In this document: one piece after another, positions 1 through 64,000 of the stretch
Numbering within the stretch: the stretch's first letter is position 1
Layout of the letters: each line of letters opens with the position of its first letter
Source: Escherichia coli
GTDB taxonomy: Bacteria > Pseudomonadota > Gammaproteobacteria > Enterobacterales > Enterobacteriaceae
Length of the DNA stretch: 64,000 bases
Reading direction: 5' to 3' (one strand)
Assembly (NCBI RefSeq): GCF_003018255.1
Contig: NZ_CP027440.1
Notes under the pieces: model-generated
Databases searched by the model: none
Seen by the model: only the letters and a program-made list of their open reading frames with translations
Told to the model about the DNA's origin: nothing
Translations under genes and position numbers: made by a program

Positions 1-165
1 CTCATCAAGCGAACATAATTAATACTGACTTGTTTTGCGTGATAAATAATAGATGTTCTCACGCTCTTAATTATTTAGCAGGTTATCTGAACGCGAAACA
101 TTATTGCCACATGGATAATAAAGCGGGAAATAATTTTCCATTAATAAGACAGAGTAATGTAAACG

Positions 166-196
166 AAGCCGGATGATATTAACGATCATCCGGCTT
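166..196. terminator. Perfect 10-bp inverted repeat (gccggatgat / atcatccggc) just downstream of the glcA stop; candidate terminator
   Basis: Inverted repeat read directly from sequence, flanked by T/A-rich runs on both strands. Confidence 0.45.
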
Positions 197-203
197 TATT
201 GAC

Positions 204-1886
204 TTACGAAACTAACATCCCGGTAAACACATACGCCTGCAACAGCGTGATAATGCCGATAACGCTGGCAAAAATCAGACTGTGCTTCACGGTGTAGCGG
301 AACAGTTCAGATTCCCGGCCCACCATGCCCGTCGCGGCGCAGGCCACGGCGATAGATTGCGGGGAGATCATCTTGCCAGTTACGCCGCCGCTGGTATTTG
401 CTGCCACCAGCAGGGTGTCAGAGACGTTGATTTGCTGCGCCGTGGTCGATTGCAGTGAACCAAACAGGGCGTTAGAGGAGGTGTCCGAGCCGGTAAGGAA
501 TACGCCCAGCCAGCCGAGAAACGGTGAGAAAAACGGGAACATTACGCCTGTACCAGCCAGTACCAGCGCCAGCGTGGTGGACATGCCGGAATAGTTGGTC
601 ACGAAGGCAAATGCCAGCACCATGCCAATCGACAGTATCGGCCACTTCAGACTAATTAGCGTTTCGGCAAAGACACCAATACCTTTCTTGATCCCCACGC
701 CGAGGATGAAGATCGAGATAATCGCCGCAATAAAAATAGCGGTGCCACCAGCAGAGAGGGGGTCGAATTTAAACACCGCGTCCATTGGCGTCGGCTGGGC
801 GACAATGGGGGCCGCTTTCAACACTTGTTGATGCAAATGAGGGATCTGGAAATTAATCACCAGCGAATAAAACGCGCCGCCCGGAGCAAATAACGCTTTA
901 AACGGCTTCATGGTCCAGATGGTGACCAACACCGTTAAGATTAAAAACGGTGACCACGCACGAATGATTTGCCCCAGACGATATTCTGAAGGCACGGGAC
1001 CGCCAGAAGACGGTTTATTCACCACCATCGCACCTGCGGATTGTCCCATACTGATTGCCGTTTCGGTATTTTTTGGCCGCCAGACTTTAAGAAATAAAGA
1101 AAGTGAGACGATACTCACCAGCGCCGAAGTAATATCCGGCAGTTCCGGACCAATATAGTTAGAGGTAAAGAACTGAGTGACAGCGAAGCTTCCCCCTGCA
1201 ACCAGCGCCGCTGGCCACGTCTCTTTCACCCCTTTCCAGCCGTCCATCATTGCTACCAGCCAGAACGGCACAAGAACCGACAGGAACGGTAACTGACGTC
1301 CCGCCATTGCGCCAATGTCGAACGGATCGATTCCCGTTACCTGACCGGCGACCAGAATTGGCACACCCAACGCACCAAACGCCACCGGCGCAGTGTTGGC
1401 AATCAGACACAGCCCCGCCGCGTATAGCGGTTTGAAGCCCAGGCCCACCAGTAGAGCACCGGTAATCGCCACCGGTGCGCCAAAGCCAGCCGCCCCTTCC
1501 AGCAGCGCACCAAAGGAGAAACCAATCAGTAACACCTGCAAACGCTGATCGTCGGTGATGGAGATAACCGAGCTGCGGATAATATCGAACTGGCCGCTGG
1601 CAACGGTTAATTTATACAGGAATACCGCCGCGACAATAATCCACGCAATAGGCCATAAACCATAAATAAAGCCATAGCCTGCAGCAGCAAATGCCATATC
1701 AATCGGCATTTTAAAGGCGAATATCGCAATCAGAATAGATAATATAAGGGTTATTGCTCCAGCGACATGTCCTTTCAGACGTAATACCGCGAGTGCAACG
1801 AAGAAGAATATTATTGGGATCAGGGCGACCAGAGCGGATAGCCCCAGTCCTCCCATCGGCATATACATTTGGGTCCAGGTAACCAT
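204..1886 (-). CDS. glcA: Glycolate/lactate permease (LctP family), 560 aa
   Basis: Full-length ORF; protein recognised as GlcA; length matches K-12 (560 aa); position downstream of glcB. Confidence 0.93.
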
Positions 1887-2200
1887 ATTGTTCAGTCTCT
1901 TATTATCTTTATATGCTTGATATACTTAAGGTTGTAATAAGCAAAAGAGGACTGAACTGTAAAATATAGGCGTTATACTTTACAGCAACAGTACGCCGCT
2001 AACGCAATTGCTACCTCTGGCATAACAAGTATATCGGGTAAGGGTTTCTGTTCCGCACACGCAGGCGCAGAGTATCGTTAAGATGTCCATATTGTTGTTT
2101 TAATCCCGCTAGTGATGCGCTACGGGTATTTAATATTGTTAACCCCTGATAATCGCTCCGGTTATTTCCGGGATAAATGTACTACCGCAGTTACTATCAT

Positions 2201-2234
2201 AGCCCCGACAATAAATCTTGCCGGGGCTTTTTTT
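2201..2234 (+). terminator. Hairpin (gccccg...cggggc) followed by a 7-T run on the plus strand, 8 nt beyond the glcB stop
   Basis: GC stem plus T-tract read from sequence; canonical intrinsic-terminator geometry only on the plus strand. Confidence 0.4.
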
Positions 2235-2241
2235 GACGCTA

Positions 2242-4413
2242 TTAATGATTTTCTTTTTCGCGTAAACGCCATGCGTGTAATAACGGTTCGGTATAGCCGT
2301 TTGGCTGTTTCACTCCGAGGAAGATCAAATCGCAGGCAGCTTTAAAAGCACACGAGTTAGCGAAATTCTCCACCATTGGACGATAAGCCGGATCGCCAGC
2401 GTTTTGCTGATCAACCACTTTCGCCATATTCTCCAGCGACGCCTGCACCTGATCTTTGGTCAGAATACCGTGACGTAACCAGTTGGCGATATGCTGGCTG
2501 GAAATACGCAGCGTTGCGCGGTCTTCCATCAACGCCACGTTGTGAATATCCGGCACTTTTGAACAACCAATCCCCTGCTCCACCCAACGCACCACGTACC
2601 CCAGAATCCCCTGCACGTTGTTATCCAGCTCTTGTTGGATCTCTTGCGCCGACCAATTAGCGTTTTCAGCAACCGGAATAGTCAGCAGATCGTCCAGCAG
2701 CGGTTCAAATTCAGCATTGAACTCGGTCTGGGCAATGTTGGCTTGCACGCTCTGTACGTTGGTTTGGTGGTAGTGCAGCGCATGGAGCGTAGCGGCAGTT
2801 GGCGACGGAACCCAGGCCGTGTTTGCCCCGGCACGCAATTGGTCGCCCTTCTGGCTGTACATGTCTGCCATCAGGTCCGGCATTGCCCACATGCCTTTAC
2901 CGATTTGCGCTTTTCCACGTAGCCCACAGAACAGACCGGAAAGCACGTTATTACGTTCGTAGGCTTTGATCCACGGCGTCGATTTCATCTGGTTTTTACG
3001 CAGCATCGGGCCCGCTTCCATCACCGAATGCATTTCATCGCCGGTACGGTCGAGGAAACCGGTATTGATGAACGCCACGCGGTTGCGCGCCTGAGCGATA
3101 CAGCTACGCAAGTTCAGCGAGGTCCGGCGTTCTTCATCCATAATGCCCATTTTCAGGGTATTCGGTGCCATACCGAGCATTGTCTCAACGCGGGAAAACA
3201 GTTTGTTGGCGAACGCCACTTCCTGCGGACCGTGCATTTTCGGTTTCACAATATAGACGCTGCCAGTGCGCGAGTTTTTCTGCACTTTTAAATCATAGAG
3301 GGCAATCGCGCCAGTCATGACGCCATCAAGAATGCCTTCCGGGATTTCATTGCCTTCGCTGTCCCAAATCACAGGAATGGTCATCAAATGACCCACGTTG
3401 CGGATAAACAGCAACGAGCGTCCGTGCAGAGAAATTTCAGATCCATCGGCGGCAGTGTACTGACGATCGTCATTCAGTTTACGCACGATTTGCCGACCGT
3501 TCTTCTCCATTTTCTCTTGCAGAGTCCCCTGCATCAGGCCCAGCAGGTTGCGGTACAGCAGGATTTTATCTTCCGCATCAACCGCCGCAACCGAATCTTC
3601 GCAGTCGAGAATGGTACTGATGGCCGCTTCGACGATAACATCGTTGATGTGCGCCGAATCGTCTTTGCCAATCCGCCCGTTGGCATCGATTTGTAGCTCA
3701 ATATGCAGGCCGTTATTTTTCAGCAAAATGCAGGTCAGCGCAGCAGTATCGCCACGGTAACCGACAAACTGTGCTGGAGTACGTAACGTGGTTTCTTTAC
3801 CATTTTTCAACTGGATGCGTAATTGTTTATCGACCACCTTAAACGCCACCACATCCTGATAGCTGCCGTTTTCCAGCGGTAGTGATTCATCGAGGAAACG
3901 CCGAACCCAGGCGATAACCTGCTCACCACGCTGCGGATCGTAGCCGCTGACCATCGCCCCTTCCTGCGGGATGATGTCACTGCCGTATAACGCATCGTAC
4001 AGTGAGCCCCAGCGAGCGTTCGCCGCGTTCAGCGCGTAGCGGGCGTTCATCGCCGGAACCACCAGCTGTGGCCCCGCCTGACTGGTGATTTCGCTGTCGA
4101 TGCCCGTGGTTTCCACCGTAACGTGGTCAGGCTGTGGCACCAGGTAGCCCAGTTCACGCAGGAAAGATTTATAGGCCGCTTTATCTTTTACCGGCCCCGG
4201 ATTGCTGCGATGCCACTCATCAAGCGCCGCCTGAATGCGATCACGCTCTGCCAGCAACTGACGATTCTCTGGCGCCAGATCGTGAACGATCTCATCAACA
4301 TTGCGCCAGAACGCGGCAGCGTCCAGTTCCACGCCCGGCAAAACTTCTTCATCCACAAAACGTTTAAAATTGGCGTCAATGCGTAAACGGCCCTGGGTTA
4401 TGGTTTGACTCAT
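2242..4413 (-). CDS. glcB: Malate synthase G, 723 aa
   Basis: ORF length and N-terminus ([13 protein letters not shown]...) match malate synthase G. Confidence 0.95.
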
Positions 4414-4434
4414 TGTTTCTCTCCTCGTTTTCGC

Positions 4435-4839
4435 TTATTTCGCCAACACCGCTGCTGCCGCTTTCGCGACCTGCGCATCCTGTGCTCCGGTTAAACCAGA
4501 AACGCCCACGGCACCAATAATTTGCCCATCAACAACAACCGGTACGCCGCCTTCCAGCGACGTCAGTAACGGCGCAGTCACGAACGCGGTACGTCCGTTG
4601 TTCACCATCTCTTCATAGCCCTTAGTTTCACGACGCCCCAGCGCGGCGGTACGCGCTTTCTCCTGGGAGATGTAAGCCGCAATCGGCGCGCAATCGTCCA
4701 TGCGACTTAACGCCAGCAGATGACCGCCGTCATCGGCAACAGCAATGGAAACAGACCAGTTGTTTTTCTGCGCCTCTTCCTGACCTGCGGCAATAATTGC
4801 ACTCGCCATTTGCTGGCTAAGAATGACTTTAGTTTTCAT
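4435..4839 (-). CDS. glcG: GlcG (heme-binding GlcG/HbpS family), 134 aa
   Basis: Track ORF trimmed to internal ATG (MKTKVILSQQ...) giving the K-12 length; glc operon context. Confidence 0.88.
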   Translation of the reverse strand: MKTKVILSQQMASAIIAAGQEEAQKNNWSVSIAVADDGGHLLALSRMDDCAPIAAYISQEKARTAALGRRETKGYEEMVNNGRTAFVTAPLLTSLEGGVPVVVDGQIIGAVGVSGLTGAQDAQVAKAAAAVLAK

Positions 4840-4843
4840 TTTG

Positions 4844-6067
4844 TTATTCCTTTTCAAGGGCTTGTTCTACAATTTCAATCCAGTGACGCACAGAGGTACG
4901 ACCGGCGCTCGCCAGATGCGTCTGGCAACCAATGTTGGCGGTGACGATCATTTCCGGTTTGCCGCTTTCCAGCGCATTCATTTTGTTATCCCGCAGCTGG
5001 CGTGCCAGATCGGGATGCGTTAACGCATATGTTCCCGCTGAACCGCAGCACAGATGGCTGTCGGGAACGTCCGTTAAGGTAAATCCAAGACGAAATAACA
5101 CTTTTTCCACTTCGCCGTTCAGCTTTTGCGCATGTTGTAGGGTACACGGGCAGTGGAAGGCCAGTTTTTTATCGCCGCGAATTGCCAGTTTTTCCAGTGG
5201 TTCCTTGCGCAGAAGTTCGACTAAATCGACCGCCAGCTCACTGACCTGACGCGCTTTATCGGCATACAACGCATCGTTTTTCAGCATCTGCCCATACTCT
5301 TTAACGAACGCGCCGCAACCGCTGGCGGTTTGCAAAATTGCCTCGGCACCTGCTTCAATCGCGGGCCACCAGGCATCAATATTATTGCGCGCCCGCGCTA
5401 ACCCTTTCTCTTGCGCATTAAGATGATAGTCCACCGCGCCACAACAGCCTGCTTCGTTAGCTGGCATGACGCTGATCCCCAGACGATCCAGCACTCGCGC
5501 AGTTGCCGCGTTGGTGTTGGGCGAAAGCGTAGGCTGGGCGCAGCCTTCCAGCATTAAAACCCGACGCTTATGGCGCAGCGGTGGACGCGGTTTAGCTTTC
5601 ACGGTTTCAGCAGGCAGTTTTGCTCTGACCTGTTCCGGTAAAAACGGTCGCAGCACCAGCCCTACCTGCGTCAGCGCACGGAAGACCGCCGGACGCGGCA
5701 CTACCTGGCGCAATCCTTCGCGCAGCATTCGCTCCGGCAGTGGGCGTTTCACTTTCTGCTCGACAATATCACGCCCGATATCCAGCAAATTGTGATAACG
5801 CACACCAGAAGGACAGGTGGTTTCACAATTGCGGCAAGTGAGACAGCGATCGAGATGCTCCTGTGTTTTAAGCGTGACTTCGTTGCCTTCCAGTACCTGT
5901 TTAATCAGATAGATGCGCCCGCGCGGCCCGTCCAGTTCATCGCCCAGAAGCTGATAGGTTGGGCAGGTTGCGGTACAAAATCCGCAGTGAACACAGGCGC
6001 GCAGGATGCTGTCGGCTTCCAGCGCGCGCGCGTTCTGCCGCATCTCTTCTGTTAATCGGGTTTGCAT
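4844..6067 (-). CDS. glcF: Glycolate oxidase iron-sulfur subunit, 407 aa
   Basis: Track ORF has 63-codon N-terminal extension; internal start MQTRLTEEMRQNARAL gives 407 aa; CxxCxxCxxxCP ferredoxin motifs present. Confidence 0.9.
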   Translation of the reverse strand: MQTRLTEEMRQNARALEADSILRACVHCGFCTATCPTYQLLGDELDGPRGRIYLIKQVLEGNEVTLKTQEHLDRCLTCRNCETTCPSGVRYHNLLDIGRDIVEQKVKRPLPERMLREGLRQVVPRPAVFRALTQVGLVLRPFLPEQVRAKLPAETVKAKPRPPLRHKRRVLMLEGCAQPTLSPNTNAATARVLDRLGISVMPANEAGCCGAVDYHLNAQEKGLARARNNIDAWWPAIEAGAEAILQTASGCGAFVKEYGQMLKNDALYADKARQVSELAVDLVELLRKEPLEKLAIRGDKKLAFHCPCTLQHAQKLNGEVEKVLFRLGFTLTDVPDSHLCCGSAGTYALTHPDLARQLRDNKMNALESGKPEMIVTANIGCQTHLASAGRTSVRHWIEIVEQALEKE

Positions 6068-6077
6068 AGCCTGCTCC

Positions 6078-7130
6078 TCAAAGTTCCGCGTACATGCGAC
6101 CGGGGTTAAACACGCCGCAAGGGTCGAGCTGCTGTTTAAGCTGCTGGTGATAGCGGAATAAAGGAGCCGGTAGCGGGGCAAAGCCACCATCTCCGGCACT
6201 AAAGCGGGTCGCATGACCGCCAGCGTTGCGGGCGATGCGATGGATTTGATTGTCATCGGCTGTCGATTTCAGCCAGCGTAACGCCCCGCCCCAGTCGATC
6301 AGTTGCTCGCCGGGTAAATCCATCATCGGCGCATCGCTGGGTAATGAAATGCGCCATAAGGTACCTGGTAACGAGAAGAACGGCAGTTGTTGTTCACGCA
6401 ATTGCTGCCAGAACTGACCCGCAACCTCTTCGCCCCCCAGCAGTTCACGCGCTGCTTTTACCGATCCTTCGCCGCCCTCAAGGCGGATCCACAACGCATT
6501 GTCGAAGTAACATAAGCCACTAATGGGTAATGGCTGAAGTTGCCACTGGGCGATTTCATTCATGGCTTCTTGCAGGCTGATTTCCCGACGCAGACTCAGG
6601 GTGGCGCGTGGTCGCGGTAACACTTTCATCGAGATTTCAGTGAGCACACCCAGACAACCGTAGCTTCCGGCCATTAACCGTGAGAGATCGTATCCGGCAA
6701 CGTTTTTCATCACTTCGCCACCAAAACGCAGATGTTTTCCAGTGCCGGTAATGATGCGCGTGCCGAGGACAAAATCGCGGACCGAACCGCTCCACGGGCG
6801 ACGCGGCCCCGCCAGCCCGCAGGCGACCATCCCGCCCCAGGTGGCTTCTTCACCATAATGCGGCGGCTCGCAGGGGAGCATTTGCCCGGCGCTCTCCAGC
6901 GCCGCTTCAATGGCTACCAGCGGCGTTCCGGCACGCGCGGTTATCACCAGCTCGGTCGGGTCGTAATTAACAATGCCTCGATGACAACGCACATCCAGCG
7001 TTTGCCCGGTGACAGGGCGGCCTAAAAAGGCTTTGCTATTGCTTCCCTGAATCACCAGCGGCGTTTTATCGCTAATCGCCTGATTCACCTGCTCCAGCAG
7101 CGCCTGACTGTAATCACACTCGCGTAGCAT
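6078..7130 (-). CDS. glcE: Glycolate oxidase FAD-binding subunit, 350 aa
   Basis: ORF length and context between glcF and glcD. Confidence 0.9.
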   Translation of the reverse strand: MLRECDYSQALLEQVNQAISDKTPLVIQGSNSKAFLGRPVTGQTLDVRCHRGIVNYDPTELVITARAGTPLVAIEAALESAGQMLPCEPPHYGEEATWGGMVACGLAGPRRPWSGSVRDFVLGTRIITGTGKHLRFGGEVMKNVAGYDLSRLMAGSYGCLGVLTEISMKVLPRPRATLSLRREISLQEAMNEIAQWQLQPLPISGLCYFDNALWIRLEGGEGSVKAARELLGGEEVAGQFWQQLREQQLPFFSLPGTLWRISLPSDAPMMDLPGEQLIDWGGALRWLKSTADDNQIHRIARNAGGHATRFSAGDGGFAPLPAPLFRYHQQLKQQLDPCGVFNPGRMYAEL

Positions 7131-8629
7131 CAGAAACGCTCCAGTTCAGGGAAAGGTAAATGACCGTGATGCACATGCATGGCACCAAATTCAGCACAGC
7201 GGTGTAGCGTGGGAATGTTTTTCCCAGGGTTCAGCAAACCATCGGGATCAAACGCCGCCTTGACCGCATGGAAGGTCGTGATTTCATCGCTGTTGAACTG
7301 GGCGCACATTTGATTGATTTTTTCGCGCCCGATGCCATGTTCCCCACTGATGCTGCCGCCAACTTCAACGCAGAGTTCGAGGATCTTCCCGCCCAGCTCT
7401 TCCGCGCGGGCAAATTCACCGGGTTCGTTGGCATCGAAAAGGATTAACGGGTGCATGTTGCCGTCTCCGGCATGAAAGACGTTGGCAACGCGTAAATCAT
7501 ATTGCTGCGATAAACGGGCAATGCCTTCCAGTACGCCAGGCAGGGCGCGGCGCGGGATGGTGCCATCCATGCAGTAGTAATCCGGGGAGATACGTCCTAC
7601 CGCCGGGAACGCATTTTTGCGACCGGCCCAGAAACGTACGCGCTCTGCTTCGTCCTGTGCCAGACGGACGTCAGTCGCGCCCGCTTTCAACAAGATGTCG
7701 TTAACCCGCTCGCAGTCTTCCTGTACGTCAGACTCCACGCCGTCCAGCTCGCATAACAAAATCGCTTCGGCGTCGACGGGATAACCGGCATGAATAAAAT
7801 CTTCCGCTGCGCGGATCGACAGGTTATCCATCATCTCCAGCCCGCCGGGGATAATGCCATTGGCGATGATGTCACCAACCGCAAGTCCGGCTTTTTCTAC
7901 CGAGTCAAAGCTGGCTAACAGAACCCGCGCCACGGGCGGCTTCGGCAGCAGTTTTACCGTCACTTCGGTGGTCACGCCGAGCATACCTTCCGATCCGGTG
8001 AACAGCGCCAGCAGGTCAAAACCAGGCGAATCCAGCGCATCCGATCCCAGCGTCAGCGCCTCGCCGTCCAGCGTTTGCACTTCAATTTTCAGCAGGTTAT
8101 GTACGGTCAGACCATATTTCAGGCAGTGAACGCCACCGGCATTTTCCGCCACATTGCCGCCAATTGAACAGGCGATTTGTGAGGAAGGATCCGGCGCGTA
8201 ATAGAGATTATGCGGCGCAACGGCCTGGGAGATCGCCAGATTACGCACGCCCGGCTGCACGCGCGCGCGGCGACCAACGGGGTTAATGTCGAGGATCTCT
8301 TTAAAGCGCGCCATCACCAACAACACACCTTTTTCCAGTGGCAGCGCGCCACCAGAAAGCCCGGTGCCTGCACCACGGGTCACCACCGGTACACGCAGGC
8401 GGTGGCAGACAGCCAGAATCGCCGTCACCTGTTCCATCTGCTTTGGCAAAACAACCAGTAATGGACGCGTGCGATACGCGCTCAACCCGTCACACTCGTA
8501 AGGAATGATCTCCTCATCGGTATGCAGGATCTCAAGTCCAGGGACATGCTCACGCAGTGCCATCAGTACCGATGTGCGGTCGACATCGGGTAAAGCGCCA
8601 TCAAGACGCTCTTCGTACAAGATGCTCAT
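7130..8629 (-). CDS. glcD: Glycolate oxidase subunit GlcD (FAD-linked oxidase), 499 aa
   Basis: ORF length 499 aa; first gene of glcDEFGBA; 1-nt overlap with glcE. Confidence 0.93.
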   Translation of the reverse strand: MSILYEERLDGALPDVDRTSVLMALREHVPGLEILHTDEEIIPYECDGLSAYRTRPLLVVLPKQMEQVTAILAVCHRLRVPVVTRGAGTGLSGGALPLEKGVLLVMARFKEILDINPVGRRARVQPGVRNLAISQAVAPHNLYYAPDPSSQIACSIGGNVAENAGGVHCLKYGLTVHNLLKIEVQTLDGEALTLGSDALDSPGFDLLALFTGSEGMLGVTTEVTVKLLPKPPVARVLLASFDSVEKAGLAVGDIIANGIIPGGLEMMDNLSIRAAEDFIHAGYPVDAEAILLCELDGVESDVQEDCERVNDILLKAGATDVRLAQDEAERVRFWAGRKNAFPAVGRISPDYYCMDGTIPRRALPGVLEGIARLSQQYDLRVANVFHAGDGNMHPLILFDANEPGEFARAEELGGKILELCVEVGGSISGEHGIGREKINQMCAQFNSDEITTFHAVKAAFDPDGLLNPGKNIPTLHRCAEFGAMHVHHGHLPFPELERF

Positions 8630-8879
8630 GAATAGGCTTCGCTTTGTTGTGTTGTGTGGCAGCTGATTTTTGCGCGCTGCTTCTGTGAACAGTTATTAAG
8701 CGGGCTTTTCGTTTTCGTCTATCTCTTTAGCTACCGGTCAGACCATTTTTTTTCCAGCTCTGTGACCTTGCCTTGGTTAACTTAATGTTAAATTGATGTA
8801 ACATAATCACTTGCGTGATGTGCGTGTTTTGCGAGTTAAGAACAGAAAAATTGGTCCTACCTGTGCACGAGGTCCGGGA
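8630..8879. promoter_or_regulatory. Divergent glcC / glcDEFGBA control region
   Basis: 250-bp non-coding interval between divergently oriented glcD and glcC starts; regulatory role known from K-12 biology, no motifs verified here. Confidence 0.5.
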
Positions 8880-9644
8880 ATGAAAGATGAACGTCGCCCT
8901 ATTTGCGAAGTGGTTGCAGAGAGTATCGAACGGTTAATTATCGACGGCGTGTTGAAGGTCGGTCAGCCGCTTCCCTCGGAACGTCGACTGTGTGAAAAGC
9001 TCGGCTTCTCACGCTCCGCACTGCGTGAAGGGCTGACCGTGCTGCGCGGGCGCGGGATTATTGAAACGGCGCAGGGTCGCGATTCTCGTGTCGCACGGCT
9101 TAATCGGGTGCAGGACGCCAGCCCGCTGATCCATCTGTTCAGTACGCAGCCGCGAACGCTGTACGATCTGCTCGACGTTCGCGCATTACTGGAGGGCGAA
9201 TCGGCAAGGCTGGCGGCAACGCTGGGAACCCAGGCTGATTTTGTTGTGATAACCCGCTGTTATGAAAAAATGCTCGCCGCCAGTGAGAACAACAAAGAGA
9301 TTTCGCTGATCGAACATGCGCAGTTGGATCACGCTTTCCATCTCGCCATTTGTCAGGCTTCTCACAATCAGGTGCTGGTGTTTACGCTGCAATCATTGAC
9401 CGATCTGATGTTTAATTCAGTGTTTGCCAGCGTAAATAATCTCTACCATCGACCACAGCAAAAAAAGCAGATCGATCGCCAGCATGCGCGGATCTACAAC
9501 GCGGTGTTGCAGCGGCTGCCGCACGTCGCCCAGCGCGCAGCACGTGATCATGTGCGGACCGTGAAAAAGAATCTCCACGATATCGAGCTGGAAGGCCACC
9601 ATTTGATTCGCTCGGCGGTGCCGCTGGAGATGAAGCAGGGGTGA
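8880..9644 (+). CDS. glcC: GntR/FadR-family glc operon activator, 254 aa
   Basis: Track ORF trimmed to ATG at 8880 (MKDERRPICEV...) giving 254 aa. Confidence 0.92.
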   Translation: MKDERRPICEVVAESIERLIIDGVLKVGQPLPSERRLCEKLGFSRSALREGLTVLRGRGIIETAQGRDSRVARLNRVQDASPLIHLFSTQPRTLYDLLDVRALLEGESARLAATLGTQADFVVITRCYEKMLAASENNKEISLIEHAQLDHAFHLAICQASHNQVLVFTLQSLTDLMFNSVFASVNNLYHRPQQKKQIDRQHARIYNAVLQRLPHVAQRAARDHVRTVKKNLHDIELEGHHLIRSAVPLEMKQG

Positions 9645-9650
9645 CTGCCA

Positions 9651-10793
9651 TCAAATCTGCTTTTCATACAATCGGTAACGCTTGTACGGCTCCGCCCCAA
9701 TGCGTTCCAGCATGTTATTCATGCCTGTATTGGTTTCGAGGATCCATGACATCTCCAGCGCATCGATCTTCCGACGGGCAAACGGATCGCGTAAGGCTTC
9801 AATCAATAACAGCGCAATTACCGGGCCGATGCGGCTGAACTGATACTCGTCCCGCACGCCCATCAGCGGCACTCGCGCAGTTCGCACACCGCTGACTTTC
9901 AAACGCCACAGCAATTTTGCCCAGCCGAAGGGAAAGAGCGATCCGTTCAGATCGGCAATCGCCTCGTTGATGTTCGGCAAGCCAACAATAAACGCGCAGG
10001 GTGCAGAATCAATCTCAGCGATGTAGATCATATCGTCCGGCACCAGATATTTAAGTTGATCGCCCATGGTCGCGAATTCATGTTCGGTAAACGGCACAAA
10101 TCCCCAGTTGTGCTGCCAGCCAGAATTGAAAATCTCACGCAGGATCTGCATCTCTTCGGCAAACCGCTGGCGATTGATGCAGCGAATGGTCACTTTTTTG
10201 CGCACCTGATCCATCAGTTTTTTTAGCGCCGGAGAGAACGTGAGATCGGTTCGCTGCATCCACCACGCCAGTAAATCAATGCCTTTGTGATAACCCAGTT
10301 GTTCAATATGCGCGGCATACCACGGTTTGCCGTGTGGCATCATCGCACAGGGCGGAGTGTCAAAACCTTCAATCAGTAATCCGCTTTCCTGATTGATATT
10401 CAGGCTGAAAGGCCCGCTGATCTTATTTGCACCTTGTGACTTTAACCACGCTTCCGCTGCGCCAAACAACGCGGCAAAAACCTGCGGATCATCAATGGCA
10501 TCAATCATTCCGTAATGACCGGTATCTTCACCGTAACGCTCACGGTGCAAGGTATCGATTTGCGCGGTAATACGCCCAACTATCTGCCCCGCTTTTTTTG
10601 CCACCCACGCCTGCCAGATGATATGGTCCGTCCCCGGATTCTTCGCAGACAAATGCTCGCTGCGTTCAATGAATAAAGGGGGTATCCAGTTTGGATCATC
10701 GGGATAAAGTGATGACGGAAAAGCGATAAATGCCTTAAGGTCATTTTTATTAATTACTTTTTCAATTTTAATCATCAGCAGATCGCATTCCAT
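9651..10793 (-). CDS. yghO: Large GNAT-like acyltransferase (YghO), 380 aa; candidate N-acyltransferase of the adjacent lipid module
   Basis: Full-length ORF convergent with glcC and divergent from the acyl-AMP ligase operon; position matches yghO in K-12; GNAT-like assignment from sequence recognition only. Confidence 0.7.
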   Translation of the reverse strand: MECDLLMIKIEKVINKNDLKAFIAFPSSLYPDDPNWIPPLFIERSEHLSAKNPGTDHIIWQAWVAKKAGQIVGRITAQIDTLHRERYGEDTGHYGMIDAIDDPQVFAALFGAAEAWLKSQGANKISGPFSLNINQESGLLIEGFDTPPCAMMPHGKPWYAAHIEQLGYHKGIDLLAWWMQRTDLTFSPALKKLMDQVRKKVTIRCINRQRFAEEMQILREIFNSGWQHNWGFVPFTEHEFATMGDQLKYLVPDDMIYIAEIDSAPCAFIVGLPNINEAIADLNGSLFPFGWAKLLWRLKVSGVRTARVPLMGVRDEYQFSRIGPVIALLLIEALRDPFARRKIDALEMSWILETNTGMNNMLERIGAEPYKRYRLYEKQI

Positions 10794-11164
10794 ATCTCTG
10801 TGGATAACAAATAATTAACGGTGAAAAACAGGTTGCAACAGCAACGAACGGCATCTTAATAATCAACCCAATGAATACAAACAAAGAATAAATAGTATTT
10901 ATTAATGATTACGATAAGGTCAGAGACTACACAGAAGCGCCACAATGCCTCTTGTCGATTTAAGGCGACCGGACAAGGCTCCTTCTTAATATATTCATAA
11001 ATTAAATATCATTCACAATAAAAACAAAAAAACTCAAACATATTATTTAAATCAATGTTCATTTTCACACCGATGAAAATACTATCTCATTTATCTTTTA
11101 TGCCTATATAATCCACCGCATTATTGTCATTTTATTTTGGATATCCAATTTTTTCGTGGTGTAT

Positions 11165-12889
11165 ATGTCTAATAAAATCTTTACGCATTCCCTACCTATG
11201 CGCTATGCCGATTTTCCAACGCTGGTTGATGCTTTGGACTACGCCGCTCTGAGTAGCGCCGGAATGAATTTTTATGACAGACGTTGCCAACTTGAAGATC
11301 AACTGGAATATCAGACGTTAAAAGCGCGTTCCGAAGCTGGTGCGAAAAGGTTGTTATCGCTGAACCTGAAAAAAGGCGATCGCGTGGCGCTGATTGCCGA
11401 AACGAGTAGCGGGTTTGTAGAGGCTTTTTTTGCCTGCCAGTATGCCGGCTTAGTCGCCGTCCCGTTGGCGATTCCAATGGGCGTCGGTCAGCGGGATTCC
11501 TGGAGCGCCAAACTGCAGGGTTTACTGGCAAGTTGCCAGCCCGCAGCCATTATCACTGGTGATGAGTGGTTGCCACTGGTCAATGCCGCGACGCATAACA
11601 ACAACCCCGAATTACATGTTTTAAGCCACGCCTGGTTTAAGGCATTACCGGAAGCCGATGTTGCGCTCCAGCGTCCAGTTCCAAACGATATCGCCTACCT
11701 CCAGTACACCTCCGGCAGCACCCGTTTTCCCCGTGGCGTCATTATCACCCATCACGAAGTGATGGCTAATCTACGTGCTATAAGCCACGATGGCATTAAA
11801 TTACGCCCTGGCGACCGCTGCGTCTCCTGGCTGCCTTTCTACCATGATATGGGACTGGTCGGCTTTCTCCTGACCCCCGTCGCCACGCAGCTTTCAGTAG
11901 ATTATTTGCGCACTCAGGATTTTGCCATGCGTCCTCTGCAATGGCTTAAATTGATCAGTAAAAATCGCGGCACCGTTTCCGTTGCACCGCCGTTTGGCTA
12001 TGAATTGTGCCAGCGCCGCGTGAATGAAAAAGATCTCGCTGAACTGGATCTTTCCTGCTGGCGCGTCGCTGGTATTGGAGCAGAACCGATCTCCGCAGAA
12101 CAACTCCATCAATTCGCTGAATGTTTTCGTCAGGTTAACTTTGACGATAAAACTTTCATGCCGTGCTACGGACTGGCAGAAAATGCGCTGGCTGTCAGCT
12201 TCTCTGATGAAGCCTGCGGGGTTGTGGTTAACGAAGTGGATCGCGACATCCTCGAATACCAGGGTAAAGCCGTCGCGCCGGGTGCTGAAACACGCGCCGT
12301 ATCGACTTTCGTCAACTGCGGTAAAGCGTTGCCGGAACATGGCATTGAAATCCGCAATGAAGCAGATATACCTGTCGCGGAACGTGTGGTAGGCCATATT
12401 TGCATCTCCGGCCCCAGCCTGATGAGCGGGTACTTTGGCGACCAGGTTTCGCAAGACGAGATTGCCGCGACGGGCTGGTTAGACACCGGCGACCTTGGTT
12501 ATCTGCTGGACGGTTATCTGTATGTCACCGGACGCATTAAAGATCTGATTATTATTCGTGGCCGTAATATCTGGCCGCAGGATATTGAATACATTGCGGA
12601 ACAGGAACCGGAAATTCATTCTGGCGATGCGATTGCTTTTGTTACCGCCCAGGAAAAAATCATTTTGCAGATCCAGTGTCGGATCAGCGACGAAGAACGT
12701 CGCGGGCAGCTTATCCACGCGCTGGCAGCTCGGATCCAAAGCGAATTTGGCGTTACCGCGGATATCGATCTGTTGCCGCCCCACAGTATTCCCCGAACAT
12801 CCTCCGGCAAGCCTGCCCGTGCGGAAGCGAAAAAACGTTATCAGAAGGCTTATGCTGCCAGTCTTCATGTGCAGGAATCCCTGGCATGA
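11165..12889 (+). CDS. Adenylate-forming fatty acyl-AMP ligase / acyl-ACP synthetase-like enzyme, about 574 aa
   Basis: AMP-binding signature (YTSGSTRFPRGV), size typical of acyl-AMP ligases; start uncertain (track GTG at 11156, first ATG at 11165); stop overlaps next gene start (ATGA). Confidence 0.8.
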   Translation: MSNKIFTHSLPMRYADFPTLVDALDYAALSSAGMNFYDRRCQLEDQLEYQTLKARSEAGAKRLLSLNLKKGDRVALIAETSSGFVEAFFACQYAGLVAVPLAIPMGVGQRDSWSAKLQGLLASCQPAAIITGDEWLPLVNAATHNNNPELHVLSHAWFKALPEADVALQRPVPNDIAYLQYTSGSTRFPRGVIITHHEVMANLRAISHDGIKLRPGDRCVSWLPFYHDMGLVGFLLTPVATQLSVDYLRTQDFAMRPLQWLKLISKNRGTVSVAPPFGYELCQRRVNEKDLAELDLSCWRVAGIGAEPISAEQLHQFAECFRQVNFDDKTFMPCYGLAENALAVSFSDEACGVVVNEVDRDILEYQGKAVAPGAETRAVSTFVNCGKALPEHGIEIRNEADIPVAERVVGHICISGPSLMSGYFGDQVSQDEIAATGWLDTGDLGYLLDGYLYVTGRIKDLIIIRGRNIWPQDIEYIAEQEPEIHSGDAIAFVTAQEKIILQIQCRISDEERRGQLIHALAARIQSEFGVTADIDLLPPHSIPRTSSGKPARAEAKKRYQKAYAASLHVQESLA

Positions 12890-13800
12890 ATCAAACTGTC
12901 GCGGTGACGGGCGCTACCGGGTTTATCGGTAAATATATTATTGATAACCTGCTCGCCCGCGGCTTTCACGTTCGCGCATTAACGCGTACTGCCCGCGCTC
13001 ACGTCAATGATAATCTCATCTGGGTGCGCGGTTCGCTGGAAGATACACATTCGCTTAGCGAACTGGTTGCCGGAGCCAGCGCGGTGGTCCATTGCGCCGG
13101 ACAAGTGCGCGGACACAAAGAAGAGATTTTTACCCGCTGTAACGTTGACGGCAGCCTGCGCCTGATGCAAGCGGCAAAAGAGAGCGGCTTTTGCCAACGT
13201 TTTCTGTTTATCTCTTCGCTGGCGGCGCGCCATCCCGAACTCTCCTGGTACGCAAATTCCAAACACGTCGCCGAACAACGACTGATCGCAATGGCTGACG
13301 AAATTACGCTGGGCATTTTTCGCCCGACAGCCGTGTATGGTCCCGGCGATAAAGAGTTAAAACCGCTGTTTGACTGGATGCTGCGCGGCCTGCTGCCACG
13401 ACTTGGTGCGCCAGATACACAACTCTCTTTCCTGCACGTCACCGATTTTGCGCAAGCAGTGGGTCAGTGGTTAAACGCCGAAACTGTACAGACGCAAACC
13501 TATGAATTATGCGATGGCGTCGCTGGCGGCTATGACTGGCAACGCGTACGACAGCTTGCCGCCGAAGCCCGTTGTGGTTCTGTGCGGATGGTTGGCATTC
13601 CTCTGCCGCTACTCACCTGCCTTGCGGATATCAGTACTGCGTTGAGTCGCCTGGCAGGTAAAGAACCTATGCTGACCCGCTCGAAAATTCGTGAATTAAC
13701 CCACGCCGACTGGTCGGCAAATAATAACCGTATTTCTGAAGATATTAATTGGTTTCCCGGGATTAGCCTGGAACACGCATTACGCAACGGGCTATTTTGA
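12886..13800 (+). CDS. NAD(P)-dependent epimerase/dehydratase-family reductase, 304 aa
   Basis: N-terminal Rossmann motif VTGATGFIGKYI; start at ATG 12886 overlapping upstream stop (ATGA); track ORF from 12676 is an out-of-operon extension. Confidence 0.8.
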   Translation: MNQTVAVTGATGFIGKYIIDNLLARGFHVRALTRTARAHVNDNLIWVRGSLEDTHSLSELVAGASAVVHCAGQVRGHKEEIFTRCNVDGSLRLMQAAKESGFCQRFLFISSLAARHPELSWYANSKHVAEQRLIAMADEITLGIFRPTAVYGPGDKELKPLFDWMLRGLLPRLGAPDTQLSFLHVTDFAQAVGQWLNAETVQTQTYELCDGVAGGYDWQRVRQLAAEARCGSVRMVGIPLPLLTCLADISTALSRLAGKEPMLTRSKIRELTHADWSANNNRISEDINWFPGISLEHALRNGLF

Positions 13801-13831
13801 TTGTCTTGTTTAAAGGTGTGTTAACGTTTCT

Positions 13832-14080
13832 ATGGTAAATCGTGAAATAGTAATGGATTACATCCTTTCCTGTTTACAGGATTTGGTCGAAAACGGTGTG
13901 GAAATTAAGCCCGACAGCGATCTCGTCAACGATCTTGGCCTGGAGTCGATCAAAGTGATGGATCTCTTAATGATGCTGGAAGACAGATTCGATATTTCCA
14001 TTCCTATTAATATTCTGCTGGATGTCAAAACCCCTGCGCAATTAATGGAAACTCTACTTCCATGGCTGGAGAATAAATAA
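13832..14080 (+). CDS. Dedicated acyl carrier protein, 82 aa
   Basis: Small acidic protein with phosphopantetheine-attachment-like motif DLGLESIKVMDL; stop overlaps next start (TAATG). Confidence 0.75.
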   Translation: MVNREIVMDYILSCLQDLVENGVEIKPDSDLVNDLGLESIKVMDLLMMLEDRFDISIPINILLDVKTPAQLMETLLPWLENK

Positions 14081-15252
14081 TGGGGCTATACGATAAATAT
14101 GCGCGCCTTGCTGGCGAGCGCCTGCAATTTAGTGACAACGGGTTAACACCATTTGGCACCTGTATTGATGAAGTGTATTCCGCCACCGAAGGCCGGATCG
14201 GCAATAAAAAAGTGATTCTGGCCGGGACCAATAATTATCTCGGTTTAACCTTTAATCATGATGCTATCCGCGAAGGTCAGGCAGCGTTAGCGGCCCAAGG
14301 CACTGGCACCACCGGTTCTCGTATGGCAAACGGCAGTTATGCGCCGCATCTGGCGTTAGAGAAAGAGATTGCCGAGTTTTTCAATCGCCCTACCGCTATC
14401 GTTTTTTCAACCGGTTATACCGCTAATTTAGGTGTCATCAGCGCACTTGCCGACCATAACGCCGTGGTGTTACTGGATGCCGACAGCCACGCCAGTATTT
14501 ATGACGCCTGTTCTCTCGGCGGCGCAGAGATTATTCGTTTCCGCCATAATGACGTCAACGATCTGGAACGGCGCATGGTCCGCCTCGGTGAACGGGCGAA
14601 AGAGGCGATTATTATCGTTGAAGGCATCTACAGTATGCTCGGTGACGTTGCGCCGCTGGCAGAAATTGTTGATATCAAACGTCGTCTCGGTGGTTATTTG
14701 ATTGTCGATGAAGCACATTCGTTTGGCGTGTTAGGCGCAACAGGCCGCGGACTGGTTGAAGCCGTTGGCGTTGAAGACGACGTGGATATTATCGTCGGCA
14801 CCTTCAGTAAAAGTTTGGCTTCCATTGGTGGTTTTGCCGTGGGTTCAGAAGCGATGGAAGTGCTGCGCTACGGCAGCCGCCCGTATATTTTTACCGCCTC
14901 TCCTTCTCCGTCCTGCATTGCGACCGTGCGCTCGTCGTTAAGAACCATTTCCACACAACCAGAGCTGCGGCAAAAACTGATGGATAACGCCAACAATCTG
15001 TATGACGGTCTGCAAAAACTGGGTTATGAGTTAAGTTCACATATTAGCCCGGTAGTGCCAGTAATAATCGGTTCGAAAGAGGAAGGTTTACGCATCTGGC
15101 GCGAGCTTATTTCGCTGGGCGTTTATGTGAATCTTATCCTGCCACCTGCCGCGCCTGCAGGCATCACGCTGCTGCGCTGTAGCGTAAACGCTGCCCACAG
15201 TCGTGAGCAAATCGATGCCATCATTCAGGCATTTGCTACTCTGAAGCAGTAA
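14080..15252 (+). CDS. PLP-dependent alpha-oxoamine synthase, serine-palmitoyltransferase-like, 390 aa
   Basis: Class-II aminotransferase fold with PLP-lysine motif GTFSKSLASIGG; distinct from BioF and Kbl; translationally coupled to the ACP gene. Confidence 0.8.
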   Translation: MGLYDKYARLAGERLQFSDNGLTPFGTCIDEVYSATEGRIGNKKVILAGTNNYLGLTFNHDAIREGQAALAAQGTGTTGSRMANGSYAPHLALEKEIAEFFNRPTAIVFSTGYTANLGVISALADHNAVVLLDADSHASIYDACSLGGAEIIRFRHNDVNDLERRMVRLGERAKEAIIIVEGIYSMLGDVAPLAEIVDIKRRLGGYLIVDEAHSFGVLGATGRGLVEAVGVEDDVDIIVGTFSKSLASIGGFAVGSEAMEVLRYGSRPYIFTASPSPSCIATVRSSLRTISTQPELRQKLMDNANNLYDGLQKLGYELSSHISPVVPVIIGSKEEGLRIWRELISLGVYVNLILPPAAPAGITLLRCSVNAAHSREQIDAIIQAFATLKQ

Positions 15253-15257
15253 TGTGA

Positions 15258-15292
15258 GCCCGCTGTGGTGTTGCGCCACGGCGGGTTTAATG
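15258..15292. terminator. Convergent hairpin (cccgctgtgg...ccacggcggg) with T-rich tail between the synthase gene and the LptG-like gene
   Basis: About 10-bp stem read from sequence, followed by tttaatg. Confidence 0.4.
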
Positions 15293-16366
15293 TTGTCTGT
15301 CATACCAATACACCAGGCTCAACGCCACCAGCACAAACGCTACCGGTAAACCGAGCGCGGTAACAGGTGCGCTCAACGCAAATAACAATCCCAGATTGAC
15401 CATGATTTGATAGCTGATCCAGGTGAGTAAGCCAACGATGACGCCTACAGCGAGACGGCTACCCATCCCAGGCGAACGCGGGGCGCTAAAGGTAAACGGC
15501 ACAGCCAGCAAAATCATCGCCAGGGTCAAGATGGGTTGTCCCAGTTTTTCCCACAGTGCAAGGCGGTATTCGCTGCTGGGTTGCCCGGTTTCCTGCAAAT
15601 AATGGATGTAATGATTAAGTTGACGGACAGAAAAAGTATTTCCCGGCATCGATAACTCTTCAAGATTCATACTGGTGAAGGCCGATTGCCAGGGAAGATT
15701 ATCAGATGTTTCCTGCGTTTCTTTGCCATTCAGCCATTTTTTATGATTCACACCATGCAGGATCCACGTTTTGTCGTCTTCAATGGTAGCACTGCGCGCA
15801 TAAATGTAGGATTCGAGCGAGAGATCATCGCGGTAATGAAATATCTCCACGTCCACCGGCTGGCCCTGCTCGTTCAGCGATTTCACCGTCACAAATTCAT
15901 TACCACGCCTGGCCCACAGCATATTGCCGGTAATGTCATCGTCCTCCCCCAACGCAGTGGCAGTCGATTTGATTTGCAGCGCCTGTTGCTGCAATGGCGA
16001 CGCCACCCACTCATCTATCGCGCCTAATGAAACAGTCCACAATATCCCGGCAACCAGCGCCACCAGTGCAATACGGAAGATAGAAAACCCCGTGCTGCGA
16101 ATGGCGGTAAGCTCACTGTTTTTCGATAACTGCCCCAGGCCGACAATCCCTCCCAATAAGGCGATAAACGGCGAAAGTTCGACCAGTGTGCGCGGTAAGG
16201 TCATCAGCACCACCAGCACCGCCTGAGTCCAGCGATAACCACCCGGGCTGACATCATCCAGTTCGTTAATCAGGTTGAAGGTGGTAAAAAGCGGCAGCAA
16301 TAGCCCTGCGGCGGCGGCAAAACCGAGAAAGAGATGACGGATTAAATAGCGACTGAAAACATTCAT
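15287..16366 (-). CDS. LptG/LptF-family (YjgP/YjgQ) permease paralog, about 359 aa
   Basis: N-terminus MNVFSRYLIRHLF typical of LptF/G permeases; trimmed to ATG at 16366 overlapping upstream stop (ATGA). Confidence 0.75.
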   Translation of the reverse strand: MNVFSRYLIRHLFLGFAAAAGLLLPLFTTFNLINELDDVSPGGYRWTQAVLVVLMTLPRTLVELSPFIALLGGIVGLGQLSKNSELTAIRSTGFSIFRIALVALVAGILWTVSLGAIDEWVASPLQQQALQIKSTATALGEDDDITGNMLWARRGNEFVTVKSLNEQGQPVDVEIFHYRDDLSLESYIYARSATIEDDKTWILHGVNHKKWLNGKETQETSDNLPWQSAFTSMNLEELSMPGNTFSVRQLNHYIHYLQETGQPSSEYRLALWEKLGQPILTLAMILLAVPFTFSAPRSPGMGSRLAVGVIVGLLTWISYQIMVNLGLLFALSAPVTALGLPVAFVLVALSLVYWYDRQH

Positions 16367-17433
16367 CGGGAAAATTTCTGCAGCAAAGAGAAGTCGCGTG
16401 CGACCAACATCAGCAGGCCCATTAGCATGAGTCCGGGTACTAACCACAAACCAGGAATGAGGGGAATCGCGCCGTTAGCCACCAGCGTACGGCAGACGTC
16501 GCCGCCATAAAAAATGGCAACAAACAGCAACGTCAGTGGCAATAACGTTGAAAATCGCCCTTGCCGCGGTTTTACCCGACTTAATGAAATGGCCAGCAGC
16601 GCCATCAACAATGCTGTCAGGCCACGGCTTTGTCGCCATTGCAGTTCGGCATGATCGGCAGGAAAGGCGGAGCGCGCCAGCTCCGTGACCGATTTTGCTT
16701 TGCGTTTGACGTTAGGGCTTTGATCCAGCGGATTCAGATGTAATTGCAGATTACGGTAGATCTGTTCGTTGTCGTCACGCCCCTGATGATCGAGAAGATA
16801 GGCGGTCCCGTTATGCAACATAACGGTCGGTTTCTCAGGTGATGGGTCAACCACATCAACCGAACGGGCGCGGAAAATGCGGGTTCGATTAGCAGTAGAA
16901 GTATAAATCAGCGCATCAGTCAGGCGATTATTATCCTGATCAACCGTCTGCGAAAGGATCATTCGTCCGTTATCGTTAGTGTTAAATTTCTTTGCCCGCA
17001 ACTGGCGAACATCCAGCTCCGACTGTGACTGTTGCTCCAGTTGATAAATCTGCGCATAAGCCCACGGACGACCATACATCGACAGAAGGGTGACAAAAAT
17101 ACTTAGCGGTATCGCCAGATAAAGAACGGCTTTGTACAAGCGTCCCGGACTGCCCCCCGCCGCAGAGATAGCGGTAATTTCCGAGTCGGTATACATCTGC
17201 CCTAGCGTCACGCCAACTGACACATACAGTCCAACAGGTAACAACATCTCCAGTGCAATCAGCACTTTGTAGAAAACGATATCCAGCACAACATCAAGAG
17301 CTAATGTCCCATTTGCCGCTTCGGTCAGATAACGCTGTGCGGAGTAGCTGGCGAAAATAAAGATCAGAAAACCGACGATAATCAGCACCAGACGGCGCGT
17401 ACCACGCATGATGTAGTGTTCAACCAGCTTCAT
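16363..17433 (-). CDS. LptF/LptG-family (YjgP/YjgQ) permease paralog, 356 aa
   Basis: Polytopic membrane protein with LptF/G-like N-terminus; operon partner of 15287-16366. Confidence 0.75.
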   Translation of the reverse strand: MKLVEHYIMRGTRRLVLIIVGFLIFIFASYSAQRYLTEAANGTLALDVVLDIVFYKVLIALEMLLPVGLYVSVGVTLGQMYTDSEITAISAAGGSPGRLYKAVLYLAIPLSIFVTLLSMYGRPWAYAQIYQLEQQSQSELDVRQLRAKKFNTNDNGRMILSQTVDQDNNRLTDALIYTSTANRTRIFRARSVDVVDPSPEKPTVMLHNGTAYLLDHQGRDDNEQIYRNLQLHLNPLDQSPNVKRKAKSVTELARSAFPADHAELQWRQSRGLTALLMALLAISLSRVKPRQGRFSTLLPLTLLFVAIFYGGDVCRTLVANGAIPLIPGLWLVPGLMLMGLLMLVARDFSLLQKFSR

Positions 17434-17462
17434 CTCACTAACGCCCTCAATCCTTTGAATTT

Positions 17463-18026
17463 TTATTCATTGATCAGCTTCTGCGCCAGCGCAATGACAT
17501 GATCTACCTCTTCCGGCGTCAGGCTGCCGTCCTTTGCCCACTGAATTTGCCCGGTTTTATTCAGCACCAGAATGGTTGAACTCTGCTCCTGCAAGTGCCA
17601 GGCAACGCGTCCCTGTCCATTGCCGTCAATAACGAATTGCGCCCATGGATAGCGGCGTTTATTTTTTTCGATTTTGCCAACGACAAAATAGCCGGTACCA
17701 AAGATGGCATCATCAGTGTTCACAATGGTGGTGGGCTGAAAACGATCCTGCGGAAAGTTTGCCGCTTCAACTGCTTTAATTAACAGTGAGTTCTTTTTCT
17801 TCGCCGACTTACGCCCGGCGATATACTGAATAATGCGAACTTTTCCCGCCAATTGGGTGCTGTTCCACTTTTGGTAGTGAATTTCGTCGTCGCTATTCCG
17901 AAGCAGCTCGCCGCCTTCCTGGATATAAACGGGGGTAACCGTTTTGCCAGTGACGAAATTGTGTGCCTGCACACCCGGGGCTAAGAGCATGATAATCAGC
18001 GCAATAATCAAACGAGATGACATCAT
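17463..18026 (-). CDS. Secreted/periplasmic protein with cleavable signal peptide, possibly YtfJ-like, 187 aa
   Basis: N-terminal signal peptide (...LLAPGVQA/HN); family assignment tentative. Confidence 0.55.
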   Translation of the reverse strand: MMSSRLIIALIIMLLAPGVQAHNFVTGKTVTPVYIQEGGELLRNSDDEIHYQKWNSTQLAGKVRIIQYIAGRKSAKKKNSLLIKAVEAANFPQDRFQPTTIVNTDDAIFGTGYFVVGKIEKNKRRYPWAQFVIDGNGQGRVAWHLQEQSSTILVLNKTGQIQWAKDGSLTPEEVDHVIALAQKLINE

Positions 18027-18034
18027 TGCTCCGG

Positions 18035-18859
18035 TTATAGCGGAAAACGCGAAATCAGCAGTTCTAAGCGCTGGCGAATATCGCTATCCAGCGCCATCGG
18101 TGCATCATACGACTGGCGGTTTTCCATATCATCCGCCACCATGTCGTCGTGTTTATCCCCCATCAGGCCATTAATGGCGGCGAGGAAGCGGGAAATCTGT
18201 AACGCTTCTTTATTTTCAGGATCAAGCGATCTTAGGGTGTCGTAATAAGAAACCTGCTGGCTGATGATTTTTCGCACATCATGAAATTCCCTGCCGGTTA
18301 GTCGCGGTTTGGCAATTATCTCTTTCAGGGTATGCATTTGCTTTTGCCGATAGGCAATAAAACCGCTTACGCTTTCTAACTGGCTATGGCGTAATGAATA
18401 GTTCACCAACGACCAGACCGGAGAGCTTAAATAAACCCGTAACAGGTTGCCGTAATACGACACAATATTTTTCTTACCGTTACGAAAGCCGTCCTGAAAA
18501 CGCCCCAAAAAAACGGTCGTTTTGCCGAATAAAAATCCGGCCTGATGCTTCTTTAAATACAGCCGTTGCGCAAAACGCAGGTGCTTGTAGCGCGCTCGCA
18601 TGTATTTAAATTGTTTGCGCTCATCAGCAGTCAGCTCATCGCCTTTGGCCTGTTTGCATATTAAACGCAGTAACTCCTGGCGATTGACGCCATTGAGCCA
18701 GAATTGCAGGCATAACGCGTAATTATCATGGATGATTTCGGTGGTACAACTTAGTGCGATAGTCGGCGGCAAACTGACCTGTGCATCAACGACATCATCT
18801 TCTTCAATCGCAACAAATAGACGCTCGCTCGCCTCTAGCGGGAAATATTTTCTCATCAT
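18035..18859 (-). CDS. Hypothetical protein, 274 aa
   Basis: Full-length ORF in operon; start overlaps the stop of yghQ by 1 nt; no domain recognised. Confidence 0.6.
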   Translation of the reverse strand: MMRKYFPLEASERLFVAIEEDDVVDAQVSLPPTIALSCTTEIIHDNYALCLQFWLNGVNRQELLRLICKQAKGDELTADERKQFKYMRARYKHLRFAQRLYLKKHQAGFLFGKTTVFLGRFQDGFRNGKKNIVSYYGNLLRVYLSSPVWSLVNYSLRHSQLESVSGFIAYRQKQMHTLKEIIAKPRLTGREFHDVRKIISQQVSYYDTLRSLDPENKEALQISRFLAAINGLMGDKHDDMVADDMENRQSYDAPMALDSDIRQRLELLISRFPL

Positions 18860-20208
18860 CAGGATTTCTCTCCGGCTGCGTTATAAAGCAAGGAATGGCG
18901 CTGAAAAAATGCCTTTAAGGTCGGAATTAGCGAAAGCACCACATCCAGACATTGACCACCGAAATAAGCAAACGCTGCTCCCAGCACGCCAAACAGATGA
19001 CAGAACATGAACAGCAATACGATGTAGCCGATTGAGGCGATGGTTTGCGCCACGAGAAAAGCGCGCTGTTTTCCCGCCATCAATAGCAATGACTCCTGAG
19101 GGAAGCCCAGCATCGAGATCACAATTGCGCCCAGCATCACCTGAATCAGGTCATACGCTTCGAGATACTTAACGCCAAACACCAGCGAAATGAGCGGCTT
19201 GCCGACAATCAACACCGCGAGCGCCACCAGAATACCGATTCCGCCCGCCAGTAAACCTGACTTCACGCCTAACAACCACGGTCTGGTGGTACGCGGATCT
19301 AAACGCATCACCTCTGGGTAAAAACTTTTGCCCAGTAAACCCGCTGGCGTTCCGGCGGCGTCGAAGAATGTCATGGCGATTTTAAATAACCCGGCGGCAG
19401 CGGGTCCTAACACGATCCCCACCAACACTGTGCTGCACGAATTACGCGCCGACCAGATGGAATGGGCAATGTTGGTTGACCAGACAAAACTCCACGCGCC
19501 TTTGATGTGTCGGGCAGACTCAAACAGATTCAATTTGAACGCGTTATGGATATTTCTGCGGCGTAATTCACGTGCGGCAAACCACCAGTACATGGTGCCG
19601 CCAACAAGATTCGAGGCGTACCAGGCAATAACAAAACCCGCAAAACCAAAGTCAAAATACCAGGCAACGACGCTCCCCGCTGCGCGCAGAAAAGGTTTCG
19701 TCGCTTGCTGTACAGCAATTAGATCGAAGCGATCTACCGCACGCAGAATGCCGGTCGGCGTGGAGGAAGCCATTGAAGGAATGAGCGTGCAATACAGCGC
19801 TGCCAGCCAAAAGCTTTGGTCATCCAGACCTAATGAATGGGAAAGAAAAGGGAGTAAGGCAATGCCGCCGACAATCGCCACCGCGCCGCTGACGATATCC
19901 AGCGAGAAGGAAAATGAGACGACATTGCGGAATTGCTGCGGATTATTGTTGGTTAATGCTGGTGTTCCGTACTGAACCACCAGCTGCCATGTCTGAAACT
20001 TAATAAAATCGCTGATCGACTTGGCGTACGATTGTACAATCACCAGTACGCCAAACATGGCGGGCGTCATCCCTTTACCGGCACACGAGAGCGCCAACAG
20101 ACCCAGCAAAGCGCTCACGACATTACTGGAGCCTAACCAGGCGCTATTGCGAATAATGGTGCGAAACGCGCCATCTGCAAACCAATGTTTGATGTTAAAA
20201 CCCGCCAA
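18859..20208 (-). CDS. yghQ: MOP-superfamily flippase/exporter, full-length 449 aa
   Basis: Polytopic membrane ORF at the K-12 yghQ position; K-12 YghQ recalled as 355 aa, suggesting a 3'-truncated K-12 copy. Confidence 0.75.
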   Translation of the reverse strand: MAGFNIKHWFADGAFRTIIRNSAWLGSSNVVSALLGLLALSCAGKGMTPAMFGVLVIVQSYAKSISDFIKFQTWQLVVQYGTPALTNNNPQQFRNVVSFSFSLDIVSGAVAIVGGIALLPFLSHSLGLDDQSFWLAALYCTLIPSMASSTPTGILRAVDRFDLIAVQQATKPFLRAAGSVVAWYFDFGFAGFVIAWYASNLVGGTMYWWFAARELRRRNIHNAFKLNLFESARHIKGAWSFVWSTNIAHSIWSARNSCSTVLVGIVLGPAAAGLFKIAMTFFDAAGTPAGLLGKSFYPEVMRLDPRTTRPWLLGVKSGLLAGGIGILVALAVLIVGKPLISLVFGVKYLEAYDLIQVMLGAIVISMLGFPQESLLLMAGKQRAFLVAQTIASIGYIVLLFMFCHLFGVLGAAFAYFGGQCLDVVLSLIPTLKAFFQRHSLLYNAAGEKS

Positions 20209-20253
20209 TTCAGCCTGACCTTATCGTTGATAGTAAAAAGTATCCCGCCAGCC

Positions 20254-21012
20254 TTAAGTTAAACTTCGGCGGTCAGAAACGATGGCAACCAGAGAAACCG
20301 CCTTCTGTGCCTGTTCCAGCACTTCGCTGTAGGGCGCTCTGGAATCAATCTCAAGAATTTTTGTGCCGTTATAGCCAATCGTCGACATGACGCCGATTTT
20401 GTCCTGCAGCTCGGCATAGTCATGGTCAGGCTTGCGGGAGATGGCAGTATCAATATCAATCCCCAAACGAATGATTAATTCAGGACGGTATTGCGCCATT
20501 TGTTGGTATAAACGCCGTTCGCGCTGCGCCAGAAACATGCTGATTTTCCCGGTCGCACGTTCGACGCCGATCCCCGGTCCGTCATAATAAAAGCCCGAAA
20601 TTTCAGCCTGCGGGAAGCGATCGCTGACCACCAGAACGCCACTTTGCGCCAGTCGCTGAACCTTGCGTAGATTCGCCATTCTTCGCAGCGAGAAGCAGTA
20701 CATAATCACCGCCGCCCATAGCGCTGGAGATTTGGTTTTCATGCTTTGGGTTTTCGAGGATTTGGCCGCCAGTCGCCGTTCGAGCCAGACGCCAACCAAC
20801 GGCAATCGTTTGATTTTGTCGCCGTCTTCGCCCGAGAGCAGCCCCAGATAGCGCCGCTCGGTTTGCCAGTGTTGTTGCAGCGATTTCACCAGGTCGGTGG
20901 TCAGTGTGGATTTACCGGTGCCATCACACCCGACCACCGCAATCAGCCCCGGAATGTAGTTGGGCTGCGGCGCGGTTGTACTATTAACAGTTTGTGTTTG
21001 TAGTGCGTCCAT
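20254..21012 (-). CDS. yghR: P-loop kinase, thymidylate/deoxynucleoside-kinase-like, 252 aa
   Basis: Walker A GCDGTGKST and downstream SDRFPQ motif; length matches K-12 YghR. Confidence 0.85.
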   Translation of the reverse strand: MDALQTQTVNSTTAPQPNYIPGLIAVVGCDGTGKSTLTTDLVKSLQQHWQTERRYLGLLSGEDGDKIKRLPLVGVWLERRLAAKSSKTQSMKTKSPALWAAVIMYCFSLRRMANLRKVQRLAQSGVLVVSDRFPQAEISGFYYDGPGIGVERATGKISMFLAQRERRLYQQMAQYRPELIIRLGIDIDTAISRKPDHDYAELQDKIGVMSTIGYNGTKILEIDSRAPYSEVLEQAQKAVSLVAIVSDRRSLT

Positions 21013-21043
21013 TCGTTAAATCATCCCCTATCCATTTTGGTGA

Positions 21044-21757
21044 TCAGGAAAGCGCGGCGTGAATTGCGCGTAGTGACGCTTGCAGAATTTCATCGGCGGG
21101 TTGCCGACCATCCAGTTCAAGGATCTTTGCACCATTAAATGTCAGTTGCGGCGTAACGGCGATTTTTTCCTGTAACGCCGCCAGTTGGTGGTCAGGTTTA
21201 CGCGCAAACGCGGTTTGTTCATCAATGCCAAGACGAATCAACAATACGGGCAAATAAGACGCCATCCATTGGTACAGCTTCAGCTCGCGCTGCCTTAACA
21301 TTTTTATCCAACCGTTACCGCCCGTGGTTTTTGCCAATTGCGGGCCATCAAAGCGAAAACCCGGCACTTCAACCTGCGGGTAGCGGTCGGTGATGAGCAG
21401 ATAGCCTTGCTGGCTTTTACACAACATTTTGCGAAACTTGTACGCCCGCCAGCAGGAAAGCAGATAGATAACCAGCGCAGTAATATTGCCAGGTGGTGTG
21501 GAGGGCTTTTCGTGCACATGTGCCGCTTTACTTCGCAGATAACGCCCAAAAGGTGCGCCAATAACAGGGAGCTGTGAAATCCATTCGCCAATTCGCCCGG
21601 ACGATTGCCCGAGATAAATGTGTTCTGTTGGCATTGTTGCTGCCAGTTCATTTACCAGGCTTGCCGTGAGGGTCGATTTACCTGAACCATCACATCCTAC
21701 AATGGCAATAACACGCACTGGCGTGGAATTAATTATTGACATATTACGTTGATTCAC
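21044..21757 (-). CDS. yghS: P-loop kinase paralog, 237 aa
   Basis: Walker A GCDGSGKST and TDRYPQ motif; paralog of yghR; length matches K-12. Confidence 0.85.
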   Translation of the reverse strand: MNQRNMSIINSTPVRVIAIVGCDGSGKSTLTASLVNELAATMPTEHIYLGQSSGRIGEWISQLPVIGAPFGRYLRSKAAHVHEKPSTPPGNITALVIYLLSCWRAYKFRKMLCKSQQGYLLITDRYPQVEVPGFRFDGPQLAKTTGGNGWIKMLRQRELKLYQWMASYLPVLLIRLGIDEQTAFARKPDHQLAALQEKIAVTPQLTFNGAKILELDGRQPADEILQASLRAIHAALS

Positions 21758-21931
21758 GAAAAACCCGGCAGCAAATAATGTATTGAATATTACGTGGTCC
21801 GTGCTCAGAATATCCGTTCAACCTTATTGTGACAATGGTTAATTGTGACATTGACCTGAATTACGCTTTCATCAAAAACATATTAACCAAATAAATATTT
21901 TGGATGGATATTTAAATTTAAGGATATATTC

Positions 21932-22624
21932 ATGCAGTCAATAATACCTCCATTAATTGCCGTTATTGGTAGCGATGGTTCAGGCAAGTCAACGGTGTGT
22001 GAACATCTTATTACCGTTGTCGAAAAATATGGTGCTGCCGAAAGAGTTCATTTAGGAAAACAGGCCGGAAATGTCGGTCGTGCAGTGACAAAATTACCGT
22101 TGATGGGAAAGTCTCTGCACAAGACTATTGAAAAAAATGAAGTGAAAACGGCAAAAAAATTGCCGGGTCCGGTTCCGGCCCTGGTGATCACCGCTTTCGT
22201 CGCCCGCCGACTGTTACGCTTTCGTCATATGCTCGCCTGTCGTCGTCGCGGGCTGATTGTCTTAACCGATCGTTATCCTCAGGACCAAATTCCTGGCGCT
22301 TACGATGGTACGGTGTTCCCACCTAACGTTGAAGGCGGCCGGTTTGTCTCATGGCTGGCAAGCCAGGAACGTAAAGCATTTCACTGGATGGCGAGCCATA
22401 AGCCTGATCTGGTCATCAAACTCAATGTTGACCTTGAAGTTGCCTGCGCGCGTAAACCCGACCATAAACGGGAATCGCTGGCGAGGAAGATTGCCATAAC
22501 GCCACAGTTAACCTTTGGCGGTGCACAACTGGTTGATATCGATGCTAATCAGCCACTGGAAAAGGTGCTGGTTGATGCAGAAAAAGCGATTACGGATTTT
22601 ATGACCGCGCGTGGTTATCACTAG
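21932..22624 (+). CDS. yghT: P-loop kinase paralog, 230 aa
   Basis: Walker [10 protein letters not shown] and TDRYPQ motif; divergent from yghS; length matches K-12. Confidence 0.85.
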
Positions 22625-22636
22625 TCAAAAATGGAA

Positions 22637-22668
22637 ATGCCCGATCGCCAGGACCGGGCATTTTCAGG
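22637..22668. terminator. Bidirectional hairpin terminator between yghT and pitB
   Basis: Stem atgcccg...cgggcat with T-runs on both strands. Confidence 0.5.
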
Positions 22669-22672
22669 AAGG

Positions 22673-24172
22673 TTAAATCAACTGCAATGCTATCCAGTAC
22701 AACCCACCAGAAAGAAAAATCGCCGCCGGTAAAGTAAATACCCACGCCATCAGGATGCTGGTTACCGTTTTACGCTGTAACCCACCGCCGTCCACCACCA
22801 TCGTTCCTGCTACGGCAGATGAGAGTACGTGTGTTGTGGAGACGGGCATCCCAATATAACTGGCAAGGCCGATAGACACTGCCGCCGTCATTTGTGCCGC
22901 CATGCCTTGCGCATACGTCATGCCGCGCTTACCAATCTTCTCACCGATGGTCATCGCTACACGACGCCAGCCAATCATGGTGCCAATGCCGAGCGCCAGT
23001 GCTACCGCCATGATGATCCATACCGGTGCGTACTCAATGGTGCTTAACATATCGCTGCGCAGTTTTTTCAGCAGGTTCTGGTCTTCTTTACTGACGCCTG
23101 GCAGTTTCGCCAGCTTCGCGGAGGTATCAGAGATGCACAGCATAATGCGGCGCAGCTGGCTGCGCTGACTCACGCTTAACGGCTCGTAACTTTCCATATT
23201 GCCTGGCAGCATCGTTTTAACGCGCGCAATCGCATCAAAGGTATTTGCCGGATGACAGTGAAACTCCGTTACTTGCGTGCCATCAGTCGATGCCGCAGGC
23301 AATGGAGGTTCCATCGCAATCAACTTCTGCGGCAGTTCAGGATGCTGTTGCAGGTAGTGTTCGAAGTTGGTGACGGCATCGCGGGTACGGGTAATTTCAT
23401 AGCCGGACGCGTTCATATTGACGACGAAGCCAGCAGGGGCAATCCCCACCAGTACCAGCATCACCAGGCCGATCCCTTTCTGCCCGTCGTTAGCGCCGTG
23501 CGAAAACGCCACGCCCGCAGCGGAAACAATCAGCGCAATACGCGTCCAGAATGGTGGCTTACGTTTGCCTTTTTTCTTTTTGCGATCTTCCGGAATGCGG
23601 TGAATACGGTCACGCTTTTTCGTCCCGCTCCAGAAACGGCGCAGCAGGAAAATCAGACCACCCGCAATGACCAGGCCGACGATAGGGGAAACAATCAGCG
23701 AGGAGAAAATTTTGGTCACTTCACGCAGGTTTAACGCATCCATCACCGATGAGCCGGTTAACAGCGCGTTGGTTAAACCGATGCCGATAATCGCACCAAT
23801 CAAGGTGTGCGAACTGGAGGCCGGTAAACCAAAGAACCACGTTCCCAGGTTCCAGATAATCGCGGCCAGCAGCATGGAAAAGACCATCGCCAGGCCGTGA
23901 GTTGACCCCATATTCAGCAACAAATCGGTTGGTAACATATGGACAATGGCATAGGCAACGCTAAGTCCGCCTAGCAATACGCCAAAAAAGTTAAAAAATG
24001 CCGCCATCACCACGGCAAGCTGTGGCTGCATGGCTCGAGTATAAATAACGGTTGCCACCGCATTCGCCGTGTCATGAAAACCATTGATTGCTTCGTAGAA
24101 CAACACAAATGCCAGAGCAAGTAATAACAAAAGCCCTGTGTATATATCAAGGCCAACAAATAAATTTAGCAT
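22673..24172 (-). CDS. pitB: Low-affinity inorganic phosphate transporter, 499 aa
   Basis: PiT-family membrane protein; length and position match K-12 pitB. Confidence 0.9.
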
Positions 24173-24413
24173 ATATTAGATTACGCCATTTTGAATTTAC
24201 GAACGGAGGCATTATCAGTGACTTTCACGGCGTGGGCAAAGTGAAATATCATTTTTTAACGATAAAAAGCGTGTTATTTCTTGTGTATCAGACAATAAGC
24301 CTTCATTCAAAACCTTTAAAAATAATCAAAACACAGGTATTCCACTTGTTAATATATTCATATATGAAATGAATAAATATTGAAATATATAAATATTGAA
24401 TATTTTGATTAAT

Positions 24414-24448
24414 CCCCGTACTGATTATTCTTCATAATCAGTACGGGG
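24414..24448 (-). terminator. Perfect 15-bp palindrome hairpin downstream of gss
   Basis: ccccgtactgattat / ataatcagtacgggg read from sequence, 16 nt beyond the gss stop in an AT-rich spacer. Confidence 0.5.
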
Positions 24449-24463
24449 TTGCTACAACATGTA

Positions 24464-26323
24464 TTACTCTTTCACCACAATTAACGGTTCAATATCACTC
24501 TCTTTTTTGATGACCAGTGATTCATCACCGCGCAAACACGTCCCACCGTAGTTGCCGCCAACGGTGAAAGTACATACCTGAATGTATTTACCGTCCACTT
24601 TCGGCAAACACCACAGTTGCTGATAGATGTTTTTCTGCTCGGCAAATTTACCGCTGGTTTTGTCCAGCACCTCTTCATGATGGCTGACGAGGTCGATGTT
24701 ACTGCCACAGCGACCGGCGATCGGTTTAACGGCATAACCGGTTTTCACCAGCTCATCATTCACGGTGAAGTCAGTATCCAACAGATAACGATGGTGCGGG
24801 AACAGAGACCAGAGGATCGGCAGAATCGCTTTGTTACCGGGGATCACCGTCCATAGCGGCTCAAAAACCAACACTTCCGGGCGTAACAGAACGTCTATCA
24901 GACGAACTTCATTTTGTGGATGCCCGGTACGGATCGGCACTGCGGCAAATTCACGGTCGCTCACTTCGCGGATTTGATCAAATGCCGTTTCCCACGCCCA
25001 GGTTTTCCATACGCAGTTAACCAGTCGCCCTTCCCCATCAATCAGTTGCCCGGCAGCATCCCAGCCCAGTTCATCCAACCCACGCAAGATACGCGTTTCA
25101 AAGCCCGCCTGGTGCAGCGCCTGCTCCATAAACTGCGCGTGATAGTTTTCCTCGATATCTTTGTCCTGCATGATATGGACAAACGGACGTGCACGACTGT
25201 GTTTCCACGCGCCAGCCAGTTCGTTAATCAGTCCTTCCGCAGGATTGAAGCCGTTGCCTTTATAGCCCTGCTCCGCCCAACGTTCGAGGATCAAGCCCGC
25301 TTCGGTATGACAGGAGGCAGAATCGGCGTTGTATTCGTAGACTTTCAGGCCACGTTCATCCATGCAGAAATCCATACGACCAGTGATCATATGATGACGG
25401 CGACGCTGCCAGGAGAGACGCAAACGTGGCCAGAGGATTTTCGGAATGTCAAACAGCGCCAGCAGGTTGTCATCTTTCAGCACCTTGTCGGTGGCGTGAA
25501 GATACATCAGGTGCAGCTCGTTGGTGGCTTTAATCAGCTCCTGCTCGGCACTCTCGGTAATGGTGTAGTAATGATACGGATCCTGATTGATCACCTGGCC
25601 GTTGGCCTGTACATAGGCGTTTTGCAGCGGATCTTTTTCATCCAGCCATTTACCGTCAAACTGGCCTTTGTTTTCCAGACGCGCCCCGCTGATTTTCAGC
25701 AGTTCGCCTGCAATTTCCGGCTGTGGCAAGCTGTATTCGGTATCTTCCGTCTGGATCATCCAGCCCAGAATAGTGGTGTCATCGAAGGTGTCTTTCAGGG
25801 TATAGCCGCCGTTTTCGACCACCATCTCCAGCTCGCGTGTCCACTGTTGCCCTTGCGGCAACGGGGTATGAATCACGTTCTGTTCCGCAATACGGACTTT
25901 GTTGCCATGCAATTGGGTAATGATGGCGACATGGCCAGTGTCTTTAAATTCACCGCCTTTATCCCAGATAAGAAGCGCCCCCGCTACCGGTGCACGCGGC
26001 GAACCGTTAGGAAATGCCTGCAATGGCAGGATGTTGTCATTGACCACTTCACGCAGGAAGCGCAGTGAGAAAATCTCCCATGCCATACCCACGTCAGTGA
26101 AGACTACACCGTAGTTCAGAAAGAGAAAACGGCGAGCAAATTCAACGCATTGCCATTTGTGGCCCATATATTCATCGTCGATATAGCTACGGAATACGGC
26201 GTCATCTTCGTATTCCTGCGGATCGAGAGAACTGTAATCTGAAGAGTAGATTGCTACCCCACCTGGGGCGTAGCCCAATAATGTCCCGAACGGGGCATCC
26301 TGGCTGGTCGTTCCTTTGCTCAT
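24464..26323 (-). CDS. gss: Bifunctional glutathionylspermidine synthetase/amidase, 619 aa
   Basis: Protein recognised (MSKGTTSQDAPFGTLLGYAPGG...); start taken at second Met of track ORF. Confidence 0.93.
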   Translation of the reverse strand: MSKGTTSQDAPFGTLLGYAPGGVAIYSSDYSSLDPQEYEDDAVFRSYIDDEYMGHKWQCVEFARRFLFLNYGVVFTDVGMAWEIFSLRFLREVVNDNILPLQAFPNGSPRAPVAGALLIWDKGGEFKDTGHVAIITQLHGNKVRIAEQNVIHTPLPQGQQWTRELEMVVENGGYTLKDTFDDTTILGWMIQTEDTEYSLPQPEIAGELLKISGARLENKGQFDGKWLDEKDPLQNAYVQANGQVINQDPYHYYTITESAEQELIKATNELHLMYLHATDKVLKDDNLLALFDIPKILWPRLRLSWQRRRHHMITGRMDFCMDERGLKVYEYNADSASCHTEAGLILERWAEQGYKGNGFNPAEGLINELAGAWKHSRARPFVHIMQDKDIEENYHAQFMEQALHQAGFETRILRGLDELGWDAAGQLIDGEGRLVNCVWKTWAWETAFDQIREVSDREFAAVPIRTGHPQNEVRLIDVLLRPEVLVFEPLWTVIPGNKAILPILWSLFPHHRYLLDTDFTVNDELVKTGYAVKPIAGRCGSNIDLVSHHEEVLDKTSGKFAEQKNIYQQLWCLPKVDGKYIQVCTFTVGGNYGGTCLRGDESLVIKKESDIEPLIVVKE

Positions 26324-26527
26324 CACTTTACCTTTAACAATACAACCTAAGCAGTTGGCGTAATTGTTGTGCTCTGATTACCTGCTCAGCGACATTAACC
26401 GGACAGAGGTCAGACTAATCATACACCTCATCGCAGCGGCTGGCGCAAAGGGTTAAAAAATTCACATTCTGTACAGCAAGTGACCTGCTACACTGCTTCA
26501 ACACTACCACTCAGAAGGCAACTCACT

Positions 26528-27394
26528 ATGACAGACAATACTTATCAGCCCGCGAAAGTCTGGACGTGGGATAAATCCGCTGGCGGCGCGTTCGCCAGTA
26601 TCAATCGCCCGGTTTCTGGTCCGACGCATGAAAAAACGCTGCCGGTGGGCAAACATCCATTGCAACTTTATTCGCTGGGAACGCCGAACGGTCAGAAAGT
26701 AACGATTATGCTTGAGGAGCTGCTGGCACTGGGCGTTACTGGTGCAGAGTACGACGCCTGGCTGATTCGCATTGGCGATGGCGATCAATTCTCCAGCGGC
26801 TTTGTCGAAGTGAACCCAAATTCGAAGATCCCGGCATTGCGCGATCATACCCATAATCCGCCGATCCGCGTGTTTGAGTCTGGATCGATTCTGCTTTATC
26901 TGGCAGAGAAATTTGGCTACTTCTTGCCGCAGGATCTGGCGAAACGTACTGAAGCAATGAGCTGGCTGTTCTGGTTACAGGGCGCGGCACCGTTCCTCGG
27001 CGGTGGTTTTGGTCACTTTTACCATTACGCACCGGTGAAAATTGAGTACGCCATCAACCGCTTTACTATGGAAGCCAAGCGCCTTCTCGACGTGCTGGAT
27101 AAGCAACTGGCGCAGCATAAGTTTGTTGCGGGCGATGAGTACACCATTGCGGATATGGCGATTTGGCCATGGTTTGGCAATGTGGTGTTAGGCGGCGTAT
27201 ATGATGCCGCAGAGTTTCTTGATGCGGGCAGTTATAAGCATGTACAACGCTGGGCGAAAGAAGTGGGCGAACGTCCGGCAGTGAAGCGTGGGCGTATTGT
27301 TAACCGCATCAACGGACCGCTGAACGAGCAGTTGCATGAACGCCATGACGCCAGTGATTTCGAGACGAATACGGAAGATAAGCGTCAGGGGTAA
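26528..27394 (+). CDS. yghU: Glutathione S-transferase-like protein, 288 aa
   Basis: Track ORF trimmed to ATG at 26528 (MTDNTYQPAKVW...). Confidence 0.9.
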   Translation: MTDNTYQPAKVWTWDKSAGGAFASINRPVSGPTHEKTLPVGKHPLQLYSLGTPNGQKVTIMLEELLALGVTGAEYDAWLIRIGDGDQFSSGFVEVNPNSKIPALRDHTHNPPIRVFESGSILLYLAEKFGYFLPQDLAKRTEAMSWLFWLQGAAPFLGGGFGHFYHYAPVKIEYAINRFTMEAKRLLDVLDKQLAQHKFVAGDEYTIADMAIWPWFGNVVLGGVYDAAEFLDAGSYKHVQRWAKEVGERPAVKRGRIVNRINGPLNEQLHERHDASDFETNTEDKRQG

Positions 27395-27430
27395 TGGTTA
27401 GCGTTCGTCGCAGCAAGCCATCCAGACCAA

Positions 27431-27517
27431 TGTAGGCCGGATAAGGCGTTCACGCCGCATCCGGCAATCGAGCACAATGCCTGATGCGACGCTGCCGCGT
27501 CTTATCAGGCCTACAAA
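27431..27517. repeat. Two inverted REP units (BIME-like)
   Basis: Units ...taggccggataaggcgttcacgccgcatccggca... and ...gcctgatgcgacgctgccgcgtcttatcaggcctaca... between yghU and hybG. Confidence 0.8.
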
Positions 27518-27526
27518 AGCTAATCA

Positions 27527-27775
27527 TCACGCGCTGGTAATGTCGTAATCCATTTGGCGCAGTGCGTCTAATGTGGCTTTGGCTTCGTCTTCATCGATAA
27601 TGCTCATGGCAAATCCGACGTGTACCAGTACCCACTGGCCCAGCAGATCGGCAGGGTTACCTTCACAAATCAGGGCGATATTCACGTCGCGCTTGATACC
27701 ACATACTTCAACCTGCGCAAGCTGGTGAATATCTTCACCGACAGCCAGCACCTGGCCTGGAACGCCAATACACAT
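27527..27775 (-). CDS. hybG: Hydrogenase maturation factor (HypC family), 82 aa
   Basis: N-terminal MCIGVPGQV motif characteristic of HypC/HybG. Confidence 0.93.
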
Positions 27776-27787
27776 TGTTAACTCCGG

Positions 27788-28129
27788 TTATTCAACTTCA
27801 ATACTTTTGACGATTAGCGAATCGCCGGTATCGACACGCAACCGCTCGCCATGACAGATCGGACACTGCGCATCGTGCTGATGAATCTCCACCACCTGGC
27901 TGCAATCCCAACACCAGGCCTGGGCGGGTTTATAGACGATATGTAAATCGCACCCTTGCGCTACCGTTCCGTGGCAGACAATTTCAAAACTAAAACGGAC
28001 GGCGCTCTCCTCAACGCAGGAGAGTGCACCAATTTCCAGCCACACGGCGGTGACGCGCTTAACATCGTGCTGCTCCGCCTGCCGTTGGATAATTTCAACG
28101 GCGCTCTGGCAAAGCGACAACTCATGCAT
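27788..28129 (-). CDS. hybF: Hydrogenase nickel incorporation protein (HypA family), 113 aa
   Basis: Track ORF trimmed to MHELSLCQSAV...; CxxC zinc motifs. Confidence 0.92.
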   Translation of the reverse strand: MHELSLCQSAVEIIQRQAEQHDVKRVTAVWLEIGALSCVEESAVRFSFEIVCHGTVAQGCDLHIVYKPAQAWCWDCSQVVEIHQHDAQCPICHGERLRVDTGDSLIVKSIEVE

Positions 28130-28610
28130 TTTCGCCACTCCTGCGGCCAAATAGCAGGGCACGACGCCCTGCGTGTGGTACATCCGGATTGGTGACTGGC
28201 AGCGAAAGGATCATTCGGGCGCAGTCATCCGTCAGCCGTTGGCCCTCTTCAATCGACATGCTGTGCGAAAGCGGCGACATCAGCGAGCAGGAGAGGTATT
28301 GCGAAACACCATCCAGTTCACCAACAGTAAAGGTCATAGTGCCATACGGCAGTTGCAGACCAATTTTTTCACTCACTTTGCGCAGCGGCCAGAGTTGATC
28401 CGGGCCGGGGAAGATAACTGCACTCAGCATCCACGGGGTGATCACACACCCCGTCCACTGACCTTCGAACAGCGTAAAGTCAGAAACATACACCGGCATT
28501 GAAGGATGCAGAAAAGAGAGATCATGCATCGAACGCCGGGCAATTTCTTCAAAAGCTGCCTGTACTTGCACCTTCGGGGAGGTCTGGAAACCTGCTATCT
28601 CTTCAGTCAT
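28122..28610 (-). CDS. hybE: Hydrogenase-2 operon chaperone, 162 aa
   Basis: Trimmed to MTEEIAGFQTSPK...; 8-nt overlap with hybF. Confidence 0.9.
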   Translation of the reverse strand: MTEEIAGFQTSPKVQVQAAFEEIARRSMHDLSFLHPSMPVYVSDFTLFEGQWTGCVITPWMLSAVIFPGPDQLWPLRKVSEKIGLQLPYGTMTFTVGELDGVSQYLSCSLMSPLSHSMSIEEGQRLTDDCARMILSLPVTNPDVPHAGRRALLFGRRSGENA

Positions 28611-29097
28611 GAGTCGCCTCCCGTGGGATAGCTTCCACGCCTGATTCGCGCAGCGCAGCCAGAACCTGCTCAAGCGCAGGTTCAATCATCGCTTCGACCG
28701 TCGGCGTCAAACCGATGTGCGGCTCCAGTGATTCCGGGATCACGCCGACCAGGGTCAGCTTTTTCGGAAACTCGCCGGTGAAGCGCAGGGCCGACAATAC
28801 GTCGGCCAGGCCAAGCTGATGCGGAGAGATTTTGTTGGTAAACAACGCCGGAACTTCTTCATCCCGCAGGATCATCATCGTTCCCGGCGCGTTCTTTTTC
28901 GAGACAATGGCATCCGCAATAATCAGATGATCGCGATTTGCCATGTCGCCAAGCAGCTCCATTCCCGCCGTGCCGCCATCGAGGATCTCAACATAATCCG
29001 GCAGAATGTATCGTTGCTCTAACGCTTCAACAATCCGCACACCGATGGCTTCATCGGTCAGCAAAATATTGCCGACCCCTAAGACTAAAATACGCAT
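28603..29097 (-). CDS. hybD: Hydrogenase-2 maturation endopeptidase, 164 aa
   Basis: Trimmed to MRILVLGVGNILLTDEAIG...; overlaps hybC stop. Confidence 0.92.
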   Translation of the reverse strand: MRILVLGVGNILLTDEAIGVRIVEALEQRYILPDYVEILDGGTAGMELLGDMANRDHLIIADAIVSKKNAPGTMMILRDEEVPALFTNKISPHQLGLADVLSALRFTGEFPKKLTLVGVIPESLEPHIGLTPTVEAMIEPALEQVLAALRESGVEAIPREATHD

Positions 29098-30800
29098 TAC
29101 AGAACCTTCACTGAAACCACTTCGTTGCCGTCGGCATCCACTACGTGTACCGCACAGGCCATGCACGGGTCGAAGGAGTGAATGGTACGCACCACTTCCA
29201 GCGGTTTATTCGGATCGGCAACCGGTGTACCCACCAGCGACTGCTCGTAAGGACCGACGTCATCATTGAAGTTACGCGGGCCAGAGTTCCAGGTTGATGG
29301 AACAACCGCCTGGTAGTTACTGATAATACCGTCTTTGATCACCATCCAGTGAGAGAGCATACCGCGCGGTGCTTCGAGGAAGCCTACGCCTTTGAACTCA
29401 CCCGTTGCCGGAATGTTCGGCTTCACAAAGGTGGTGTGATCGCCTTTGCCGATATTGGTGATCAGTGCACTGTATTGATTTTGCAGGATATCCTGCAATT
29501 CACAGCAGTGAACGGTACGACCAATAATACGGCCCAGCGTGGAGTGCAACTGCGCCACTTCCAGCGTGTTGCCAGTCAGTTTCTGATAAATCGCAACGAT
29601 TTCATTCAGTTTGTTCTGGGTAGACTCGCGTCCTGCCGCCAGTTTCACCAGCATATTAGCCAGCGGACCCACTTCTACCGTTTTGCCGTAGAAAGTCGGT
29701 GATTTCACCCAGGAATATTTACCGTCGTCAGACCAACCATCATAAGCCGGAATGGTGGTACCTTCCCACGGTGCCTGCGGCGCTTCGTCTTTATACCAGG
29801 AGTGCTTCGCGCTTTCCTGAATCCCTTTGATCAGGTATTCATCGGAATGAGAAGTGATCGGACGATACGAGGACAGATCCGCATTCTCAATGTAGCCGCC
29901 CGGGAACAGGAAGCTGCCATTTTTACTGTCGGTCGGGAATTCCGGCACGCTCAGGTAGTTCACCGCACCTTTACCGCGCGTCAGCCATTCCGGGTAGAAC
30001 GCAGCGATAACTGCAGTATCAACCTTGTAAACCTGCTCAACAAAGTCGCTCAGCTTGTCGATGAAGGACTTGATGTACATCAGGCGCTCAAGGTTCAGCA
30101 CACCCAGACCGTCGAGGTTGATCGGGTTCGCGACACCACCTACCGCCAGGTTCTGAATATGCGGCGTTTTACCGCCCAGCAGCGCCACAACGCGGTTAGC
30201 GTCACGCTGGCACTCCAGCGCCTGCAGGTAGTGCGCTACCGCAATCAGGTTCACTTCCGGCGGCAGTTTCATTGCCGGGTGACCCCAGTAGCCATTGGCG
30301 AAAATACCCAACTGACCGCTGGCAACCAGATCTTTGATCTTGTTCTGAACTTTGGTGAACTCTTCCGGGCTGTTCAGATGCCAGGTCGAAACGCCTTTCA
30401 GCATTTCGGAGGCTTTGGCTGGATCAGCTTGCAGTGCAGAAGTGATGTCCACCCAGTCCAGCGCCGAAAGCTGATAGAAATGAACAATATGGTCATGCGT
30501 GGTGTGCGCAGCCAGAATGATGTTACGGATGTATTGCGCGTTAACCGGAACGTCGATATTCAGCGCACTTTCTGCCGCACGAACGGAAGACAGCGCGTGA
30601 GTGGTAGTACATACGCCACAGATACGTTGCACAATCATCCATGCATCGCGCGGATCGCGGTTTTTCACGATCTCTTCCATGCCGCGCCACATGGTACCGG
30701 AAGCCCATGCTTTCGAAACGACGCCATTTTCGATTTCGCAATCGATGCGTAAATGCCCTTCAATACGGGTTACCGGATCAATAGTAATTCTCTGGCTCAT
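29097..30800 (-). CDS. hybC: [NiFe] hydrogenase-2 large subunit, 567 aa
   Basis: Length and N-terminal RIEGH motif. Confidence 0.95.
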   Translation of the reverse strand: MSQRITIDPVTRIEGHLRIDCEIENGVVSKAWASGTMWRGMEEIVKNRDPRDAWMIVQRICGVCTTTHALSSVRAAESALNIDVPVNAQYIRNIILAAHTTHDHIVHFYQLSALDWVDITSALQADPAKASEMLKGVSTWHLNSPEEFTKVQNKIKDLVASGQLGIFANGYWGHPAMKLPPEVNLIAVAHYLQALECQRDANRVVALLGGKTPHIQNLAVGGVANPINLDGLGVLNLERLMYIKSFIDKLSDFVEQVYKVDTAVIAAFYPEWLTRGKGAVNYLSVPEFPTDSKNGSFLFPGGYIENADLSSYRPITSHSDEYLIKGIQESAKHSWYKDEAPQAPWEGTTIPAYDGWSDDGKYSWVKSPTFYGKTVEVGPLANMLVKLAAGRESTQNKLNEIVAIYQKLTGNTLEVAQLHSTLGRIIGRTVHCCELQDILQNQYSALITNIGKGDHTTFVKPNIPATGEFKGVGFLEAPRGMLSHWMVIKDGIISNYQAVVPSTWNSGPRNFNDDVGPYEQSLVGTPVADPNKPLEVVRTIHSFDPCMACAVHVVDADGNEVVSVKVL

Positions 30801-31975
30801 GCTTTGCTCGCCTCATGACGATTATGATCGTTTTGTTTTAAAGGAGGAAGTATCGGCAGTAGACGAATGAGTACGATATAAGCGCAAATCTCAATAGCCA
30901 CAAAACCAATAGAAATCAACAGTTCTTCCCAGGTCGGGAAGTAGGCGTAACCGCCACCCGGGTTGAATGCCACCAGCGAATAGGTCAGACGCCAGGTTGC
31001 ACAACCTAACAGTGCACTCAGTGCTGACAGGAACAGCATGCGGGAATCATTACGCAACTTCGCCACACGCAGAACGACCAGCGGGAAGAGCATCAGCAGG
31101 ACTTCAATCCAGAACATCACGGAGTAGAAGTCACCGGCAAACGCTAACGACAGCTTGTCGCGATAGATAAGCTCGCCAAAGCGCAGCACGATGAAAATCG
31201 CCAGCAACACACTGATGGTGTTGGTCAGCTTAACGAACAGACTCTTTTCATCCGGACCGTTGCCACGCAGACCCGCCTGCACCAACGAACCTTCAAAGAT
31301 GACAATCGAGAAGCCCATGATGAACGCCGTCAGCAGCGAGAACAGCGGCAACATTTCATAGCTTTGCCACAGCGGATGCACCTTGTAGCCCGCCGAGATC
31401 ATCAGCGACCCCATTGAAGACTGGTGCATAGTTGGCAGCAGCGCACCAAGCGCGATGATGAAGAACATCACCTTGTTCAGACGTTTGAGTGACACCTTCC
31501 AGCCCAGACGTTCAAACAATGCCGGAGCAAACTCCAGTGCCATCACACCGATGTAGATGGTCATACAGACCGCCGTCTCGAACAGTACCGAGTTCACGTT
31601 GAAGTGACCCGGAATGTAGAAGTACGGCAGGTTCCAGTAGCGACCCACGTCGATAGTGATCGACAAGCCACCCAGTGAATAACCAAACAGACTCGCCAAC
31701 AGCGCCGGACGCACCAGCGGATGGTATTGCCCACGGTTAAAGACGTATACTGCCCACGCCAGCGCCCAGCCGCCACAGGCAAAGCCGGTACCGATCAGCA
31801 GGTCAAACGCGATCCACACGCCCCACGGGAAGCCGCCGTTCAGGTCGGAGACAGAGCCCAGACCGAACACCAGACGCTTCACAATCAGGAGCATACAGAT
31901 GACGATTAACGGTCCAAAAATCATGACCGGTTTACTGATGATTTTGCCGCCCAGCGGTTGTGGATCATGACTCAT
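30797..31975 (-). CDS. hybB: Hydrogenase-2 membrane subunit (NrfD-like), 392 aa
   Basis: Polytopic membrane ORF in hyb operon; length matches. Confidence 0.93.
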
Positions 31976-32951
31976 GATCGTCTCCTCCGTCGTGATGGTC
32001 GTTTTTAGTGTTGCGACGAACCAGCACGGTTAAGCCCGCCAGCACAGCCAGTGGTAGCATCATGCCTTTATACAGGGTGTGTTGGACATGTTCGGAACGC
32101 GCACCAGTAGAAAGATCGTCCAGTTTCGGCAGGTCGAGATTTTCATAAGGCACACCCGTCAGTACCAGAACCTGAGTACCGCCGCCCTCTTTCTCGCCGT
32201 ACAGATGCGGATAATATTTCGGCACCGTATGCAGGTAAGTGTCGCCAGATTTCAGCGTCTGACGCGGATAGTGGTATTCGCTGCCCGGCTTCAGCGCCAG
32301 ACGTTTTTTCGCCTCCGCCATCAGCTCTTCACGCGTACCAAAAATCACCGCGCCCGCCGGGCACACTTCTACGCAGCCAGGCAGACCGCCTTTATCGAGA
32401 CGTTCCACACCTTTCTGGTTGCACAACTCGCACTTATGCAGCGCACCAAACGGGTTGTTGTAGTCGTACTTCGGCACGTTGTATGGGCAGGCGACCATGC
32501 AGTAACGGCAGCCGGTGCACACATCTTTGTCGTAATGGACAATGCCGGTTTTCGGATCTTTTTTCAGCGCAGAGACCGGGCACACAGAGACACAGTTCGG
32601 ATCGACGCAGTGCATACACTGTTTCTTAATGTACGCGTAGCCATTCTCCTCCTGGTCTTTGTTGACCCCTGTGCCGCTGGTCCACACCTGAATGATGTTA
32701 TTGGTATACGGCGACAGTTTGTCGTTGTTCGACCAGGTCTGTTCCCCTTGCGGGTTACGTTCAGGGAAGTTGATATCCTGACACTTGGTGACGCAAGCCT
32801 GGCAGCCTACGCACAAGGTCGAGTCGTACAACATCCCCAGCGATCCCGGAATTGGCGGGCGGTTTTCAGCAGCCGCATGACTGACAGACGGCAGCGCGCC
32901 CGTCAGCAATGCCCCGCAGGAGGCTGCTTTAATAAAATTACGTCTGTTCAC
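31965..32951 (-). CDS. hybA: Hydrogenase-2 4Fe-4S ferredoxin-type subunit, 328 aa
   Basis: Multiple CxxCxxCxxxCP motifs; Tat-type signal (RRNFIK). Confidence 0.93.
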
Positions 32952-32953
32952 GG

Positions 32954-34072
32954 TTATTCTCCCCGTGAGTCAGCGTTATCTTTCTTTTGCTGACGACCCA
33001 GTTCACGCACCGCCATCACGCTGACACCGGCAACCAGCCCAACCACACCGCCGAGCAAACCAATAGCGCCCGCAGAGACGTTGCCGCCTTCTTTAGCGTT
33101 AACGTCCGGTTTCTGTGAACGCGGAGTCTGGTTTTCGACGTTGGCAAGCTGATGGATGCCTTTATGGAAGCCGATACCTTCTTCGTTACAGCCATAGCAC
33201 GGGTGACCAATCGCTACCGGCCACACGCCGCCAACATCGCAGAATTGCAGCGTTGAGCAGTTGCCGTAAGTTTCTGGCCCTTTACAGCCGAGGTGGTACA
33301 GGCACCAGCCTTCGCGGTGACCTTCATCACCGAACTCTTTGGCAAAACGACCAGCATCGAAGTGCGGGCGACGTTCACAGTGTTCGTGAATCAGACGACC
33401 ATAGGCGAAAGTCGGACGGTTTTTGTCATCCAGTTTCGGCGGTTTGCCGTAAGTGATGATGTGCGCAACGGTCGCGAGGAAGTTGTGCGGGTTCGGCGGG
33501 CAGCCAGGAATATTGATAACGGTTTTGCCCGGTAGAACTTCTTGCAGGCTGACTGCGCCAGTTAGGTTAACTCCAGCTGCGGCAACACCGCCCCACGCAG
33601 AGCAGGAACCGATAGCGATAATGGCTGCTGCGCCTTCCGCCGCTTTGCGGATGTGATCCACAATCGGCTCACCGGCAACCATGCAATAAATACCGTTATC
33701 TTTTAATGGGATGGAACCATCCACCACTAACACATACTGCCCTTTGTACTTCTCGAGAGCGTTATGTTTGTTCTCTTCGACCTGATGACCGAAGGCGGCG
33801 GAAAGCACTTCGTGATACTCCAGAGAGATAGTCTCCAGCACGAGGTTTTCTACCGTTGGATGCGTTGCACGAAGCAGAGATTCCGTACAACCGGTGCACT
33901 CCTGCGCGCCAATCCAGATAACTGGCGGACGCTGCGGGTTAGTAACCGATTCGGCCATCTCTGCAGCGGCTTTGCTACTTAACCCCATGGTGGCGGCTAA
34001 TGCTGCACAAAGCTTCATGAAATCACGACGGTTAATGCCGTGAGAATGGATGAGGGTGTTATCTCCAGTCAT
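32954..34072 (-). CDS. hybO: [NiFe] hydrogenase-2 small subunit, 372 aa
   Basis: Tat signal (RRDFMK); length matches HybO. Confidence 0.95.
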
Positions 34073-34260
34073 TTATAGTTATTCCGTTGCGAAGACCTGG
34101 CATATATTTTGCCTCAATCGCAAAATCAATAATGCGATCGATGCGCCATTTACCACACATTTATTATGGTTATCGATATCATGATACTGCGGCGGGGCGC
34201 TAAAACGAAGGGAAGAAGCATTAGTGTAATTAATTAAAGCAAGATAATACGTATGTTTGA
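34073..34260 (-). promoter_or_regulatory. hyb operon upstream control region
   Basis: AT-rich non-coding interval upstream of hybO; regulatory role inferred from position only. Confidence 0.35.
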
Positions 34261-34548
34261 TCAATTTTCGAGGCGATAACCGGCCATAAAAAAGCGCAAC
34301 GTAGAACAGGAATTATTCTCACGAAAGAAATCCATTACCATCTCTTTATCCAGTCCATAGCGGCGCGTCAGAATACCCGCTTCCCAGGCGCTAAGCTGGC
34401 GATCTCCGGTCTTTTCGTACATCCGGTGTGAGTAGCCTAATACAAAACCGCGTTTATAATCGGCACAGTATTTTGTCACATTAACCGCACTGTCGGCATG
34501 CGTTGCTTTTAATCCCGCCATTAAGCCTTTACCAAAATGGTTATTCAT
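34261..34548 (-). CDS. yghW: Uncharacterised protein YghW, 95 aa
   Basis: Length and position upstream of hybO match K-12. Confidence 0.85.
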
Positions 34549-34666
34549 CGTTCACCTCATTCGCTATATATTGCCGTATATAGCGATATTTTAGGCAAAG
34601 AACGACATTTGCGCACGCTATTTTTTCATGCTTGTTTAAGACGTAATCCTGTAAGAGATAAACCCA

Positions 34667-35554
34667 TCAGGAGAGATATTTATCGAACCATTTCAGCGTC
34701 CTTTGCCAGGCAAGATCGGCGGCAGATTTGTCATAACGGGGCGTGGAATCATTATGGAATCCGTGATTAACCCCCGGATATATATACGCCTCATAGACCT
34801 TATTATTGGCTTTCAACGCCGCCTCGTAAGCAGGCCAGCCCTCGTTGATTCGGGTGTCCAGTTCCGCGTAGTGCAACAGTAAAGGCGCTTCAATCTTCGC
34901 CACATCGGCAGTGGGTGCCTGACGACCATAAAACGGCACCGCGCAGGCCAGTTCCGGGTAAGCGACCGCTGCCGCGTTCGATACGCCACCGCCATAGCAA
35001 AATCCAGTAATACCCACTTTGCCTGTCGCTTGCGGATAGCTTTGCATAAACTCAATCGCGGCAAAGAAATCATTCATCAGTTTGGTTGGATCAACCTGCT
35101 GTTGCAGCTCACGACCTTTATCATCATTACCCGGATAACCTCCAACGGAACTTAAGCCGTCAGGTGCCAGGGCGATATACCCCGCCTTCGCCACTCGCCG
35201 CGTCACATCTTCGATATACGGATTCAGTCCACGATTCTCATGCACCACCACCACGGCTGGCGTTTTGCCGCTCATTTTTGCGGGCTTCACCAGATAACCC
35301 CGTACCTCGCCGTGACCATTTGGCGAGGGATACGTGATGTACTCTGCAACAATTTCCGGGTCGGTAAACTCTACCTGAGTCGCCAGCGCATAATTTGGCT
35401 TGAGCAAATCAAACAGCGCTAATGCCGTCATCCCGCCCACCGCATACTTCGCCGCAAGGTTGAGGAACTCACGTTTCGAGATTTTCCCGTGAGCGTAATA
35501 GTCGTAGTAATCCAGCAACTCTTGTGGGAAATCTTTGGCGGTTAAACGCGGCAT
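34667..35554 (-). CDS. yghX: Dienelactone hydrolase-family protein, intact, about 295 aa
   Basis: Continuous ORF (track 308 aa, likely start MPRLTAKDF); alpha/beta hydrolase with GFCYGG nucleophile motif; the K-12 gene at this position is recalled as frameshifted. Confidence 0.8.
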   Translation of the reverse strand: MPRLTAKDFPQELLDYYDYYAHGKISKREFLNLAAKYAVGGMTALALFDLLKPNYALATQVEFTDPEIVAEYITYPSPNGHGEVRGYLVKPAKMSGKTPAVVVVHENRGLNPYIEDVTRRVAKAGYIALAPDGLSSVGGYPGNDDKGRELQQQVDPTKLMNDFFAAIEFMQSYPQATGKVGITGFCYGGGVSNAAAVAYPELACAVPFYGRQAPTADVAKIEAPLLLHYAELDTRINEGWPAYEAALKANNKVYEAYIYPGVNHGFHNDSTPRYDKSAADLAWQRTLKWFDKYLS

Positions 35555-35710
35555 CGTTGCACTCCTCAACTGGTGTTTTTTTAAGCAAAGCATAAGCGCG
35601 TGTTTTTGCCCAGTTTTTCGTCACTCTGTGAGCCAGACTACGGGATACGCGCTGGCGAATCGCTAAACTAGAAACATTGTTTCGAAATTGAACGATGGAA
35701 AGGAGAGGTC

Positions 35711-36751
35711 ATGGTCTGGTTAGCGAATCCCGAACGTTACGGGCAGATGCAGTACCGCTATTGCGGAAAAAGTGGTTTACGCCTGCCCGCGTTATCGCTC
35801 GGTTTATGGCACAATTTCGGTCACGTTAACGCGCTGGAATCACAGCGTGCGATCCTGCGTAAAGCGTTTGATTTAGGCATTACGCACTTTGATTTAGCCA
35901 ACAATTACGGGCCGCCTCCAGGAAGCGCAGAAGAAAACTTTGGTCGCCTGCTGCGCGAGGATTTTGCCGCTTATCGCGATGAACTGATTATCTCTACCAA
36001 AGCCGGATACGATATGTGGCCCGGTCCATACGGCTCTGGCGGCTCACGTAAATACCTGCTCGCCAGCCTCGACCAAAGCCTGAAGCGTATGGGGCTTGAG
36101 TATGTCGATATCTTTTACTCTCATCGCGTCGATGAAAATACGCCGATGGAAGAAACCGCCTCTGCGCTGGCTCATGCTGTACAAAGCGGTAAGGCGCTGT
36201 ATGTCGGGATCTCCTCTTACTCGCCAGAGCGGACGCAAAAAATGGTCGAGTTGCTGCGCGAGTGGAAAATTCCGCTGTTAATTCATCAACCTTCGTACAA
36301 TTTACTGAACCGCTGGGTGGATAAAAGCGGCCTGCTGGATACCTTGCAAAATAACGGCGTGGGCTGCATTGCCTTTACTCCACTGGCTCAGGGATTGCTG
36401 ACCGGAAAATATCTCAACGGTATTCCGCAAGATTCACGGATGCATCGTGAAGGGAATAAAGTTCGTGGTCTGACGCCGAAAATGCTCACCGAAGCCAACC
36501 TCAACAGCCTGCGCTTATTGCATGAAATGGCACAGCAGCGTGGACAATCAATGGCGCAAATGGCGTTAAGCTGGTTGCTGAAAGATGAGCGAGTGACGTC
36601 GGTATTGATTGGAGCCAGCCGCGCGGAGCAACTTGAGGAGAACGTGCAGGCGCTGAATAATCTGACATTTAGCACCGAGGAGCTGGCGCAGATTGATCAG
36701 CATATCGCCGATGGAGAGCTGAATCTGTGGCAGGCGTCTTCCGATAAATGA
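35711..36751 (+). CDS. gpr: L-glyceraldehyde 3-phosphate reductase (aldo-keto reductase), 346 aa
   Basis: Length and position; aldo-keto reductase fold. Confidence 0.92.
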   Translation: MVWLANPERYGQMQYRYCGKSGLRLPALSLGLWHNFGHVNALESQRAILRKAFDLGITHFDLANNYGPPPGSAEENFGRLLREDFAAYRDELIISTKAGYDMWPGPYGSGGSRKYLLASLDQSLKRMGLEYVDIFYSHRVDENTPMEETASALAHAVQSGKALYVGISSYSPERTQKMVELLREWKIPLLIHQPSYNLLNRWVDKSGLLDTLQNNGVGCIAFTPLAQGLLTGKYLNGIPQDSRMHREGNKVRGLTPKMLTEANLNSLRLLHEMAQQRGQSMAQMALSWLLKDERVTSVLIGASRAEQLEENVQALNNLTFSTEELAQIDQHIADGELNLWQASSDK

Positions 36752-36790
36752 CCTGTTAATAACGGGCGCGAGAACCGCGCCCGAATCAGA

Positions 36791-37354
<564 letters not shown>

Positions 37355-37475
37355 TCAACATATACGTTAAACCTTTGTCGCATAATTCTGAGGGTTAGGG
37401 ATCTTCCTGGTTCCCTTATCAACGCATCGAGAGCGTCTACCCTTAAAGGACGTTGAACCTGAAGGGAGAAAAACG

Positions 37476-38360
37476 ATGTCTCATTTAAAAGACCCGACCA
37501 CGCAGTATTACACTGGTGAATATCCCAAACAGAAACAACCGACGCCAGGCATCCAGGCGAAGATGACACCGGTACCGGATTGCGGCGAGAAAACCTATGT
37601 TGGTAGCGGTTGCCTGAAAGATCGTAAAGCACTGGTGACAGGGGGCGATTCCGGAATCGGTCGCGCTGCCGCCATTGCTTACGCGCGTGAAGGGGCTGAC
37701 GTGGCGATCAGTTATCTTCCCGTGGAAGAAGAAGACGCTCAGGATGTGAAAAAGATCATTGAAGAATGCGGACGCAAAGCCGTTCTGCTGCCAGGCGATT
37801 TAAGCGATGAGAAATTCGCCCGTTCGCTGGTTCACGAAGCACACAAGGCGTTAGGCGGGCTGGATATTATGGCGCTGGTAGCCGGGAAACAGGTTGCCAT
37901 TCCTGATATTGCAGACCTCACCAGCGAACAGTTTCAAAAGACCTTTGCCATTAACGTTTTCGCGTTATTCTGGCTAACCCAGGAAGCGATCCCCCTGCTA
38001 CCGAAAGGTGCAAGTATCATCACCACTTCCTCAATCCAGGCATACCAGCCAAGCCCGCATTTACTGGACTATGCGGCTACGAAGGCGGCAATTCTGAACT
38101 ACAGCCGTAGCCTGGCAAAACAGGTCGCGGAGAAAGGTATTCGGGTGAATATTGTCGCGCCAGGCCCGATCTGGACAGCACTGCAAATTTCTGGCGGACA
38201 AACGCAGGATAAGATCCCGCAGTTTGGTCAGAAAACGCCGATGAAGCGTGCGGGGCAACCGGCGGAGCTGGCCCCTGTATATGTTTACCTGGCAAGTCAG
38301 GAGTCGAGCTACGTCACCGCAGAAGTGCACGGTGTCTGCGGCGGCGAGCATTTAGGTTAA
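37476..38360 (+). CDS. yghA: Short-chain dehydrogenase/reductase (NADP-dependent), 294 aa
   Basis: SDR glycine motif [10 protein letters not shown]; length matches. Confidence 0.92.
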
Positions 38361-38365
38361 AAAAA

Positions 38366-38404
38366 TGCCCGGTTGTGAAAAGCAACCGGGCATCATTTTT
38401 ATTT
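38366..38404. terminator. Bidirectional intrinsic terminator between yghA and exbD
   Basis: Stem gcccggttg...caaccgggc flanked by A-run and T-run. Confidence 0.7.
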
Positions 38405-38824
38405 CGCTTTCGCAGTTTCTTCGCCGACCAGACCTATTTTCAGGTAACCCGCCTGATGCAGCGTATCCATTACCTTCATCAACGTCTCGTAATCGACAGT
38501 TTTATCCGCACGGAAGAAGATGGTGGTGTCTTTCTTGCCTTCGGTTAACGCATTCAACGCCGTAATCATTGTTTCATCGGTGACCGGATCGTTACCAATA
38601 AACATCGAGTTGTCTGCTTTCACCGACAGATAAACCGGTTTTTCCGGGCGCGGCTGCGGCGTGCTGGTAGAAGCAGGCAAATTCACCTTCACATCTACCG
38701 TCGCTAACGGTGCCGCCACCATAAAGATAATCAGCAAAACCAACATCACGTCGATAAACGGCGTCACGTTGATATCATGCATTTCGCCGTTATCGTCGAG
38801 GTTTTCGTTAAGATGCATCGCCAT
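38399..38824 (-). CDS. exbD: TonB-system energiser ExbD, 141 aa
   Basis: Length and position. Confidence 0.95.
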   Translation of the reverse strand: MAMHLNENLDDNGEMHDINVTPFIDVMLVLLIIFMVAAPLATVDVKVNLPASTSTPQPRPEKPVYLSVKADNSMFIGNDPVTDETMITALNALTEGKKDTTIFFRADKTVDYETLMKVMDTLHQAGYLKIGLVGEETAKAK

Positions 38825-38830
38825 CGGACA

Positions 38831-39565
38831 TTATCCTGCACGTAATTTTTGTGCGACACGAACCGGATGCGCAGCGGCGCTGGCTTCCAGATCCAGGTCA
38901 CGGCTTTGCAGCAACAATACCTGCGCTGCAACATCACCCAGCATCGCTTTAAAGCCGCCAATCTGGCGTGCAAATACGTTATAGATAACGACCGCAGGAA
39001 TCGCTGCCACGAGGCCGATTGCCGTTGCTAACAGAGCTTCTGCAATACCCGGCGCAACGACTGCCAGGTTAGTGGTCTGCGTTTGCGCGATACCAATAAA
39101 GCTGTTCATGATGCCCCAGACCGTACCAAACAGACCAACGAACGGCGAAATCGCGCCGATGGTTGCCAGATAGCCGTTACCACGGCCCATTTGACGACCT
39201 ACTGCGGCGACCCGACGCTCCAGACGGAAGCTGGTACGTTCTTTAATACCTTCGTTATCGTCGCTGCCTTCTGACAGTTCCAGCTCATTCTGCGCTTCAT
39301 TGAGCAAATGCAGGCTCAAGCTTTTGCTACCAAAATCAGCGGCGATATCGTTGGCCTGGTTTAAGGAACGCGCTTCAGCCAGCAGTTGCTGCTCGCGCTT
39401 AAGACGACGCTTCTGATTGAAGAACTCCACGCTCTTACTGAAGAAGATTGCCCAGGTGACTACGGAGGCCAAAATAAGCCCAATCATCACGCACTTAACG
39501 ACAATATCGGCGTGCTGATACATACCCCAGACGGAGAGGTCCGTCTGCATTAAATTATTACCCAC
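38831..39565 (-). CDS. exbB: TonB-system energiser ExbB, 244 aa
   Basis: Length and position; MotA/TolQ/ExbB family. Confidence 0.95.
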   Translation of the reverse strand: MGNNLMQTDLSVWGMYQHADIVVKCVMIGLILASVVTWAIFFSKSVEFFNQKRRLKREQQLLAEARSLNQANDIAADFGSKSLSLHLLNEAQNELELSEGSDDNEGIKERTSFRLERRVAAVGRQMGRGNGYLATIGAISPFVGLFGTVWGIMNSFIGIAQTQTTNLAVVAPGIAEALLATAIGLVAAIPAVVIYNVFARQIGGFKAMLGDVAAQVLLLQSRDLDLEASAAAHPVRVAQKLRAG

Positions 39566-39816
39566 TGTGTATCTCCAGGACGCAAGTCACAAAATCTGTG
39601 CATAATAATATCAAAACGACGTCGAATTGATAGTCGTTCTCATTACTATTTGCATACTGCCGTACCTTTGCTTTCTTTTCCTTGCGTTTACGCAGTAAAA
39701 AAGTAACCAGCACGCCATTTGCGAAAATTTTCTGCTTTATGCCAATTCTTCAGGATGCGCCCGCGAATATTCATGCTAGTTTAGACATCCAGACGTATAA
39801 AAACAGGAATCCCGAC

Positions 39817-41004
39817 ATGGCGGACAAAAAGCTTGATACTCAACTGGTGAATGCAGGACGCAGCAAAAAATACACGCTCGGTGCGGTAAATAGCGTGATT
39901 CAGCGCGCGTCTTCGCTGGTCTTTGACAGTGTAGAAGCCAAAAAACACGCGACACGTAATCGCGCCAATGGCGAGTTGTTCTATGGACGGCGTGGAACGT
40001 TAACCCATTTCTCCTTACAACAAGCGATGTGTGAACTGGAAGGTGGCGCAGGCTGTGTGCTATTTCCCTGCGGGGCGGCAGCGGTTGCTAATTCCATTCT
40101 TGCTTTTGTCGAACAGGGCGATCATGTGTTGATGACCAACACCGCCTATGAACCGAGTCAGGATTTCTGTAGCAAAATCCTCAGCAAACTGGGCGTAACG
40201 ACATCGTGGTTTGATCCGCTGATTGGTGCCGATATCGTTAAGCATCTGCAGCCAAACACTAAAATCGTGTTTCTGGAATCGCCAGGTTCCATCACCATGG
40301 AAGTCCACGATGTTCCGGCGATTGTTGCCGCCGTACGCAGTGTGGTCCCGGATGCCATCATTATGATCGACAACACCTGGGCAGCCGGTGTGCTGTTTAA
40401 GGCGCTGGATTTTGGCATCGATGTTTCTATTCAGGCCGCCACCAAATATCTGGTTGGGCATTCAGATGCGATGATTGGCACTGCGGTGTGCAATGCCCGT
40501 TGCTGGGAGCAGCTGCGAGAGAATGCCTATCTGATGGGCCAGATGGTCGATGCCGATACCGCCTATATAACCAGCCGTGGCCTGCGCACATTAGGTGTGC
40601 GTTTGCGCCAACATCATGAAAGCAGTCTGAAAGTGGCTGAATGGCTGGCAGAACATCCCCAAGTAGCGCGAGTTAACCACCCTGCTCTGCCTGGCAGTAA
40701 AGGCCACGAATTCTGGAAACGAGACTTTACAGGCAGCAGCGGGCTATTTTCCTTTGTGCTTAAGAAAAAACTCAATGATGAAGAGCTGGCGAACTATCTG
40801 GATAACTTCAGTTTATTCAGCATGGCCTACTCGTGGGGCGGGTATGAATCGTTGATCCTGGCAAATCAACCAGAACATATCGCCGCCATTCGCCCACAAG
40901 GCAAGATCGATTTTAGCGGGACCTTGATTCGCCTGCATATTGGTCTGGAAGATGTCGACGATCTGATTGCCGATCTGGACGCCGGTTTTGCGCGAATTGT
41001 ATAA
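39817..41004 (+). CDS. metC: Cystathionine beta-lyase, 395 aa
   Basis: Track ORF trimmed to ATG at 39817 ([15 protein letters not shown]...). Confidence 0.93.
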
Positions 41005-41143
41005 CATTGCCACTTTTGGACAATTTTGCAGACATTTTATTGTGAAAAGTCTTAAATTGTTGCGTCCGGGATCAAGGCGTCCCGGACGATTCAGGAGTAC
41101 AATAGGCAGATAAAGGCTTAAACGCTGTTCCACAGGAAAGTCC

Positions 41144-41803
41144 ATGGCTGTTATTCAAGATATCATCGCTGCGCTCTGGCAACACGACTTTGCCGCGCTG
41201 GCGGACCCTCATATTGTTAGCGTTGTTTACTTTGTTATGTTTGCCACGCTGTTTTTAGAAAACGGCTTGCTGCCCGCCTCATTTTTGCCAGGCGACAGCT
41301 TGTTGATACTGGCAGGCGCATTGATTGCCCAGGGGGTTATGGATTTTCTGCCTACGATTGCGATTCTGACCGCCGCAGCAAGTCTGGGCTGCTGGCTAAG
41401 TTATATTCAGGGGCGCTGGTTAGGGAATACCAAAACGGTGAAAGGCTGGCTGGCACAGCTTCCTGCTAAATATCACCAGCGCGCCACCTGCATGTTTGAC
41501 CGCCACGGTCTGCTGGCGCTGCTGGCTGGACGTTTTCTTGCATTTGTCCGTACGCTGCTGCCAACCATGGCGGGAATTTCCGGTCTGCCAAACCGCCGCT
41601 TCCAGTTTTTCAACTGGTTAAGCGGATTGCTGTGGGTCAGCGTGGTAACCAGTTTCGGCTATGCCTTAAGTATGATTCCGTTCGTTAAACGCCATGAAGA
41701 TCAGGTAATGACGTTCCTGATGATCCTGCCAATTGCCTTGTTAACCGCTGGCTTGTTGGGCACGCTGTTTGTGGTGATTAAAAAAAAATACTGTAACGCC
41801 TGA
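41144..41803 (+). CDS. yghB: DedA-family inner membrane protein, 219 aa
   Basis: Length and position. Confidence 0.92.
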
Positions 41804-41814
41804 CGATTTTCCCC

Positions 41815-41848
41815 GTTCCCGGTTGCTGTACCGGGAACGTATTTAATT
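41815..41848 (+). terminator. Hairpin downstream of yghB
   Basis: Stem gttcccgg...ccgggaac followed by gtatttaatt. Confidence 0.45.
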
Positions 41849-42799
41849 CCCCTGCATCGCCCGCATTCTTGCCGCATCTTCCCCCGGCGTCACACCGAAG
41901 TAACGTTTAAACTCACGGCTAAATTGCGATGCGCTTTCATAGCCGACGCGCATCGCCGCCGCGCTGGCCTTCATGCCGTCGTGGATGATCATCATCCGCG
42001 CCTTATGCAGACGGTAATTCTTCAAATACTGCAACGGCGAGGTGCTGGTGACAGACTTAAAATTATGGTGGAACGCCGATACGCTCATGTTGGCTTCTGC
42101 CGCCAGTTGCTCGACGCTCAGGTTTTCGGTGTATTTATTCTCAATCCGTTTCAGCACGCGACTAATCAGGCTGAAGTGAGTCTGGCGGCTGACCAGTGCC
42201 AGTAACGCGCCGCCGCAAGGTCCGGTCAGCACGTAGTACAGAATTTCGCGGATGATCTGTTTGCCGAGAATACGCGCATCCAGCGGTCGCTCCATCACAT
42301 CCAGTAACCGCTCTGCCGCGCATAAAATCTCTTCTGATAACGTGGCGGAGTTAATACCGCTGGCTGCCATTGACGGCTGAAAATGTTCATCTTCGCCAAT
42401 GTCCATCAACAGTTCCTGTAACTGCAAAATATCGACATTGAGACGCAACCCTGCCAGCGGCACCTCTGACGTGGCATAGGTTTCGCACTCAAACGGCAAC
42501 GGCACCGTCAGCAGGAGATATTCATTAGCGTCATAACGAAACACGCGTTCATTGATATAACCGATTTTATGTCCGGAAAAGAGAATTATGATGCCAGGCT
42601 CGTACATCACCGGTGTGCGTGCGAAAGGCGTCTCGCCATACAACAAACGCACATCGGGCAACAGCTCTGACAAACTATTTTCTTTATTTTTCAGTTTATT
42701 AACTTTATCCGCCAGCAAGCGGCAAATCTCTTCACGTTTCATATCGCGTAATTTCTTAGGAATAATGCGGCAATTTGATTGTGCGCAATTTTGTAGCAT
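41843..42799 (-). CDS. yqhC: AraC-family transcriptional activator, 318 aa
   Basis: Track ORF trimmed to [13 protein letters not shown]...; C-terminal AraC HTH. Confidence 0.9.
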
Positions 42800-42935
42800 T
42801 TCTCCAGCACTCTGGAGAAATAGGCAAGACATTGGCAGAAATGAGCATTGAGAGGTACGGCGCTGGCGACCACAATGAAAAACATCAGGCAGACCGATCT
42901 CTGCCCTCATATTGACCCAGCAAAGGGAGCAAGTA
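42800..42935. promoter_or_regulatory. Divergent yqhC / yqhD-dkgA control region
   Basis: Intergenic interval between divergent starts; YqhC control of yqhD is established K-12 biology. Confidence 0.4.
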
Positions 42936-44099
42936 ATGAACAACTTTAATCTGCACACCCCAACCCGCATTCTGTTTGGTAAAGGCGCAATCGCTGGTTT
43001 ACGCGAACAAATTCCTCACGATGCTCGCGTATTGATTACCTACGGCGGCGGCAGCGTGAAAAAAACCGGCGTTCTCGATCAAGTTCTGGATACCCTGAAA
43101 GGCATGGACGTGCTGGAATTTGGCGGTATTGAACCAAACCCGGCTTATGAAACGCTGATGAACGCCGTGAAACTGGTTCGCGAACAAAAAGTGACTTTTC
43201 TGCTGGCGGTTGGCGGCGGTTCTGTACTGGACGGCACCAAATTTATCGCCGCAGCGGCTAACTATCCGGAAAATATCGATCCGTGGCACATTCTGCAAAC
43301 GGGCGGCAAAGAGATTAAAAGCGCCATCCCGATGGGCTGTGTGCTGACGCTGCCAGCAACCGGTTCAGAATCCAACGCAGGCGCGGTGATCTCCCGTAAA
43401 ACCACAGGCGACAAGCAGGCGTTCCATTCTGCCCATGTTCAGCCCGTATTTGCCGTGCTCGATCCGGTTTATACCTACACCCTGCCGTCGCGTCAGGTGG
43501 CTAACGGCGTAGTGGACGCCTTTGTACACACCGTGGAACAGTATGTTACCAAACCGGTTGATGCCAAAATTCAGGACCGTTTCGCAGAAGGCATTTTGCT
43601 GACGCTGATCGAAGATGGTCCGAAAGCCCTGAAAGAGCCAGAAAACTACGATGTGCGCGCCAACGTCATGTGGGCGGCGACTCAGGCGCTGAACGGTTTG
43701 ATCGGCGCTGGCGTACCGCAGGACTGGGCAACGCATATGCTGGGCCACGAACTGACTGCGATGCACGGTCTGGATCACGCGCAAACACTGGCTATCGTCC
43801 TGCCTGCACTGTGGAATGAAAAACGCGATACCAAGCGCGCTAAGCTGCTGCAATATGCTGAACGCGTCTGGAACATCACTGAAGGTTCAGACGATGAGCG
43901 TATTGACGCCGCGATTGCCGCAACCCGCAATTTCTTTGAGCAATTAGGCGTGCCGACCCACCTCTCCGACTACGGTCTGGACGGCAGCTCCATCCCGGCT
44001 TTGCTGAAAAAACTGGAAGAGCACGGCATGACCCAACTGGGCGAAAATCATGACATTACGCTGGATGTCAGCCGCCGTATATACGAAGCCGCCCGCTAA
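42936..44099 (+). CDS. yqhD: NADPH-dependent aldehyde reductase (iron-containing alcohol dehydrogenase family), 387 aa
   Basis: Trimmed to [17 protein letters not shown]... Confidence 0.95.
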
Positions 44100-44203
44100 G
44101 CTTTTTACGCCTCAAACTTTCGTTTTCGGGCATTTCGTCCAGACTTAAGTTCACAACACCTCACCGGAGCCTGCTCCGGTGAGTTCATATAAAGGAGGAA
44201 CGT

Positions 44204-45031
44204 ATGGCTAATCCAACCGTTATTAAGCTACAGGATGGCAATGTCATGCCCCAGCTGGGACTGGGCGTCTGGCAAGCAAGTAATGAGGAAGTAATCACCG
44301 CCATTCAAAAAGCGTTAGAAGTGGGTTATCGCTCGATTGATACCGCCGCGGCCTACAAGAACGAAGAAGGTGTCGGCAAAGCCCTGAAAAATGCCTCAGT
44401 CAACAGAGAAGAGCTGTTCATCACCACTAAGCTGTGGAACGACGACCACAAGCGCCCCCGCGAAGCCCTGCTCGACAGCCTGAAAAAACTCCAGCTTGAT
44501 TATATCGACCTCTATTTAATGCACTGGCCCGTTCCCGCTATCGACCATTATGTCGAAGCATGGAAAGGCATGATCGAATTGCAAAAAGAGGGATTAATCA
44601 AAAGCATCGGCGTGTGCAACTTCCAGATCCATCACCTGCAACGCCTGATTGATGAAACTGGCGTGACGCCTGTTATTAATCAGATCGAACTTCACCCGCT
44701 GATGCAACAACGCCAGCTACATGCCTGGAACGCGACACACAAAATCCAGACCGAATCCTGGAGTCCATTAGCGCAAGGTGGGAAAGGTGTTTTCGATCAG
44801 AAAGTCATTCGCGATCTGGCAGATAAATACGGCAAAACACCTGCGCAGATTGTTATCCGCTGGCATCTGGATAGCGGCCTGGTGGTGATCCCAAAATCGG
44901 TCACACCTTCACGCATTGTCGAAAACTTTGATGTCTGGGATTTCCGTCTCGACAAAGACGAACTTGGCGAAATTGCAAAACTCGATCAGGGCAAGCGTCT
45001 CGGCCCCGATCCTGACCAGTTCGGCGGCTAA
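44204..45031 (+). CDS. dkgA: 2,5-diketo-D-gluconate / methylglyoxal reductase (aldo-keto reductase), 275 aa
   Basis: Length and position after yqhD. Confidence 0.95.
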   Translation: MANPTVIKLQDGNVMPQLGLGVWQASNEEVITAIQKALEVGYRSIDTAAAYKNEEGVGKALKNASVNREELFITTKLWNDDHKRPREALLDSLKKLQLDYIDLYLMHWPVPAIDHYVEAWKGMIELQKEGLIKSIGVCNFQIHHLQRLIDETGVTPVINQIELHPLMQQRQLHAWNATHKIQTESWSPLAQGGKGVFDQKVIRDLADKYGKTPAQIVIRWHLDSGLVVIPKSVTPSRIVENFDVWDFRLDKDELGEIAKLDQGKRLGPDPDQFGG

Positions 45032-45043
45032 CGTGCAAATTCT

Positions 45044-45080
45044 CCCGGTGGCGGTAATGTTCCGCTACCGGACTTTTCAG
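45044..45080 (+). terminator. Hairpin downstream of dkgA
   Basis: Stem ccggtggcgg...ccgctaccgg followed by acttttcag. Confidence 0.45.
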
Positions 45081-45230
45081 AAATCATTTATTCCCCTCGC
45101 GTCCTGCCCATTGTTACTCTTCCTTGTTCAGGAATGCCAAATATAAGGACATCATCATGCAGAGCCGGAAGCTCTTAAAGGAACAACTCATCTACACCCG
45201 GGATAAACGCAACGGAGAGGTGAAAAACAG

Positions 45231-46157
45231 ATGAAAATAATACTTCTGTTTTTAGCAGCCCTGGCAAGTTTTACCGTACACGCGCAGCCTCCTTCACAGA
45301 CCGTAGAACAAACAGTCCGGCAGATTTATCAGAACTATAAATCAGATGCCAGTACGCCTTATTTTGGTGAAACCGGAGAGCGAGCGATAACTTCTGCGCG
45401 TATTCAACAGGCGCTTACCCTGAACGACAATCTTACGCTGCCGGGCAATATTGGCTGGCTGGATTATGATCCGGTTTGTGATTGTCAGGATTTTGGCGAT
45501 CTGGTGTTAGAAAGCGTAGCGATAACCCAACCTGACGCCGATCATGCCGATGCCGTTGTGCGCTTTCGTATCTTTAAAGACGATAAAGAAAAGACCACGC
45601 AGACACTGAAAATGGTGGCGGAAAATGGTCGTTGGGTCATTGACGATATTGTCAGCAATCATGGCAGCGTCTTACAAGCAGTTAATAGCGAGAATGAAAA
45701 AACGCTGGCCGCTATAGCTTCGTTGCAAAAAGAACAGCCGGAAGCCTTTGTTGCCGAACTCTTTGAACATATTGCTGATTATAGCTGGCCGTGGACGTGG
45801 GTGGTTTCCGACTCTTACCGCCAGGCGGTCAATGCCTTCTATAAAACCACCTTCAAGACTACCAACAATCCCGATGAAGATATGCGAATAGAACGGCAAT
45901 TTATTTACGACAATCCGATCTGTTTTGGCGAAGAGTCGCTATTTTCACGCGTTGATGAAATTCGAGTCCTGGAGAAAACCGCCGATTCCGCCCGCATTCA
46001 TGTTCGTTTTACGCTGACCAATGGCAACAATGAAGAGCAAGAACTGGTTTTACAGCGGCGCGAAGGTAAGTGGGAAATCGCTGATTTTATCCGCCCGAAT
46101 AGCGGTAGCCTACTTAAGCAGATTGAGGCAAAAACCGCCGCCAGATTAAAGCAATGA
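45231..46157 (+). CDS. yqhG: Periplasmic protein YqhG (signal peptide), 308 aa
   Basis: Length, N-terminal signal peptide, position. Confidence 0.88.
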   Translation: MKIILLFLAALASFTVHAQPPSQTVEQTVRQIYQNYKSDASTPYFGETGERAITSARIQQALTLNDNLTLPGNIGWLDYDPVCDCQDFGDLVLESVAITQPDADHADAVVRFRIFKDDKEKTTQTLKMVAENGRWVIDDIVSNHGSVLQAVNSENEKTLAAIASLQKEQPEAFVAELFEHIADYSWPWTWVVSDSYRQAVNAFYKTTFKTTNNPDEDMRIERQFIYDNPICFGEESLFSRVDEIRVLEKTADSARIHVRFTLTNGNNEEQELVLQRREGKWEIADFIRPNSGSLLKQIEAKTAARLKQ

Positions 46158-46207
46158 GCTGAGTTAAATAACAATTAGCCGGAACAATAAATAAAAGGGA
46201 ACACTAT

Positions 46208-46465
46208 ATGAAAACGATTTTCACCGTGGGAGCTGTTGTTCTGGCAACCTGCTTGCTCAGTGGCTGCGTCAATGAGCAAAAGGTCAATCAGCTGGCGAGC
46301 AATGTGCAAACATTAAATGCCAAAATCGCCCGGCTTGAGCAGGATATGAAAGCATTACGCCCACAAATCTATGCTGCCAAATCCGACGCTAACAGAGCCA
46401 ATACGCGTCTTGATGCTCAGGACTATTTTGATTGCCTGCGCTGCTTGCGTATGTACGCAGAATGA
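46208..46465 (+). CDS. yqhH: Lipoprotein YqhH (Lpp-like), 85 aa
   Basis: Lipobox LLSGC; length and position. Confidence 0.88.
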
Positions 46466-46469
46466 TAAA

Positions 46470-46508
46470 AAAATTCCCGGCAGCATTCTGTTACCGGGGA
46501 TATTTTTT
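46470..46508. terminator. Hairpin with T-run between yqhH and ygiQ
   Basis: Stem cccggcag...taccgggg followed by atatttttt. Confidence 0.5.
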
Positions 46509-48726
46509 AACGTCCAACCGCCGCTTTAGGGCGTTTCTTCGCACCAGCATTCTGCAGGCGAGATTGCGTAGACGACGCTTTTTTTGCCGTAGCAGGCGTC
46601 TGACGCTGGGTCGCCATCGGCGTATGTTTAGTCAACGCCGGACGGGTATTGCGGTTCTGGCGACGAGCCTCACGCATCTCTTCAATGGTTGGCGCAGGCA
46701 CTAAGCAATCGCGACGGCTGCCAATCAGATGCTTTTTGCCCATCGCTTCCAGCGCCTGGCGGATTAACGGCCAGTTTGCCGGATCGTGGTAACGCAACAA
46801 CGCTTTATGCAGGCGACGCTGCTTGTCGCCCTTCGGTACAAAGACGTCTTCACTTTTATAACCAATCTTCGCCAGCGGGTTTTTGCCGGTGTAATACATA
46901 GTGGTCGAGTTAGCCAGCGGCGACGGGTAGAAGTTCTGTACCTGGTCGAGGCGGAAGCGGTGCTTTTTCAGCCACAGCGCCAGATTCACCATATCTTCAT
47001 CGCGCGTACCCGGGTGCGCGGAGATGAAATACGGGATCAGATACTGTTCTTTACCTGCCTGTTTCGAGTAAGTATCGAACAGCTCTTTAAAGCGGTCATA
47101 GCTGCCCATGCCCGGCTTCATCATCTTCGATAACGGCCCTTCTTCGGTATGTTCCGGGGCAATCTTCAGATAACCGCCAACGTGATGGGTCGCCAGCTCT
47201 TTGATATAGCGCGGATCTTCTACGGCGATGTCATAACGCACACCAGAGGCAATCAGGATCTTTTTAATGCCTTTCAGATCGCGCGCACGGCGATAGAGGT
47301 TAATCGTCGGTTCGTGGTTAGTGTCCATATGCGGACAAATATCCGGATAAACGCACGACAAACGACGGCAGGTTTGCTCAGCGCGTGGCGATTTGCAACG
47401 CAACATATACATGTTGGCAGTAGGCCCACCGAGATCGGAAATCACACCCGTAAAACCTGGAACAGTGTCGCGGATCGCTTCGATCTCATTAATAATCGAA
47501 TCTTCGGAACGGCTCTGAATAATGCGCCCTTCGTGCTCGGTAATAGAACAGAAAGAGCAGCCGCCAAAGCAGCCACGCATAATGTTGACCGAGAAACGAA
47601 TCATTTCGTAAGCCGGAATTCGGGCATTACCGTAAGCCGGATGCGGCACGCGCTTGTACGGCAGCGCAAAGACGCTATCCATCTCTTCGGTAGAAAGCGG
47701 AATAGCAGGCGGGTTGATCCATACATAGCGGTCGCCATGTTTTTGCATCAATGCGCGGGCGCAGCCTGGGTTAGTTTCGTGGTGAAGAATGCGCGAAGCA
47801 TGGGCGTACAGCACTTTATCGCCCTTCACTTTCTCGAAAGAAGGCAGCAACACGTAGGTTTTTTCCCACGGTTTCGGGCGCGGCGGCTGCACGGTTACGG
47901 CTTTCGCTTCCTGCTTTTTCGGCGCAACAGGTTTGTTATCCGCGCACGGCAGATCTTCGCCATACGGATGCGGGATCGGGTCGATTTTCCCAGGAGTATC
48001 AAGACGGGTGGAATCCACGCCGCTCCAGCCTGGCAACGCCTCTTTTACGATAATCGCGGTATTACGCACATCGCGGATTTCACTAATCGGCTCGCCCATC
48101 GCCAGACGATGCGCCACTTCCACCAGCGGACGCTCACCGTTACCGAACATCAGCATGTCGGCTTTCGAATCCACCAGCACGGAACGGCGCACGGTATCGG
48201 ACCAGTAATCATAATGCGCGGTACGGCGCAGACTTGCCTCAATACCGCCGAGGATCACCGGTACATCTTTCCACGCCTCTTTACAACGCTGGGTATAAAC
48301 CAGTGTGGCGCGATCCGGTCGCTTACCCGCGACGTTATCCGGCGTGTAGGCATCGTCATGACGTAAACGGCGATCGGCGGTATAGCGGTTGATCATCGAG
48401 TCCATGTTGCCAGCAGTAACACCGAAAAACAGATTCGGTTTACCCAGACGCATAAAGTCGTCTTTGCTGCTCCAGTCCGGTTGGGCAATGATCCCGACAC
48501 GAAAGCCCTGCGCTTCCAGCATACGACCGCAAATCGCCATCCCGAAGCTTGGGTGATCGACATACGCGTCGCCAGTAACCAAAATGATGTCGCAGCTATC
48601 CCAGCCAAGTTGATCCATCTCTTCACGAGACATCGGCAAAAACGGTGCCGGTCCAAAACAGGCGGCCCAGTACTGCGGCCAGGAGAACAGGTCGCGATCC
48701 GGTTGGATCAGGGAGATAGAGCTCAT
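46507..48726 (-). CDS. ygiQ: Radical SAM superfamily protein, 739 aa
   Basis: CxxxCxxC motif (CFGGCSFC); length matches. Confidence 0.92.
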
Positions 48727-48807
48727 TTTGCTTCCAGAAATGATAAAAAAATAATCAAAGGCCGGGGATTATAAGCCGGAACGAAAGAGAAATCGAAAGG
48801 TATTCCA

Positions 48808-48830
48808 TACTCGCCCTCCTCGGGCGAGTA
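48808..48830 (-). terminator. Hairpin immediately downstream of ftsP
   Basis: Stem tactcgccc / gggcgagta with tcct loop. Confidence 0.5.
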
Positions 48831-48836
48831 TGAAGA

Positions 48837-50249
48837 TTACGGTACCGGATTGACCAACAGTTGCCCTATCGAGCCACGGTCCGCCATTTCCAGCGTCTGA
48901 CTGTTGAAGTAGAACGGGAAGTGCGCCCAGGAAGGCTGACCGAAATAAACCAGCAGCTCCACTTGTCCGTCAACCCAAACGGTATCTTTCCAGCCTCTGT
49001 CTTCCGGGAACGGCATCGCGCCATTCACGTTACGGATCTGGAACATCACGCCTTCAATATGGAACGCTTGCGGCTCGTCCGCGCGTACCGTCCAGCGTTC
49101 CCACGTTCCTTGCTGCGCGGTGACATCAATACGGTTGACGTCCCACAGTTGTCCATTAATACCCGGGTCATCACCCAGACTGATATCGCGACTGCGAATC
49201 GGCGAACCGGCCATGATTTCAGTTGGCAGCAGGCGCATCGGAAGACTGTCTGTGACCAGCGGCAGAAGGCCGGTTGGGCGCAGCGTTAGCACCAGGGTAG
49301 AAACCAGAATGCTGGATGGCTCAAAGAAGCCGCGAATACGATCAACAATGCTCGCCGCTTCACCACAGGTGATCGACACTTCATCACCGTTGCTCATATC
49401 CACCAGAATCTCGCGGCGCTCGCCCGGTGCCAGCGAAAGTTGCTTCACCGATACAGGAGCGGGCAGGAATCCCTGATCGCCAGAAATCACATGTAACGGG
49501 CGACCATCGCTCATCTGTAGTTGATAGCGACGAGAGTTCGACGCGTTCAACAGACGCAAGCGCACCCAGCCACGCGAGACTTCAACGTACGGGCTTTGTA
49601 CACCGTTAACCAGCAGCGTATCACCAACAAAGCCGCCGCTTCCCGGTTCGTTATATTCCGGCGTACCAAAGTTATCCAGCCGTTTATCCTGAATAATGAC
49701 CGGAAAATCATCCACACCATAATGGTTGGGGATAGGCAGCGATTTGCTGACTTCATCTTCCACCAGCCACATTCCGGCAAGGCCGTTATAGACCTGCTGA
49801 GCCGTGCGGTTGGGAGTATTGGCGTGATACCACAGAGTAGCTGCGTTCTGGCGAATGGGCAGTACGGGTGCCCAGTCAGCGTTTGGCGACATCATCCGTG
49901 CCGGACCGCCCATCAGCGGGCCAGGTACCTGTAGCCCGGCCACCGTCATTGAGACATTTTCTGTCAGGCGATTGCTGTAAATAAGCTTAACATCGTCGCC
50001 CTTCCAGACGCGGATAGTCGGCCCCAGGTAACGACCATTGATTCCCCAAACCGATGCGCGTGTCCCTGGCGTAAATGACCAGTGCGCACGTTGTACAGTC
50101 ATAAACAGCGGTTGCCCACGGCGAGATTCAAGCAGCGGCGGAACGGGTAGCGGTTGCTGTTGCCCGGCTGCGCTGGCCTTCAGGGGAACAGCGCCTGCAC
50201 AAAGTGCAATCCCCGATGCCTGAATGAACTGACGCCGACTGAGTGACAT
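48837..50249 (-). CDS. ftsP: Cell-division multicopper-oxidase-like protein FtsP (SufI), 470 aa
   Basis: Tat signal (RRQFIQASG); length matches. Confidence 0.95.
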   Translation of the reverse strand: MSLSRRQFIQASGIALCAGAVPLKASAAGQQQPLPVPPLLESRRGQPLFMTVQRAHWSFTPGTRASVWGINGRYLGPTIRVWKGDDVKLIYSNRLTENVSMTVAGLQVPGPLMGGPARMMSPNADWAPVLPIRQNAATLWYHANTPNRTAQQVYNGLAGMWLVEDEVSKSLPIPNHYGVDDFPVIIQDKRLDNFGTPEYNEPGSGGFVGDTLLVNGVQSPYVEVSRGWVRLRLLNASNSRRYQLQMSDGRPLHVISGDQGFLPAPVSVKQLSLAPGERREILVDMSNGDEVSITCGEAASIVDRIRGFFEPSSILVSTLVLTLRPTGLLPLVTDSLPMRLLPTEIMAGSPIRSRDISLGDDPGINGQLWDVNRIDVTAQQGTWERWTVRADEPQAFHIEGVMFQIRNVNGAMPFPEDRGWKDTVWVDGQVELLVYFGQPSWAHFPFYFNSQTLEMADRGSIGQLLVNPVP

Positions 50250-50323
50250 ATTTGCTCCATGTAAAACTGGCTAAAGTAATACCGTGCAGGAAAGTGTTCC
50301 CCGCAAAAATACAGATTGCCGAC

Positions 50324-51061
50324 TTAAACTTTTCCGGCGGCTTCGCGCTCTGCGACTTCTTTATCGAGCTCAGCGATTTTTTGTTCCATTATCGAACGAC
50401 AATGGGCAGCCAACTCGCGAACCTGATCTTTGCCATACTGACTGACGTCAATTGGCGGCAGCATTTCGACAATCACCAGACCGTTGTGTAGCCGATTAAG
50501 ATTAATCTTATTCGAAGTTGTAGAGACGCACACGGGAATAATCGGGACGCCCGCCGCAATTGCCGCGTGAAATGCCCCGGTCTTGAACGGCAGCAGGCCG
50601 CGACCACGGCTGCGGGTTCCTTCCGGGAACATCCAGATGGAAATACGGCGTTTTTTGAAGTGATTCACGACTTCCGCAATAGTGCCGTGAGCTTTAGTGC
50701 GATTGTTTCTGTCGATCAATAAGTTGCCGGTTAACCAGTACAACTGCCCGAAGAAGGGGATCCACAGCAAGCTCTTTTTCCCTACCGTCACTGTCGGCGG
50801 CTGCACAATGTTCGATGCCGTCACCATGTCATAATTGTTCTGGTGGTTAGCAATATAGATAGCATTTCCGTAGCTTTCAGCATCCGCAGGTTTGCGGCAC
50901 TCAACTTTCAGGCCGAACAGCGGTGCAAGACGGCCAAACATATGCCCAAAGGTGGCCACATGTTTCGGGTTACGCGGGCTGAAAAGGCAGTAAATGGAGC
51001 CGAATACACAGACTAAGATGCTGTAAATCACGGTAATAATAAGACGAAAGATATATAGCAT
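50324..51061 (-). CDS. plsC: 1-acyl-sn-glycerol-3-phosphate acyltransferase, 245 aa
   Basis: HxxxxD acyltransferase motif (NHQNNYD); length matches. Confidence 0.95.
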   Translation of the reverse strand: MLYIFRLIITVIYSILVCVFGSIYCLFSPRNPKHVATFGHMFGRLAPLFGLKVECRKPADAESYGNAIYIANHQNNYDMVTASNIVQPPTVTVGKKSLLWIPFFGQLYWLTGNLLIDRNNRTKAHGTIAEVVNHFKKRRISIWMFPEGTRSRGRGLLPFKTGAFHAAIAAGVPIIPVCVSTTSNKINLNRLHNGLVIVEMLPPIDVSQYGKDQVRELAAHCRSIMEQKIAELDKEVAEREAAGKV

Positions 51062-51294
51062 AACACCCTCTGAAGGTCTGAGAGACTGGCATTGTACGTC
51101 ACCTGAAATCAGGTTAGGGCATTGTTAAAAGCCGCTCTCTGGAAAAGCGTATTGTTAATCGCAACGCATGAATAAACAACGGTTTCAAGGGAATTTTTAT
51201 CGTTTCCGGGGGTTGAATACGCTGCCGGATGACGACTTAACGTTTCATCCGGCGTTCCTTGCAAGCGGGAGGAAACAGCGCCCTCCCCGGCATA

Positions 51295-53553
51295 TTACTC
51301 TTCGCTATCACCGCTGCTGGCACGGCGAGGAGAGTCGATCTCAACACGATCGATACGCTGCAAACCGCGCATCAACGTACCGCGGCGTCCACGTTCGCCA
51401 GCGACTTTCTGTAGCTCTTCCGGACGCAGTTTAATTTTGCGTTTCCCAACATGAATGGTCAGCGTGCTTTGCGGCGGCAGAACGTACAGTTGCGCAAGAC
51501 CATCCTCGCCACGCGCGGCTTCTGCCGATGGAATGTTGATAATCTTGTTGCCTTTGCCCTTCGACAGCTGCGGCAGATCGCTTACCGGGAACATCAACAT
51601 ACGGCCTGCCTGAGTGATTGCCAGCAGCATATCGGAAGCATCTTCAATCACCACCGGCGGCATAACATGGGCATTTTCCGGTAAGGTGATCAAAGCCTTA
51701 CCTGCACGGTTACGCGCCACCAGATCGTTAAAGGTGCAGACGAAACCGTAACCCGCATCGGAAGCCATCAGCAGTTTCTGATCGTCGCTTTCCATCAGCA
51801 TATGGTCAACGGTCGCTCCAGGCGGCAACGTTAATTTGCCGGTGAGCGGCTCACCCTGACCACGCGCCGACGGCAGCGTAATCGGGTCGATGGCATAGCT
51901 ACGACCGGTGGAATCAACAAACACTACCGGTTGGTTGCTCTTACCTTTCACCGCCGCTTTGAAGCTATCGCCCGCTTTATAATTCAGGCCCGGCGCGTCA
52001 ATATCATGGCCTTTAGCGCTGCGCACCCAGCCCATCTGCGACAGCACAATGGTGACAGGTTCAGACGGCAGCATGTCGTGCTCGCTCATTGCTTTCGCTT
52101 CTTCGCGTTCCTGCAACGGCGAACGACGTTCGTCACCGTAGGCTTGCGCGTCTGCCTGCAGTTCTTTCTTCAGCAGGTTATTCATTTTACGCTCGGAAGC
52201 CAAAATGCCCTGCAACTGGTCGCGCTCTTTTTCCAGCTCACTCTGCTCACCGCGAATCTTCATCTCTTCCAGTTTGGCAAGATGACGCAGTTTCAGTTCG
52301 AGGATCGCTTCCGCCTGGGTTTCAGTAAGGCCAAACCGCGACATCAGCGCCGGTTTCGGTTCATCTTCATTACGAATGATCTCAATCACTTCGTCGATAT
52401 TGAGAAACGCCACCAGCAAACCTTCGAGGATATGCAGGCGCTTGAGGACTTTCTCCAGACGATAGTTCAGTCGGCGGCGCACGGTATCGCGGCGGAACAC
52501 CAGCCATTCGGAGAGGATTTCCAGCAGGTTTTTCACCGCCGGACGACCATCCAGACCGATCATATTGAGGTTAATGCGATAGCTCTTTTCCAGATCGGTG
52601 GTAGCAAAGAGGTGGTTCATCACCTGATCCATATCCACGCGGTTGGAACGCGGCACAATCACCAGACGGGTCGGGTTCTCGTGGTCAGATTCATCGCGCA
52701 GATCGTCAACCATCGGCAGCTTTTTGTTGCGCATTTGCGCAGCAATTTGCTCCAGTACGCGCGCACCTGAAACCTGATGCGGCAATGCGCTGATAACCAC
52801 CGCGCCATCTTCTTTCTTCCAAACCGCGCGCATACGCACTGAACCACGTCCGTTCTCGTAGATTTTACGAATCTCGGCGCGCGAAGTGATAATTTCCGCT
52901 TCAGTCGGATAATCCGGCCCCTGCACGATATCCAGCAGCTGATCGAGCGTGGTTTTCGGCTGGTCGATTAATGCGATTGCCGCCTGAGCCACTTCACGCA
53001 GGTTATGCGGTGGAATATCGGTCGCCATGCCGACGGCAATACCGGTGGTGCCGTTAAGCAAAATGTTTGGCAGACGGGCAGGCAGCATTTTCGGCTCCTG
53101 CAAAGTGCCGTCGAAGTTTGGCACCCAGTCAGCCGTCCCCTGCCCCAGCTCGCTCAATAGCAGCTCGGAATATTTCGACAACCGGGATTCGGTGTAACGC
53201 ATTGCCGCGAACGATTTCGGATCGTCCGGCGCGCCCCAGTTCCCCTGACCATCAACCAGCGGATAACGGTAAGAGAACGGCTGCGCCATCAGGACCATCG
53301 CTTCATAACAGGCACTATCGCCGTGCGGATGGTATTTACCCAGTACGTCACCGACGGTACGGGCCGATTTTTTAAATTTGGCGCTGGCATTCAGGCCCAG
53401 CTCAGACATCGCATACACAATGCGGCGCTGAACAGGTTTCAGACCATCACCAATAAACGGCAACGCACGGTCCATGATCACGTACATGGAGTAGTTTAAG
53501 TAGGCGTTTTCCGTAAATTCATGTAGCGCAAGGCGCTCTGCCATATCGCTCAT
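51295..53553 (-). CDS. parC: DNA topoisomerase IV subunit A, 752 aa
   Basis: Length and sequence recognition. Confidence 0.96.
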
Positions 53554-53690
53554 TAATTCTGATTCCTCAACTTATTCGCCAGCCTTCAAAGGGGCAATAT
53601 TGCCGGAGATACTACATTATCTGCCGCGTCGAGTCACAGGAGATCAGCGTGAATAGCGCCGCCGGACGTGCTCCGGCGGCGATAAAGGCA

Positions 53691-55298
53691 TCAATGTGCC
53701 TTGATATACAACTCTTTGCTGTAGACATAATCCTGGGGATTATGCAGCGGAAAACCGCCAACGTAGGGTTTAAGCAGTTTGATTAACGGCTGATAGTAGA
53801 TGGGAATCAGCGGTGCCTGCTGGTTGATGATCACTTCTGCCTGCTGATACAACGCATTACGCTTTGTCGCATCAGTGATCTGCGTGGCCTGGTTTAGTAA
53901 GGCGTCATACTGCGCATTTTTCCAGTGACCGACGTTTTCTTCACTATCGCTTTTGAGCGTGTTCAGGAAGCTGGAGGCATCATTGTACGTCGCATCCCAC
54001 GACTGCCGAGACAGCATAAAATCACCGGCTCGTCGGGCATCAAGATAGGTTTTCCACTCCATTGTGCGCAGCGTCACCTGTGCACCCAGCCATTTTTTCC
54101 ATTCGGAAGACAACGCTATCGCGGTCTTTTCATGCAGATCGTACTTGTTGTAGAACAGCTCAAAGCGTAGCGGATGAGAGGCGTCGTATCCCGCCTGTTT
54201 CAGCAAGGCTTTTGCCATCGCGACACGCTCACTCATTGGCTTTTGCAGTTCATCGAACGTCGTCGCGCTAAAGCCTTTTACCTCTGGCGGCGTCAGCGTG
54301 GTTGCGGGCGTTCTCAACCCCAGTACCTTTTGCGCAATAAGCTGTCGATCAACCGTAAGATATAGCGCCCGACGCACCCGCACATCGTTAAATGGCGGTT
54401 TCTCAAGGTTAAAGTTGTAATATTCGCTGTTCAGACGCGGGATAATTCGTAGCTCGCCAGGCAGTGATTTTTCAATGGCGGGAATTTGCTGCGCCGGAAC
54501 CCAGGTGAGATCGACCTCTCCCGCGCGATAGCGGTTATAGCCGGTGACCGAATTATCCAGCGCCAGATACTCAACCTGTTGCAATACCGTATGTTGCGCA
54601 TCGCGGTACTTTGGATTTTTGCGTGCGGTAATCTTTTCGTTAACTACCCATTTATCAAGCACAAAGGCACCGTTGTAAACCATGTTCTCTGGCTTACTCC
54701 AGCTATCGCCATGTTTAGCGATGACATGATGAGGAACCGGGAACAACGTCGGCCAGGCGAGCATCGTCGTAAACCAAGGAACTGGCTGCTCAAGCGTAAC
54801 TTCAAGAGTACGATCATCCGTCGCTTTGATCCCCAGCGATGTAACATCTGCTTTACCCGCAACAATAGCCGCGGCATTGTTAATGTGCGCCTGTGCCAGA
54901 TAGCCAGCAAAAGGGCTTGCCGTTTTCGGGTCAACCGCACGTTGCCAGCCGAGGACAAAATCCTCTGCCGTCAGAGGCTGACCGTCTGACCACTGCAAAC
55001 CGCTACGCAGATGGAAAATATAGCGCTTGCCGCCGTCAAGTATCTCCCAGCGTTCAGCCTGAGCGGGCTGCACCTGGCCTTCACCGTCCATCCATACCAG
55101 ACCTTCAAACAGATCCAGCACAATCTGCGCGGCAGTATTCTCCTCTACCTTTTGCGGGTCGAGCGTGCCTGGGTCGCTATGATTGTTGTAACGAAAGACT
55201 TGTTGCGGGGCGAGCGGTGTGTTGGCGGGAACGTCAGCAGCGTAGAGAGGAGCCGCACTTACCAGGCTGACCAGCCATAATAAATTTCGCGTATACAT
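53691..55298 (-). CDS. ygiS: Periplasmic solute-binding protein (family 5, oligopeptide-type), 535 aa
   Basis: Trimmed to MYTRNLLWLVSLVSAAPLYA...; AGGA ribosome-binding site upstream. Confidence 0.9.
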   Translation of the reverse strand: MYTRNLLWLVSLVSAAPLYAADVPANTPLAPQQVFRYNNHSDPGTLDPQKVEENTAAQIVLDLFEGLVWMDGEGQVQPAQAERWEILDGGKRYIFHLRSGLQWSDGQPLTAEDFVLGWQRAVDPKTASPFAGYLAQAHINNAAAIVAGKADVTSLGIKATDDRTLEVTLEQPVPWFTTMLAWPTLFPVPHHVIAKHGDSWSKPENMVYNGAFVLDKWVVNEKITARKNPKYRDAQHTVLQQVEYLALDNSVTGYNRYRAGEVDLTWVPAQQIPAIEKSLPGELRIIPRLNSEYYNFNLEKPPFNDVRVRRALYLTVDRQLIAQKVLGLRTPATTLTPPEVKGFSATTFDELQKPMSERVAMAKALLKQAGYDASHPLRFELFYNKYDLHEKTAIALSSEWKKWLGAQVTLRTMEWKTYLDARRAGDFMLSRQSWDATYNDASSFLNTLKSDSEENVGHWKNAQYDALLNQATQITDATKRNALYQQAEVIINQQAPLIPIYYQPLIKLLKPYVGGFPLHNPQDYVYSKELYIKAH

Positions 55299-55406
55299 GG
55301 TATTCCTTACCGGAGAAATTATAAGCCCGACAACAATACGCCTGTGGCATTGTTTGCTCAAACTTATCGCGAGTGATTTGGCTCACACTCCGGTAAAGAT
55401 TCCCCA

Positions 55407-55889
55407 TCACGCCAACGGCACATAAATATCCGTTTCCAGTCGCCGCTCTGTCATCCCTTCGGCAAGATTGGTGTAGTGAAACAGGATCGGGGCTTTGCGC
55501 ATTTTTTCGCCGCTTGCAGGTAGCCAGTGGCGAATGATGCCCCATATCGTGTGTGAAATATCGTCCAGCTCGCCAACATGGCGGGCAACAGCATAACGCC
55601 CACCGGTAAGTTCGCCATTACTCACGCCATAACGATTATCGGGGATCGGTTCGCTAACGCTGCCGCAGATATCAAAGCGAAACGCTTCTGGTGCGGTGGT
55701 GGCTGGGTCGTCCCAGGCGACGCCAAAAGTCTGGCTTTGGTTAACAGGAGAAAGCCCCGTCTCTTTACGCCACATGATAAATTTCGCCACGCTGTAGTTG
55801 AGCAACTCAGGGCTACAGCGGTGCGGCAACATCGCCACAGGGATTGATGGGAAATCGATAATATTTACATCCAGTGTCAGGTTTGTCAT
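55407..55889 (-). CDS. ygiV: GyrI-like domain regulator, 160 aa
   Basis: Length and position; lies 108 bp from the ygiS start with no gene between. Confidence 0.88.
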   Translation of the reverse strand: MTNLTLDVNIIDFPSIPVAMLPHRCSPELLNYSVAKFIMWRKETGLSPVNQSQTFGVAWDDPATTAPEAFRFDICGSVSEPIPDNRYGVSNGELTGGRYAVARHVGELDDISHTIWGIIRHWLPASGEKMRKAPILFHYTNLAEGMTERRLETDIYVPLA

Positions 55890-55941
55890 TTTGCCTCCCT
55901 GCGAAATTATTCCCGGGAACGCGTCCCGGGAGCGGTAACAA

Positions 55942-56334
55942 TTACGGATTTACTTTGCGGATCTGTTTGACGTCAATTTCAACAGAGTTCCAGTCTTTAT
56001 CGACTTCACCCTGAATCTCAACTGTATCTTTCGGCGTCACCGTCACGCCGTTCCAGCGTTTGTGGTCGATATCAACATTGATAGTACCGCTGGCATCTTT
56101 GAACACGTAGAGATCGTCAGAGATGCGTTCAACGATATTGCCGCGCAGGGTTACCCAGGTGTCGTCACGCAGGGATTTTGCGCTTTCTACGGTCGTTACG
56201 CTGCCGTTCGGCCCCTGGAATCCTCCGGCCTGACTTTGCGTTGCCGATGGGCCAGAAAAACCGCCCTGCTCTGCTGCCATCACCGGTGCGCTGCACAGGG
56301 CCATTACTGCGATTACTGCTGCGAATTTTTTCAT
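55942..56334 (-). CDS. ygiW: OB-fold periplasmic stress protein (BOF family), 130 aa
   Basis: Trimmed to MKKFAAVIAVMALCSAPVMA... Confidence 0.9.
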   Translation of the reverse strand: MKKFAAVIAVMALCSAPVMAAEQGGFSGPSATQSQAGGFQGPNGSVTTVESAKSLRDDTWVTLRGNIVERISDDLYVFKDASGTINVDIDHKRWNGVTVTPKDTVEIQGEVDKDWNSVEIDVKQIRKVNP

Positions 56335-56485
56335 GTTTATTACTCCCTTTAATGTCTGTTTCCGAGCATTTAACAAGATAGTCCTTAACAACTTCTTAAG
56401 GGAAAAAAATAAAATTTAATGCTGTACAGAGCGCGTTACAACACGGTTTACTGGCAGCAAATACGGTTATCGCAGGGATGAAAAA

Positions 56486-57145
56486 ATGCGAATTTTACTG
56501 ATAGAAGATGACATGCTGATTGGCGACGGCATCAAAACGGGCCTTAGTAAAATGGGTTTTAGCATCGACTGGTTTACACAAGGTCGTCAGGGAAAAGAGG
56601 CGCTATATAGCGCGCCTTATGATGCGGTGATCCTGGATTTAACCTTACCAGGCATGGATGGTCGCGATATTTTGCGCGAATGGCGAGAAAAAGGTCAGCG
56701 TGAGCCGGTACTGATCCTGACCGCGCGCGATGCGCTGGCGGAACGTGTAGAAGGGCTGCGTCTGGGAGCTGACGATTATCTGTGTAAACCTTTTGCGTTG
56801 ATAGAAGTCGCCGCCAGGCTGGAAGCTCTGATGCGCCGAACCAACGGCCAGGCCAGCAACGAGCTGCGCCACGGCAACGTCATGCTCGACCCCGGCAAAC
56901 GTATCGCCACGCTGGCTGGCGAACCCTTAACGCTGAAACCAAAAGAATTTGCCCTGCTGGAATTACTGATGCGTAACGCTGGTCGGGTACTGCCGCGCAA
57001 ACTGATTGAAGAGAAACTGTATACCTGGGACGAAGAGGTCACCAGTAATGCCGTTGAAGTGCATGTGCATCATCTGCGACGCAAACTCGGCAGTGATTTT
57101 ATTCGTACCGTTCATGGTATTGGCTACACATTAGGTGAGAAATGA
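56486..57145 (+). CDS. qseB: Two-component response regulator (OmpR family), 219 aa
   Basis: Receiver domain plus winged-helix output; stop overlaps qseC start (ATGA). Confidence 0.95.
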
Positions 57146-58491
57146 AATTTACCCAACGTCTTAGTCTGCGAGTCAGGCTGACGCTAATCTTTTTAATTCT
57201 GGCCTCAGTGACCTGGCTGCTTTCCAGCTTTGTCGCCTGGAAACAAACAACGGATAACGTCGATGAGTTGTTCGACACCCAACTGATGCTGTTTGCCAAA
57301 CGGTTAAGTACGCTCGATCTCAACGAAATCAACGCGGCAGATCGCATGGCACAGACGCCAAATAAATTAAAACACGGTCATGTTGATGACGATGCGCTGA
57401 CCTTTGCCATCTTTACCCACGACGGCAGAATGGTCCTTAACGATGGCGATAACGGAGAAGATATTCCCTATAGCTATCAACGGGAAGGTTTTGCTAACGG
57501 GCAACTGGTCGGTGAAGACGATCCCTGGCGTTTTGTCTGGATGACCTCACCTGATGGCAAATATCGCATCGTTGTTGGTCAGGAATGGGAATACCGCGAA
57601 GACATGGCGCTGGCGATTGTTGCCGGGCAATTGATCCCGTGGCTTGTCGCACTGCCGATTATGTTAATCATCATGATGGTACTACTGGGTCGTGAACTCG
57701 CGCCGCTGAACAAACTGGCGCTGGCACTACGTATGCGTGACCCTGACTCGGAAAAACCACTAAACGCGACGGGCGTACCCAGCGAAGTGCGTCCACTGGT
57801 TGAGTCGTTGAATCAACTGTTCGCCCGCACACATGCGATGATGGTTCGTGAACGACGCTTTACCTCCGACGCAGCTCACGAACTTCGTAGCCCGTTAACG
57901 GCGCTGAAAGTGCAAACCGAAGTTGCGCAGCTCTCTGACGATGATCCGCAGGCGCGGAAAAAAGCGCTGCTTCAATTACATTCCGGAATCGATCGTGCTA
58001 CTCGTCTGGTTGATCAACTGCTCACGCTATCGCGGCTGGACTCACTGGATAACCTTCAGGACGTCGCGGAGATCCCGCTTGAAGATCTCCTGCAATCGTC
58101 GGTGATGGATATTTACCACACGGCGCAGCAGGCGAAAATTGACGTGCGACTGACACTCAAAGCCAACGGCATCAAACGCACCGGACAACCGCTATTGCTA
58201 AGTTTGTTGGTGCGAAATTTGCTGGATAACGCCGTGCGCTACAGTCCACAAGGTAGCGTGGTAGACGTCACGCTGAATGCCGATAATTTCATCGTGAGGG
58301 ATAACGGCCCCGGTGTGACACCAGAGGCATTGGCGCGAATTGGCGAACGCTTCTATCGCCCACCCGGACAAACCGCTACCGGCAGTGGACTTGGGCTATC
58401 GATTGTCCAGCGAATCGCCAAGCTGCATGACATGAATGTTGAATTTGGGAATGCGGAACAAGGTGGATTTGAGGCGAAGGTAAGCTGGTAA
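57142..58491 (+). CDS. qseC: Sensor histidine kinase, 449 aa
   Basis: H-box ([12 protein letters not shown]) and ATPase motifs; length matches. Confidence 0.95.
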
Positions 58492-58499
58492 CTTCTCTG

Positions 58500-58536
58500 T
58501 CTATGAGAGCCGTTAAAACGACTCTCATAGACTTTA
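58500..58536. terminator. Convergent terminator hairpin between qseC and ygiZ
   Basis: Perfect 10-bp stem tctatgagag / ctctcataga followed by tttact. Confidence 0.6.
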
Positions 58537-58869
58537 CTAATAGCAAAATATAAACCGTCCCCAAAAAAGCCACCAACCACAACCCAGACAAATAACGAGC
58601 GAGAATACATATAGCCAAAACTCGAACATTTCCCGCATAAAGAGTTTTCTTAAGATAAGAATAATAAGTGGTGTCAGAAGAAAAAATGCTGCAATCATTG
58701 CTTGCAATATACGATCTTCGCCTGAAACAGAAGGTATACTGCAAATATTGTCTCCCGACTCAAGCATCCAGTCATACTTATTGAAAGCAAAAAAAGAATC
58801 TATTAACCAATAAGTAAGCATTATATATAATAGTGCTTCAAATATTGATAGTAGTTGTTTTTTTAACAT
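58537..58869 (-). CDS. ygiZ: Small inner-membrane protein (three predicted TM helices), 110 aa; candidate immunity protein
   Basis: Length and position match K-12 ygiZ; start lies 6 bp after the stop of the upstream SLT-like gene; AT-rich. Confidence 0.85.
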   Translation of the reverse strand: MLKKQLLSIFEALLYIMLTYWLIDSFFAFNKYDWMLESGDNICSIPSVSGEDRILQAMIAAFFLLTPLIILILRKLFMREMFEFWLYVFSLVICLGCGWWLFWGRFIFCY

Positions 58870-58875
58870 ATCTGA

Positions 58876-59586
58876 TTACTCATTAATCAATTTTTTGATA
58901 TGTTCTCTAATCTCTAACAACCTCATACCATAAGAGATGAATTTATAATCATCTGTATCACGCGCAGGCAAATTATTAATTAAACAAATAAAAAAGCCCA
59001 AATCTCGTTCAACACCACGATTATATCTAATACCAGCCATAATATACTGCTCATTCGTCATATACAGTGTTGCCGAAGAGGGATAATCAAAAAGGACAAG
59101 ATCTCTTAAATAAGTAGCAGCAATTTGAAAGGTAAAATCATCCTCCATTAGGCATGTCGCTAACTCTAACTGATTTCTGGTAGTTAATTCTGAAGGGTCT
59201 AGACCTAGAGTAATCGCTGCGGTTCGTATTTGTATACCCATTGAGCCAAATGATGTTTTATTTTCAGGCATATCTAACAATCCCATCATTCTTTTTGTTT
59301 CATATATCTGAAACTTATAATTTTCAGGCATACCTCCTGACTCAATCCAGGCCACGCCGCCCAGTAACTCTGGACGAATTCCAGCGGCGTATGCATGTTT
59401 AATTATTTTGTCTCTATTATATTGTACATATGCATCTTTATAAGCATTTAAATAATATACTCCTGAACGGCGACGCGAATCATTTTTTCCTAACTTCCAG
59501 AGTAAAACGTCCATTTCATCCCATTTACGGAACTTCGCTTGTGGAATTGTACAATATCTATTTTTTATAGTGAGATCGCTTTTCAT
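58876..59586 (-). CDS. Lysozyme-like / SLT-domain protein, about 236 aa; putative Hcp-associated type VI effector
   Basis: Motifs in order: catalytic-type WIESGG, then GSMGIQI, then YNRG; ATG at 59586 lies 2 nt after the hcp stop with an AAGGA ribosome-binding site inside the hcp 3' end; track start (TTG, 59613) rejected. Confidence 0.55.
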   Translation of the reverse strand: MKSDLTIKNRYCTIPQAKFRKWDEMDVLLWKLGKNDSRRRSGVYYLNAYKDAYVQYNRDKIIKHAYAAGIRPELLGGVAWIESGGMPENYKFQIYETKRMMGLLDMPENKTSFGSMGIQIRTAAITLGLDPSELTTRNQLELATCLMEDDFTFQIAATYLRDLVLFDYPSSATLYMTNEQYIMAGIRYNRGVERDLGFFICLINNLPARDTDDYKFISYGMRLLEIREHIKKLINE

Positions 59587-59588
59587 AT

Positions 59589-60068
59589 TTAAAAAATCCT
59601 TTCTTCCCAACAACTATATGATTCCGTACTCGCGATATGGTGCTTCCATGTTATATTTTTATAATTAAGAACAATGACCTCTTCCGGCTGATTACCCGCA
59701 TGTGTAATTGAGTGTGGATAACATGTCAGAATATTCGATAAATGTGCTCCTTGCAATTCAATTGTGTAAAACCTTTCAATACAACCGCCAGAATTAACTC
59801 TATAAAAATTAAATACAGCTGATAACTCTTCATTTTCAGAAAGAGCGGCATTTAATAAAGGGGAGGATTTATCTATTGGCTTGTAAAATTTTATGGGGTG
59901 ATGCACTACATTATACTCTCGACTTAAAGAATGGTCGAACTGTAAAACAAAAATTTCATCCACATGATTTATTTGATATTTATTACCAATAGATGCATAC
60001 GAACCACAACCCTCAGAGATCAAACCTTGTATTTTCCCTTTAATTGATAAGTATATGATATTTGACAT
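59589..60068 (-). CDS. hcp: Type VI secretion tube protein Hcp (Hcp1 family), 159 aa, orphan copy
   Basis: Conserved Hcp blocks (H-P-F-K-ID-SSP-L, NITW, C-terminal WEER); no other type VI genes in the window. Confidence 0.85.
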   Translation of the reverse strand: MSNIIYLSIKGKIQGLISEGCGSYASIGNKYQINHVDEIFVLQFDHSLSREYNVVHHPIKFYKPIDKSSPLLNAALSENEELSAVFNFYRVNSGGCIERFYTIELQGAHLSNILTCYPHSITHAGNQPEEVIVLNYKNITWKHHIASTESYSCWEERIF

Positions 60069-60216
60069 ATATATTCTCCATAATCATTTTTTCCGAAAAA
60101 CTCCTGTATCATTTGCATAATACATCTCTCCTGTGGGAGCTTATGGGAAGTTGATTTAAGTATTGTCATTTTCAGAAAATATTTATCCCGCATCGGTGAA
60201 TCAGAGAAAGATCAGA

Positions 60217-60263
60217 CTTTTGCTAAATTCGCAAAAGACTTTGCACATTTTGCTAATTTCACC
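60217..60263 (+). promoter_or_regulatory. mdaB upstream element: 7-bp inverted repeat plus marbox-like sequence
   Basis: Palindrome cttttgc-N7-gcaaaag, a direct repeat of ttttgctaa(a)ttc, and tttGCACattttgctaattt resembling the MarA/SoxS/Rob box; a -10-like tactat lies about 20 bp downstream. Confidence 0.35.
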
Positions 60264-60317
60264 GTACCGCTCTGTGACGTACTATAGTCGGCAAACGTCT
60301 CACCTTGAGGTTAAAAA

Positions 60318-60899
60318 ATGAGCAACATCCTGATTATCAACGGCGCGAAAAAATTCGCCCACTCCAATGGTCAACTGAACGACACCCTGACCGAAGTCGC
60401 GGATGGCACACTGCGCGACCTCGGGCATGATGTCCGCATTGTTCGCGCCGACAGCGACTACGATGTCAAAGCGGAAGTACAAAACTTTCTCTGGGCTGAT
60501 GTGGTGATCTGGCAGATGCCTGGCTGGTGGATGGGCGCGCCGTGGACAGTGAAAAAATATATTGATGATGTATTCACCGAAGGTCACGGGACTCTGTATG
60601 CCAGCGATGGTCGTACCCGCAAAGATCCATCAAAAAAATACGGTTCCGGCGGCCTGGTACAGGGCAAAAAATATATGCTTTCTCTGACCTGGAACGCACC
60701 AATGGAAGCCTTCACCGAAAAAGATCAGTTCTTCCACGGCGTTGGTGTTGACGGTGTGTACCTGCCGTTCCATAAAGCAAACCAGTTCCTTGGCATGGAA
60801 CCGCTGCCGACATTTATCGCTAATGACGTGATAAAAATGCCTGATGTTCCCCGCTATACTGAAGAATATCGCAAGCATCTTGTGGAAATTTTTGGTTAA
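60318..60899 (+). CDS. mdaB: NADPH:quinone oxidoreductase MdaB, 193 aa
   Basis: Length and sequence recognition. Confidence 0.95.
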   Translation: MSNILIINGAKKFAHSNGQLNDTLTEVADGTLRDLGHDVRIVRADSDYDVKAEVQNFLWADVVIWQMPGWWMGAPWTVKKYIDDVFTEGHGTLYASDGRTRKDPSKKYGSGGLVQGKKYMLSLTWNAPMEAFTEKDQFFHGVGVDGVYLPFHKANQFLGMEPLPTFIANDVIKMPDVPRYTEEYRKHLVEIFG

Positions 60900-60929
60900 C
60901 TAGAGCTCTGGCTTTAGAAGGAGTTAACC

Positions 60930-61244
60930 ATGATTACAGTAATCGCAGAAATCCGTACTCGTCCTGGTCAACATCACCGTCAGGCAGTGTTGGATCAGTT
61001 TGCTAAAATCGTTCCAACCGTACTGAAAGAAGAAGGTTGCCACGGCTATGCGCCAATGGTGGATTGCGCTGCTGGCGTGAGTTTCCAGTCTATGGCACCG
61101 GATTCTATCGTGATGATTGAGCAGTGGGAAAGCATCGCGCATCTTGAAGCGCATCTGCAAACCCCGCACATGAAAGCATATAGCGAAGCCGTAAAAGGTG
61201 ACGTGCTGGAGATGAATATTCGTATCCTGCAGCCGGGGCTTTGA
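60930..61244 (+). CDS. ygiN: Quinol monooxygenase (ActVA-Orf6/ABM family), 104 aa
   Basis: Length and position after mdaB. Confidence 0.93.
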   Translation: MITVIAEIRTRPGQHHRQAVLDQFAKIVPTVLKEEGCHGYAPMVDCAAGVSFQSMAPDSIVMIEQWESIAHLEAHLQTPHMKAYSEAVKGDVLEMNIRILQPGL

Positions 61245-61288
61245 CATTTCTAAAAAGAGGCCGGTGCTGCTACCGGTCTCAGCCCAGA

Positions 61289-62176
61289 TTAGCCATTCTT
61301 TCTTCCCGTTTTCAGTCCTCGATGGAAATCGTTAATTCGCTTAATGGTTTTAACCGCACGCTGCGGCACTGCGGAAGCTACCGACCAGACAATCATTTCC
61401 AGACACAACAATACCGTACCATGTAGCGGCGTTTTCCCTTTTTCATCCCCGCGCGGAACATGAATCACGATACTGGCGTCTTTGCTAAAACGTGAATCCA
61501 GCGCGTTTGTCAGCAAAATAACAGGGATCCCTAGCCGCCTCGCCTCACGAAGCGTTGTCAGCCCTTCCCGGTGCGCTGATTTTTGCGCCATCATGATCAG
61601 AACATCGCCACGTTGAAGCGCGATCAGTTGCTCGGCAAGGCCAATACCCGTACGGTTTAGTGCCGTGGCAGGCAAACCTATGCGGTTGAATAGTCGTGCG
61701 GTATAGTCCGCCAGAATACCCGAAGCGCCAATGCCAAAAATTGCGACTTGCCGTGCCTGCACCAACAACGCTACAGCTTGCGCAAGCGCGTGGCGGTTTT
61801 CAGGCTCTGACAGGACATTACAGGTATACAAATGCCCTTCAAGAACAAAGTCGATTGCGGTGTTAACATCGCTCGTCAAGTTACTCACCGTCGTAGACAT
61901 CTTTTCGCTGGAACTAAGGGCTGGACCAAGCCACTGTTCCAGAGTGCGTTTCAGATCACGCAGCCCGGCAAACCCCAGGGCCTGTATAGCCCTGATAACT
62001 GTGGCATCGGAAGTGTTCAACGTGGCCGCAATTTCCATCGCCGTTTGCTCGAGTACCACTTCACGATGCTCATTAATGTAGCTGGCGACAACTCTTAACC
62101 CAGGCGTTAACTGACTCGCGCGAGTGCGAAAACGCTCACCAAAAATATCAACCCGCACTTTATCTTTCTGGATCAT
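61289..62176 (-). CDS. RpiR/MurR-family regulator (HTH plus SIS domain), 295 aa
   Basis: N-terminal HTH region and C-terminal SIS-like region; start overlaps stop of the upstream binding-protein gene (ATGA). Confidence 0.75.
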   Translation of the reverse strand: MIQKDKVRVDIFGERFRTRASQLTPGLRVVASYINEHREVVLEQTAMEIAATLNTSDATVIRAIQALGFAGLRDLKRTLEQWLGPALSSSEKMSTTVSNLTSDVNTAIDFVLEGHLYTCNVLSEPENRHALAQAVALLVQARQVAIFGIGASGILADYTARLFNRIGLPATALNRTGIGLAEQLIALQRGDVLIMMAQKSAHREGLTTLREARRLGIPVILLTNALDSRFSKDASIVIHVPRGDEKGKTPLHGTVLLCLEMIVWSVASAVPQRAVKTIKRINDFHRGLKTGRKNG

Positions 62177-63120
62177 TTAGCCTCCGGTAGAGGTCGCCCT
62201 GCAATTTGTGATTGTATCTGCGCAGCCATCAGCCCCAGAGATGCAAAGGAGTTAGAAATTGCCTCTTCACGAGAAATCAGCACATAACGCCCGGAACGAC
62301 AGGCAGTCAGAAACTGACACCATCCCGGCATGACTTTTTCCATTGCTGCCAGCTCATCCTGAGGTTTACCACCGGTGTCACCGCGCCAGGTTGCAAAAAC
62401 AAAATCGGCATCCAGTTCAGGTAAACGCTCCGCGCTCACATCCATTCGCCCACCTTCAGGAATGCTCTCAATCAGCGGCGGAAAACGAAAACCCGCATCG
62501 CGTAATACCCGCCCCAGCGAATGATAGCTATGCATCACATTAATTTTTCCCTGGTTTGCCTGAATCACCGATACCGTTATTTTTTGGCTGTCCAGCGTCG
62601 CCTTCAGCGCATTGATTTGTGCCTGATAGCGGCGTTCAAGTATCGCCAGCTGCGACTGCGTTCCTGTAAGTCCTGCCAGCTTGCGATAGATTTCTGGCGC
62701 ACCCCCTTTGAGATGATCAATGCTCACCGTGGGCGCAATTTTTTCAAGTTGTTCAATGGGCGTATTACGGGTCGGTTCTGTGATGATCAGGTCAGGCTTT
62801 GCCGCCACAATCGCTTCAATATCAATATCAGCGGTACCAATAAAGGCGATCGATGAATTATCAAAGTCGACACCTGTCAATAACGCGCCAGATCGAATGA
62901 AATGGCTACCGTCAGGCCGAGTTCGCCCGTGGCTGGCGACAGGAGGTACACCGAGCTCAATCAGAGGAATAGTGATATCAAGATCGTGTAAAGAGACAAT
63001 TCTCTTTGGATGAGCAGGAACAGTGACTTTGCGCCCTAAATCATCAGTAAATACCTGAACAGGTTCTGTTGCACGGGAAAAAAATGACAACAGTATCAGC
63101 AGAGAAAAAAATAAACGCAT
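62173..63120 (-). CDS. ABC-transporter periplasmic substrate-binding protein (siderophore/cobalamin/heme class), about 315 aa
   Basis: Signal peptide (MRLFFSLLILLSFFSRA) then FecB/BtuF-like sequence; track ORF extends 21 codons further upstream. Confidence 0.7.
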   Translation of the reverse strand: MRLFFSLLILLSFFSRATEPVQVFTDDLGRKVTVPAHPKRIVSLHDLDITIPLIELGVPPVASHGRTRPDGSHFIRSGALLTGVDFDNSSIAFIGTADIDIEAIVAAKPDLIITEPTRNTPIEQLEKIAPTVSIDHLKGGAPEIYRKLAGLTGTQSQLAILERRYQAQINALKATLDSQKITVSVIQANQGKINVMHSYHSLGRVLRDAGFRFPPLIESIPEGGRMDVSAERLPELDADFVFATWRGDTGGKPQDELAAMEKVMPGWCQFLTACRSGRYVLISREEAISNSFASLGLMAAQIQSQIAGRPLPEAK

Positions 63121-63130
63121 ATAACTCCCG

Positions 63131-64000
63131 TTAAAAACTGTTCCTGCGCTGCCAGAGCAGTAGCAAAAAAAATGGTCCACCAATCAGTGAGATAATGATT
63201 CCGGCAGGCAGTTGCAAAGGCAAAAAAGCCAAACGACCAATGCTATCCGCCAGAATAACTAACAACGCCCCCGATACCGCGCTCCCCAGCAGTAATGTCG
63301 TCTGCCCGCCACGTAGAATAAAACGTGATATATGGGGTGCTATCAATCCGACAAAACCGATGTTACCAACACACGAAACGCAGACGGCTGTCAGGATTAT
63401 TGGTGCGGCGACACGTAACAACGCCAGACGAGAACTATTCACCCCTAACCCGGTTGCAACCTGATGACCAAGCAGAGCGATATCCGCCGTCCTGGCGGTG
63501 AACAGCAATAAAAGAGCGGCTGGCAACATCCAACAGGCTGAAATACCGACTAACATCCAGTTAGCTGCATGCAGGCTTCCCGATAACCACATCAATGCAG
63601 TTTGTACATCTCGAACATCTGCAGTGGTCATAAATACACCGATACCGGCGGCGAAAAACCAGGAAACACCAATACCAATCAGAACAAATCGCGGGCGGGA
63701 AATATCGCGCGCACAAAAAATCACGATTAAAGCCACCAACAAGCCACCAGCAAGACCAGCCACTGGACGCCAGAACATTCCCAGCATTGGAAACTGGAAA
63801 ATCAGCCACAGCACCGCCACGCTACATCCTTCTTTGACGCCGATTAAACCAGGATCGGCAAGGCCGTTACGCGCAATGGATTGCATCGCGGCCCCCGCCA
63901 TACCTAACATGGCTCCGCATAGCAATGCCATGATGACTCTCGGCAAGCGAATATCCTGCACAATATAACGTGCGTCTGTGCTTACGTTTTCTGGAGCAAA
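63131..64000 (-). CDS. FecCD-family ABC permease, N-terminus beyond the window edge
   Basis: Polytopic membrane ORF; coding frame continues to position 64000. Confidence 0.7.
   Translation of the reverse strand, partial: FAPENVSTDARYIVQDIRLPRVIMALLCGAMLGMAGAAMQSIARNGLADPGLIGVKEGCSVAVLWLIFQFPMLGMFWRPVAGLAGGLLVALIVIFCARDISRPRFVLIGIGVSWFFAAGIGVFMTTADVRDVQTALMWLSGSLHAANWMLVGISACWMLPAALLLLFTARTADIALLGHQVATGLGVNSSRLALLRVAAPIILTAVCVSCVGNIGFVGLIAPHISRFILRGGQTTLLLGSAVSGALLVILADSIGRLAFLPLQLPAGIIISLIGGPFFLLLLWQRRNSF

Follow-up and report, generated by a model that had tools for sequence, protein, structure and literature searches.

A second LptF/LptG-type permease pair beside the ceramide genes of Escherichia coli is probably a sphingolipid extractor

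Introduction

Why should most Escherichia coli strains carry, next to genes for ceramide synthesis, a second pair of permeases of the LptF/LptG type in addition to the essential one? The route by which bacterial sphingolipids reach the outer membrane (OM) was an open question until lately, and the answer that involves LptF2 and LptG2 comes from one preprint on one organism. The idea that such a pair exports sphingolipids was proposed for Caulobacter by Padilla-Gómez et al. 2024 (PMC11324152). The subsequent preprint (Uchendu, Isom and Klein, bioRxiv April 2026; 10.64898/2026.04.12.717747) reported that LptF2, LptG2 and the sole LptB of Caulobacter co-purify, that LptC2 is absent from this co-purification, and that lptF2/lptG2 tolerate deletion only with sphingolipid synthesis off, in Δspt or ΔcpgB backgrounds (10.64898/2026.04.12.717747). 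Its Figure 2B draws the locus of E. coli UTI89 as homologous. The original prediction for the E. coli genes, which regarded such a pairing as uncharacterised, is out of date in this respect; the finding described here is real but not new, since the model was already published for Caulobacter between 2024 and 2026, and it adds no concept beyond that model. It concerns, however, the species for which structural, genetic and inhibitor work on Lpt is most advanced, and of which about three quarters of the strains, K-12 not among them, carry the second extractor. In RefSeq both pairs go under the name 'LptF/LptG LPS export permease', and the distinction between them is therefore hidden.

Results

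The window analysed, a 64-kb stretch of E. coli chromosome, encodes the two permeases on its minus strand: lptF2 (16363..17433, (-)) specifies an LptF-like protein of 356 aa, and lptG2 (15287..16366, (-)) an LptG-like protein of 359 aa when counted from its ATG. The open frame of lptG2 extends up to a GTG at 16447, and the ATG was retained as the start because the lengths of orthologues and the RefSeq annotation both agree with it. The plus strand reads TCAT at 16363-16366, which is ATGA on the coding strand (16363..16366, (-)), so that the stop codon of lptF2 overlaps the start codon of lptG2. The coordinates, lengths and junction given beforehand for these overlapping YjgP/YjgQ-family genes were all reproduced. 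The ATGA junction is shared by 60 of 70 related loci and suggests that translation of the two genes may be coupled; in the related loci they are always neighbours, with a spacing of 0-188 bp, and orthologues of equal length with ATGA coupling span several Enterobacterales families.

Both proteins belong to the LptF/LptG (YjgP/YjgQ) family, an assignment confirmed far beyond chance by the curated equivalog models of NCBI. LptF2 reaches 319.8 bits on TIGR04407 (LptF; cut-off 230) and 68.9 on the LptG model, and LptG2 reaches 310.1 bits on TIGR04408 (LptG; cut-off 240) and 88.1 on the LptF model; the Pfam family of LptF and LptG is PF03739. Identity to the K-12 proteins amounts to 29% for LptF2 against LptF and 28% for LptG2 against LptG. 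The AF2 models (pLDDT 86 for LptF2 and 82 for LptG2) each contain six transmembrane (TM) helices and a beta-jellyroll, with the helices flanking a block of strands at residues ~150-230, in keeping with the periplasmic jellyroll that the family has between TM3 and TM4. In Foldseek searches, the best PDB matches of the LptF2 model were LptF chains (TM-score up to 0.82) and those of the LptG2 model LptG chains (TM-score up to 0.84). A neighbour-joining tree sets the spt-linked F2 and G2 sequences apart from the canonical LptF and LptG of E. coli and P. aeruginosa, the two canonical species sampled, with moderate bootstrap values of 65 and 42 for separate F2 and G2 clades.

The pair is accessory. 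It was found in 4131 of 5426 complete E. coli genomes, intact at ≥95% identity in 4105 of them, and canonical lptFG in 5425 of 5426; the second pair is always extra to the canonical one, which, together with the identity of only 28-29%, bears out the claim that it is additional to the essential lptFG. Carriers include BL21 and the uropathogenic strain UTI89. The genes are missing from about 24% of complete genomes, among them K-12, from which they were removed by an IS5 deletion, and they are dispensable since strains without them grow normally. Truncated and fused variants occur in some assemblies. The locus is under strong purifying selection, with a dN/dS of 0.05-0.09 against other Escherichia species that is equally low for spt and cerS. 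A recent foreign origin was considered and rejected, as the composition bears no sign of one (GC about 0.50-0.53 throughout).

The lipid-synthesis module said to adjoin the pair is indeed present. The gene convergent with lptG2, and ending 35 nt from it, is spt (14080..15252, (+)), encoding a serine palmitoyltransferase that scores 597.9 bits on NF047599 (cut-off 500). A terminator-like hairpin with a 16-bp stem, predicted by consensus scan only, lies between the two genes (15255..15289, no strand assigned). Adjacent to spt are acpR for a specialised acyl carrier protein (13832..14080, (+); profile match), cerR for an NAD-dependent epimerase-family reductase (12886..13800, (+); annotation and profile match), aasR for a fatty acyl-AMP ligase/acyl-AcpR synthetase (11165..12889, (+); 867 bits on NF006624) and yghO (9651..10793, (-)), a putative bacterial ceramide synthase (N-acyltransferase) gene, cerS, by the assignment of PMC9386255 and by similarity. 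YghO is 49% identical to the product of the gene in the cerS position of one distant cluster, and its Pfam search returned no match. For E. coli BL21, Spt is active in vitro and in vivo, AasR activity has been demonstrated and AcpR carries 4'-phosphopantetheine (PMC9386255); in that work cerR is named epi (ECD_02852) and yghO is named aca (ECD_02850).

The pair itself closes a seven-gene minus-strand operon, yghS-yghR-yghQ-orf274-ytfJ2-lptF2-lptG2, with gaps of at most 45 nt. Its probable first gene, yghS (21044..21757, (-)), encodes a P-loop protein; yghR (20254..21012, (-)) encodes a weakly dTMP-kinase-like paralogue of it, and a third P-loop paralogue by similarity to both, yghT (21932..22624, (+)), is divergent. 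The product of yghQ (18859..20208, (-)) is a flippase candidate of 449 aa from the MOP/Polysacc_synt family (PF01943, E=2.7e-8; NF007773), which RefSeq names 'lipopolysaccharide biosynthesis protein'; the gene is truncated in K-12. It is followed by orf274 (18035..18859, (-)), an orphan gene of 274 codons without a match in NCBIfam, Pfam or PDB, which is nevertheless present in 43 of 47 Enterobacterales loci with a dN/dS of 0.07. Next comes ytfJ2 (17463..18026, (-)), located 29 nt upstream of lptF2 and encoding a YtfJ-family, predicted exported protein (212.5 bits on TIGR01626); in 34 of the 46 Enterobacterales loci that carry it, it immediately precedes lptF2 and has the same orientation. Sequence and profile searches of the PDB gave no relative for YtfJ2, Orf274 or YghS.

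The original prediction had made the dedicated role of the pair depend on whether it accompanies the synthase gene in other genomes. An alignment of ten Enterobacterales LptF2 sequences led to 80 related loci in other species, 66 with spt and 70 with one or more of the five ceramide genes, and every one of the ten loci without any has a truncated flank. Where the flanks are full, a ceramide gene lies within 10 kb in 54 of 54 loci and spt in 52 of 54. Two more relatives, at 35-38% identity, are both inside complete spt clusters; one from a Competibacterales MAG (34% identity) has neither spt nor cerS within 10 kb. The linkage is tight across Enterobacterales, Pseudomonadales, beta- and deltaproteobacteria. 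YtfJ2, Orf274 and YghQ are missing from all 18 Pseudomonadales loci and from almost all others outside Enterobacterales, and the linkage of the pair to cerS and spt persists there. In a separate search for Spt homologues, all matches had at least 83% identity.

As regards the ATPase, the glutamates that dock the coupling helices of the canonical permeases into the groove of LptB are E84 of LptF and E88 of LptG (PMC5082905). Their counterpart is E85 in both LptF2 and LptG2 of E. coli, and it is invariant in 19 of 19 F2 and 19 of 19 G2 sequences; seven of the ten defect-causing positions of PMC5082905 are identical in the E. coli pair and three carry conservative changes. A tblastn search with LptB (E≤1e-3) gave no match in the whole 64-kb window, in which LptC2, LptA2 and LptB2 were likewise not found, and a stand-alone LptB-like ATPase is linked to the pair in none of the 80 related loci. 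Each E. coli genome has one full-length lptB. The LptB-like matches in other loci were rejected as LptB paralogues, being fused MsbA/HepA-type exporters of ~580 residues or unrelated transporters 7-10 kb off, and YghR, YghS and YghT were rejected as the missing ATPase because these P-loop proteins have weak dTMP-kinase similarity and neither an ABC signature nor an ABC_tran match. The statement that no cognate ATPase is encoded nearby is thus true for ABC ATPases. From the conservation of the coupling helices, LptF2 and LptG2 of E. coli may be expected to form a complex with LptB.

The residues that contact LPS, whose roles in canonical LptF and LptG are taken from PMC6744409, are partly kept. 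The basic phosphate contacts R33 and K317 of LptF and K62 and R136 of LptG are still basic in F2 and G2. In E. coli LptG2, N31 and L130 take the place of K34 and R133 of LptG, and the inner-core contacts are lost; at the position of K34, where K34E is lethal in LptG, 17 of 19 G2 sequences have N, D or E. The residues K34, K40 and K41 correspond to N, D and D in E. coli LptG2 and to A, N and D in the canonical LptG of P. aeruginosa. Since the latter also dispenses with these lysines, the residue argument against LPS is weak, and the change was rejected as proof of a new substrate.

Discussion

We propose, with a probability of roughly 70%, that the products of lptF2 and lptG2 are the two membrane subunits of another extractor of the LptFG type, one reserved for the sphingolipid that the neighbouring aasR-cerR-acpR-spt and yghO (cerS) genes produce. 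This reading is supported because the genomic linkage, the missing LptB paralogue, the invariant docking glutamates and the low dN/dS all fit it and because the experiments in Caulobacter match; the same evidence upholds the suggestion, made from the E. coli sequence beforehand, of a dedicated extractor that possibly borrows LptB. It can be hypothesised that ceramide is assembled at the cytoplasmic face of the inner membrane (IM), where a head group would be added to it, and that the lipid is then flipped over the IM, probably by the MOP-family protein YghQ of the same operon. The lipid would enter the cavity of an LptF2-LptG2 heterodimer, and two copies of the only LptB of the cell, seated on the conserved coupling helices, would hydrolyse ATP and drive it into the periplasmic beta-jellyrolls. 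Its onward passage to the OM would probably make use of the shared bridge of LptC, LptA and LptDE. The presumed substrate, the outward direction of transport, the use of LptB and all later steps are in this scheme transferred to E. coli from the architecture of the locus and from its relatives.

Four other explanations deserve to be weighed against a sphingolipid extractor that borrows LptB. The annotation itself invites the view of a redundant or specialised exporter of LPS, serving a modified lipid A or core or a stress-specific form of LPS, given that both proteins score above the LptF/LptG equivalog cut-offs and that the contacts to the lipid A phosphates stay basic. Against this view, the identity to the canonical proteins is low, K-12 has no such pair and still produces and exports LPS, nearly all G2 sequences have N, D or E where LptG has K34, conservation does not extend to R133 or the inner-core contacts, and all 54 full-flank loci are linked to ceramide genes and not to LPS genes. 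With an accessory pair, some LPS contacts kept and some lost, and a genomic context that points away from LPS, we consider an LPS exporter improbable. Only marginally more credible is the export of a non-sphingolipid glycolipid made by the yghQ, yghRST and orf274 genes, in which case the proximity of spt in E. coli would be incidental. The pair does share its operon with yghS-yghR-yghQ-orf274-ytfJ2, whereas spt is convergent and outside it, and the RefSeq name of YghQ would suit such a product. However, Pseudomonadales and remoter lineages keep the linkage to cerS and spt without YtfJ2, Orf274 and YghQ, and the sphingolipid cluster of Caulobacter too has a flippase candidate of the Polysacc_synt family.

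In E. coli the locus, for all its conservation, may also be silent or in decay and play no present role in transport, a view that its absence from a quarter of the genomes, the IS5 deletion in K-12, the truncated and fused variants and the fact that no report of a native E. coli sphingolipid was found in the literature searched would seem to favour. The thousands of genomes with intact genes, a dN/dS as low as that of spt and cerS, and the same-length, ATGA-coupled orthologues in several families speak against decay, and we give a silent locus the same slight weight as the glycolipid exporter. The least probable of the four is a sphingolipid extractor that draws its power from some ATPase other than LptB or that follows a route other than LptC/A/DE, for instance one involving the YtfJ-family protein. 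It accords with the window having no LptC2, LptA2 or LptB2, with the position of ytfJ2 directly upstream of lptF2 and with the failure of Caulobacter LptC2 to come down with F2/G2 (10.64898/2026.04.12.717747). On the other hand, the coupling helices are near-canonical with both glutamates invariant, both beta-jellyroll domains are kept, YghR/S/T have no ABC signatures, and LptB was pulled down by the Caulobacter F2/G2 (10.64898/2026.04.12.717747).

The Caulobacter proteins, CCNA_01214 (CC_1156) for LptF2 and CCNA_01213 (CC_1155) for LptG2, likewise form a second pair beside the canonical one, in a cluster with spt and cerS and without their own lptB, and the flippase candidate there, CC_1166, proposed as the sphingolipid flippase of that organism, belongs to the same family as YghQ (IPR002797; PMC11324152 S1 Text). 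The likeness does not extend to the sequences: proteins of the gammaproteobacterial type are only about 24-25% identical to CC_1156 and CC_1155, a value known through those of A. vinelandii and P. luteola (PMC11324152 S2E/F), which share 53% identity with E. coli LptF2. As this is no closer than the identity to canonical LptFG, the transfer of function from Caulobacter rests on synteny and architecture. Unlike the Caulobacter cluster, the E. coli window has no LptC2 and instead has YtfJ2, Orf274 and YghR/S/T. The head-group genes cpgABC, CC_1152 and CC_1153 were not found in the E. coli cluster, and the E. coli substrate therefore presumably differs from the lipid studied in Caulobacter. A more far-reaching idea, which we put forward tentatively and regard as rather doubtful, is that Enterobacterales have their own variant of the route for sphingolipid export and not a copy of the Caulobacter one; its grounds are an operon that is without known ceramide head-group genes or LptC2, and the presence of three paralogous P-loop proteins, the orphan Orf274 and, immediately before lptF2, YtfJ2. 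If this were true, most E. coli would make a sphingolipid not yet described, with a novel head group, and expose it on their surface, the YtfJ-family protein would be a periplasmic helper of a kind new to Lpt-type extractors, and LptB would be divided between two extractors in the majority of natural E. coli strains, though not in K-12, in which Lpt was studied.

The sphingolipid extractor proposed here resembles the canonical LptB2FGC complex of E. coli (LptF b4261, LptG b4262) in its PF03739 domains, its six TM helices and beta-jellyroll, its F-then-G gene order, its coupling-helix glutamates and several of its phosphate-binding basic residues. It differs in being 28-29% identical, accessory and not essential, linked to ceramide genes and not to pepA, and in a G2 subunit that has not kept LptG K34, LptG R133 and the inner-core contacts; the canonical LPS substrate has six acyl chains, compared with two in the presumed substrate of F2/G2. 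Should the pair be active, most natural E. coli would have LptB at work for two different permease pairs, which bears on antibiotics targeted at LptB or LptFG and on envelope homeostasis, and E. coli would display a surface sphingolipid never described, which could matter for interaction with the host.

The closest parallels among published clusters are those of P. luteola and A. vinelandii (PMC11324152 Fig. 7; L051 and L053 here). They differ from the E. coli cluster in having head-group genes of the cpgABC type and an MsbA/HepA-like fused ABC exporter beside spt, and in the absence of YtfJ2, Orf274 and YghQ. With the E. coli proteins, their LptF2 shares 53% identity and their LptG2 47-48%. 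The pair is situated ~1.7 kb downstream of cerS in these clusters, and lptF2 and lptG2 overlap by 4 bp as in E. coli.

The second permease pair and its relation to LptFG

Two intact genes on the minus strand of the glcDC-yghO ... yghQRST-pitB-gss region of the E. coli chromosome encode a diverged LptF/LptG-like permease pair. This confirms the original observation, to which can be added that both genes are on the minus strand and that the F-type gene is the upstream one: the stop codon of lptF2 (16363-17433, 356 aa) overlaps the start of lptG2 (15287-16366, 359 aa) as ATGA. LptF2 reaches 319.8 bits on the NCBIfam model TIGR04407 (LptF; cut-off 230) and LptG2 310.1 bits on TIGR04408 (LptG; cut-off 240), the scores on the other subunit's model being far lower. 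Many complete genomes contain a copy of the 2147-bp pair region with 100% identity. The pair is indeed additional to canonical lptF-lptG (K-12 b4261/b4262), with which F2 and G2 share 29% and 28% identity, respectively; among 5426 complete E. coli genomes, the canonical pair is found in 5425 and the second pair in 4131. Both pairs are labelled 'LPS export ABC transporter permease LptF/LptG' by RefSeq/PGAP (also at 12001-14147 of locus L001) because the second pair passes the equivalog cut-offs, and two genes therefore bear each name in about 76% of E. coli genomes, which is probably a functional over-annotation.

In a neighbour-joining tree, every spt-linked F2 falls apart from E. coli and P. 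aeruginosa LptF (bootstrap 65 and 77) and all G2 fall apart from canonical LptG (bootstrap 42 and 99), a separation of moderate support with a thin canonical sampling (E. coli and P. aeruginosa). E. coli F2 shares 53% identity with its counterparts in P. luteola and A. vinelandii, as against 24-30% with canonical LptF. Relative to two other Escherichia species, the dN/dS of lptF2 and lptG2 is 0.05-0.09, similar to that of spt and cerS. The AlphaFold2 models (pLDDT 86 for F2, 82 for G2) comprise six membrane helices; TM2 is followed by a short coupling helix, and a beta-jellyroll separates TM3 from TM4. Their closest solved structures are LptF chains for F2 (TM-score 0.82) and LptG chains for G2 (TM-score 0.84).

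The pair is absent from K-12 MG1655. Compared with 9651-20208 of the window, the K-12 locus (3129043-3132408) carries an IS5 (insH9) between yghO and a truncated yghQ, replacing the sequence from the yghO 5' end through the middle of yghQ. Since aasR, cerR, acpR, spt, lptG2, lptF2, ytfJ2, orf274 and the 5' part of yghQ are gone, the standard laboratory strain lacks the whole sphingolipid module.

Linkage to ceramide genes

Upstream and convergent with lptG2 is a group of four plus-strand genes, aasR (fatty acyl-AMP ligase), cerR (epimerase-family reductase), acpR (acyl carrier protein) and spt (serine palmitoyltransferase), and yghO (cerS) lies farther upstream on the minus strand; together they make up the five-gene set for bacterial ceramide synthesis. 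In E. coli BL21 they correspond to ECD_02850-02854, and activity of AasR, AcpR and Spt has been shown (PMC9386255). A GC-rich hairpin with a 16-bp stem (15255-15289) sits exactly between the convergent spt and lptG2 stops and looks like a bidirectional terminator between the operon for synthesis and that for transport.

When one genome from each of 100,044 species was scanned with an LptF2 alignment from Enterobacterales, 80 loci were recovered, and every protein of the E. coli locus then served as a tblastn query to score their neighbouring genes. They come from Enterobacterales (Escherichia, Pseudocitrobacter, Citrobacter, Hafnia, Shimwellia, Pluralibacter, Mangrovibacter, Serratia, Sodalis, Rahnella, Erwinia, Pantoea, Tatumella, Rosenbergiella, Cedecea, Klebsiella indica), Pseudomonadales (Pseudomonas, Azotobacter, Azomonas), a betaproteobacterium, Nitrosomonas, Salinisphaera, several gammaproteobacterial MAGs and Desulfuromonadales/deltaproteobacterial MAGs. 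In every locus the F2 and G2 genes are neighbours, separated by 0-188 bp, and 60 of 70 loci share the ATGA overlap. At least one ceramide gene accompanies the pair in 70 of the 80 loci (spt in 66), the other 10 all having a truncated flank, and in 54 of the 54 loci with at least about 9 kb on both sides (spt in 52). Nitrosomonas accounts for the two full-flank loci that lack spt; there the pair comes after cerS and spt is encoded at another site, matching the published description. The outcome originally named as a refutation, a pair unlinked from the synthase in other genomes, was not observed.

Two remoter relatives (35-38% identity; metagenomic or MAG contigs) also lie in complete clusters, comprising an ABC exporter, spt, an ACP, an epimerase, an AMP-ligase, cerS, a nucleotidyltransferase, LptF and LptG. 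By contrast, neither spt nor cerS was found within 10 kb of a pair 34% identical to LptF2 in a Competibacterales MAG (L089, 10001-12324); among relatives this remote, the boundary between the spt-linked clade and the canonical LptFG of other lineages may become blurred. One assembly with an alphaproteobacterial label ('Martelella alba' BGMRC 2031) carries an Enterobacterales-like cluster (64-78% identity) and may therefore be mislabelled or contaminated.

A putative LptB-powered extractor

The original observation that no cognate ATPase is encoded nearby is correct: tblastn with LptB, LptC and LptA over the whole 64-kb window gave no match. Full-length lptB occurs once per E. coli genome, and a stand-alone LptB-like gene is linked in none of the 80 clusters. 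Matches similar to LptB in other loci proved to be fused MsbA/HepA-type exporters of ~580 residues, which adjoin spt in some MAGs as well as in Pseudomonas and Azotobacter, or else unrelated genes at a distance of 7-10 kb. The coupling-helix glutamates that mediate LptB assembly, LptF E84 and LptG E88 (PMC5082905), are invariant in 19/19 F2 and 19/19 G2 sequences. At the ten coupling-helix positions where substitutions are reported to cause defects (LptF 80, 84, 90, 91; LptG 83, 84, 88, 89, 95, 96; PMC5082905), E. coli F2/G2 are identical at seven and conservatively substituted at three.

The ceramide linkage, the lack of a linked LptB paralogue and the invariant docking glutamates support the proposed dedicated extractor of the lipid product of the locus, borrowing LptB. 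We consider it probable, at roughly 0.7, that F2/G2 form an LptB-powered sphingolipid extractor. With respect to LPS contacts in the Shigella LptB2FG-LPS structure (PMC6744409), LptF R33 and K317 and LptG K62 and R136 are still basic in most F2/G2 sequences, LptG K34 is replaced by N, D or E, R133 is mostly hydrophobic, and the inner-core contacts are lost. Such a cavity might suit a smaller, still anionic lipid, a weak argument given that canonical P. aeruginosa LptG also lacks K34, K40 and K41.

The original remark that no characterised pairing of this kind was known is out of date. Padilla-Gómez et al. (PMC11324152, 2024) named Caulobacter CC_1168, CC_1156 and CC_1155 LptC2, LptF2 and LptG2, and proposed that, together with the candidate flippase CC_1166, they carry phosphosphingolipids to the outer membrane. 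According to Uchendu, Isom and Klein (bioRxiv 10.64898/2026.04.12.717747, April 2026), deletion of Caulobacter lptC2/F2/G2 is tolerated only in a delta-spt or delta-cpgB background, LptF2 and LptG2 co-purify, both binding the cell's sole LptB, and many sphingolipid loci of alpha- and gammaproteobacteria contain lptF2/lptG2; their Figure 2B draws the E. coli UTI89 locus. The mechanism, including the borrowing of LptB, is therefore the published model, and it is already known rather than novel, the E. coli member being pictured in the literature. The Caulobacter proteins are only 24-25% identical to gamma-type F2/G2 (the paper's own tables), so the functional transfer to E. coli is founded on shared cluster membership, gene order and architecture.

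Enterobacterales-specific partners

The remaining interest lies in the operon partners specific to Enterobacterales and the presumed E. coli lipid; in the literature searched, no paper describing a sphingolipid native to E. coli was found. In A. vinelandii the order is cerS, CC_1153, CC_1152, F2, G2, cpgA-C, the genes downstream of lptG2 (L053 12216-21071) being assigned as cpgA/B/C orthologues (PMC11324152 S2E), whereas the 64-kb E. coli window holds no homologues of cpgABC, CC_1152 or CC_1153, and no LptC2. Judging from gene content, ceramide phosphoglycerate synthesised through the cpgABC route is excluded as the E. coli lipid. Enterobacterales loci instead carry YtfJ2, Orf274, YghQ and YghR/S/T, and in E. 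coli the pair ends a tightly packed minus-strand string, yghS-yghR-yghQ-orf274-ytfJ2-lptF2-lptG2 (gaps of at most 45 nt).

YtfJ2 (17463-18026, minus strand; 187 aa), a YtfJ-family protein with a signal-peptide-like N-terminus encoded 29 nt upstream of lptF2, may serve the extractor as a partner in the periplasm. It is present in 46 of 47 Enterobacterales loci (in the same position before lptF2 in 34 of the 46), is absent from the related loci examined outside this order and has no relative among solved structures. Because the 30-nt spacer keeps the reading frame, the two genes become fused when the ytfJ2 stop codon is lost; a 553-aa YtfJ2-LptF2 protein predicted in a few assemblies (P0001, P0002, P0006) is probably a mutation or sequencing error, as its topology would be inconsistent. 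The 274-aa Orf274 (18035-18859, minus strand), without a match in Pfam, NCBIfam or PDB even as a 16-sequence profile, is nevertheless kept by 43 of the 47 loci from Enterobacterales and is under purifying selection, with a dN/dS of about 0.07. YghQ (18859-20208, minus strand; 41/47 loci) is a Polysacc_synt/MOP-family membrane protein, of the same family as CC_1166. YtfJ2, Orf274 and YghQ are missing from all 18 Pseudomonadales loci. In place of YghQ, clusters of Pseudomonas, Azotobacter and several other gammaproteobacteria have the ~580-aa fused exporter adjoining spt or lptG2 (L053 693-2453, minus; L073 12175-13941, plus; L087 434-2128; L088 13532-15301), making the two different candidate flippases of one pathway.

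The P-loop proteins YghR (20254-21012, minus), YghS (21044-21757, minus) and YghT (21932-22624, plus) are mutually paralogous (34-44% identity), with only weak similarity to dTMP kinase, and are candidates for head-group chemistry. Their genes accompany the cluster in most Enterobacterales (33-36 of 47 loci) and in five Pseudomonas loci. A Pseudomonas MAG (L050) carries a second yghS-yghR-yghT set ~70% identical to that of E. coli, compared with 53% for its LptF2, which hints at lateral transfer of this module.

What the first reader, a model, noticed from the sequence alone, without database searches (positions are those of the whole stretch)
17463..18859. Two uncharacterised proteins in the export operon
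A signal-peptide protein (187 aa, possibly YtfJ-like) and a 274-aa protein with no recognisable domain lie between the LptF/G-like pair and yghQ; the 274-aa gene start overlaps the yghQ stop by 1 nt. They are candidate periplasmic or accessory components, or head-group-modifying enzymes, of the lipid system.
Basis: inference. Interest (0 to 1): 0.45.

Follow-up and report, generated by a model that had tools for sequence, protein, structure and literature searches.

The report
CHAD and YtfJ genes, sphingolipid locus
Both genes are real and conserved parts of the E. coli sphingolipid gene cluster that K-12 has lost: one is a secreted, cysteine-free YtfJ paralogue, and the "domain-less" one is a diverged polyphosphate-binding-type (CHAD) protein always made together with the cluster's lipid flippase and kinases, which points to an unknown phosphate-rich head group.

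Summary
Both ORFs exist at the stated coordinates, sit tightly packed in a minus-strand operon, and are under purifying selection (dN/dS 0.07-0.17).

The window is E. coli. The locus is the published sphingolipid cluster (yghO/cerS, aasR, cerR, acpR, spt, lptG2, lptF2), which an IS5 deletion removed from K-12.

The 187-aa protein is a YtfJ-family paralogue, 53% identical to canonical YtfJ. It has a signal peptide and a thioredoxin-like fold but no cysteine. An invariant basic motif, AGRxSAKKKN, sits where the redox CXXC would be. Its mature pI is 9.3, against 6.35 for canonical YtfJ. It is linked to the cluster only in Enterobacterales.

My reading: a cytoplasmic anion-binding partner of the kinase and flippase step, and a periplasmic anion-binding helper. 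The mechanism is inferred, not shown.

The parts
18035..18859 (-). 274-aa diverged CHAD-domain protein (RefSeq WP_000984989.1, 'hypothetical'). Soluble and basic (pI 9.2). Its start overlaps the yghQ stop by 1 nt.
17463..18026 (-). 187-aa YtfJ-family paralogue ('YtfJ2'). Signal peptide, predicted cleavage VQA|HNF. Cysteine-free thioredoxin-like fold. Invariant AGRxSAKKKN motif at the CXXC position.
18859..20208 (-). yghQ, full-length 449-aa MOP/Wzx-type flippase (truncated by IS5 in K-12). Translationally coupled to the CHAD-like gene.
   Evidence: Family scans: Pfam Polysacc_synt 1.1e-10 and NF007773 MOP flippase. The stop/start overlap with the CHAD-like gene is conserved in other genomes. 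The K-12 truncation is seen.
20254..21012 (-). yghR, thymidylate-kinase-superfamily P-loop kinase paralogue.
   Evidence: Weak direct match to Pfam Thymidylate_kin, 9.8e-6. Family profile A5 hits solved thymidylate kinases, best 1.9e-7. Co-located with the CHAD-like gene in 72 of 79 loci.
21044..21757 (-). yghS, thymidylate-kinase-superfamily P-loop kinase paralogue. Probable first gene of the minus-strand operon.
   Evidence: Family assignment. A promoter-like site lies at 21835-21807 on the minus strand.
21932..22624 (+). yghT, third kinase paralogue, divergently transcribed. Carries a hydrophobic/amphipathic insert (residues 77-95).
   Evidence: Family assignment.
16363..17433 (-). lptF2, LptF-like permease of the sphingolipid locus.
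   Evidence: Pfam LptF_LptG 2.3e-54. The Caulobacter LptF2/LptG2 work is in bioRxiv 10.64898/2026.04.12.717747.
15287..16366 (-). lptG2, LptG-like permease (RefSeq start; a longer GTG ORF runs to 16447).
   Evidence: Pfam LptF_LptG 1.1e-69. RefSeq annotation.
15255..15289 (.). Hairpin with a 16-pair stem between the convergent spt and lptG2 ends. Probable bidirectional terminator and end of the operon.
   Evidence: Terminator scan.
14080..15252 (+). spt, serine palmitoyltransferase.
   Evidence: RefSeq annotation. The BL21 orthologue ECD_02854 was assayed in PMC9386255.
13832..14080 (+). acpR, specialised acyl carrier protein.
   Evidence: RefSeq annotation. PMC9386255.
12886..13800 (+). epi/cerR, NAD-dependent epimerase/dehydratase-family reductase.
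   Evidence: RefSeq annotation. PMC9386255.
11156..12889 (+). aasR, fatty acyl-AMP ligase / acyl-AcpR synthetase.
   Evidence: RefSeq annotation. PMC9386255.
9651..10793 (-). yghO (aca/bCerS), N-acyltransferase for ceramide synthesis.
   Evidence: RefSeq annotation. PMC9386255.

Best explanation
Shown: the window carries the complete E. coli sphingolipid locus. Its minus-strand operon is yghS-yghR-yghQ-[274 aa]-[187 aa]-lptF2-lptG2, with yghT divergent. It holds the locus's kinase, flippase and LptF/G-like permease genes. I read it as the head-group and export half of the locus.

Shown: the 274-aa protein is a cytoplasmic, basic, all-helical CHAD-fold protein. It keeps basic residues at the positions that coordinate polyphosphate in the central cavity of solved CHAD domains (K85-x-x-R88-x-x-x-K92, and H193-x-x-R196-K197). 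It is made in fixed proportion with the YghQ flippase, because the stop and start codons overlap in many lineages.

Inferred: the three membrane-associated, thymidylate-kinase-like enzymes YghR/S/T phosphorylate ceramide or its head group at the inner face of the inner membrane. The CHAD-like protein binds the resulting phosphate-rich anion, or a polyphosphate or nucleotide donor for it. It acts as a scaffold or hand-over adaptor between the kinases and YghQ, which flips the anionic lipid.

Shown: the 187-aa protein is a periplasmic, redox-dead thioredoxin-fold YtfJ paralogue that has become strongly basic.

Inferred: in Enterobacterales it binds the anionic head group, or the lipid-loaded membrane surface, on the periplasmic side and helps delivery to LptF2G2. 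In Caulobacter, LptF2 and LptG2 are needed to move anionic sphingolipid out of the inner membrane.
For: Locus identity; PMC9386255; bioRxiv 10.64898/2026.04.12.717747.

CHAD fold and homology:
- AF2 model pLDDT 91.4.
- The family profile hits 6qv5 at E=7.6e-4, with the H/K-xx-R-xxx-K/R motifs aligned in register.
- Relatives P0344, P0349, P0354 and P0360 pass Pfam's CHAD gathering score.
- The N-terminal and C-terminal halves align in the expected register, as for an internal duplication.
- The residues mutated in CtCHAD and SsCHAD that lower polyP binding are the H-xx-R-xxx-R triad (PMC6537752).

Coupling to yghQ and the kinases: yghQ lies directly upstream in 63 of 79 loci from Enterobacterales, Xanthomonadales, Sphingomonadales and Bombella. 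39 of these overlap by exactly 1 or 4 nt. YghR/S/T-type genes lie within 10 kb in 72 of 79 loci.

Link to sphingolipid: spt, aasR, cerR and acpR are adjacent in Enterobacterales and Xanthomonadales. Most of the remaining carriers are Sphingomonadales and Acetobacteraceae, orders that include Spt-containing genera.

Kinases: thymidylate-kinase superfamily, with hydrophobic inserts.

Precedent for pairing thymidylate-kinase-like paralogues with CHAD: the Sulfolobus PPK3 operon (PMC12995831).

YtfJ2. It lies immediately downstream of the CHAD-like gene in 43 of 44 Enterobacterales-type loci (adjacent but on the opposite strand in L009), even where lptF2G2 have moved.

Purifying selection.
Against: - No experiment or lipid structure is available for the E. 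coli product. I found no paper describing it.
- The E. coli protein itself does not reach any Pfam CHAD score.
- Several basic residues of the second CHAD repeat are replaced (S200-Q-Q-V where RcCHAD has K-R-x-R), so the ligand may not be polyphosphate.
- Foldseek against the PDB gave no significant hit.
- In Sphingomonadales and Acetobacteraceae the module is not next to spt, so the link to sphingolipid there rests on taxonomy only.
- The Caulobacter locus has a YghQ-family flippase but uses an unrelated DAG-kinase-type ceramide kinase, and no CHAD gene is described in it. A CHAD protein is therefore not generally required for anionic sphingolipids.
- The YtfJ family also occurs in genomes and contexts unrelated to sphingolipid. 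Canonical ytfJ is near-universal in E. coli, including strains that lack the locus.
- The YtfJ2 model is only of moderate confidence.
- YghR/S/T are not closer to the PPK3 structure than to ordinary thymidylate kinases.
Confidence: 0.45

Rival explanations
1. The CHAD-like protein is a regulator rather than a substrate handler. It senses cellular polyphosphate or phosphate status. By binding YghQ or the kinases, it gates head-group synthesis or flipping according to phosphate supply.
For: [quoted passage not shown] The central basic triad is kept. Stop/start overlap implies a fixed ratio with YghQ. Sphingomonadales and Carnimonas place a two-component system next to the module. Caulobacter remodels its sphingolipids under phosphate starvation (title and abstract of PMC6445935, listed).
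Against: There is no evidence of polyP binding by this clade. Part of the second basic patch is lost. A regulator would not need such strict translational coupling to one membrane protein across orders.
Confidence: 0.2
2. The yghRST-yghQ-CHAD module has nothing specific to do with sphingolipid. It builds or exports another envelope molecule, for example a phosphorylated polyprenol-linked glycan as typical MOP flippases do, or polyphosphate itself made by PPK3-like kinases. It merely sits next to spt in some lineages.
For: In about 30 Sphingomonadales and Acetobacteraceae loci there is no spt, aasR or cerR within 10 kb. Acetobacter loci have ArnT-like and ArnC-like glycosyltransferase genes nearby, and several loci have a GT4-like gene. 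MOP flippases classically act on polyprenyl-PP substrates (established knowledge). The thymidylate-kinase-like plus CHAD pairing is that of the polyphosphate kinase PPK3.
Against: In 39 Enterobacterales-type and 5 Xanthomonadales loci the module is contiguous with the ceramide genes (the remaining Enterobacterales-type loci are cut at a contig or locus end). In E. coli it shares an operon with lptF2G2. Nearly all named carriers belong to Spt-containing groups. The Caulobacter sphingolipid locus also contains a Polysacc_synt-family flippase whose mutants share moderate cofitness with mutants in CC_1156 and CC_1152. No ppx or sixA neighbours were seen.
Confidence: 0.15
3. YtfJ2 is a periplasmic enzyme that modifies the head group (for example a phosphatase or transferase) rather than a binding or hand-over factor. 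Alternatively, it replaces LptC by bridging LptF2G2 to LptA.
For: Many residues are invariant in and around the position equivalent to the thioredoxin active site: R72, K76, K77, N79, D105, D106, E120, K121, N122. This degree of conservation is typical of a catalytic or specific ligand site. lptC2 is restricted to Caulobacter, so Enterobacterales need some other partner.
Against: There is no cysteine, metal-binding motif or known catalytic signature. The fold is thioredoxin-like, not the OstA/LptC beta-jellyroll. YtfJ2 stays with the CHAD-like gene rather than with lptF2G2 when the locus is rearranged. The housekeeping LptC could serve, just as LptB is shared in Caulobacter.
Confidence: 0.15
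4. One or both ORFs are decaying remnants or mis-called genes with no function.
For: They are the least conserved proteins of the cluster between Escherichia species, at 84-91% identity against 92-99% for the other genes. Truncated database entries exist.
Against: dN/dS is 0.07-0.17. Full-length orthologues span four orders. The structure predictions are confident. Gene order and codon overlaps are conserved.
Confidence: 0.02

Closest known systems
CHAD domain proteins (Pfam PF05235): Ricinus RcCHAD 6qv5, Chlorobium CtCHAD 3e0s, Streptomyces phosin PptA 6rn5, E. coli YgiF C-terminal domain
   Same: Two four-helix bundles with internal pseudo-symmetry. Basic overall (pI 9.2). Repeated H/K-xx-R-xxx-K/R and G-xx-H/Q-D motifs at equivalent positions. 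The best structural matches by a clear margin.
   Different: The E. coli sequence is below any Pfam score. The first 'conserved histidine' is a lysine, and part of the second basic patch is replaced. The genomic partners are a MOP flippase and lipid-locus kinases, not CYTH/TTM, PPK1/2 or PPX. Polyphosphate binding is untested.
Sulfolobus acidocaldarius PPK3 operon (sixA-ppx-saci_2019-saci_2020-CHAD protein saci_2021; PMC12995831)
   Same: Several thymidylate-kinase-superfamily paralogues are encoded next to a stand-alone CHAD protein.
   Different: There is no ppx or sixA here; a flippase, LptFG paralogues and ceramide genes are present instead. YghR/S/T carry hydrophobic inserts. In the profile search they are no closer to the cPPK3 homologue structure (2plr/5h70, E 0.0079) than to ordinary thymidylate kinases (1.9e-7). 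E. coli also has PPK1 (established knowledge).
Canonical E. coli YtfJ (b4216; ytfK-ytfJ-ytfI-cysQ-cpdB region) and the YtfJ_HI0045 family (PF09695/TIGR01626)
   Same: 53% identity over the full length. Same signal peptide plus AH(N/Q)F mature end, same AGRxSA..KN motif, no cysteine.
   Different: YtfJ2 is encoded inside the sphingolipid operon. It is present in about 76% of E. coli genomes rather than nearly all. It is much more basic (pI 9.27 against 6.35; KKK in place of QEK in the motif). The function of the family is unknown.
Periplasmic thioredoxin-fold oxidoreductases (DsbE/CcmG, TlpA, ResA) and peroxiredoxins
   Different: No CXXC and no cysteine at all in the mature protein, so it cannot perform thiol redox chemistry.
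Caulobacter crescentus sphingolipid head-group and transport genes (CpgA-D, CC_1166 flippase, LptC2/F2/G2)
   Same: A Polysacc_synt-family flippase and LptF/G paralogues lie beside the ceramide genes. An anionic product is expected to need export.
   Different: E. coli lacks CpgA-D and LptC2 within this locus and has YghR/S/T, the CHAD-like protein and YtfJ2 instead. The Caulobacter ceramide kinase is a DAG-kinase-family enzyme, not a P-loop kinase. No CHAD or YtfJ gene is described in the Caulobacter locus.

Membership tests
CHAD domain (PF05235) | Sequence matches the Pfam CHAD model at or above the gathering score (25.6 bits) | tested here: not met
   The E. coli protein gives no CHAD hit even at E<=1. 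Full-length relatives found with it at E 1e-14 to 1e-18 do pass: P0349 35.1 bits, P0354 27.5, P0360 26.6, P0344 26.0. 19 of 66 family members hit at E<=0.01. Homology is therefore transitive.
CHAD domain (PF05235) | Fold: two four-helix bundles related by pseudo-twofold symmetry | tested here: met
CHAD domain (PF05235) | Conserved basic residues of the central cavity (H-xx-R-xxx-R triad and partners) that bind polyphosphate | tested here: inconclusive
   K85, R88 and K92 align with RcCHAD H58, R61 and R65, and H193 and R196 align with the second repeat. R88, H193 and R196 are invariant and K92 is >=90% conserved in 66 sequences. Against this, H is replaced by K in repeat 1 and K-R-x-R is lost in repeat 2. 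The mapping is by sequence alignment only; no 3D mapping was possible.
CHAD domain (PF05235) | Binds inorganic polyphosphate | not testable with these tools
   Needs a binding assay with purified protein.
YtfJ_HI0045 family (PF09695 / TIGR01626) | Full-length match above the curated cutoffs | tested here: met
   PF09695 201 bits (cutoff 24). TIGR01626 212.5 bits (cutoff 151.1).
YtfJ_HI0045 family (PF09695 / TIGR01626) | Secreted: N-terminal signal peptide | tested here: met
   The sequence shows an MMSSR n-region, a hydrophobic core (KD19 2.03) and a VQA|H cleavage motif that is invariant across orthologues. No dedicated signal-peptide predictor was available.
Thiol-disulfide oxidoreductases / peroxiredoxins (thioredoxin-like) | Redox-active CXXC or a peroxidatic cysteine | tested here: not met
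   The mature YtfJ2 has no cysteine. 22 of 24 orthologues have none. The fold alone matches.
LptC/LptA (OstA beta-jellyroll) - the 'LptC2' role | Beta-jellyroll fold, with or without an N-terminal membrane anchor | tested here: not met
   The 274-aa protein is all-alpha. The 187-aa protein has an alpha/beta thioredoxin fold. Neither gives a Pfam LptC or OstA hit.
PPK3-type polyphosphate kinase system | Thymidylate-kinase-like paralogues of the PPK3 clade, encoded with CHAD and with polyP enzymes (PPX, SixA) | tested here: inconclusive
   Kinase paralogues plus a CHAD gene are present. No ppx or sixA was seen in the flanks. Clade membership is not shown: 2plr/5h70 scores E 0.0079 against 1.9e-7 for ordinary thymidylate kinases. 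No phylogeny was done.
Proteobacterial sphingolipid locus (spt-acpR-aasR-cerR-cerS plus transport genes) | Physical linkage and co-inheritance with the ceramide synthesis genes | tested here: met
   Same locus in E. coli. Contiguous in 39 Enterobacterales-type and 5 Xanthomonadales loci. Not contiguous in Sphingomonadales and Acetobacteraceae.

The most novel reading that the evidence does not exclude
The YghR/S/T + CHAD + YghQ module builds a pyro- or polyphosphate-type head group on ceramide, or on another lipid carrier, possibly using polyphosphate as donor as PPK3 does. YghQ flips this lipid-anchored phosphate polymer, and in Enterobacterales YtfJ2 and LptF2G2 carry it to the outer membrane. 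This would be a previously unknown class of surface lipid and a new job for CHAD domains, in most wild E. coli but missing from K-12.
Probability: 0.12. Interest if true: 0.85.

Novelty: new variant of a known kind. Interest (0 to 1): 0.55.

Why it matters
About three quarters of complete E. coli genomes carry a full sphingolipid locus that K-12 lost. I could find no description of the lipid's head group, nor of how it crosses the inner membrane. The 2024 and 2026 Caulobacter papers state that sphingolipid flippases and transport are still unknown.

A CHAD-type anion-binding protein is co-translated with the flippase and co-inherited with three thymidylate-kinase-like enzymes in Spt-containing proteobacterial groups. 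This gives a concrete, testable handle on both questions. It predicts a phosphate-rich head group made by a route unlike Caulobacter's CpgA-D. It names two deletion targets and a set of point mutants. It also extends CHAD domains beyond polyphosphate granule and triphosphatase contexts.

For YtfJ, a family with no known function, the specialised basic paralogue offers a first functional context.

Tried and rejected
1. One of the two proteins as the missing LptC2/LptA analogue. Rejected on fold: all-alpha CHAD and a thioredoxin-like fold.

2. Direct Pfam, NCBIfam and PDB sequence searches with the 274-aa protein gave nothing usable.

4. The search for related loci with the broad alignment A2 failed because no stretch was conserved enough. 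The narrower A3 worked, but it searches with only two peptide patterns, so the taxonomic list is a lower bound.

5. Domain fusions as functional clues. APH-kinase plus double CHAD-like proteins (P0371, P0388) and others exist, but they belong to the far (<=30% identity) part of the family. Their contexts lack yghQ and the kinases, so I did not lean on them.

6. YghR/S/T as PPK2. No Pfam PPK2 hit.

7. YghR/S/T as PPK3-clade members. Not supported by the profile search.

8. CC_1167 of Caulobacter as a hidden CHAD gene. It is a CDP-glycerol glycerophosphotransferase-like protein.

9. Literature searches for the E. coli sphingolipid product, for YtfJ function, and for any link between CHAD and sphingolipid found nothing relevant.

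10. N-terminal histidine of mature YtfJ2 as a copper 'histidine brace'. No second invariant histidine.
Full report
**1. What is in the window**

The window is E. coli chromosome from the glc-yghO...yghQRST-pitB-gss-hyb region. The two ORFs named in the finding are there exactly as described: 17463-18026 (-), 187 aa, and 18035-18859 (-), 274 aa.

The 274-aa ATG shares its A with the TGA of the upstream 449-aa yghQ (TGATG). The 274-aa stop lies 8 nt before the 187-aa ATG, with a GGAG in between. The 187-aa stop lies 29 nt before lptF2.

On the minus strand a promoter-like site lies upstream of yghS. No strong terminator-like site lies inside the run yghS-yghR-yghQ-274-187-lptF2-lptG2. A hairpin with a 16-pair stem separates the end of lptG2 from the convergent spt. 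These are pattern matches, not proof, but they fit one seven-gene operon.

**2. The locus is already known, the two genes are not**

The plus-strand genes aasR, epi/cerR, acpR and spt, together with yghO (the N-acyltransferase), are the ceramide synthesis genes of E. coli BL21(DE3). Their AcpR, AasR and Spt were assayed in PMC9386255. A 2026 preprint shows the E. coli UTI89 locus beside that of Caulobacter. It reports that the LptF/LptG paralogues of the Caulobacter locus form a complex, bind LptB, and can be deleted only when anionic sphingolipid is not made. It also states that lptC2 is restricted to Caulobacter.

Neither paper, nor any other I could find, discusses the 187-aa or 274-aa genes.

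In K-12 MG1655 an IS5 element sits between a yghO remnant and a 3'-truncated yghQ, so both genes are absent from the laboratory strain. The 6-kb region is complete in 4090 of 5426 complete E. coli genomes.

**3. Both are genuine genes**

dN/dS against Escherichia sp. E1V33, E. whittamii and Pseudocitrobacter is 0.07-0.08 for the 274-aa gene and 0.10-0.17 for the 187-aa gene. That is in the range of their neighbours (0.02-0.20). Between Escherichia species they are nevertheless the most diverged proteins of the cluster, at 84-91% identity.

**4. The 187-aa protein ('YtfJ2')**

- It matches Pfam YtfJ_HI0045 (1.2e-59) and TIGR01626 (212 bits, cutoff 151).
- It is 53% identical to canonical YtfJ. 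The canonical gene lies at ytfK-ytfJ-ytfI-cysQ-cpdB and is present in essentially every E. coli genome. The paralogue is complete in 4120 of 5426.
- The N-terminus is a typical signal peptide, with an invariant A|HNF junction.
- The mature protein has no cysteine. 22 of 24 orthologues have none.
- At the end of the strand and the start of the helix, where CXXC sits in redox members, there is an invariant A-G-R-x-S-A-K-K-K-N.
- The mature paralogue has pI 9.27 (orthologue median 9.3), whereas canonical YtfJ has pI 6.35 and QEK in place of KKK. Only one canonical sequence was compared.

So this is a redox-dead, secreted thioredoxin-fold protein whose locus-specific copy has turned basic. That suits an anionic ligand or surface. 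This last step is inference.

**5. The 274-aa protein**

Direct scans find nothing. An exhaustive phmmer search finds a family of 207 representatives at 50% identity.

A 66-sequence profile hits the 6qv5 sequence at E=7.6e-4, with the signature motifs in register. 19 of the 66 members hit Pfam CHAD, and at least four full-length ones exceed the gathering score. The two halves of the protein align to each other in the expected register, weakly.

The residues shown by mutagenesis to bind polyphosphate in CtCHAD and SsCHAD are the H-xx-R-xxx-R triad (PMC6537752). They correspond by sequence alignment to K85, R88 and K92 here. The second repeat keeps H193, R196 and K197 but has lost the following K-R-x-R.

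The protein is basic (pI 9.2; family median 9.3). It has no signal peptide or membrane segment.

Conclusion: it is a diverged member of the CHAD superfamily and probably cytoplasmic. Whether it still binds polyphosphate is unknown.

**6. Genomic company**

A pattern scan of one genome per GTDB species returned 79 loci. I searched them with the 13 proteins of the E. coli locus.

The carriers are:
- Enterobacterales (44 loci of this type);
- Xanthomonadales (Luteibacter, Rhodanobacter, Dyella);
- Sphingomonadales (Novosphingobium, Sphingobium, Sphingopyxis, Sphingomonas and others);
- Acetobacteraceae (Acetobacter, Komagataeibacter, Bombella);
- a few others.

In 63 loci, from Enterobacterales, Xanthomonadales, Sphingomonadales and Bombella, a yghQ-type flippase gene ends within 26 nt of the CHAD-like start. 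In 39 of these the codons overlap by exactly 1 or 4 nt (ATGA, GTGA, TGATG, TAATG). In Acetobacter and Komagataeibacter the yghQ-like gene is nearby but not directly upstream.

YghR/S/T-type kinase genes lie within 10 kb in 72 of 79 loci.

spt, aasR, cerR and acpR are adjacent in the Enterobacterales-type loci not cut at a contig or locus end (39 of 44) and in the 5 Xanthomonadales loci, and nowhere else.

ytfJ2 and lptF2G2 are within 10 kb only in Enterobacterales. There ytfJ2 lies immediately downstream of the CHAD-like gene in 43 of 44 loci, and adjacent but on the opposite strand in L009. This holds even in loci where lptF2G2 have moved to the other side, for example L009, L011, L020, L021 and L035-L037.

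Members of the family below about 30% identity sit in unrelated contexts.

The conserved core is therefore kinases + flippase + CHAD-like. YtfJ2 is an enterobacterial addition.

**7. The kinases**

YghR, YghS and YghT are mutually 35-40% identical. As a family they match solved thymidylate kinases (best E 1.9e-7). They carry a hydrophobic/amphipathic insert after the P-loop, for example YghT residues 77-95. That would suit action at a membrane.

A 2026 paper shows that in Sulfolobus two thymidylate-kinase-like paralogues form the polyphosphate kinase PPK3 and are encoded in an operon that also encodes a CHAD protein (PMC12995831). The gene pairing is the same here.

However, YghR/S/T are no closer to the PPK3-type structure than to ordinary thymidylate kinases, and no ppx or sixA gene is nearby. 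I treat this as an analogy and a lead, not as membership.

The Caulobacter ceramide kinase CpgB belongs to a different fold family, the DAG kinases. The rest of the Caulobacter head-group genes (CpgA, C, D) are absent from the E. coli locus. The E. coli head group is therefore likely to be made differently.

**8. Proposed mechanism**

Shown:
- locus identity;
- the folds of both proteins;
- the sequence features behind the predicted compartments (signal peptide on YtfJ2; none, and no membrane segment, on the CHAD-like protein);
- gene coupling and distribution.

Inferred:
- YghR/S/T phosphorylate ceramide or its head group at the cytoplasmic face.
- The CHAD-like protein binds the phosphate-rich product or donor and bridges the kinases to YghQ.
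- YghQ flips the anionic lipid.
- YtfJ2 binds it on the periplasmic side.
- LptF2G2, probably powered by the housekeeping LptB as in Caulobacter, extract it towards the outer membrane.

I put about 0.9 on the identities and the locus membership, and about 0.35-0.45 on the mechanism as a whole.

The main rivals are:
- a regulatory, polyphosphate-sensing role for the CHAD-like protein;
- a module that serves a different envelope molecule and is only a neighbour of spt;
- an enzymatic or LptC-like role for YtfJ2.

**9. Novelty and verdict**

The locus and the YtfJ family assignment are already known or annotated. Three things appear to be undescribed:
- that the 'hypothetical' protein is a CHAD-fold protein;
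- that it forms a conserved, translationally coupled unit with a MOP flippase and thymidylate-kinase-like enzymes in Spt-containing proteobacterial groups;
- that the locus's YtfJ copy is a basic, specialised paralogue.

This is a new variant of known kinds, not a new kind of system. It is of moderate interest because it makes the open questions of head-group identity and inner-membrane flipping of enterobacterial sphingolipids directly testable.

Noticed in passing
L085 (K-12 MG1655 3124000-3136000), corresponding to window ~10700-19150: In K-12 an IS5 element (insH9) lies between a yghO remnant and a 3'-truncated yghQ. It replaces aasR through the 3' end of yghQ, so the whole ceramide/CHAD/YtfJ2/LptF2G2 segment is missing from the laboratory strain.
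   Followed up: yes
L038 9692-11760, L045 9119-10816; proteins P0244, P0371, P0388: The CHAD-like gene is tandemly duplicated in some Xanthomonadales. It is fused as a double unit in P0244 (564 aa). Two units follow an APH/choline-kinase-type domain in proteins of about 980 aa from unrelated contexts.
   Followed up: partly
L052 4912-7025, L054, L061, L062, L066 and L050 11172-13136: In Sphingomonadales and Carnimonas an OmpR-type response regulator and a sensor histidine kinase lie directly beside the kinase-yghQ-CHAD module. They may be its regulators.
   Followed up: no
L077 10875-12317 (-) (Bombella favorum); likewise L078: Two YghS/YghT-like kinase units are fused into one 480-aa ORF. This fits the paralogues working as a hetero-oligomer.
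   Followed up: no
protein P0032: A 280-aa E. coli protein named GspM (PF04612) is 97% identical to 81% of the CHAD-like protein. It looks like a deletion that fuses the upstream type II secretion gene gspM to this gene in some strain.
   Followed up: no
L031 (record titled Martelella alba BGMRC 2031): A genome labelled as an alphaproteobacterium carries an Enterobacterales-type locus, including ytfJ2 and lptF2G2, at 61-78% identity to E. coli. This may be contamination, a mislabelled record or recent transfer. UniRef names its copy 'CHAD domain-containing protein', the only database name that points to CHAD.
   Followed up: no
window 15000-21000 in strains 13P477T and E371 (hits H1, H2): An IS3-family transposase is inserted inside this region in two otherwise 100% identical strains.
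   Followed up: no
window 15255-15289: A hairpin with a 16-pair stem (9 G-C pairs) sits between the convergent ends of spt and lptG2. It overlaps the lptG2 stop and is probably a bidirectional terminator.
   Followed up: partly
window 15287-16447: The mechanical ORF for lptG2 starts at a GTG (386 aa) and overlaps lptF2 by 85 nt. RefSeq uses the internal ATG at 16366 (359 aa), which gives a 4-nt ATGA overlap with the lptF2 stop.
   Followed up: partly
window 1965-2186 (+), 27435-27511, 44102-44165 (+): Rfam matches above the gathering score: C0719 sRNA, naRNA4 (matches on both strands) and ES173 sRNA.
   Followed up: no
window 58001-60000: G+C falls to 0.39 just downstream of the qseBC-like pair (219-aa and 449-aa ORFs at 56486-58491), over the short minus-strand ORFs at 58537-60068.
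   Followed up: no
L043 3525-4283, 10804-18400; L069 10863-13194: Lineage-specific neighbours of the module. Xanthomonadales have an aspartyl beta-hydroxylase (LpxO)-like gene and RND efflux genes. Acetobacter has ArnT-like and ArnC-like glycosyltransferase genes. These assignments are by eye from the sequences, not from scans.
   Followed up: no

Follow-up and report, generated by a model that had tools for sequence, protein, structure and literature searches.

A conserved triad of thymidylate-kinase-fold paralogs beside ceramide-synthesis genes of Escherichia coli and its possible role in building a phosphate-rich lipid head group

The stretch of Escherichia coli DNA analyzed here, a window of 64,000 nucleotides, carries three adjacent genes for P-loop proteins of the thymidylate kinase (TMPK) fold: yghR (20254-21012, minus strand, 252 aa), yghS (21044-21757, minus strand, 237 aa, GTG start), and yghT (21932-22624, plus strand, 230 aa). 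The initial annotation had placed three tandem P-loop paralogs here, two co-directional and one divergent, and the open reading frames match these positions and orientations exactly; the gene boundaries also agree with those that RefSeq gives for NZ_CP116067, an E. coli chromosome with 100% identity. yghS is the first gene of a minus-strand operon, yghS-yghR-yghQ-ybl138-ytfJ-lptF2-lptG2, whose genes are separated by at most 45 nt or overlap throughout. yghQ (18859-20208), 45 nt downstream of yghR, encodes a full-length MOP/PST-type flippase of 449 aa, and its stop overlaps the start of ybl138 (18035-18859, 274 aa), a gene annotated as 'hypothetical'. There follow a YtfJ-family gene (17463-18026, 187 aa; TIGR01626, 212 bits) with a signal-peptide-like N-terminus, MMSSRLIIALIIMLLAPGVQA, then lptF2 (16363-17433; TIGR04407, 320 bits), a paralog of the LPS-export permease gene lptF, and finally the lptG paralog lptG2 (15287-16366; TIGR04408, 310 bits), at whose end lies a terminator-like hairpin (15255-15289). 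The divergent genes yghS and yghT are separated by 174 bp (21758-21931) of lower G+C content that probably contain promoters; a promoter-like site there on the minus strand (21835-21807) is a consensus match only, and the GC fraction across 21000-22500 is 0.46. In K-12, yghS is activated by SlyA and listed in the H-NS regulon (PMC5797941).

The operon adjoins genes of ceramide synthesis, and the presence of a flippase and a lipid-synthesis module next to the three paralogs, as described initially, is borne out. A plus-strand ceramide-precursor operon (11165-15252), taken from the RefSeq annotation, comprises aasR (11165-12889), cerR/epi (12886-13800), acpR (13832-14080), and spt (14080-15252), the orthologs of which have been biochemically characterized in E. 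coli BL21 (PMC9386255). On the minus strand, yghO (9651-10793) encodes a bacterial ceramide-synthase-type N-acyltransferase and is intact in the window; its BL21 counterpart, ECD_02850, was assigned as 'aca'/cerS in the same study (PMC9386255).

The GxDG[ST]GKST and [ST]DR[FY]PQ motifs noted initially can be read directly from the translations, as GCDGTGKST and SDRFPQ in YghR, GCDGSGKST and TDRYPQ in YghS, and TDRYPQ in YghT. To these we add a third invariant motif, RKPDH, which had not been reported. The paralogy of the three proteins is far beyond chance, with BLASTP giving E = 1e-62 (44% identity) for YghR and YghS, E = 4e-54 (37%) for YghS and YghT, and E = 6e-48 (34%) for YghR and YghT. 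The single YghS sequence matched nothing meaningful among PDB sequences, and that comparison relied on the family profile instead. TMPKs are the top structural matches of the family, which has the TMPK fold with its P-loop, DRx motif, and lid. To this it adds a conserved insert, YLGxGxGxxG...LPxxG, and DR[YF] is followed by a long loop, PQxExPGxxDGP. Across 72 R, 78 S, and 67 T sequences from related loci, G-x-D-G-x-G-K-S-T, D-R-x-P-Q, D137, E158, and R-K-P-D-H are retained at about 100% in every clade, and the DRx arginine, R125, is conserved at 100%. Near the predicted acceptor region there are acidic residues that do not vary (D137, E158, and D189), and strand 2 is followed by an invariant Y/H-L-G with no carboxylate. 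Having kept the P-loop Asp and the DRx Arg but not having a strand-2 carboxylate, the family, judged from its alignment, resembles kinases that act on a phosphate group, such as NMP kinases, more than it does kinases of lipid hydroxyls.

The R/S/T triplication is ancient. In 55 of 82 related loci of alpha-, beta-, and gamma-proteobacteria, each of R, S, and T is represented by exactly one ortholog, a range that takes in Enterobacterales as well as Acetobacter, Sphingopyxis, and beta-proteobacteria; T is divergent from S in most loci. Natural S-R (P0121) and T-R (P0122, P0124) fusion proteins argue for a physical association of the paralogs. At its smallest the unit consists of S-R-T-YghQ, as in the Acetobacter locus L066, or of S-R-T-YghQ-CHAD, as in L070 of Sphingopyxis. 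Farther out in the family, fusions join a relative to a MOP flippase (P0220, MOP-NTase-kinase) or to a GT4 glycosyltransferase (P0249), and one relative, in locus L083, is encoded directly after a flippase gene; many distant relatives also carry a fused NTP_transf_5-like nucleotidyltransferase domain, which is absent from the R/S/T proteins. Within complete E. coli genomes, yghRST occurs in about 85% and the whole ceramide cluster in about 75%. In K-12 only a remnant truncated by IS5 is left, and two K-12 phenotypes that come from it, a 2-fold change in chlorhexidine MIC in delta-yghQ and a result in a silkworm screen, are uninformative.

The constant partners of R/S/T are the MOP flippase YghQ and Ybl138, which we recognize as a protein of the CHAD fold (PF05235): it is helical, with conserved His and basic residues. 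YghQ matches the NCBIfam MOP flippase model weakly. A MOP flippase is encoded in 54 of 80 related loci (43 of the 55 that span at least 18 kb) and a CHAD-like gene in 51 of 80 (40 of 55). CHAD domains bind polyphosphate (bioRxiv 10.1101/567040), and Ybl138 is predicted to be a polyphosphate-binding module; its presence suggests chemistry of pyro- or polyphosphate, a possibility absent from the initial annotation. Association with the lipid module is also well supported: spt lies within 10 kb in 40 of the 55 longer loci (about 73%, for spt/acpR/aasR/bCerS genes) but not in about a quarter, and epi/cerR homologs (38-92% identity) occur in 47 loci. Other neighbors of the 55 longer loci are LptFG (26), an LpxO-like hydroxylase (15), a PAP2 phosphatase (4), and a DgkA-like gene (17), and a YtfJ-family gene is present in 33 of 80 related loci. 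The DgkA and PAP2 neighbors occur in certain lineages only, and the E. coli locus has neither. For the LptF/LptG paralogs of Caulobacter, a role in sphingolipid transport has been demonstrated (preprint 10.64898/2026.04.12.717747).

Several other assignments were considered and set aside. YghR/S/T do not qualify as the ABC ATPase of LptF2G2, since the matches are confined to the P-loop, the ABC nucleotide-binding-domain fold and signature are missing, and Caulobacter LptF2G2 use LptB. A role in anti-phage defence finds P-loop-level PADLOC matches only (E >= 2e-4, 20-50 residues), with none for Ybl138. Ybl138 is not the counterpart or companion of the NTP_transf_5-like N-terminal domain of the distant fusions, as the CHAD-like HMM had no match in loci L083-L088. 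Finally, pitB beside yghT was treated as coincidental, its adjacency being confined to close relatives of Escherichia.

Tentatively, we favor the reading that none of YghR, YghS, and YghT duplicates the others and that all three belong to an uncharacterized branch of the TMPK superfamily; that, with Ybl138 and YghQ, they constitute a conserved module attached to the ceramide-synthesis genes and the LptF2/LptG2 exporter; and that they may together act as a cytoplasmic, NTP-dependent phosphotransferase that equips ceramide phosphate with a pyro-, oligo-, or polyphosphate head group, after which the lipid would be flipped and exported by an Lpt-type route. The hetero-oligomer, its acceptor, and its product are what we infer. 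Ceramide made by Spt, bCerS, and CerR would first be phosphorylated, a step that a cluster-encoded DgkA-like kinase could perform in many relatives and the housekeeping DgkA in E. coli. The TMPK-like enzymes would add phosphate onto the phosphate of ceramide in the manner of NMP kinases, the resulting pyrophosphate, oligophosphate, or polyphosphate head group would be bound by Ybl138, and YghQ would flip the anionic lipid for LptB2F2G2 to convey to the outer membrane. DgkA accepts ceramide for phosphorylation in vitro, lipid-pyrophosphate-linked substrates are the usual cargo of MOP/PST flippases, and lipid (pyro)phosphates are substrates of PAP2 enzymes. The lack of spt within 10 kb in about a quarter of loci and the restriction of the DgkA/PAP2 neighbors to some lineages, not including the E. 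coli locus, run counter to this scheme. Its most far-reaching form, in which a heterotrimeric YghR/S/T of E. coli and many other proteobacteria extends ceramide-1-phosphate into a lipid-linked polyphosphate that is held by the CHAD protein, flipped by YghQ, and brought through LptB2F2G2 to the outer membrane as a surface lipid of highly anionic character, is unlikely. No sphingolipid made by the E. coli cluster is described in the literature searched.

That the proteins truly phosphorylate dTMP or other nucleotides, as the RefSeq names of yghS and yghT say and as the initial annotation allowed by way of fallback, is scarcely credible. Although dTMP-kinase models are the best family matches and TMPKs the top structures, the three paralogs score 30.9, 24.8, and 25.5 bits against TIGR00041, for which the curated cutoff is 83.25, and match Thymidylate_kin (PF02223) at i-E 0.18-0.29 only. 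The FPxR arginine that holds the dTMP phosphate is replaced by S, L, or Q in the paralogs (by alignment only, PfTMPK YFPNRETGIG against YLGkgsgnlG of the family), the synteny is with lipid genes, and E. coli has its essential tmk elsewhere. The proposal made initially, that one or more of the three directly phosphorylates a hydroxyl of ceramide or a sphingoid base by analogy to ceramide kinase, is kept in its association with lipid genes and in the TMPK fold, but the analogy is functional only: the characterized bacterial enzyme, CpgB, has an unrelated LCB5/DAG-kinase fold with a GGDG motif (PMC10331486), and Pfam finds no DAGK_cat match in YghR/S/T, whose fold is that of P-loop NMP-kinases. 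We consider such an analog of CpgB quite unlikely. The E. coli cluster does lack a CpgB-type kinase, the genes share an operon with a flippase and Lpt paralogs, and deoxynucleoside kinases, shikimate kinase, and chloramphenicol phosphotransferase phosphorylate hydroxyls with the same fold; these hydroxyl kinases, however, use a carboxylate base after strand 2, where this family, in the alignment, has Y/H-L-G along with the TMPK-type Asp/Arg. Moreover, a single hydroxyl needs no three conserved copies, and a DgkA-like gene that accompanies the module in 18 loci could do the step.

Other readings place the chemistry away from the lipid, or dispense with it. The enzymes might phosphorylate a small soluble metabolite, or its successive forms, to yield an activated head-group precursor that another enzyme moves to ceramide. 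The fold is that of small-molecule kinases, the NTP_transf_5-like fusions of distant relatives recall kinase and nucleotidyltransferase pairs that make NDP-activated head groups, and the Caulobacter head group is built from CDP-activated phosphoglycerate (PMC13228409). Yet the conserved module holds no CDP-alcohol transferase or glycosyltransferase to attach the precursor, the R/S/T proteins lack the NTase-like domain, and the CHAD partner would be left without a role, so that we hold this to be rather improbable. Less probable still is a bacterial enzyme of the PPK3 type that would synthesize free inorganic polyphosphate or use it up (ATP <-> polyP), with Ybl138 as its polyphosphate-binding partner and an indirect link to sphingolipids, such as a local supply of phosphate or energy. 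E. coli already has PPK1 and PPX; the conserved module is without PPX, SixA, and Pst, with pitB adjacent only in close relatives of Escherichia; the invariant residues near the acceptor site are acidic, not basic; and polyphosphate turnover in the cytoplasm does not explain why the genes are so closely coupled, and even fused, to those of MOP flippases. That flippase association, constant and including one fusion, would suit NTP-binding regulators or assembly factors of YghQ or the export machine, and PPK3 offers the precedent of a non-catalytic paralogous subunit. A purely regulatory role is very doubtful, because retention of every catalytic residue at about 100% in three clades is unusual for such subunits, MOP transporters are driven by ion gradients, and Caulobacter LptF2G2 use LptB.

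The literature searched yielded no functional study of yghR/S/T or yghQ, nor one linking a thymidylate kinase or a CHAD protein with sphingolipid. What is new here is the conservation of the triad with all its catalytic motifs and fusions, its constant YghQ and CHAD partners, and the parallel to PPK3. A sphingolipid flippase is still regarded as missing by the field (PMC11087976), and YghQ is a candidate for it. For building the head group and flipping the lipid, the conserved R/S/T module would offer an alternative to the Cpg pathway of Caulobacter, and it bears on the nature of the enterobacterial sphingolipid and its path to the cell surface. TMPK-derived paralogs with a CHAD protein, previously known only in polyphosphate metabolism, are now tied to envelope lipid export, and a ceramide-anchored pyro-, oligo-, or polyphosphate, if real, would add a hitherto undescribed class to the lipids of the envelope. 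The names 'dTMP kinase' and 'lptF/lptG' are a systematic mis-annotation in thousands of genomes.

Among known systems, thymidylate kinase is a single housekeeping gene, whereas YghR/S/T are three conserved paralogs of a lipid-export operon that fall below the family cutoffs, carry the extra insert and long loop, and lack the FPxR arginine. PPK2 is more remote: its structural score against YghR/S/T is far weaker than that of TMPK, and no PPK2 model (PF03976) appears among Pfam matches up to E = 10 or NCBIfam matches up to E = 1 (for YghS, the best 25 listed). The Caulobacter system (CpgA-D, LptF2/G2/C2) likewise joins a head-group and export module, with LptF/LptG paralogs, to spt/acpR/aasR/cerR/bCerS, and an anionic outer-membrane sphingolipid is the expected outcome in both. 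The head-group enzymes are completely different; CpgB is of the LCB5/DAG-kinase fold and CpgC, CpgD, and CpgA use nucleotide-activated phosphoglycerate, whereas the E. coli-type cluster is without Cpg enzymes and has the R/S/T triad, the CHAD protein, YghQ, and YtfJ.

The remaining comparison is with archaeal PPK3, the heteromeric polyphosphate kinase Saci_2019/2020 of Sulfolobus acidocaldarius, which includes a non-catalytic paralogous subunit (PMC12995831). PPK3 has two paralogs and YghRST three; its regulatory subunit has lost the DRx arginine that YghR, YghS, and YghT all keep; and the basic polyphosphate cleft of the catalytic subunit, cPPK3, is replaced in the family by invariant acidic D137, E158, and D189. 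The cPPK3 homolog 2plr matches the family at E = 7e-6 over the P-loop only, no closer than canonical TMPKs do. PPK3 genes have PPX/SixA neighbors, whereas YghRST is set among a MOP flippase, ceramide synthesis, and LptFG paralogs, with no PPX, SixA, or Pst gene in the operon of the window or in loci L063, L066, and L070. These departures in residues, similarity, and neighbors also speak against the phosphate-rich head group that we favor. PPK3 is nevertheless the only characterized system that combines several TMPK-like paralogs with a CHAD protein: in both cases at least two such paralogs, distinct from the housekeeping tmk, are encoded together, as three adjacent genes in YghRST, and a CHAD-domain gene lies nearby, here ybl138 in the same operon as yghR and yghS.

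The three genes lie at 20254-21012 (yghR) and 21044-21757 (yghS) on the minus strand and at 21932-22624 (yghT) on the plus strand, exactly where the initial annotation had placed three tandem paralogs. That observation is confirmed: the products are clear paralogs (BLASTP E = 1e-62, 4e-54 and 6e-48; 34-44% identity) that all carry G[CS]DG[ST]GKST, [ST]DR[FY]PQ and, as a further invariant motif, RKPDH. A family profile aligned with P. falciparum thymidylate kinase (TMPK; E = 3e-11) over the P-loop, the DRY motif and the strand-plus-lid region, which bears out the proposed TMPK relationship, and an AlphaFold2 model of YghS built from 58 diverse homologs was confident (pLDDT 91, pTM 0.87). Judged by sequence against the curated dTMP-kinase model, however, YghR, YghS and YghT are not dTMP kinases, their scores of 31, 25 and 26 bits falling short of the cutoff of 83. 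Pfam searches with the three returned sub-threshold matches only, and in the profile alignment with TMPK the family has no conserved counterpart of the FPxR arginine, which binds the dTMP phosphate. The RefSeq product name of yghS and yghT, 'dTMP kinase', is therefore an over-annotation. PGAP likewise names yghS/yghT (21044-22624) 'dTMP kinase' and the LptF/LptG paralogs of the cluster (15287-17433, minus strand) plain 'lptF' and 'lptG'; both gene pairs appear to be over-annotated, with the names carried over into thousands of genomes. Neither Pfam nor NCBIfam has a dedicated model for this family; in the 50%-clustered protein universe, about 2,158 representatives match it at E < 1e-3.

A comparative scan covering one genome from each species yielded 78 loci, spanning Enterobacterales, Carnimonas, Rhodanobacter, Luteibacter, many beta-proteobacteria, Acetobacter, Sphingomonadales and deltaproteobacterial/Myxococcales MAGs. 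By HMM count, 58/82 loci hold three clustered family members, and in 55 loci best-hit assignment gave R, S and T orthologs with precisely one copy of each. The triplication is thus an ancient one, and each of the copies has been retained. S and R almost always adjoin and are co-directional; T is usually divergent. The P-loop, DR-PQ, D137, E158 and RKPDH are ~100% conserved in all three clades, clade-specific positions amount to a handful, and natural S-R (P0121) and T-R (P0122, P0124) fusions occur. Together, the kept triad, the conserved motifs and the fusions speak for R, S and T being active and non-redundant, whether as subunits or as steps, and working in physical proximity. A fourth member, a second T-type copy, is present in some Lysobacterales and deltaproteobacterial/Myxococcales MAG loci (L055, L058, L060, L062).

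On the minus strand the gene order is yghS, yghR, yghQ, ybl138, ytfJ and the LptF and LptG paralogs, with gaps of <=45 nt or overlaps from yghS to lptG2. After yghR, yghQ encodes a full-length 449-aa MOP/PST flippase; the embedded YtfJ-family gene (17463-18026) has a signal-peptide-like N-terminus; and the LptF/LptG paralogs come last, ending at a hairpin common to the convergent aasR-cerR-acpR-spt operon. Upstream of that operon lies yghO, for a bacterial ceramide-synthase-type acyltransferase (bCerS). Production of 3-oxo-sphinganine has been demonstrated for the E. coli BL21 forms of AasR, AcpR and Spt (PMC9386255), and Caulobacter LptF2/G2 paralogs, using the housekeeping LptB, are implicated in sphingolipid transport (preprint 10.64898/2026.04.12.717747). 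For Ybl138 (18035-18859, minus strand, 274 aa), labelled a 'hypothetical protein', we found no sequence-level annotation in E. coli. Its very confident model (pLDDT 95) matched, in Foldseek, 'CHAD domain-containing protein' homologs (TM 0.93-0.97) of Sphingomonas, Acetobacter, Komagataeibacter, Zymomonas, Gluconobacter and Pseudomonas veronii, and its invariant residues (His, Arg and Lys) are in keeping with the CHAD family. By its modelled structure, Ybl138 has a CHAD fold. Domains of this type bind inorganic polyphosphate (bioRxiv 10.1101/567040), as Ybl138 is predicted to do. Luteibacter (L037, L038) and locus L040 carry two CHAD-like genes. Our literature search found no paper tying yghR/S/T, or a CHAD protein, to sphingolipids, and a sphingolipid flippase is, according to the field, still to be identified (PMC11087976).

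The window is Escherichia coli chromosome; over a 12-kb stretch it matches strain DETEC-S792 at 100% identity and most other E. coli at 95-99%. Complete E. coli genomes carry yghRST in 4,604/5,426 cases and the whole 12 kb in 4,057/5,426; 1/5,154 matches to the cluster is on a plasmid rather than the chromosome, and O157:H7 (RIMD 0509939) lacks the aasR-to-yghT stretch entirely. In K-12 MG1655 (3129043-3134823, compared with window 9651-22624), IS5 sits between yghO and a 3'-truncated yghQ (355 aa); aasR, cerR, acpR, spt, lptG2, lptF2, ytfJ and ybl138 are absent, and yghRST is intact. The K-12 genes are thus a remnant, IS5 having taken the place of aasR through the 3' part of yghQ, so K-12 knock-out phenotypes of the remaining genes say little about their native role. 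Activation of K-12 yghS by SlyA and its listing in the H-NS regulon (PMC5797941) fit a silenced locus. Against ~0.52 elsewhere, G+C content falls to 0.43-0.46 at 21000-22500, around the region where yghS and yghT diverge, and at 23500-25000, around the spacer between pitB and gss; these dips are compatible with H-NS binding. The phosphate:H+ symporter gene pitB (22673-24172, minus strand) adjoins yghT across a common hairpin (22635-22663); this adjacency is restricted to Escherichia, Pseudocitrobacter, Hafnia and Citrobacter and is probably coincidental.

Neighbours were counted in 80 non-redundant loci and, in brackets, in the 55 of at least 18 kb: MOP flippase 54 (43), Ybl138 homolog 51 (40), spt 47 (40), YtfJ 33 (28), LptFG paralogs 31 (26), LpxO-like hydroxylase 19 (15), DgkA-like kinase 18 (17) and PAP2 phosphatase 8 (4). 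About a quarter of loci have no spt within 10 kb; the Acetobacter unit is S-R-T-YghQ alone amid unrelated genes, and that of Sphingopyxis is S-R-T-YghQ-Ybl138. In relatives, lineage-specific lipid-phosphate genes include a DgkA-like gene beside bCerS, a PAP2-type gene beside the T ortholog and an LpxO-like gene after the R ortholog (L002, 2279-2644; L004, 12404-12730 and 11596-12339; L063, 7126-7815). The E. coli locus has no DgkA-like kinase, PAP2-type phosphatase or LpxO-like hydroxylase. A large set of distant relatives (roughly 500 aa; P0165, P0169, P0220, P0249) has an NTP_transf_5-like domain ahead of the kinase domain; P0220 is in addition fused to a MOP flippase and P0249 to a GT4 glycosyltransferase, and another relative (L083, 5721-9482) directly follows the flippase gene of a Wzx/Wzy polysaccharide locus with ATP-sulfurylase and sulfotransferase. 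Kinase-flippase coupling is thus older than the sphingolipid association. We consider it probable that the triad functionally belongs to the sphingolipid and flippase module, and slightly more probable still that its members are real phosphotransferases.

In alignments, the P-loop Asp of TMPKs and the 'clamp' Arg of the DRx motif are both retained in YghR/S/T, which lack a carboxylate base after strand 2, the base that hydroxyl kinases of TMPK-like P-loop fold carry. This combination favours a phosphate acceptor, as in NMP kinases. A lipid phosphate is likewise indicated by the usual lipid-pyrophosphate-linked cargo of MOP/PST flippases, by DgkA, which phosphorylates ceramide in vitro, by PAP2 enzymes, whose substrates are lipid (pyro)phosphates, and by CHAD polyphosphate binding. 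In the most coherent model, a YghR/S/T hetero-oligomer would build up the phosphate of ceramide-1-phosphate into a head group of the pyro-, oligo- or polyphosphate type, with Ybl138 binding that head group, YghQ flipping the phosphorylated lipid and LptB2F2G2 exporting it; with substrate and product wholly inferred, we hold this version tentatively, at somewhat under even chances. That the triad instead phosphorylates a soluble head-group precursor is unlikely, and a PPK3-type enzyme making or consuming free polyphosphate is less likely still. Direct phosphorylation of the ceramide hydroxyl, suggested initially, ranks lower again given the absent strand-2 carboxylate, and a regulatory NTPase of the flippase is an improbable alternative below it. 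True nucleotide kinases, despite the fold, are very improbable in view of the bit scores and the unconserved FPxR Arg.

The gene set finds a striking parallel, and its nearest precedent, in the Sulfolobus polyphosphate kinase PPK3, shown in 2026 to be a heteromer whose two subunits both bear the annotation thymidylate kinase and share an operon with genes for a CHAD protein and PPX (PMC12995831). Both systems combine several TMPK-derived paralogs with a CHAD protein, and the second-best structural match of YghS is the S. tokodaii ortholog of the PPK3 catalytic subunit (PDB 2plr/5h70), although membership of YghR/S/T in PPK3 is not established. The family profile resembles 2plr no more closely than it does ordinary TMPKs; the DRx arginine, lost in the regulatory PPK3 subunit, is kept in all three Ygh paralogs; invariant acidic residues stand where PPK3 has a basic polyphosphate cleft; and the Ygh module has no PPX or SixA neighbours. 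The analogy to bacterial ceramide kinase drawn in the initial annotation is at most functional, since the characterised enzyme, CpgB, is of LCB5/DAG-kinase fold, carries a GGDG motif (PMC10331486) and has no homology to YghR/S/T. Nor does the E. coli-type cluster encode any of the Cpg enzymes described in Caulobacter, so that the Ygh module has the look of an alternative pathway to the head group.

Follow-up and report, generated by a model that had tools for sequence, protein, structure and literature searches.

A BIME-2-type REP pair between the convergent yghU and hybG genes of Escherichia coli

Introduction

REP sequences and the BIMEs that they form have been described since the 1980s and 1990s, and several hundred such loci are found in Escherichia coli. 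The E. coli REPs fall into the types y, z1 and z2, each of which has a conserved GTAG located 5′ of its stem (Ton-Hoang et al., PMC3333891). BIME-1 consists of a y and a z1 REP joined by a long L linker, often with an IHF site. BIME-2 consists of a y and a z2 REP joined by a short S linker; it usually occurs in tandem copies, and its copy number differs between strains (PMC3333891). For K-12, 584 REPs have been reported, and the GTAG has been reported as required for TnpAREP binding (PMC3333891). According to the literature, tnpAREP is present in 74 of 110 E. coli/Shigella genomes and has been lost in some B2 strains.

REP325, which is located between yjdM and yjdN in K-12, was described as a partly Rho-dependent terminator that also stabilizes the upstream mRNA (2026 preprint). 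In the same preprint, REPs located between convergent genes were associated with higher expression of both genes. REP effects were found to be context-dependent, and terminal REPs were not generally tied to longer mRNA half-lives. The nucleoid function of naRNA4 is disputed for REP325 itself (2026 preprint).

Here, we describe a REP pair located in a 64-kb stretch of E. coli DNA (the window) between yghU and hybG, with which the hyb operon ends. We compare it with the systems above, follow its alleles within E. coli and in related species, and weigh the functions that it may have.

The convergent yghU–hybG junction

Over the stretch compared, the window and the E. coli ATCC 11775 (DSM 30083) chromosome are 100% identical. 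yghU on the plus strand and hybG on the minus strand converge on a gap of 132 nt (27395-27526). The REP pair lies inside this gap and is extragenic, being placed between stop codons at 27394 and 27527. The features of the locus are:

26528-27394, plus strand: yghU coding sequence (open reading frame list; RefSeq annotation of the identical ATCC 11775 sequence)
27395-27431, no strand: unique left spacer of the intergenic region (window compared with the K-12 locus L001)
27432-27465, plus strand, GTAG first: y-type REP, 34/34 consensus match (also an inverted repeat that folds)
27466-27478, no strand: short S-type linker of 13 nt, AATCGAGCACAAT (sequence; REP325 comparison; IHF pattern scan)
27479-27514, minus strand, GTAG first (CTAC at 27511-27514 on the plus strand): z2-type REP, 36/36 match to a degenerate pattern (also folds)
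27504-27514, plus strand: 11-nt natural target of IS621, ATCAGGCCTAC, with a CT core, inside the z2 REP and empty in the window
27527-27775, minus strand: hybG coding sequence (open reading frame list; RefSeq annotation of ATCC 11775)

The stop codon of yghU is a TAA at 27392-27394, and the GTAG of the y REP begins 37 nt further on. hybG terminates in the tandem in-frame stops TGA TGA, with 12 nt to the GTAG of the z2 REP (window 27515-27529). In the ATCC 11775 RefSeq record, hybG is preceded on the same strand by hypA/hybF, hybE, hybD and hybC, and the gene order is identical in the K-12 record. A sequence-only reading of the window had placed a REP pair between yghU and the convergent end of the hyb operon, and the RefSeq annotation of ATCC 11775 confirms this location. 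The span given in that reading, 27431-27517, corresponds to the pair plus one and three flanking bases. The RefSeq records carry no repeat annotation at the yghU–hybG gap, which is uninformative because REP325 is unlabelled too.

In the left flank, the repeat finder indicated that 27406-27418 (CGTCGCAGCAAGC) resembles the 3′ stem arm of the z2 REP at 11 of 13 positions. By a rough estimate, a relic half-REP at this site is not distinguishable from chance, and we dropped it. Elsewhere in the window, gathering-level Rfam matches were seen for C0719 RNA (RF00117; 1965-2186, plus strand, 294 bits) and for the ES173 sRNA (RF02753; 44102-44165, plus strand, 99 bits).

Two REPs that form a BIME-2-type unit

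On the plus strand the y REP reads GTAGGCCGGATAAGGCGTTCACGCCGCATCCGGC, which is an exact 34/34 match, on the minus strand, to the y consensus GCCGGATGCGGCGTGAACGCCTTATCCGGCCTAC. Its GTAG occupies 27432-27435 and is located 5′ of an imperfect palindrome with the stem GGCCGGAU..AUCCGGC and an AA/GC internal mismatch. The z2 REP reads GCCTGATGCGACGCTGCCGCGTCTTATCAGGCCTAC on the plus strand and shows 0 mismatches to the degenerate 36-nt REP pattern. It also matches the long z2 consensus GCCTGATGCGACGCTGGCGCGTCTTATCAGGCCTAC and is one loop base off the z2 query that PMC11208160 gives. At 36 nt it has the length of z2, z1 being ∼29 nt long. A REP consensus scan, which the sequence-only reading had proposed as a check, is thus matched exactly by both REPs. 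With 3 mismatches allowed, neither the y nor the z2 pattern gave a match in 100 dinucleotide-preserving shuffles of the window. As the consensus matches are exact and none occur in the shuffles, the REP pair is confirmed to be real and its coordinates correct, far beyond chance.

The repeat finder returned each REP as an imperfect palindrome, and it matched the outer arms of the pair (27431-27448 and 27498-27515) with 89% complementarity. The REPs stand in inverted orientation, head-to-head, with the heads inward and the GTAG/CTAC ends outward, in accordance with the inverted orientation described earlier. They are the only REP-pattern matches in the 64-kb window. A single y/z-type REP locus per 64 kb seems sparse for E. 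coli.

A pattern scan for the IHF consensus WATCAANNNNTTR found no site anywhere in 27395-27526. From its sequence, we classify the element as a single BIME-2-type unit, since it has a y and a z2 REP arranged head-to-head over a linker of 13 nt, with no IHF consensus. The IHF binding that had been offered as an option in the sequence-only reading belongs to BIME-1 and is inapplicable to this S-type linker. The judgement that the pair is a standard feature holds, as it is a textbook BIME-2 unit. It shares with the described BIME-2 the exact y and z2 sequences, the inverted head-to-head arrangement, the short linker, the extragenic location and the variation in copy number between strains. It differs in being one pair in the window, whereas BIME-2 is typically tandem and multi-copy. 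No flanking s, l or r motifs were identified at the pair.

The Rfam model RF02564 (naRNA4), which was built on the y/z2 units of REP325 and has a gathering score of 59.5, matches 27435-27511 over model positions 1-77 of 77 with 90.5 bits on the plus strand and 60.4 bits on the minus strand. This match adds to the consensus matches in favor of the BIME-type pair recognized earlier. Like the units of REP325, the one in the window is a 77-nt y–13 nt–z2 unit with the same spacing and a two-hairpin structure, and 68–69 of the 77 positions are identical. However, 6 of the 13 linker positions differ, and REP325 has about six tandem units in an operon of co-directional genes, whereas the window has one unit between convergent genes.

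Predicted folds and transcription signals

The y REP is predicted to form a hairpin of -20.9 kcal/mol in the yghU-sense RNA and of -21.3 kcal/mol in the opposite sense. For the z2 REP the predicted values are -21.9 kcal/mol in the hyb-sense RNA and -21.4 kcal/mol in the opposite sense. Folded as two hairpins, the pair would reach about -42 to -43 kcal/mol. At minimum energy, 27431-27516 folds into a single inter-REP hairpin of -47.0 kcal/mol on the plus strand and -51.6 kcal/mol on the minus strand. Folding with the flanks included gave z-scores of -4.5 and -4.0 relative to shuffles.

Simple scans detected nothing promoter-like in 26300-28300, and in 27395-27526 they detected no terminator-like site on either strand. 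The stems are not followed by a U-run on either strand, the tails being CAAAAGC (plus) and CAUUGGU (minus). The pair has in common with a bidirectional intrinsic terminator that a strong palindrome is located where two convergent transcription units meet. It differs in that its stems lack a U-run, whereas the orthologous gap of Kosakonia has a hairpin followed by a T-run. We therefore rejected an intrinsic (Rho-independent) terminator on the missing U-run and the negative scan. Because the scans detect no promoter- or terminator-like site and there is no U-run, the 3′ region that the two transcription units share contains no structured element other than the REP pair.

Alleles in E. coli and insertion of IS621

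Junction-specific searches, run over 5,426 complete E. coli genomes, gave the following allele counts for the locus:

K-12-type left junction, shorter by 10 nt, the GTAG of the y REP among them; 122-nt gap: 3,948 genomes
Single, more diverged REP; 69-nt gap (L004 396-464): 803 genomes
Window form with both GTAGs intact: 441 genomes
Tandem duplication with two y/z2 pairs (four REPs); 231-nt gap (L003 396-626): 101 genomes
IS621 after ATCAGGCCT in the z2 REP of the yghU–hybG gap: 689 genomes, overlapping the other classes

The 10 nt missing from the K-12 allele (L001 4620-4630) are ACCAATGTAG, corresponding to about 27426-27435 in the window and overlapping the y REP, which leaves a y REP without GTAG. 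The allele of the window is thus the minority complete form. A form with a 141-nt gap was also seen (L006 396-536). It has an extra CATCCGGCT next to hybG, which it has in common with the single-REP allele. This shared sequence suggests a deletion or an insertion between short direct repeats.

IS621 is an element of the IS110 family whose left end encodes a bridge RNA, and its natural target is ATCAGGCCTAC (PMC11208160). The point of insertion in the z2 REP, after ATCAGGCCT, is exactly this natural target (L005 796-1000; L007 452-1535, E. coli JE86-ST02). The locus-specific right IS621 junction defines the 689 genomes listed above. In the one IS621-bearing genome that was read (L005), the left junction is K-12-type.

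The element in its present form is dispensable: the 803 genomes of the second class have one REP only, and in the 689 genomes with IS621 the z2 REP is split.

Related enterobacteria

Escherichia albertii and E. whittamii have the same y–S–z2 pair with a left junction that lacks the GTAG. In one Escherichia sp. the gap contains a multi-copy array with the GTAG present. In Escherichia sp. E1V33 (L010 1749-1925) the place of the y REP is taken by a palindromic repeat, CCCCTCGCCCCTTCGGGGAGAGGGTTAGTGTGAGGGG, that is GC-rich and boxC-like, while linker and z2 REP are retained. As the pair is shared with both E. albertii and E. whittamii, the element predates E. coli, and it is still changing in detail, as is described for BIME-2.

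A strong hairpin of -13 to -37 kcal/mol is found in the gap of all 24 other enterobacterial genomes examined that have convergent yghU and hybG. The hairpins are REP-like in Citrobacter and Salmonella. Several Citrobacter species (L013, L022, L014 and L026) have REP pairs in the gap that are arranged tail-to-tail, opposite to the pair in the window. The Citrobacter REPs were found by direct reading, as the ungapped consensus scan misses them through 1-nt indels. Salmonella enterica arizonae (L017) has a head-to-head pair of a y-like and a z1-like REP, and Kosakonia (L040, L043) has a plain GC hairpin with a T-run. This comparison lends weak support to a role of the hairpin in the RNA, because most convergent junctions have some hairpin.

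Discussion

We consider it likely, with a probability of about 85%, that the element is one BIME-2 unit of the E. coli REP/BIME (REPIN) family, located in the shared 3′ region of the convergent yghU and hybOABCDEFG units. Its most likely mode of action would be that of an RNA 3′-end hairpin in both directions. Both transcripts would run into the REP element. The first REP met by each transcript would then form a hairpin of about -21 kcal/mol, or both REPs would form one hairpin of -47 to -52 kcal/mol. Such a hairpin would block 3′-to-5′ exonucleases and leave a stable 3′ end. The element would probably also let fewer transcripts read on in antisense into the facing gene, in part via Rho.

The sequence identity, orientation, architecture and position of the pair, its fold energies and the lack of a canonical terminator are observed at the locus. 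The effects on RNA we infer from other REPs, because of the classical role of REPs and the 2026 preprint on REP325. The context dependence reported in that preprint, and its lack of a general link between terminal REPs and half-life, count against an RNA role at this locus. In the literature searched we found no data on transcript 3′ ends, half-lives or termination for the yghU–hybG gap. hybG and yghU are absent from the supplementary text of the 2026 REP preprint, where their K-12 coordinates are absent as well, and from that of PMC6379681 and PMC12306157. The mRNA stabilization and the gyrase binding that the sequence-only reading had suggested would both be expectations at the level of the REP family.

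The pair may instead be mainly a neutral or selfish, non-autonomous mobile REPIN, spread by TnpAREP/RAYT, that has no locus-specific job and sits at an insertion-tolerant site. We regard this as possible, although we lean against it. Like a REPIN, the pair consists of two inverted REPs, both flanked by GTAG in the window allele, and is predicted to form the expected long RNA hairpin. The turnover of the locus points the same way: there are four allele classes in E. coli and other REP arrangements in Citrobacter and Salmonella, and variation of BIME-2 copy number from strain to strain has been described before (PMC3333891). However, a hairpin is kept at the junction in every genome examined despite changes of REP type, suggesting that some structure is needed, and 73% of the E. 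coli genomes keep the y REP although it lacks the GTAG needed by TnpAREP. Recent movement is not evident either, as E. albertii and E. whittamii also have this site occupied. A cognate RAYT/TnpAREP gene would be located outside the 64-kb window. A selfish or neutral origin is compatible with the RNA 3′-end role and does not exclude it.

The pair may also act at the level of DNA, as a site that is bound and cut by DNA gyrase to relieve the positive supercoils which accumulate between convergent genes, where it is located. BIME-2 elements, mostly in their y REPs, are enriched in sites of gyrase cleavage (PMC6379681), which makes this reading plausible for the family. For this pair we find it unlikely. 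The cleavage sites occur in a subset of BIME-2 only, and the examples named are multi-copy (PMC6379681), in contrast to the single pair in the window. The absence of hybG and yghU from the supplementary text of that study likewise counts against it.

REPs are also said to stall ribosomes, with mRNA cleavage and tmRNA tagging as the consequence, as reportedly proposed by Liang, Rudd and Deutscher in 2015. At this locus the z2 REP would stall the terminating ribosome at the hybG stop and thereby lower HybG. According to the rule quoted in PMC12306157, REPs that are within 15 nt of a stop codon stall ribosomes, and the distance of 12 nt from the hybG stop to the GTAG is inside this limit. However, base pairing in the stem begins ∼15–16 nt from the hybG stop, which is at the edge of the rule, and yghU falls outside it, as 37 nt separate its stop from the y-REP GTAG. 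Stalling at hybG therefore seems rather doubtful to us.

The RF02564 match exceeds the gathering score on both strands, which could indicate a naRNA4-like, nucleoid-associated RNA that condenses the chromosome together with HU. This is very improbable, as the match mirrors the shared y/z2 repeat sequence only, there is no promoter-like site nearby in the region scanned, and the results of the 2026 preprint are negative. An independent sRNA gene was rejected for the same lack of a nearby promoter-like site and with the Rfam match reflecting the repeat family only. An IHF-binding BIME-1 (RIB/RIP), with which the element shares the general BIME label and a y REP with an inverted second REP, is refuted at the sequence level by a z2 in place of a z1 REP, a 13-nt linker in place of a long L linker and the absence of the IHF consensus from the intergenic region.

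The natural allelic series comprises the single REP, the y/z2 pair whose y REP either has or lacks its GTAG, the duplicated pair and the REP split by IS621. There is a slim chance that these alleles act as expression variants for the maturation of hydrogenase-2 (hybG) and for yghU, whether through 3′-end stability, through read-through or through the stalling of ribosomes at the hybG stop codon, which is 12 nt away from the REP.

Taken together, the REP pair between yghU and hybG is an ordinary element, of a known kind and in a known place. E. coli has several hundred REP/BIME loci, and as a genome feature this one is of small importance. It serves as an annotation landmark for the 3′ limits of yghU and the hyb operon, and it is a clean natural example of REP turnover. 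It is also a frequently occupied natural landing site of IS621, the bridge-RNA recombinase that is now used in genome engineering.

Follow-up and report, generated by a model that had tools for sequence, protein, structure and literature searches.

Here we report that a 64,000-nucleotide window of Escherichia coli DNA (contig NZ_CP027440.1) very probably carries an intact orthologue of yghX, encoding a cysteine hydrolase of the dienelactone hydrolase (DLH) fold with a leader that is most likely a twin-arginine (Tat)-type export signal. An intact yghX is already known: the gene is named by the RefSeq pipeline, and its product has a dedicated NCBIfam model and a crystal structure. It is the standard state in E. 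coli, so that the initial annotation, which had singled out this gene as uninterrupted where K-12 has a frameshifted copy, was correct but ordinary. We propose that the window gene would be an expressed, vertically inherited enterobacterial gene divergent from gpr, and that its product would hydrolyse an ester, a lactone or a thioester, with Cys186 as the nucleophile, His264 and Asp233 as its activators, a Cys186 acyl-enzyme as the probable intermediate and Glu106 as the presumed counterpart of Glu36 in the Pseudomonas enzyme ClcD. Residues 1–58 would serve as a Tat-type export signal, and the folded enzyme would act in the periplasm. YghX is thus a predicted cysteine hydrolase, probably periplasmic and conserved across the Enterobacteriaceae, whose substrate has never been sought, because the model strain has no intact gene.

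The yghX coding sequence runs from an ATG at 35554–35552 to a TGA at 34669–34667 and comprises 888 nucleotides (nt) encoding 295 amino acids (Table 1). The boundaries and the continuous reading frame given in the initial annotation are exact, the GFCYGG nucleophile elbow that it described is present, and the strand, absent there, is the minus strand. The encoded protein corresponds to the RefSeq entry WP_001318043.1 (strain RM14723) with 0 non-synonymous differences, and the yghX genes of thousands of genomes in RefSeq share its length, leader and genomic position. A longer ORF beginning at an upstream ATG (35593) was considered and rejected, as it lacks a Shine–Dalgarno sequence and as the homologues and the RefSeq proteins begin at MPRL or MTRL. 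The reading frame is not a chance ORF, because its product matches the NCBIfam model NF041440 (YghX family hydrolase) at 585.9 bits (cut-off 460, E = 1.2e-176) and the Pfam dienelactone hydrolase family PF01738 at 165.6 bits (gathering threshold 21, E = 1.6e-48), and because the yghX DNA of the window has a match of at least 95% identity in 5,425 of 5,426 complete E. coli genomes, with one genome lacking a match. In these complete genomes, yghX is the annotated feature under all but one of the matches listed.

Table 1. Coordinates of yghX and its features in the 64,000-nucleotide window.
Feature	Coordinates	Strand	Remarks
yghX coding sequence	34667..35554	−	295 codons and a TGA stop, uninterrupted; from the ORF list and translation
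Shine–Dalgarno sequence GAGGAG	35562..35567	−	7 nt 5′ of the yghX ATG; read from the sequence; identical in K-12
Conserved leader, presumed Tat-type signal peptide	35381..35554	−	Codons 1–58; PF23678 over residues 1–36
TA of the Tyr37 codon	35445..35446	−	Present in the window; deleted in K-12, giving the first frameshift; from the alignment
CC in CCAACCAAA, Thr157 codon	35085..35086	−	Both C present in the window; K-12 lacks one C, giving the second frameshift and restoring the frame
Alpha/beta-hydrolase domain, dienelactone hydrolase family	34673..35305	−	Codons 84–294; PF01738
Nucleophile elbow G-F-C-Y-G-G	34988..35005	−	Residues 184–189; Cys186 codon TGC at 34997–34999
Asp233 codon GAC, triad acid	34856..34858	−	Aligned with ClcD Asp171
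His264 codon CAC, triad base	34763..34765	−	Aligned with ClcD His202

The yghX product belongs to both the YghX family and the DLH fold family. The NF041440 match spans residues 3–294 and profile positions 1–292 of 292, whereas PF01738 covers residues 84–294. Alignment with ClcD (PDB 4U2C, 1DIN numbering) places Cys186 at ClcD residue 123 and Glu106 at ClcD Glu36. Among 33 diverse homologues of 36–68% identity, Cys186 is conserved in 30, Asp233 in all 33 and His264 in 31, and position 106 is a glutamate in 28. The structure that AlphaFold2 predicts for the window protein, with a mean pLDDT of 96.7 and a whole-chain pTM of 0.93, superposes on PDB 4ZV9 at 1.0 Å r.m.s.d. and on ClcD (PDB 1DIN) at 2.3 Å over about 234 alignment columns. 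The 4ZV9 chain, deposited as an uncharacterized protein of the O157:H7 strain Sakai, is 97% identical to the window protein over residues 59–294, and the six amino acid differences (T59A, V68F, T118A, S135N, S172R and Y229F) all lie outside the triad. A more distant relative, the putative dienelactone hydrolase of Klebsiella pneumoniae (PDB 3F67; 27% identity, E = 7e-23), shares the DLH domain and has a G-F-C-W-G-G elbow, but its 241-residue chain aligns with YghX residues 82–293 only and lacks any equivalent of the YqhI-like, Tat-like leader. This difference points to different compartments for the two proteins. E. coli YsgA is presumably also a leaderless member of the DLH family.

At the syntenic position in K-12 MG1655, between yghW and gpr, lies the pseudogene yghX (b4658, 3146856–3147691), overlapped by the 47-codon yqhI (b4755). 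The two loci share about 97% nucleotide identity, with an essentially identical Shine–Dalgarno sequence, start and first 36 codons, but the window allele has neither of the K-12 deletions, and K-12 makes only YqhI, a 47-residue stump. The frameshifted state of the K-12 copy, which the initial annotation had put forward, was borne out by the alignment, which revealed two frameshifts rather than one. The first deletion (2 bp, codon 37) shifts the frame, which meets a stop once 11 codons have been read out of frame, and the second (1 bp, codon 157) returns the sequence to the original frame, so that ...KLMNDFF...GFCYGG... is again in frame 0 through the normal stop. The net loss is three bases; codons 37–157 are out of frame and unreadable, and from there on the original frame is kept, through the nucleophile elbow and the remainder of the C-terminal half. 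RefSeq flags copies of the K-12 type as "frameshifted".

We counted the two alleles at each site by megablast of 30-mers spanning the deletion junctions against 5,426 complete E. coli genomes; as megablast needs a 28-base exact word, the other allele is left unmatched and each 30-mer counts its own allele only. At site 1 (the 2-bp deletion at codon 37), 1,251 genomes have the K-12 junction and 3,336 the intact one, and genomes matching neither 30-mer presumably carry a nearby single-nucleotide polymorphism. At site 2 (the 1-bp deletion at codon 157), the corresponding numbers are 1,198 and 4,214, the two alleles together accounting for 5,412 of the 5,426 genomes. About three quarters of the sequenced E. 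coli thus have an intact yghX and about 22–23% have the K-12 deletions, although K-12 derivatives abound in the collection and these counts should not be read as population frequencies. An intact yghX clearly predominates and looks ancestral, and it is no peculiarity of this strain. One further genome has lost yghX in another way, retaining only 11% of the gene.

Among the carriers of the K-12-type junctions are the enterotoxigenic strain ETEC H10407 and numerous isolates from humans, animals and the environment. We considered whether the K-12 frameshifts could be a sequencing or laboratory artefact and rejected this, since the same junctions recur in 1,198–1,251 genomes; their presence in natural isolates marks them as a trait of a lineage. 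Strain E89 has the 2-bp deletion alone in the alignment, which fits the excess of 53 genomes at site 1 and therefore indicates that the 2-bp deletion came first. The K-12 lesion would then consist of two sequential deletions that some 1,200 genomes of natural and laboratory strains have in common, in which yghX would have been lost by the 2-bp deletion and later hit by the 1-bp deletion.

The same comparison explains the origin of the small protein YqhI. K-12 YqhI reads MPRLTAKDFPQELLDYYDYYAHGKISKREFLNLAAK followed by CGRRDDGISVV, that is, YghX residues 1–36 and 11 frameshifted residues. The Pfam "YqhI-like" domain (PF23678), which matches residues 1–36 of the window protein, is therefore the front of the YghX leader, and in the best 120 proteins among the homologue matches this domain always occurs together with a DLH domain. 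YqhI has been confirmed in K-12 by epitope tagging (PMC6001520) and has been reported to be induced under low Mg2+ (PMC11429745); both studies treat it as a small protein, with yghX unmentioned in that connection. Thus, the promoter, ribosome-binding site and start codon of yghX are active even in K-12. The phenotype of a yqhI deletion was not complemented by the small protein (PMC11429745), a result that one might expect of a pseudogene stump adjoining the gpr promoter region. What has been studied under the name YqhI, as a small protein induced by stress, is the translated remnant of the yghX leader, which should temper a functional reading of YqhI.

Residues 1–58 of the window protein read MPRLTAKDFPQELLDYYDYYAHGKISKREFLNLAAKYAVGGMTALALFDLLKPNYALA, with TQ directly following, and consist of a pre-motif helix (LLDYYDYYAHG), the motif S-K-R-E-F-L (K27–R28 at 35471–35476), a hydrophobic stretch rich in alanine, glycine and threonine, and A-L-A at residues 56–58. 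The family consensus at positions 26–31 is (D/S)-R-R-x-F-L, in which R27 is found in 28, R28 in 30 and F30 in 28 of the 33 homologues. The h-region (YAVGGMTALALF) is followed by KPNYALA and the TQ dipeptide, with A56 in 20 and A58 in 25 of the 33 sequences. The family consensus follows the pattern of twin-arginine signal peptides. The YghX leader therefore combines a weakly hydrophobic h-region with an A-x-A signal-peptidase site, and the 4ZV9 chain aligns with YghX from residue 59, the first residue after this site. In 12 enterobacterial YghX sequences, the window protein included, K-R invariably takes the place of R-R. K-R is a tolerated variant of the Tat motif. On these grounds, it is fairly probable that the leader is a Tat export signal that would be cleaved, which we consider likelier than a permanent N-terminal domain.

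The strongest competing explanation is that YghX is cytoplasmic and residues 1–58 form a permanent three-helix lid or regulatory cap, in which the Tat-like motif would be a relic or a coincidence. AlphaFold2 predicts three helices, at residues 11–21, 27–37 and 44–51, in the first 60 residues with a pLDDT of 92–96, in a model with a pTM of 0.93, and such high values are unusual for a cleaved signal. Furthermore, leader residues 11–24 are invariant in the 12 enterobacterial sequences, and pairwise identity within the Enterobacteriaceae is 91–92% in the leader against 88% in the enzyme part. The presence of K-R rather than R-R, the short uncharged stretch (only 12 residues, Y37–F48) and the result of a profile search (Pfam and NCBIfam, E ≤ 10), in which neither of the Tat profiles TIGR01409 and PF10518 matched the window leader, are also consistent with a permanent domain. 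By contrast, the R-R-x-F-L motif, the h-region and the A-x-A site are kept at fixed spacing in homologues of only 36–68% identity, and distant members have textbook Tat h-regions. Among seven homologues searched, the only hits were in R-R members and lay below threshold, at 15.8 bits against 16.7 for TIGR01409 (P0137) and 17.7 against 24 for PF10399 (P0142). Moreover, the catalytic domain folds and crystallizes without the leader, as in 4ZV9, and such a leader is present in none of the solved DLH structures compared. We regard a permanent cap as possible but doubtful.

A further reading would reconcile a folded leader with export: the leader may be a module, made up of the conserved L-Y-D-x-Y-x-H helix, the (R/K)-R motif and the h-region, that docks on the hydrolase in the cytoplasmic precursor as an inhibitor, chaperone or quality-control element and is released on export. 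We consider this rather unlikely. If it were true, YqhI and the Pfam "YqhI-like" entry would be pieces of this module rather than a small-protein family of their own, and the low-Mg2+ induction of yqhI and its deletion phenotype would really concern the promoter region of yghX.

Returning to the intact gene with a putative Tat signal, several observations bear on whether it is functional. Among 6 intact E. coli alleles, the 14 pairs with a non-synonymous change have Nei–Gojobori dN/dS values of 0.04–0.15, with dS up to 0.22, which is strong purifying selection. Orthologues of the same length and 85–91% identity occur in Citrobacter, Pseudescherichia, Enterobacter, Kosakonia, Leclercia and Lelliottia, and the divergent gpr–yghX arrangement is also found in the Kosakonia-type locus examined. 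Because the triad and Glu106 are intact, dN/dS is low, the orthologues are conserved and syntenic, and a 97%-identical folded domain has been crystallized, yghX of this strain is likely to be a functional gene, as the initial annotation had supposed; the support for that claim is indirect. A literature search found no enzyme assay and no biochemical or localization data for any YghX, the locus figuring in the papers only as a place for integration or as an item in lists, and a review names yghX only as a bioinformatically proposed candidate for a GXCXG poly(hydroxybutyrate) polymerase (PMC3709699). A promoter and terminator scan of positions 34200–35800 yielded sites in no excess over shuffled sequence and not a single one in the yghX–gpr intergenic region, and is therefore no guide to regulation.

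It is very improbable that the frame is intact merely by chance, yghX being a dispensable gene that is decaying across E. coli and the window allele a relic without function that has not yet been broken. The frameshifts in about 22–23% of the sequenced genomes carry no obvious cost, more extensive loss is seen in at least one genome and a match is lacking in one, and integration at the K-12 locus is routinely treated as neutral (PMC7677707), a practice that follows from the wide acceptance of its pseudogene status. However, the low dN/dS between intact alleles, measured over a dS of up to 0.22, and the retention of length and active-site residues in other genera and in the wider family argue against decay.

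The substrate of the predicted enzyme is not given by its family name. ClcD of Pseudomonas (PDB 1DIN and variants), the founding member of PF01738, shares the alpha/beta-hydrolase fold and the Cys–Asp–His triad with YghX, but the two are only about 25% identical, ClcD lacks the 58-residue leader, and the genomic context of yghX is non-catabolic. The ClcD residues Arg81 and Arg206 are, as we assume, those that bind the carboxylate of the substrate. In the alignment, Arg206 corresponds to Asn268 of YghX, an asparagine in 28 of 33 homologues, and Arg81 probably corresponds to Arg148, an arginine in 18 of 33; an R206A mutant of ClcD is held in the PDB. The arginine pair of EC 3.1.1.45 is thus not retained, and neither a catechol or chlorocatechol gene cluster nor any aromatic-catabolism gene, catechol dioxygenase or cycloisomerase occurs among the neighbours gpr, yqhA, yghA, yghW and hybOABCDEFG. 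Because of the Asn268 replacement and this neighbourhood, we do not file YghX as a true carboxymethylenebutenolidase, and its substrate is probably not a dienelactone derived from chlorocatechol. The name "dienelactone hydrolase" used in the initial annotation therefore stands for the fold family, whereas family membership does not bear out the activity under that name. That YghX is nonetheless a true carboxymethylenebutenolidase of chloroaromatic or catechol ortho-cleavage catabolism is the least credible of the alternatives, as the ClcD-like fold, triad and Glu36 counterpart and a KEGG-style annotation that places yghX in the chlorobenzene and fluorobenzoate degradation maps (PMC9746237) are set against the low identity to ClcD, the loss of Arg206, the gpr, yghW and hyb neighbours and a predicted periplasmic location that would be unfit for a cytoplasmic catabolic pathway.

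The window is collinear with K-12 positions 3131340–3150583 across the yghX locus, where yghX is flanked by hybO and yghW (DUF2623) on one side and by the divergent gpr on the other, as in K-12. The Kosakonia-type loci examined share the arrangement of gpr, a yqhA-like gene and hybO. There, yghX is separated from yghW by a chemoreceptor gene, and yghW was accordingly discarded as a co-transcribed partner of yghX. Elsewhere in the window, 8.4 kb separate yghO from yghQ at the place taken by IS5 in K-12, and the gene set after ygiN differs from that of K-12. In comparison with K-12, mqsRA is absent from the window, and an extra orphan Hcp gene adjoins an ORF without a family match. None of the complete E. 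coli genomes searched is that of the source strain itself, as a 20-kb stretch of the window is matched there at 99.3% at best.

The annotated small protein YqhI of K-12 (b4755, 47 aa) is the translated stump of the frameshifted yghX gene: it consists of YghX residues 1–36 followed by 11 out-of-frame residues. The Pfam family PF23678 ('YqhI-like') therefore represents the front of the YghX leader (residues 1–58). This link between YqhI and yghX is not drawn in the YqhI literature that we found (PMC6001520 and PMC11429745). The leader itself resembles a Tat signal of the K-R variant. Its conservation is unusually high, however, residues 11–24 being invariant across enterobacterial genera, and AlphaFold2 predicts three helices in it (pLDDT 92–96).

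yghX has also been lost by routes other than the double deletion of K-12. E. coli E89 (locus L010, 101–986) carries the 2-bp deletion only and thus looks like an intermediate. In NCTC9041 (match H40), the gene is reduced to its last 11%, and one of the 5,426 complete E. coli genomes searched has no match to yghX at all.

Coordinates of features in the window
Feature	Window position	Strand	Remarks
YghX leader	35381–35554	−	Tat-signal-like, K-R variant
YqhI-matching part of yghX	35447–35554	−	K-12 counterpart: 3598–3741 of the K-12 yghX locus (L001)
yghO–yghQ segment	10754–19139		fatty acyl-AMP ligase, epimerase, acyl carrier protein; serine palmitoyltransferase (spt), LptG-like and LptF-like permeases, YtfJ-family protein
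LptG-like ORF	15287–16447	−	intact
Orphan type VI secretion Hcp/TssD gene	59589–60068	−	TIGR03344, 197 bits
245-aa ORF overlapping Hcp/TssD gene	58876–59613	−	
RpiR/SIS regulator	61289–62176	−	
Peripla_BP_2 binding protein	62173–63183	−	
FecCD-type permease	63131–63961	−	

Elsewhere in the window, several segments differ from K-12. Between yghO and yghQ lies an 8.4-kb segment, in place of which K-12 has an IS5 element; its LptG-like ORF is uninterrupted, whereas the copy in the close relative RM14723 is annotated as frameshifted. An additional 1.3 kb (58848–60140), not present in K-12, separates ygiZ from mdaB and contains the Hcp/TssD gene. The overlapping 245-aa ORF, which matched no Pfam or NCBIfam profile, could be an Hcp-linked effector or immunity gene. 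Past ygiN, where parE is the next gene in K-12, the window departs from K-12 (61243–64000), and the regulator, binding protein and permease encoded there look like an iron-siderophore-type ABC transporter island.

Conversely, the window lacks the mqsR/mqsA toxin–antitoxin pair (K-12 3167820–3168746; corresponding site, window 55400–55404), and ygiS and ygiV are near-adjacent, as they are in RM14723. Also missing are 233 bp of the K-12 yghA–exbD intergenic region (3150584–3150816), at window 38397/38398.
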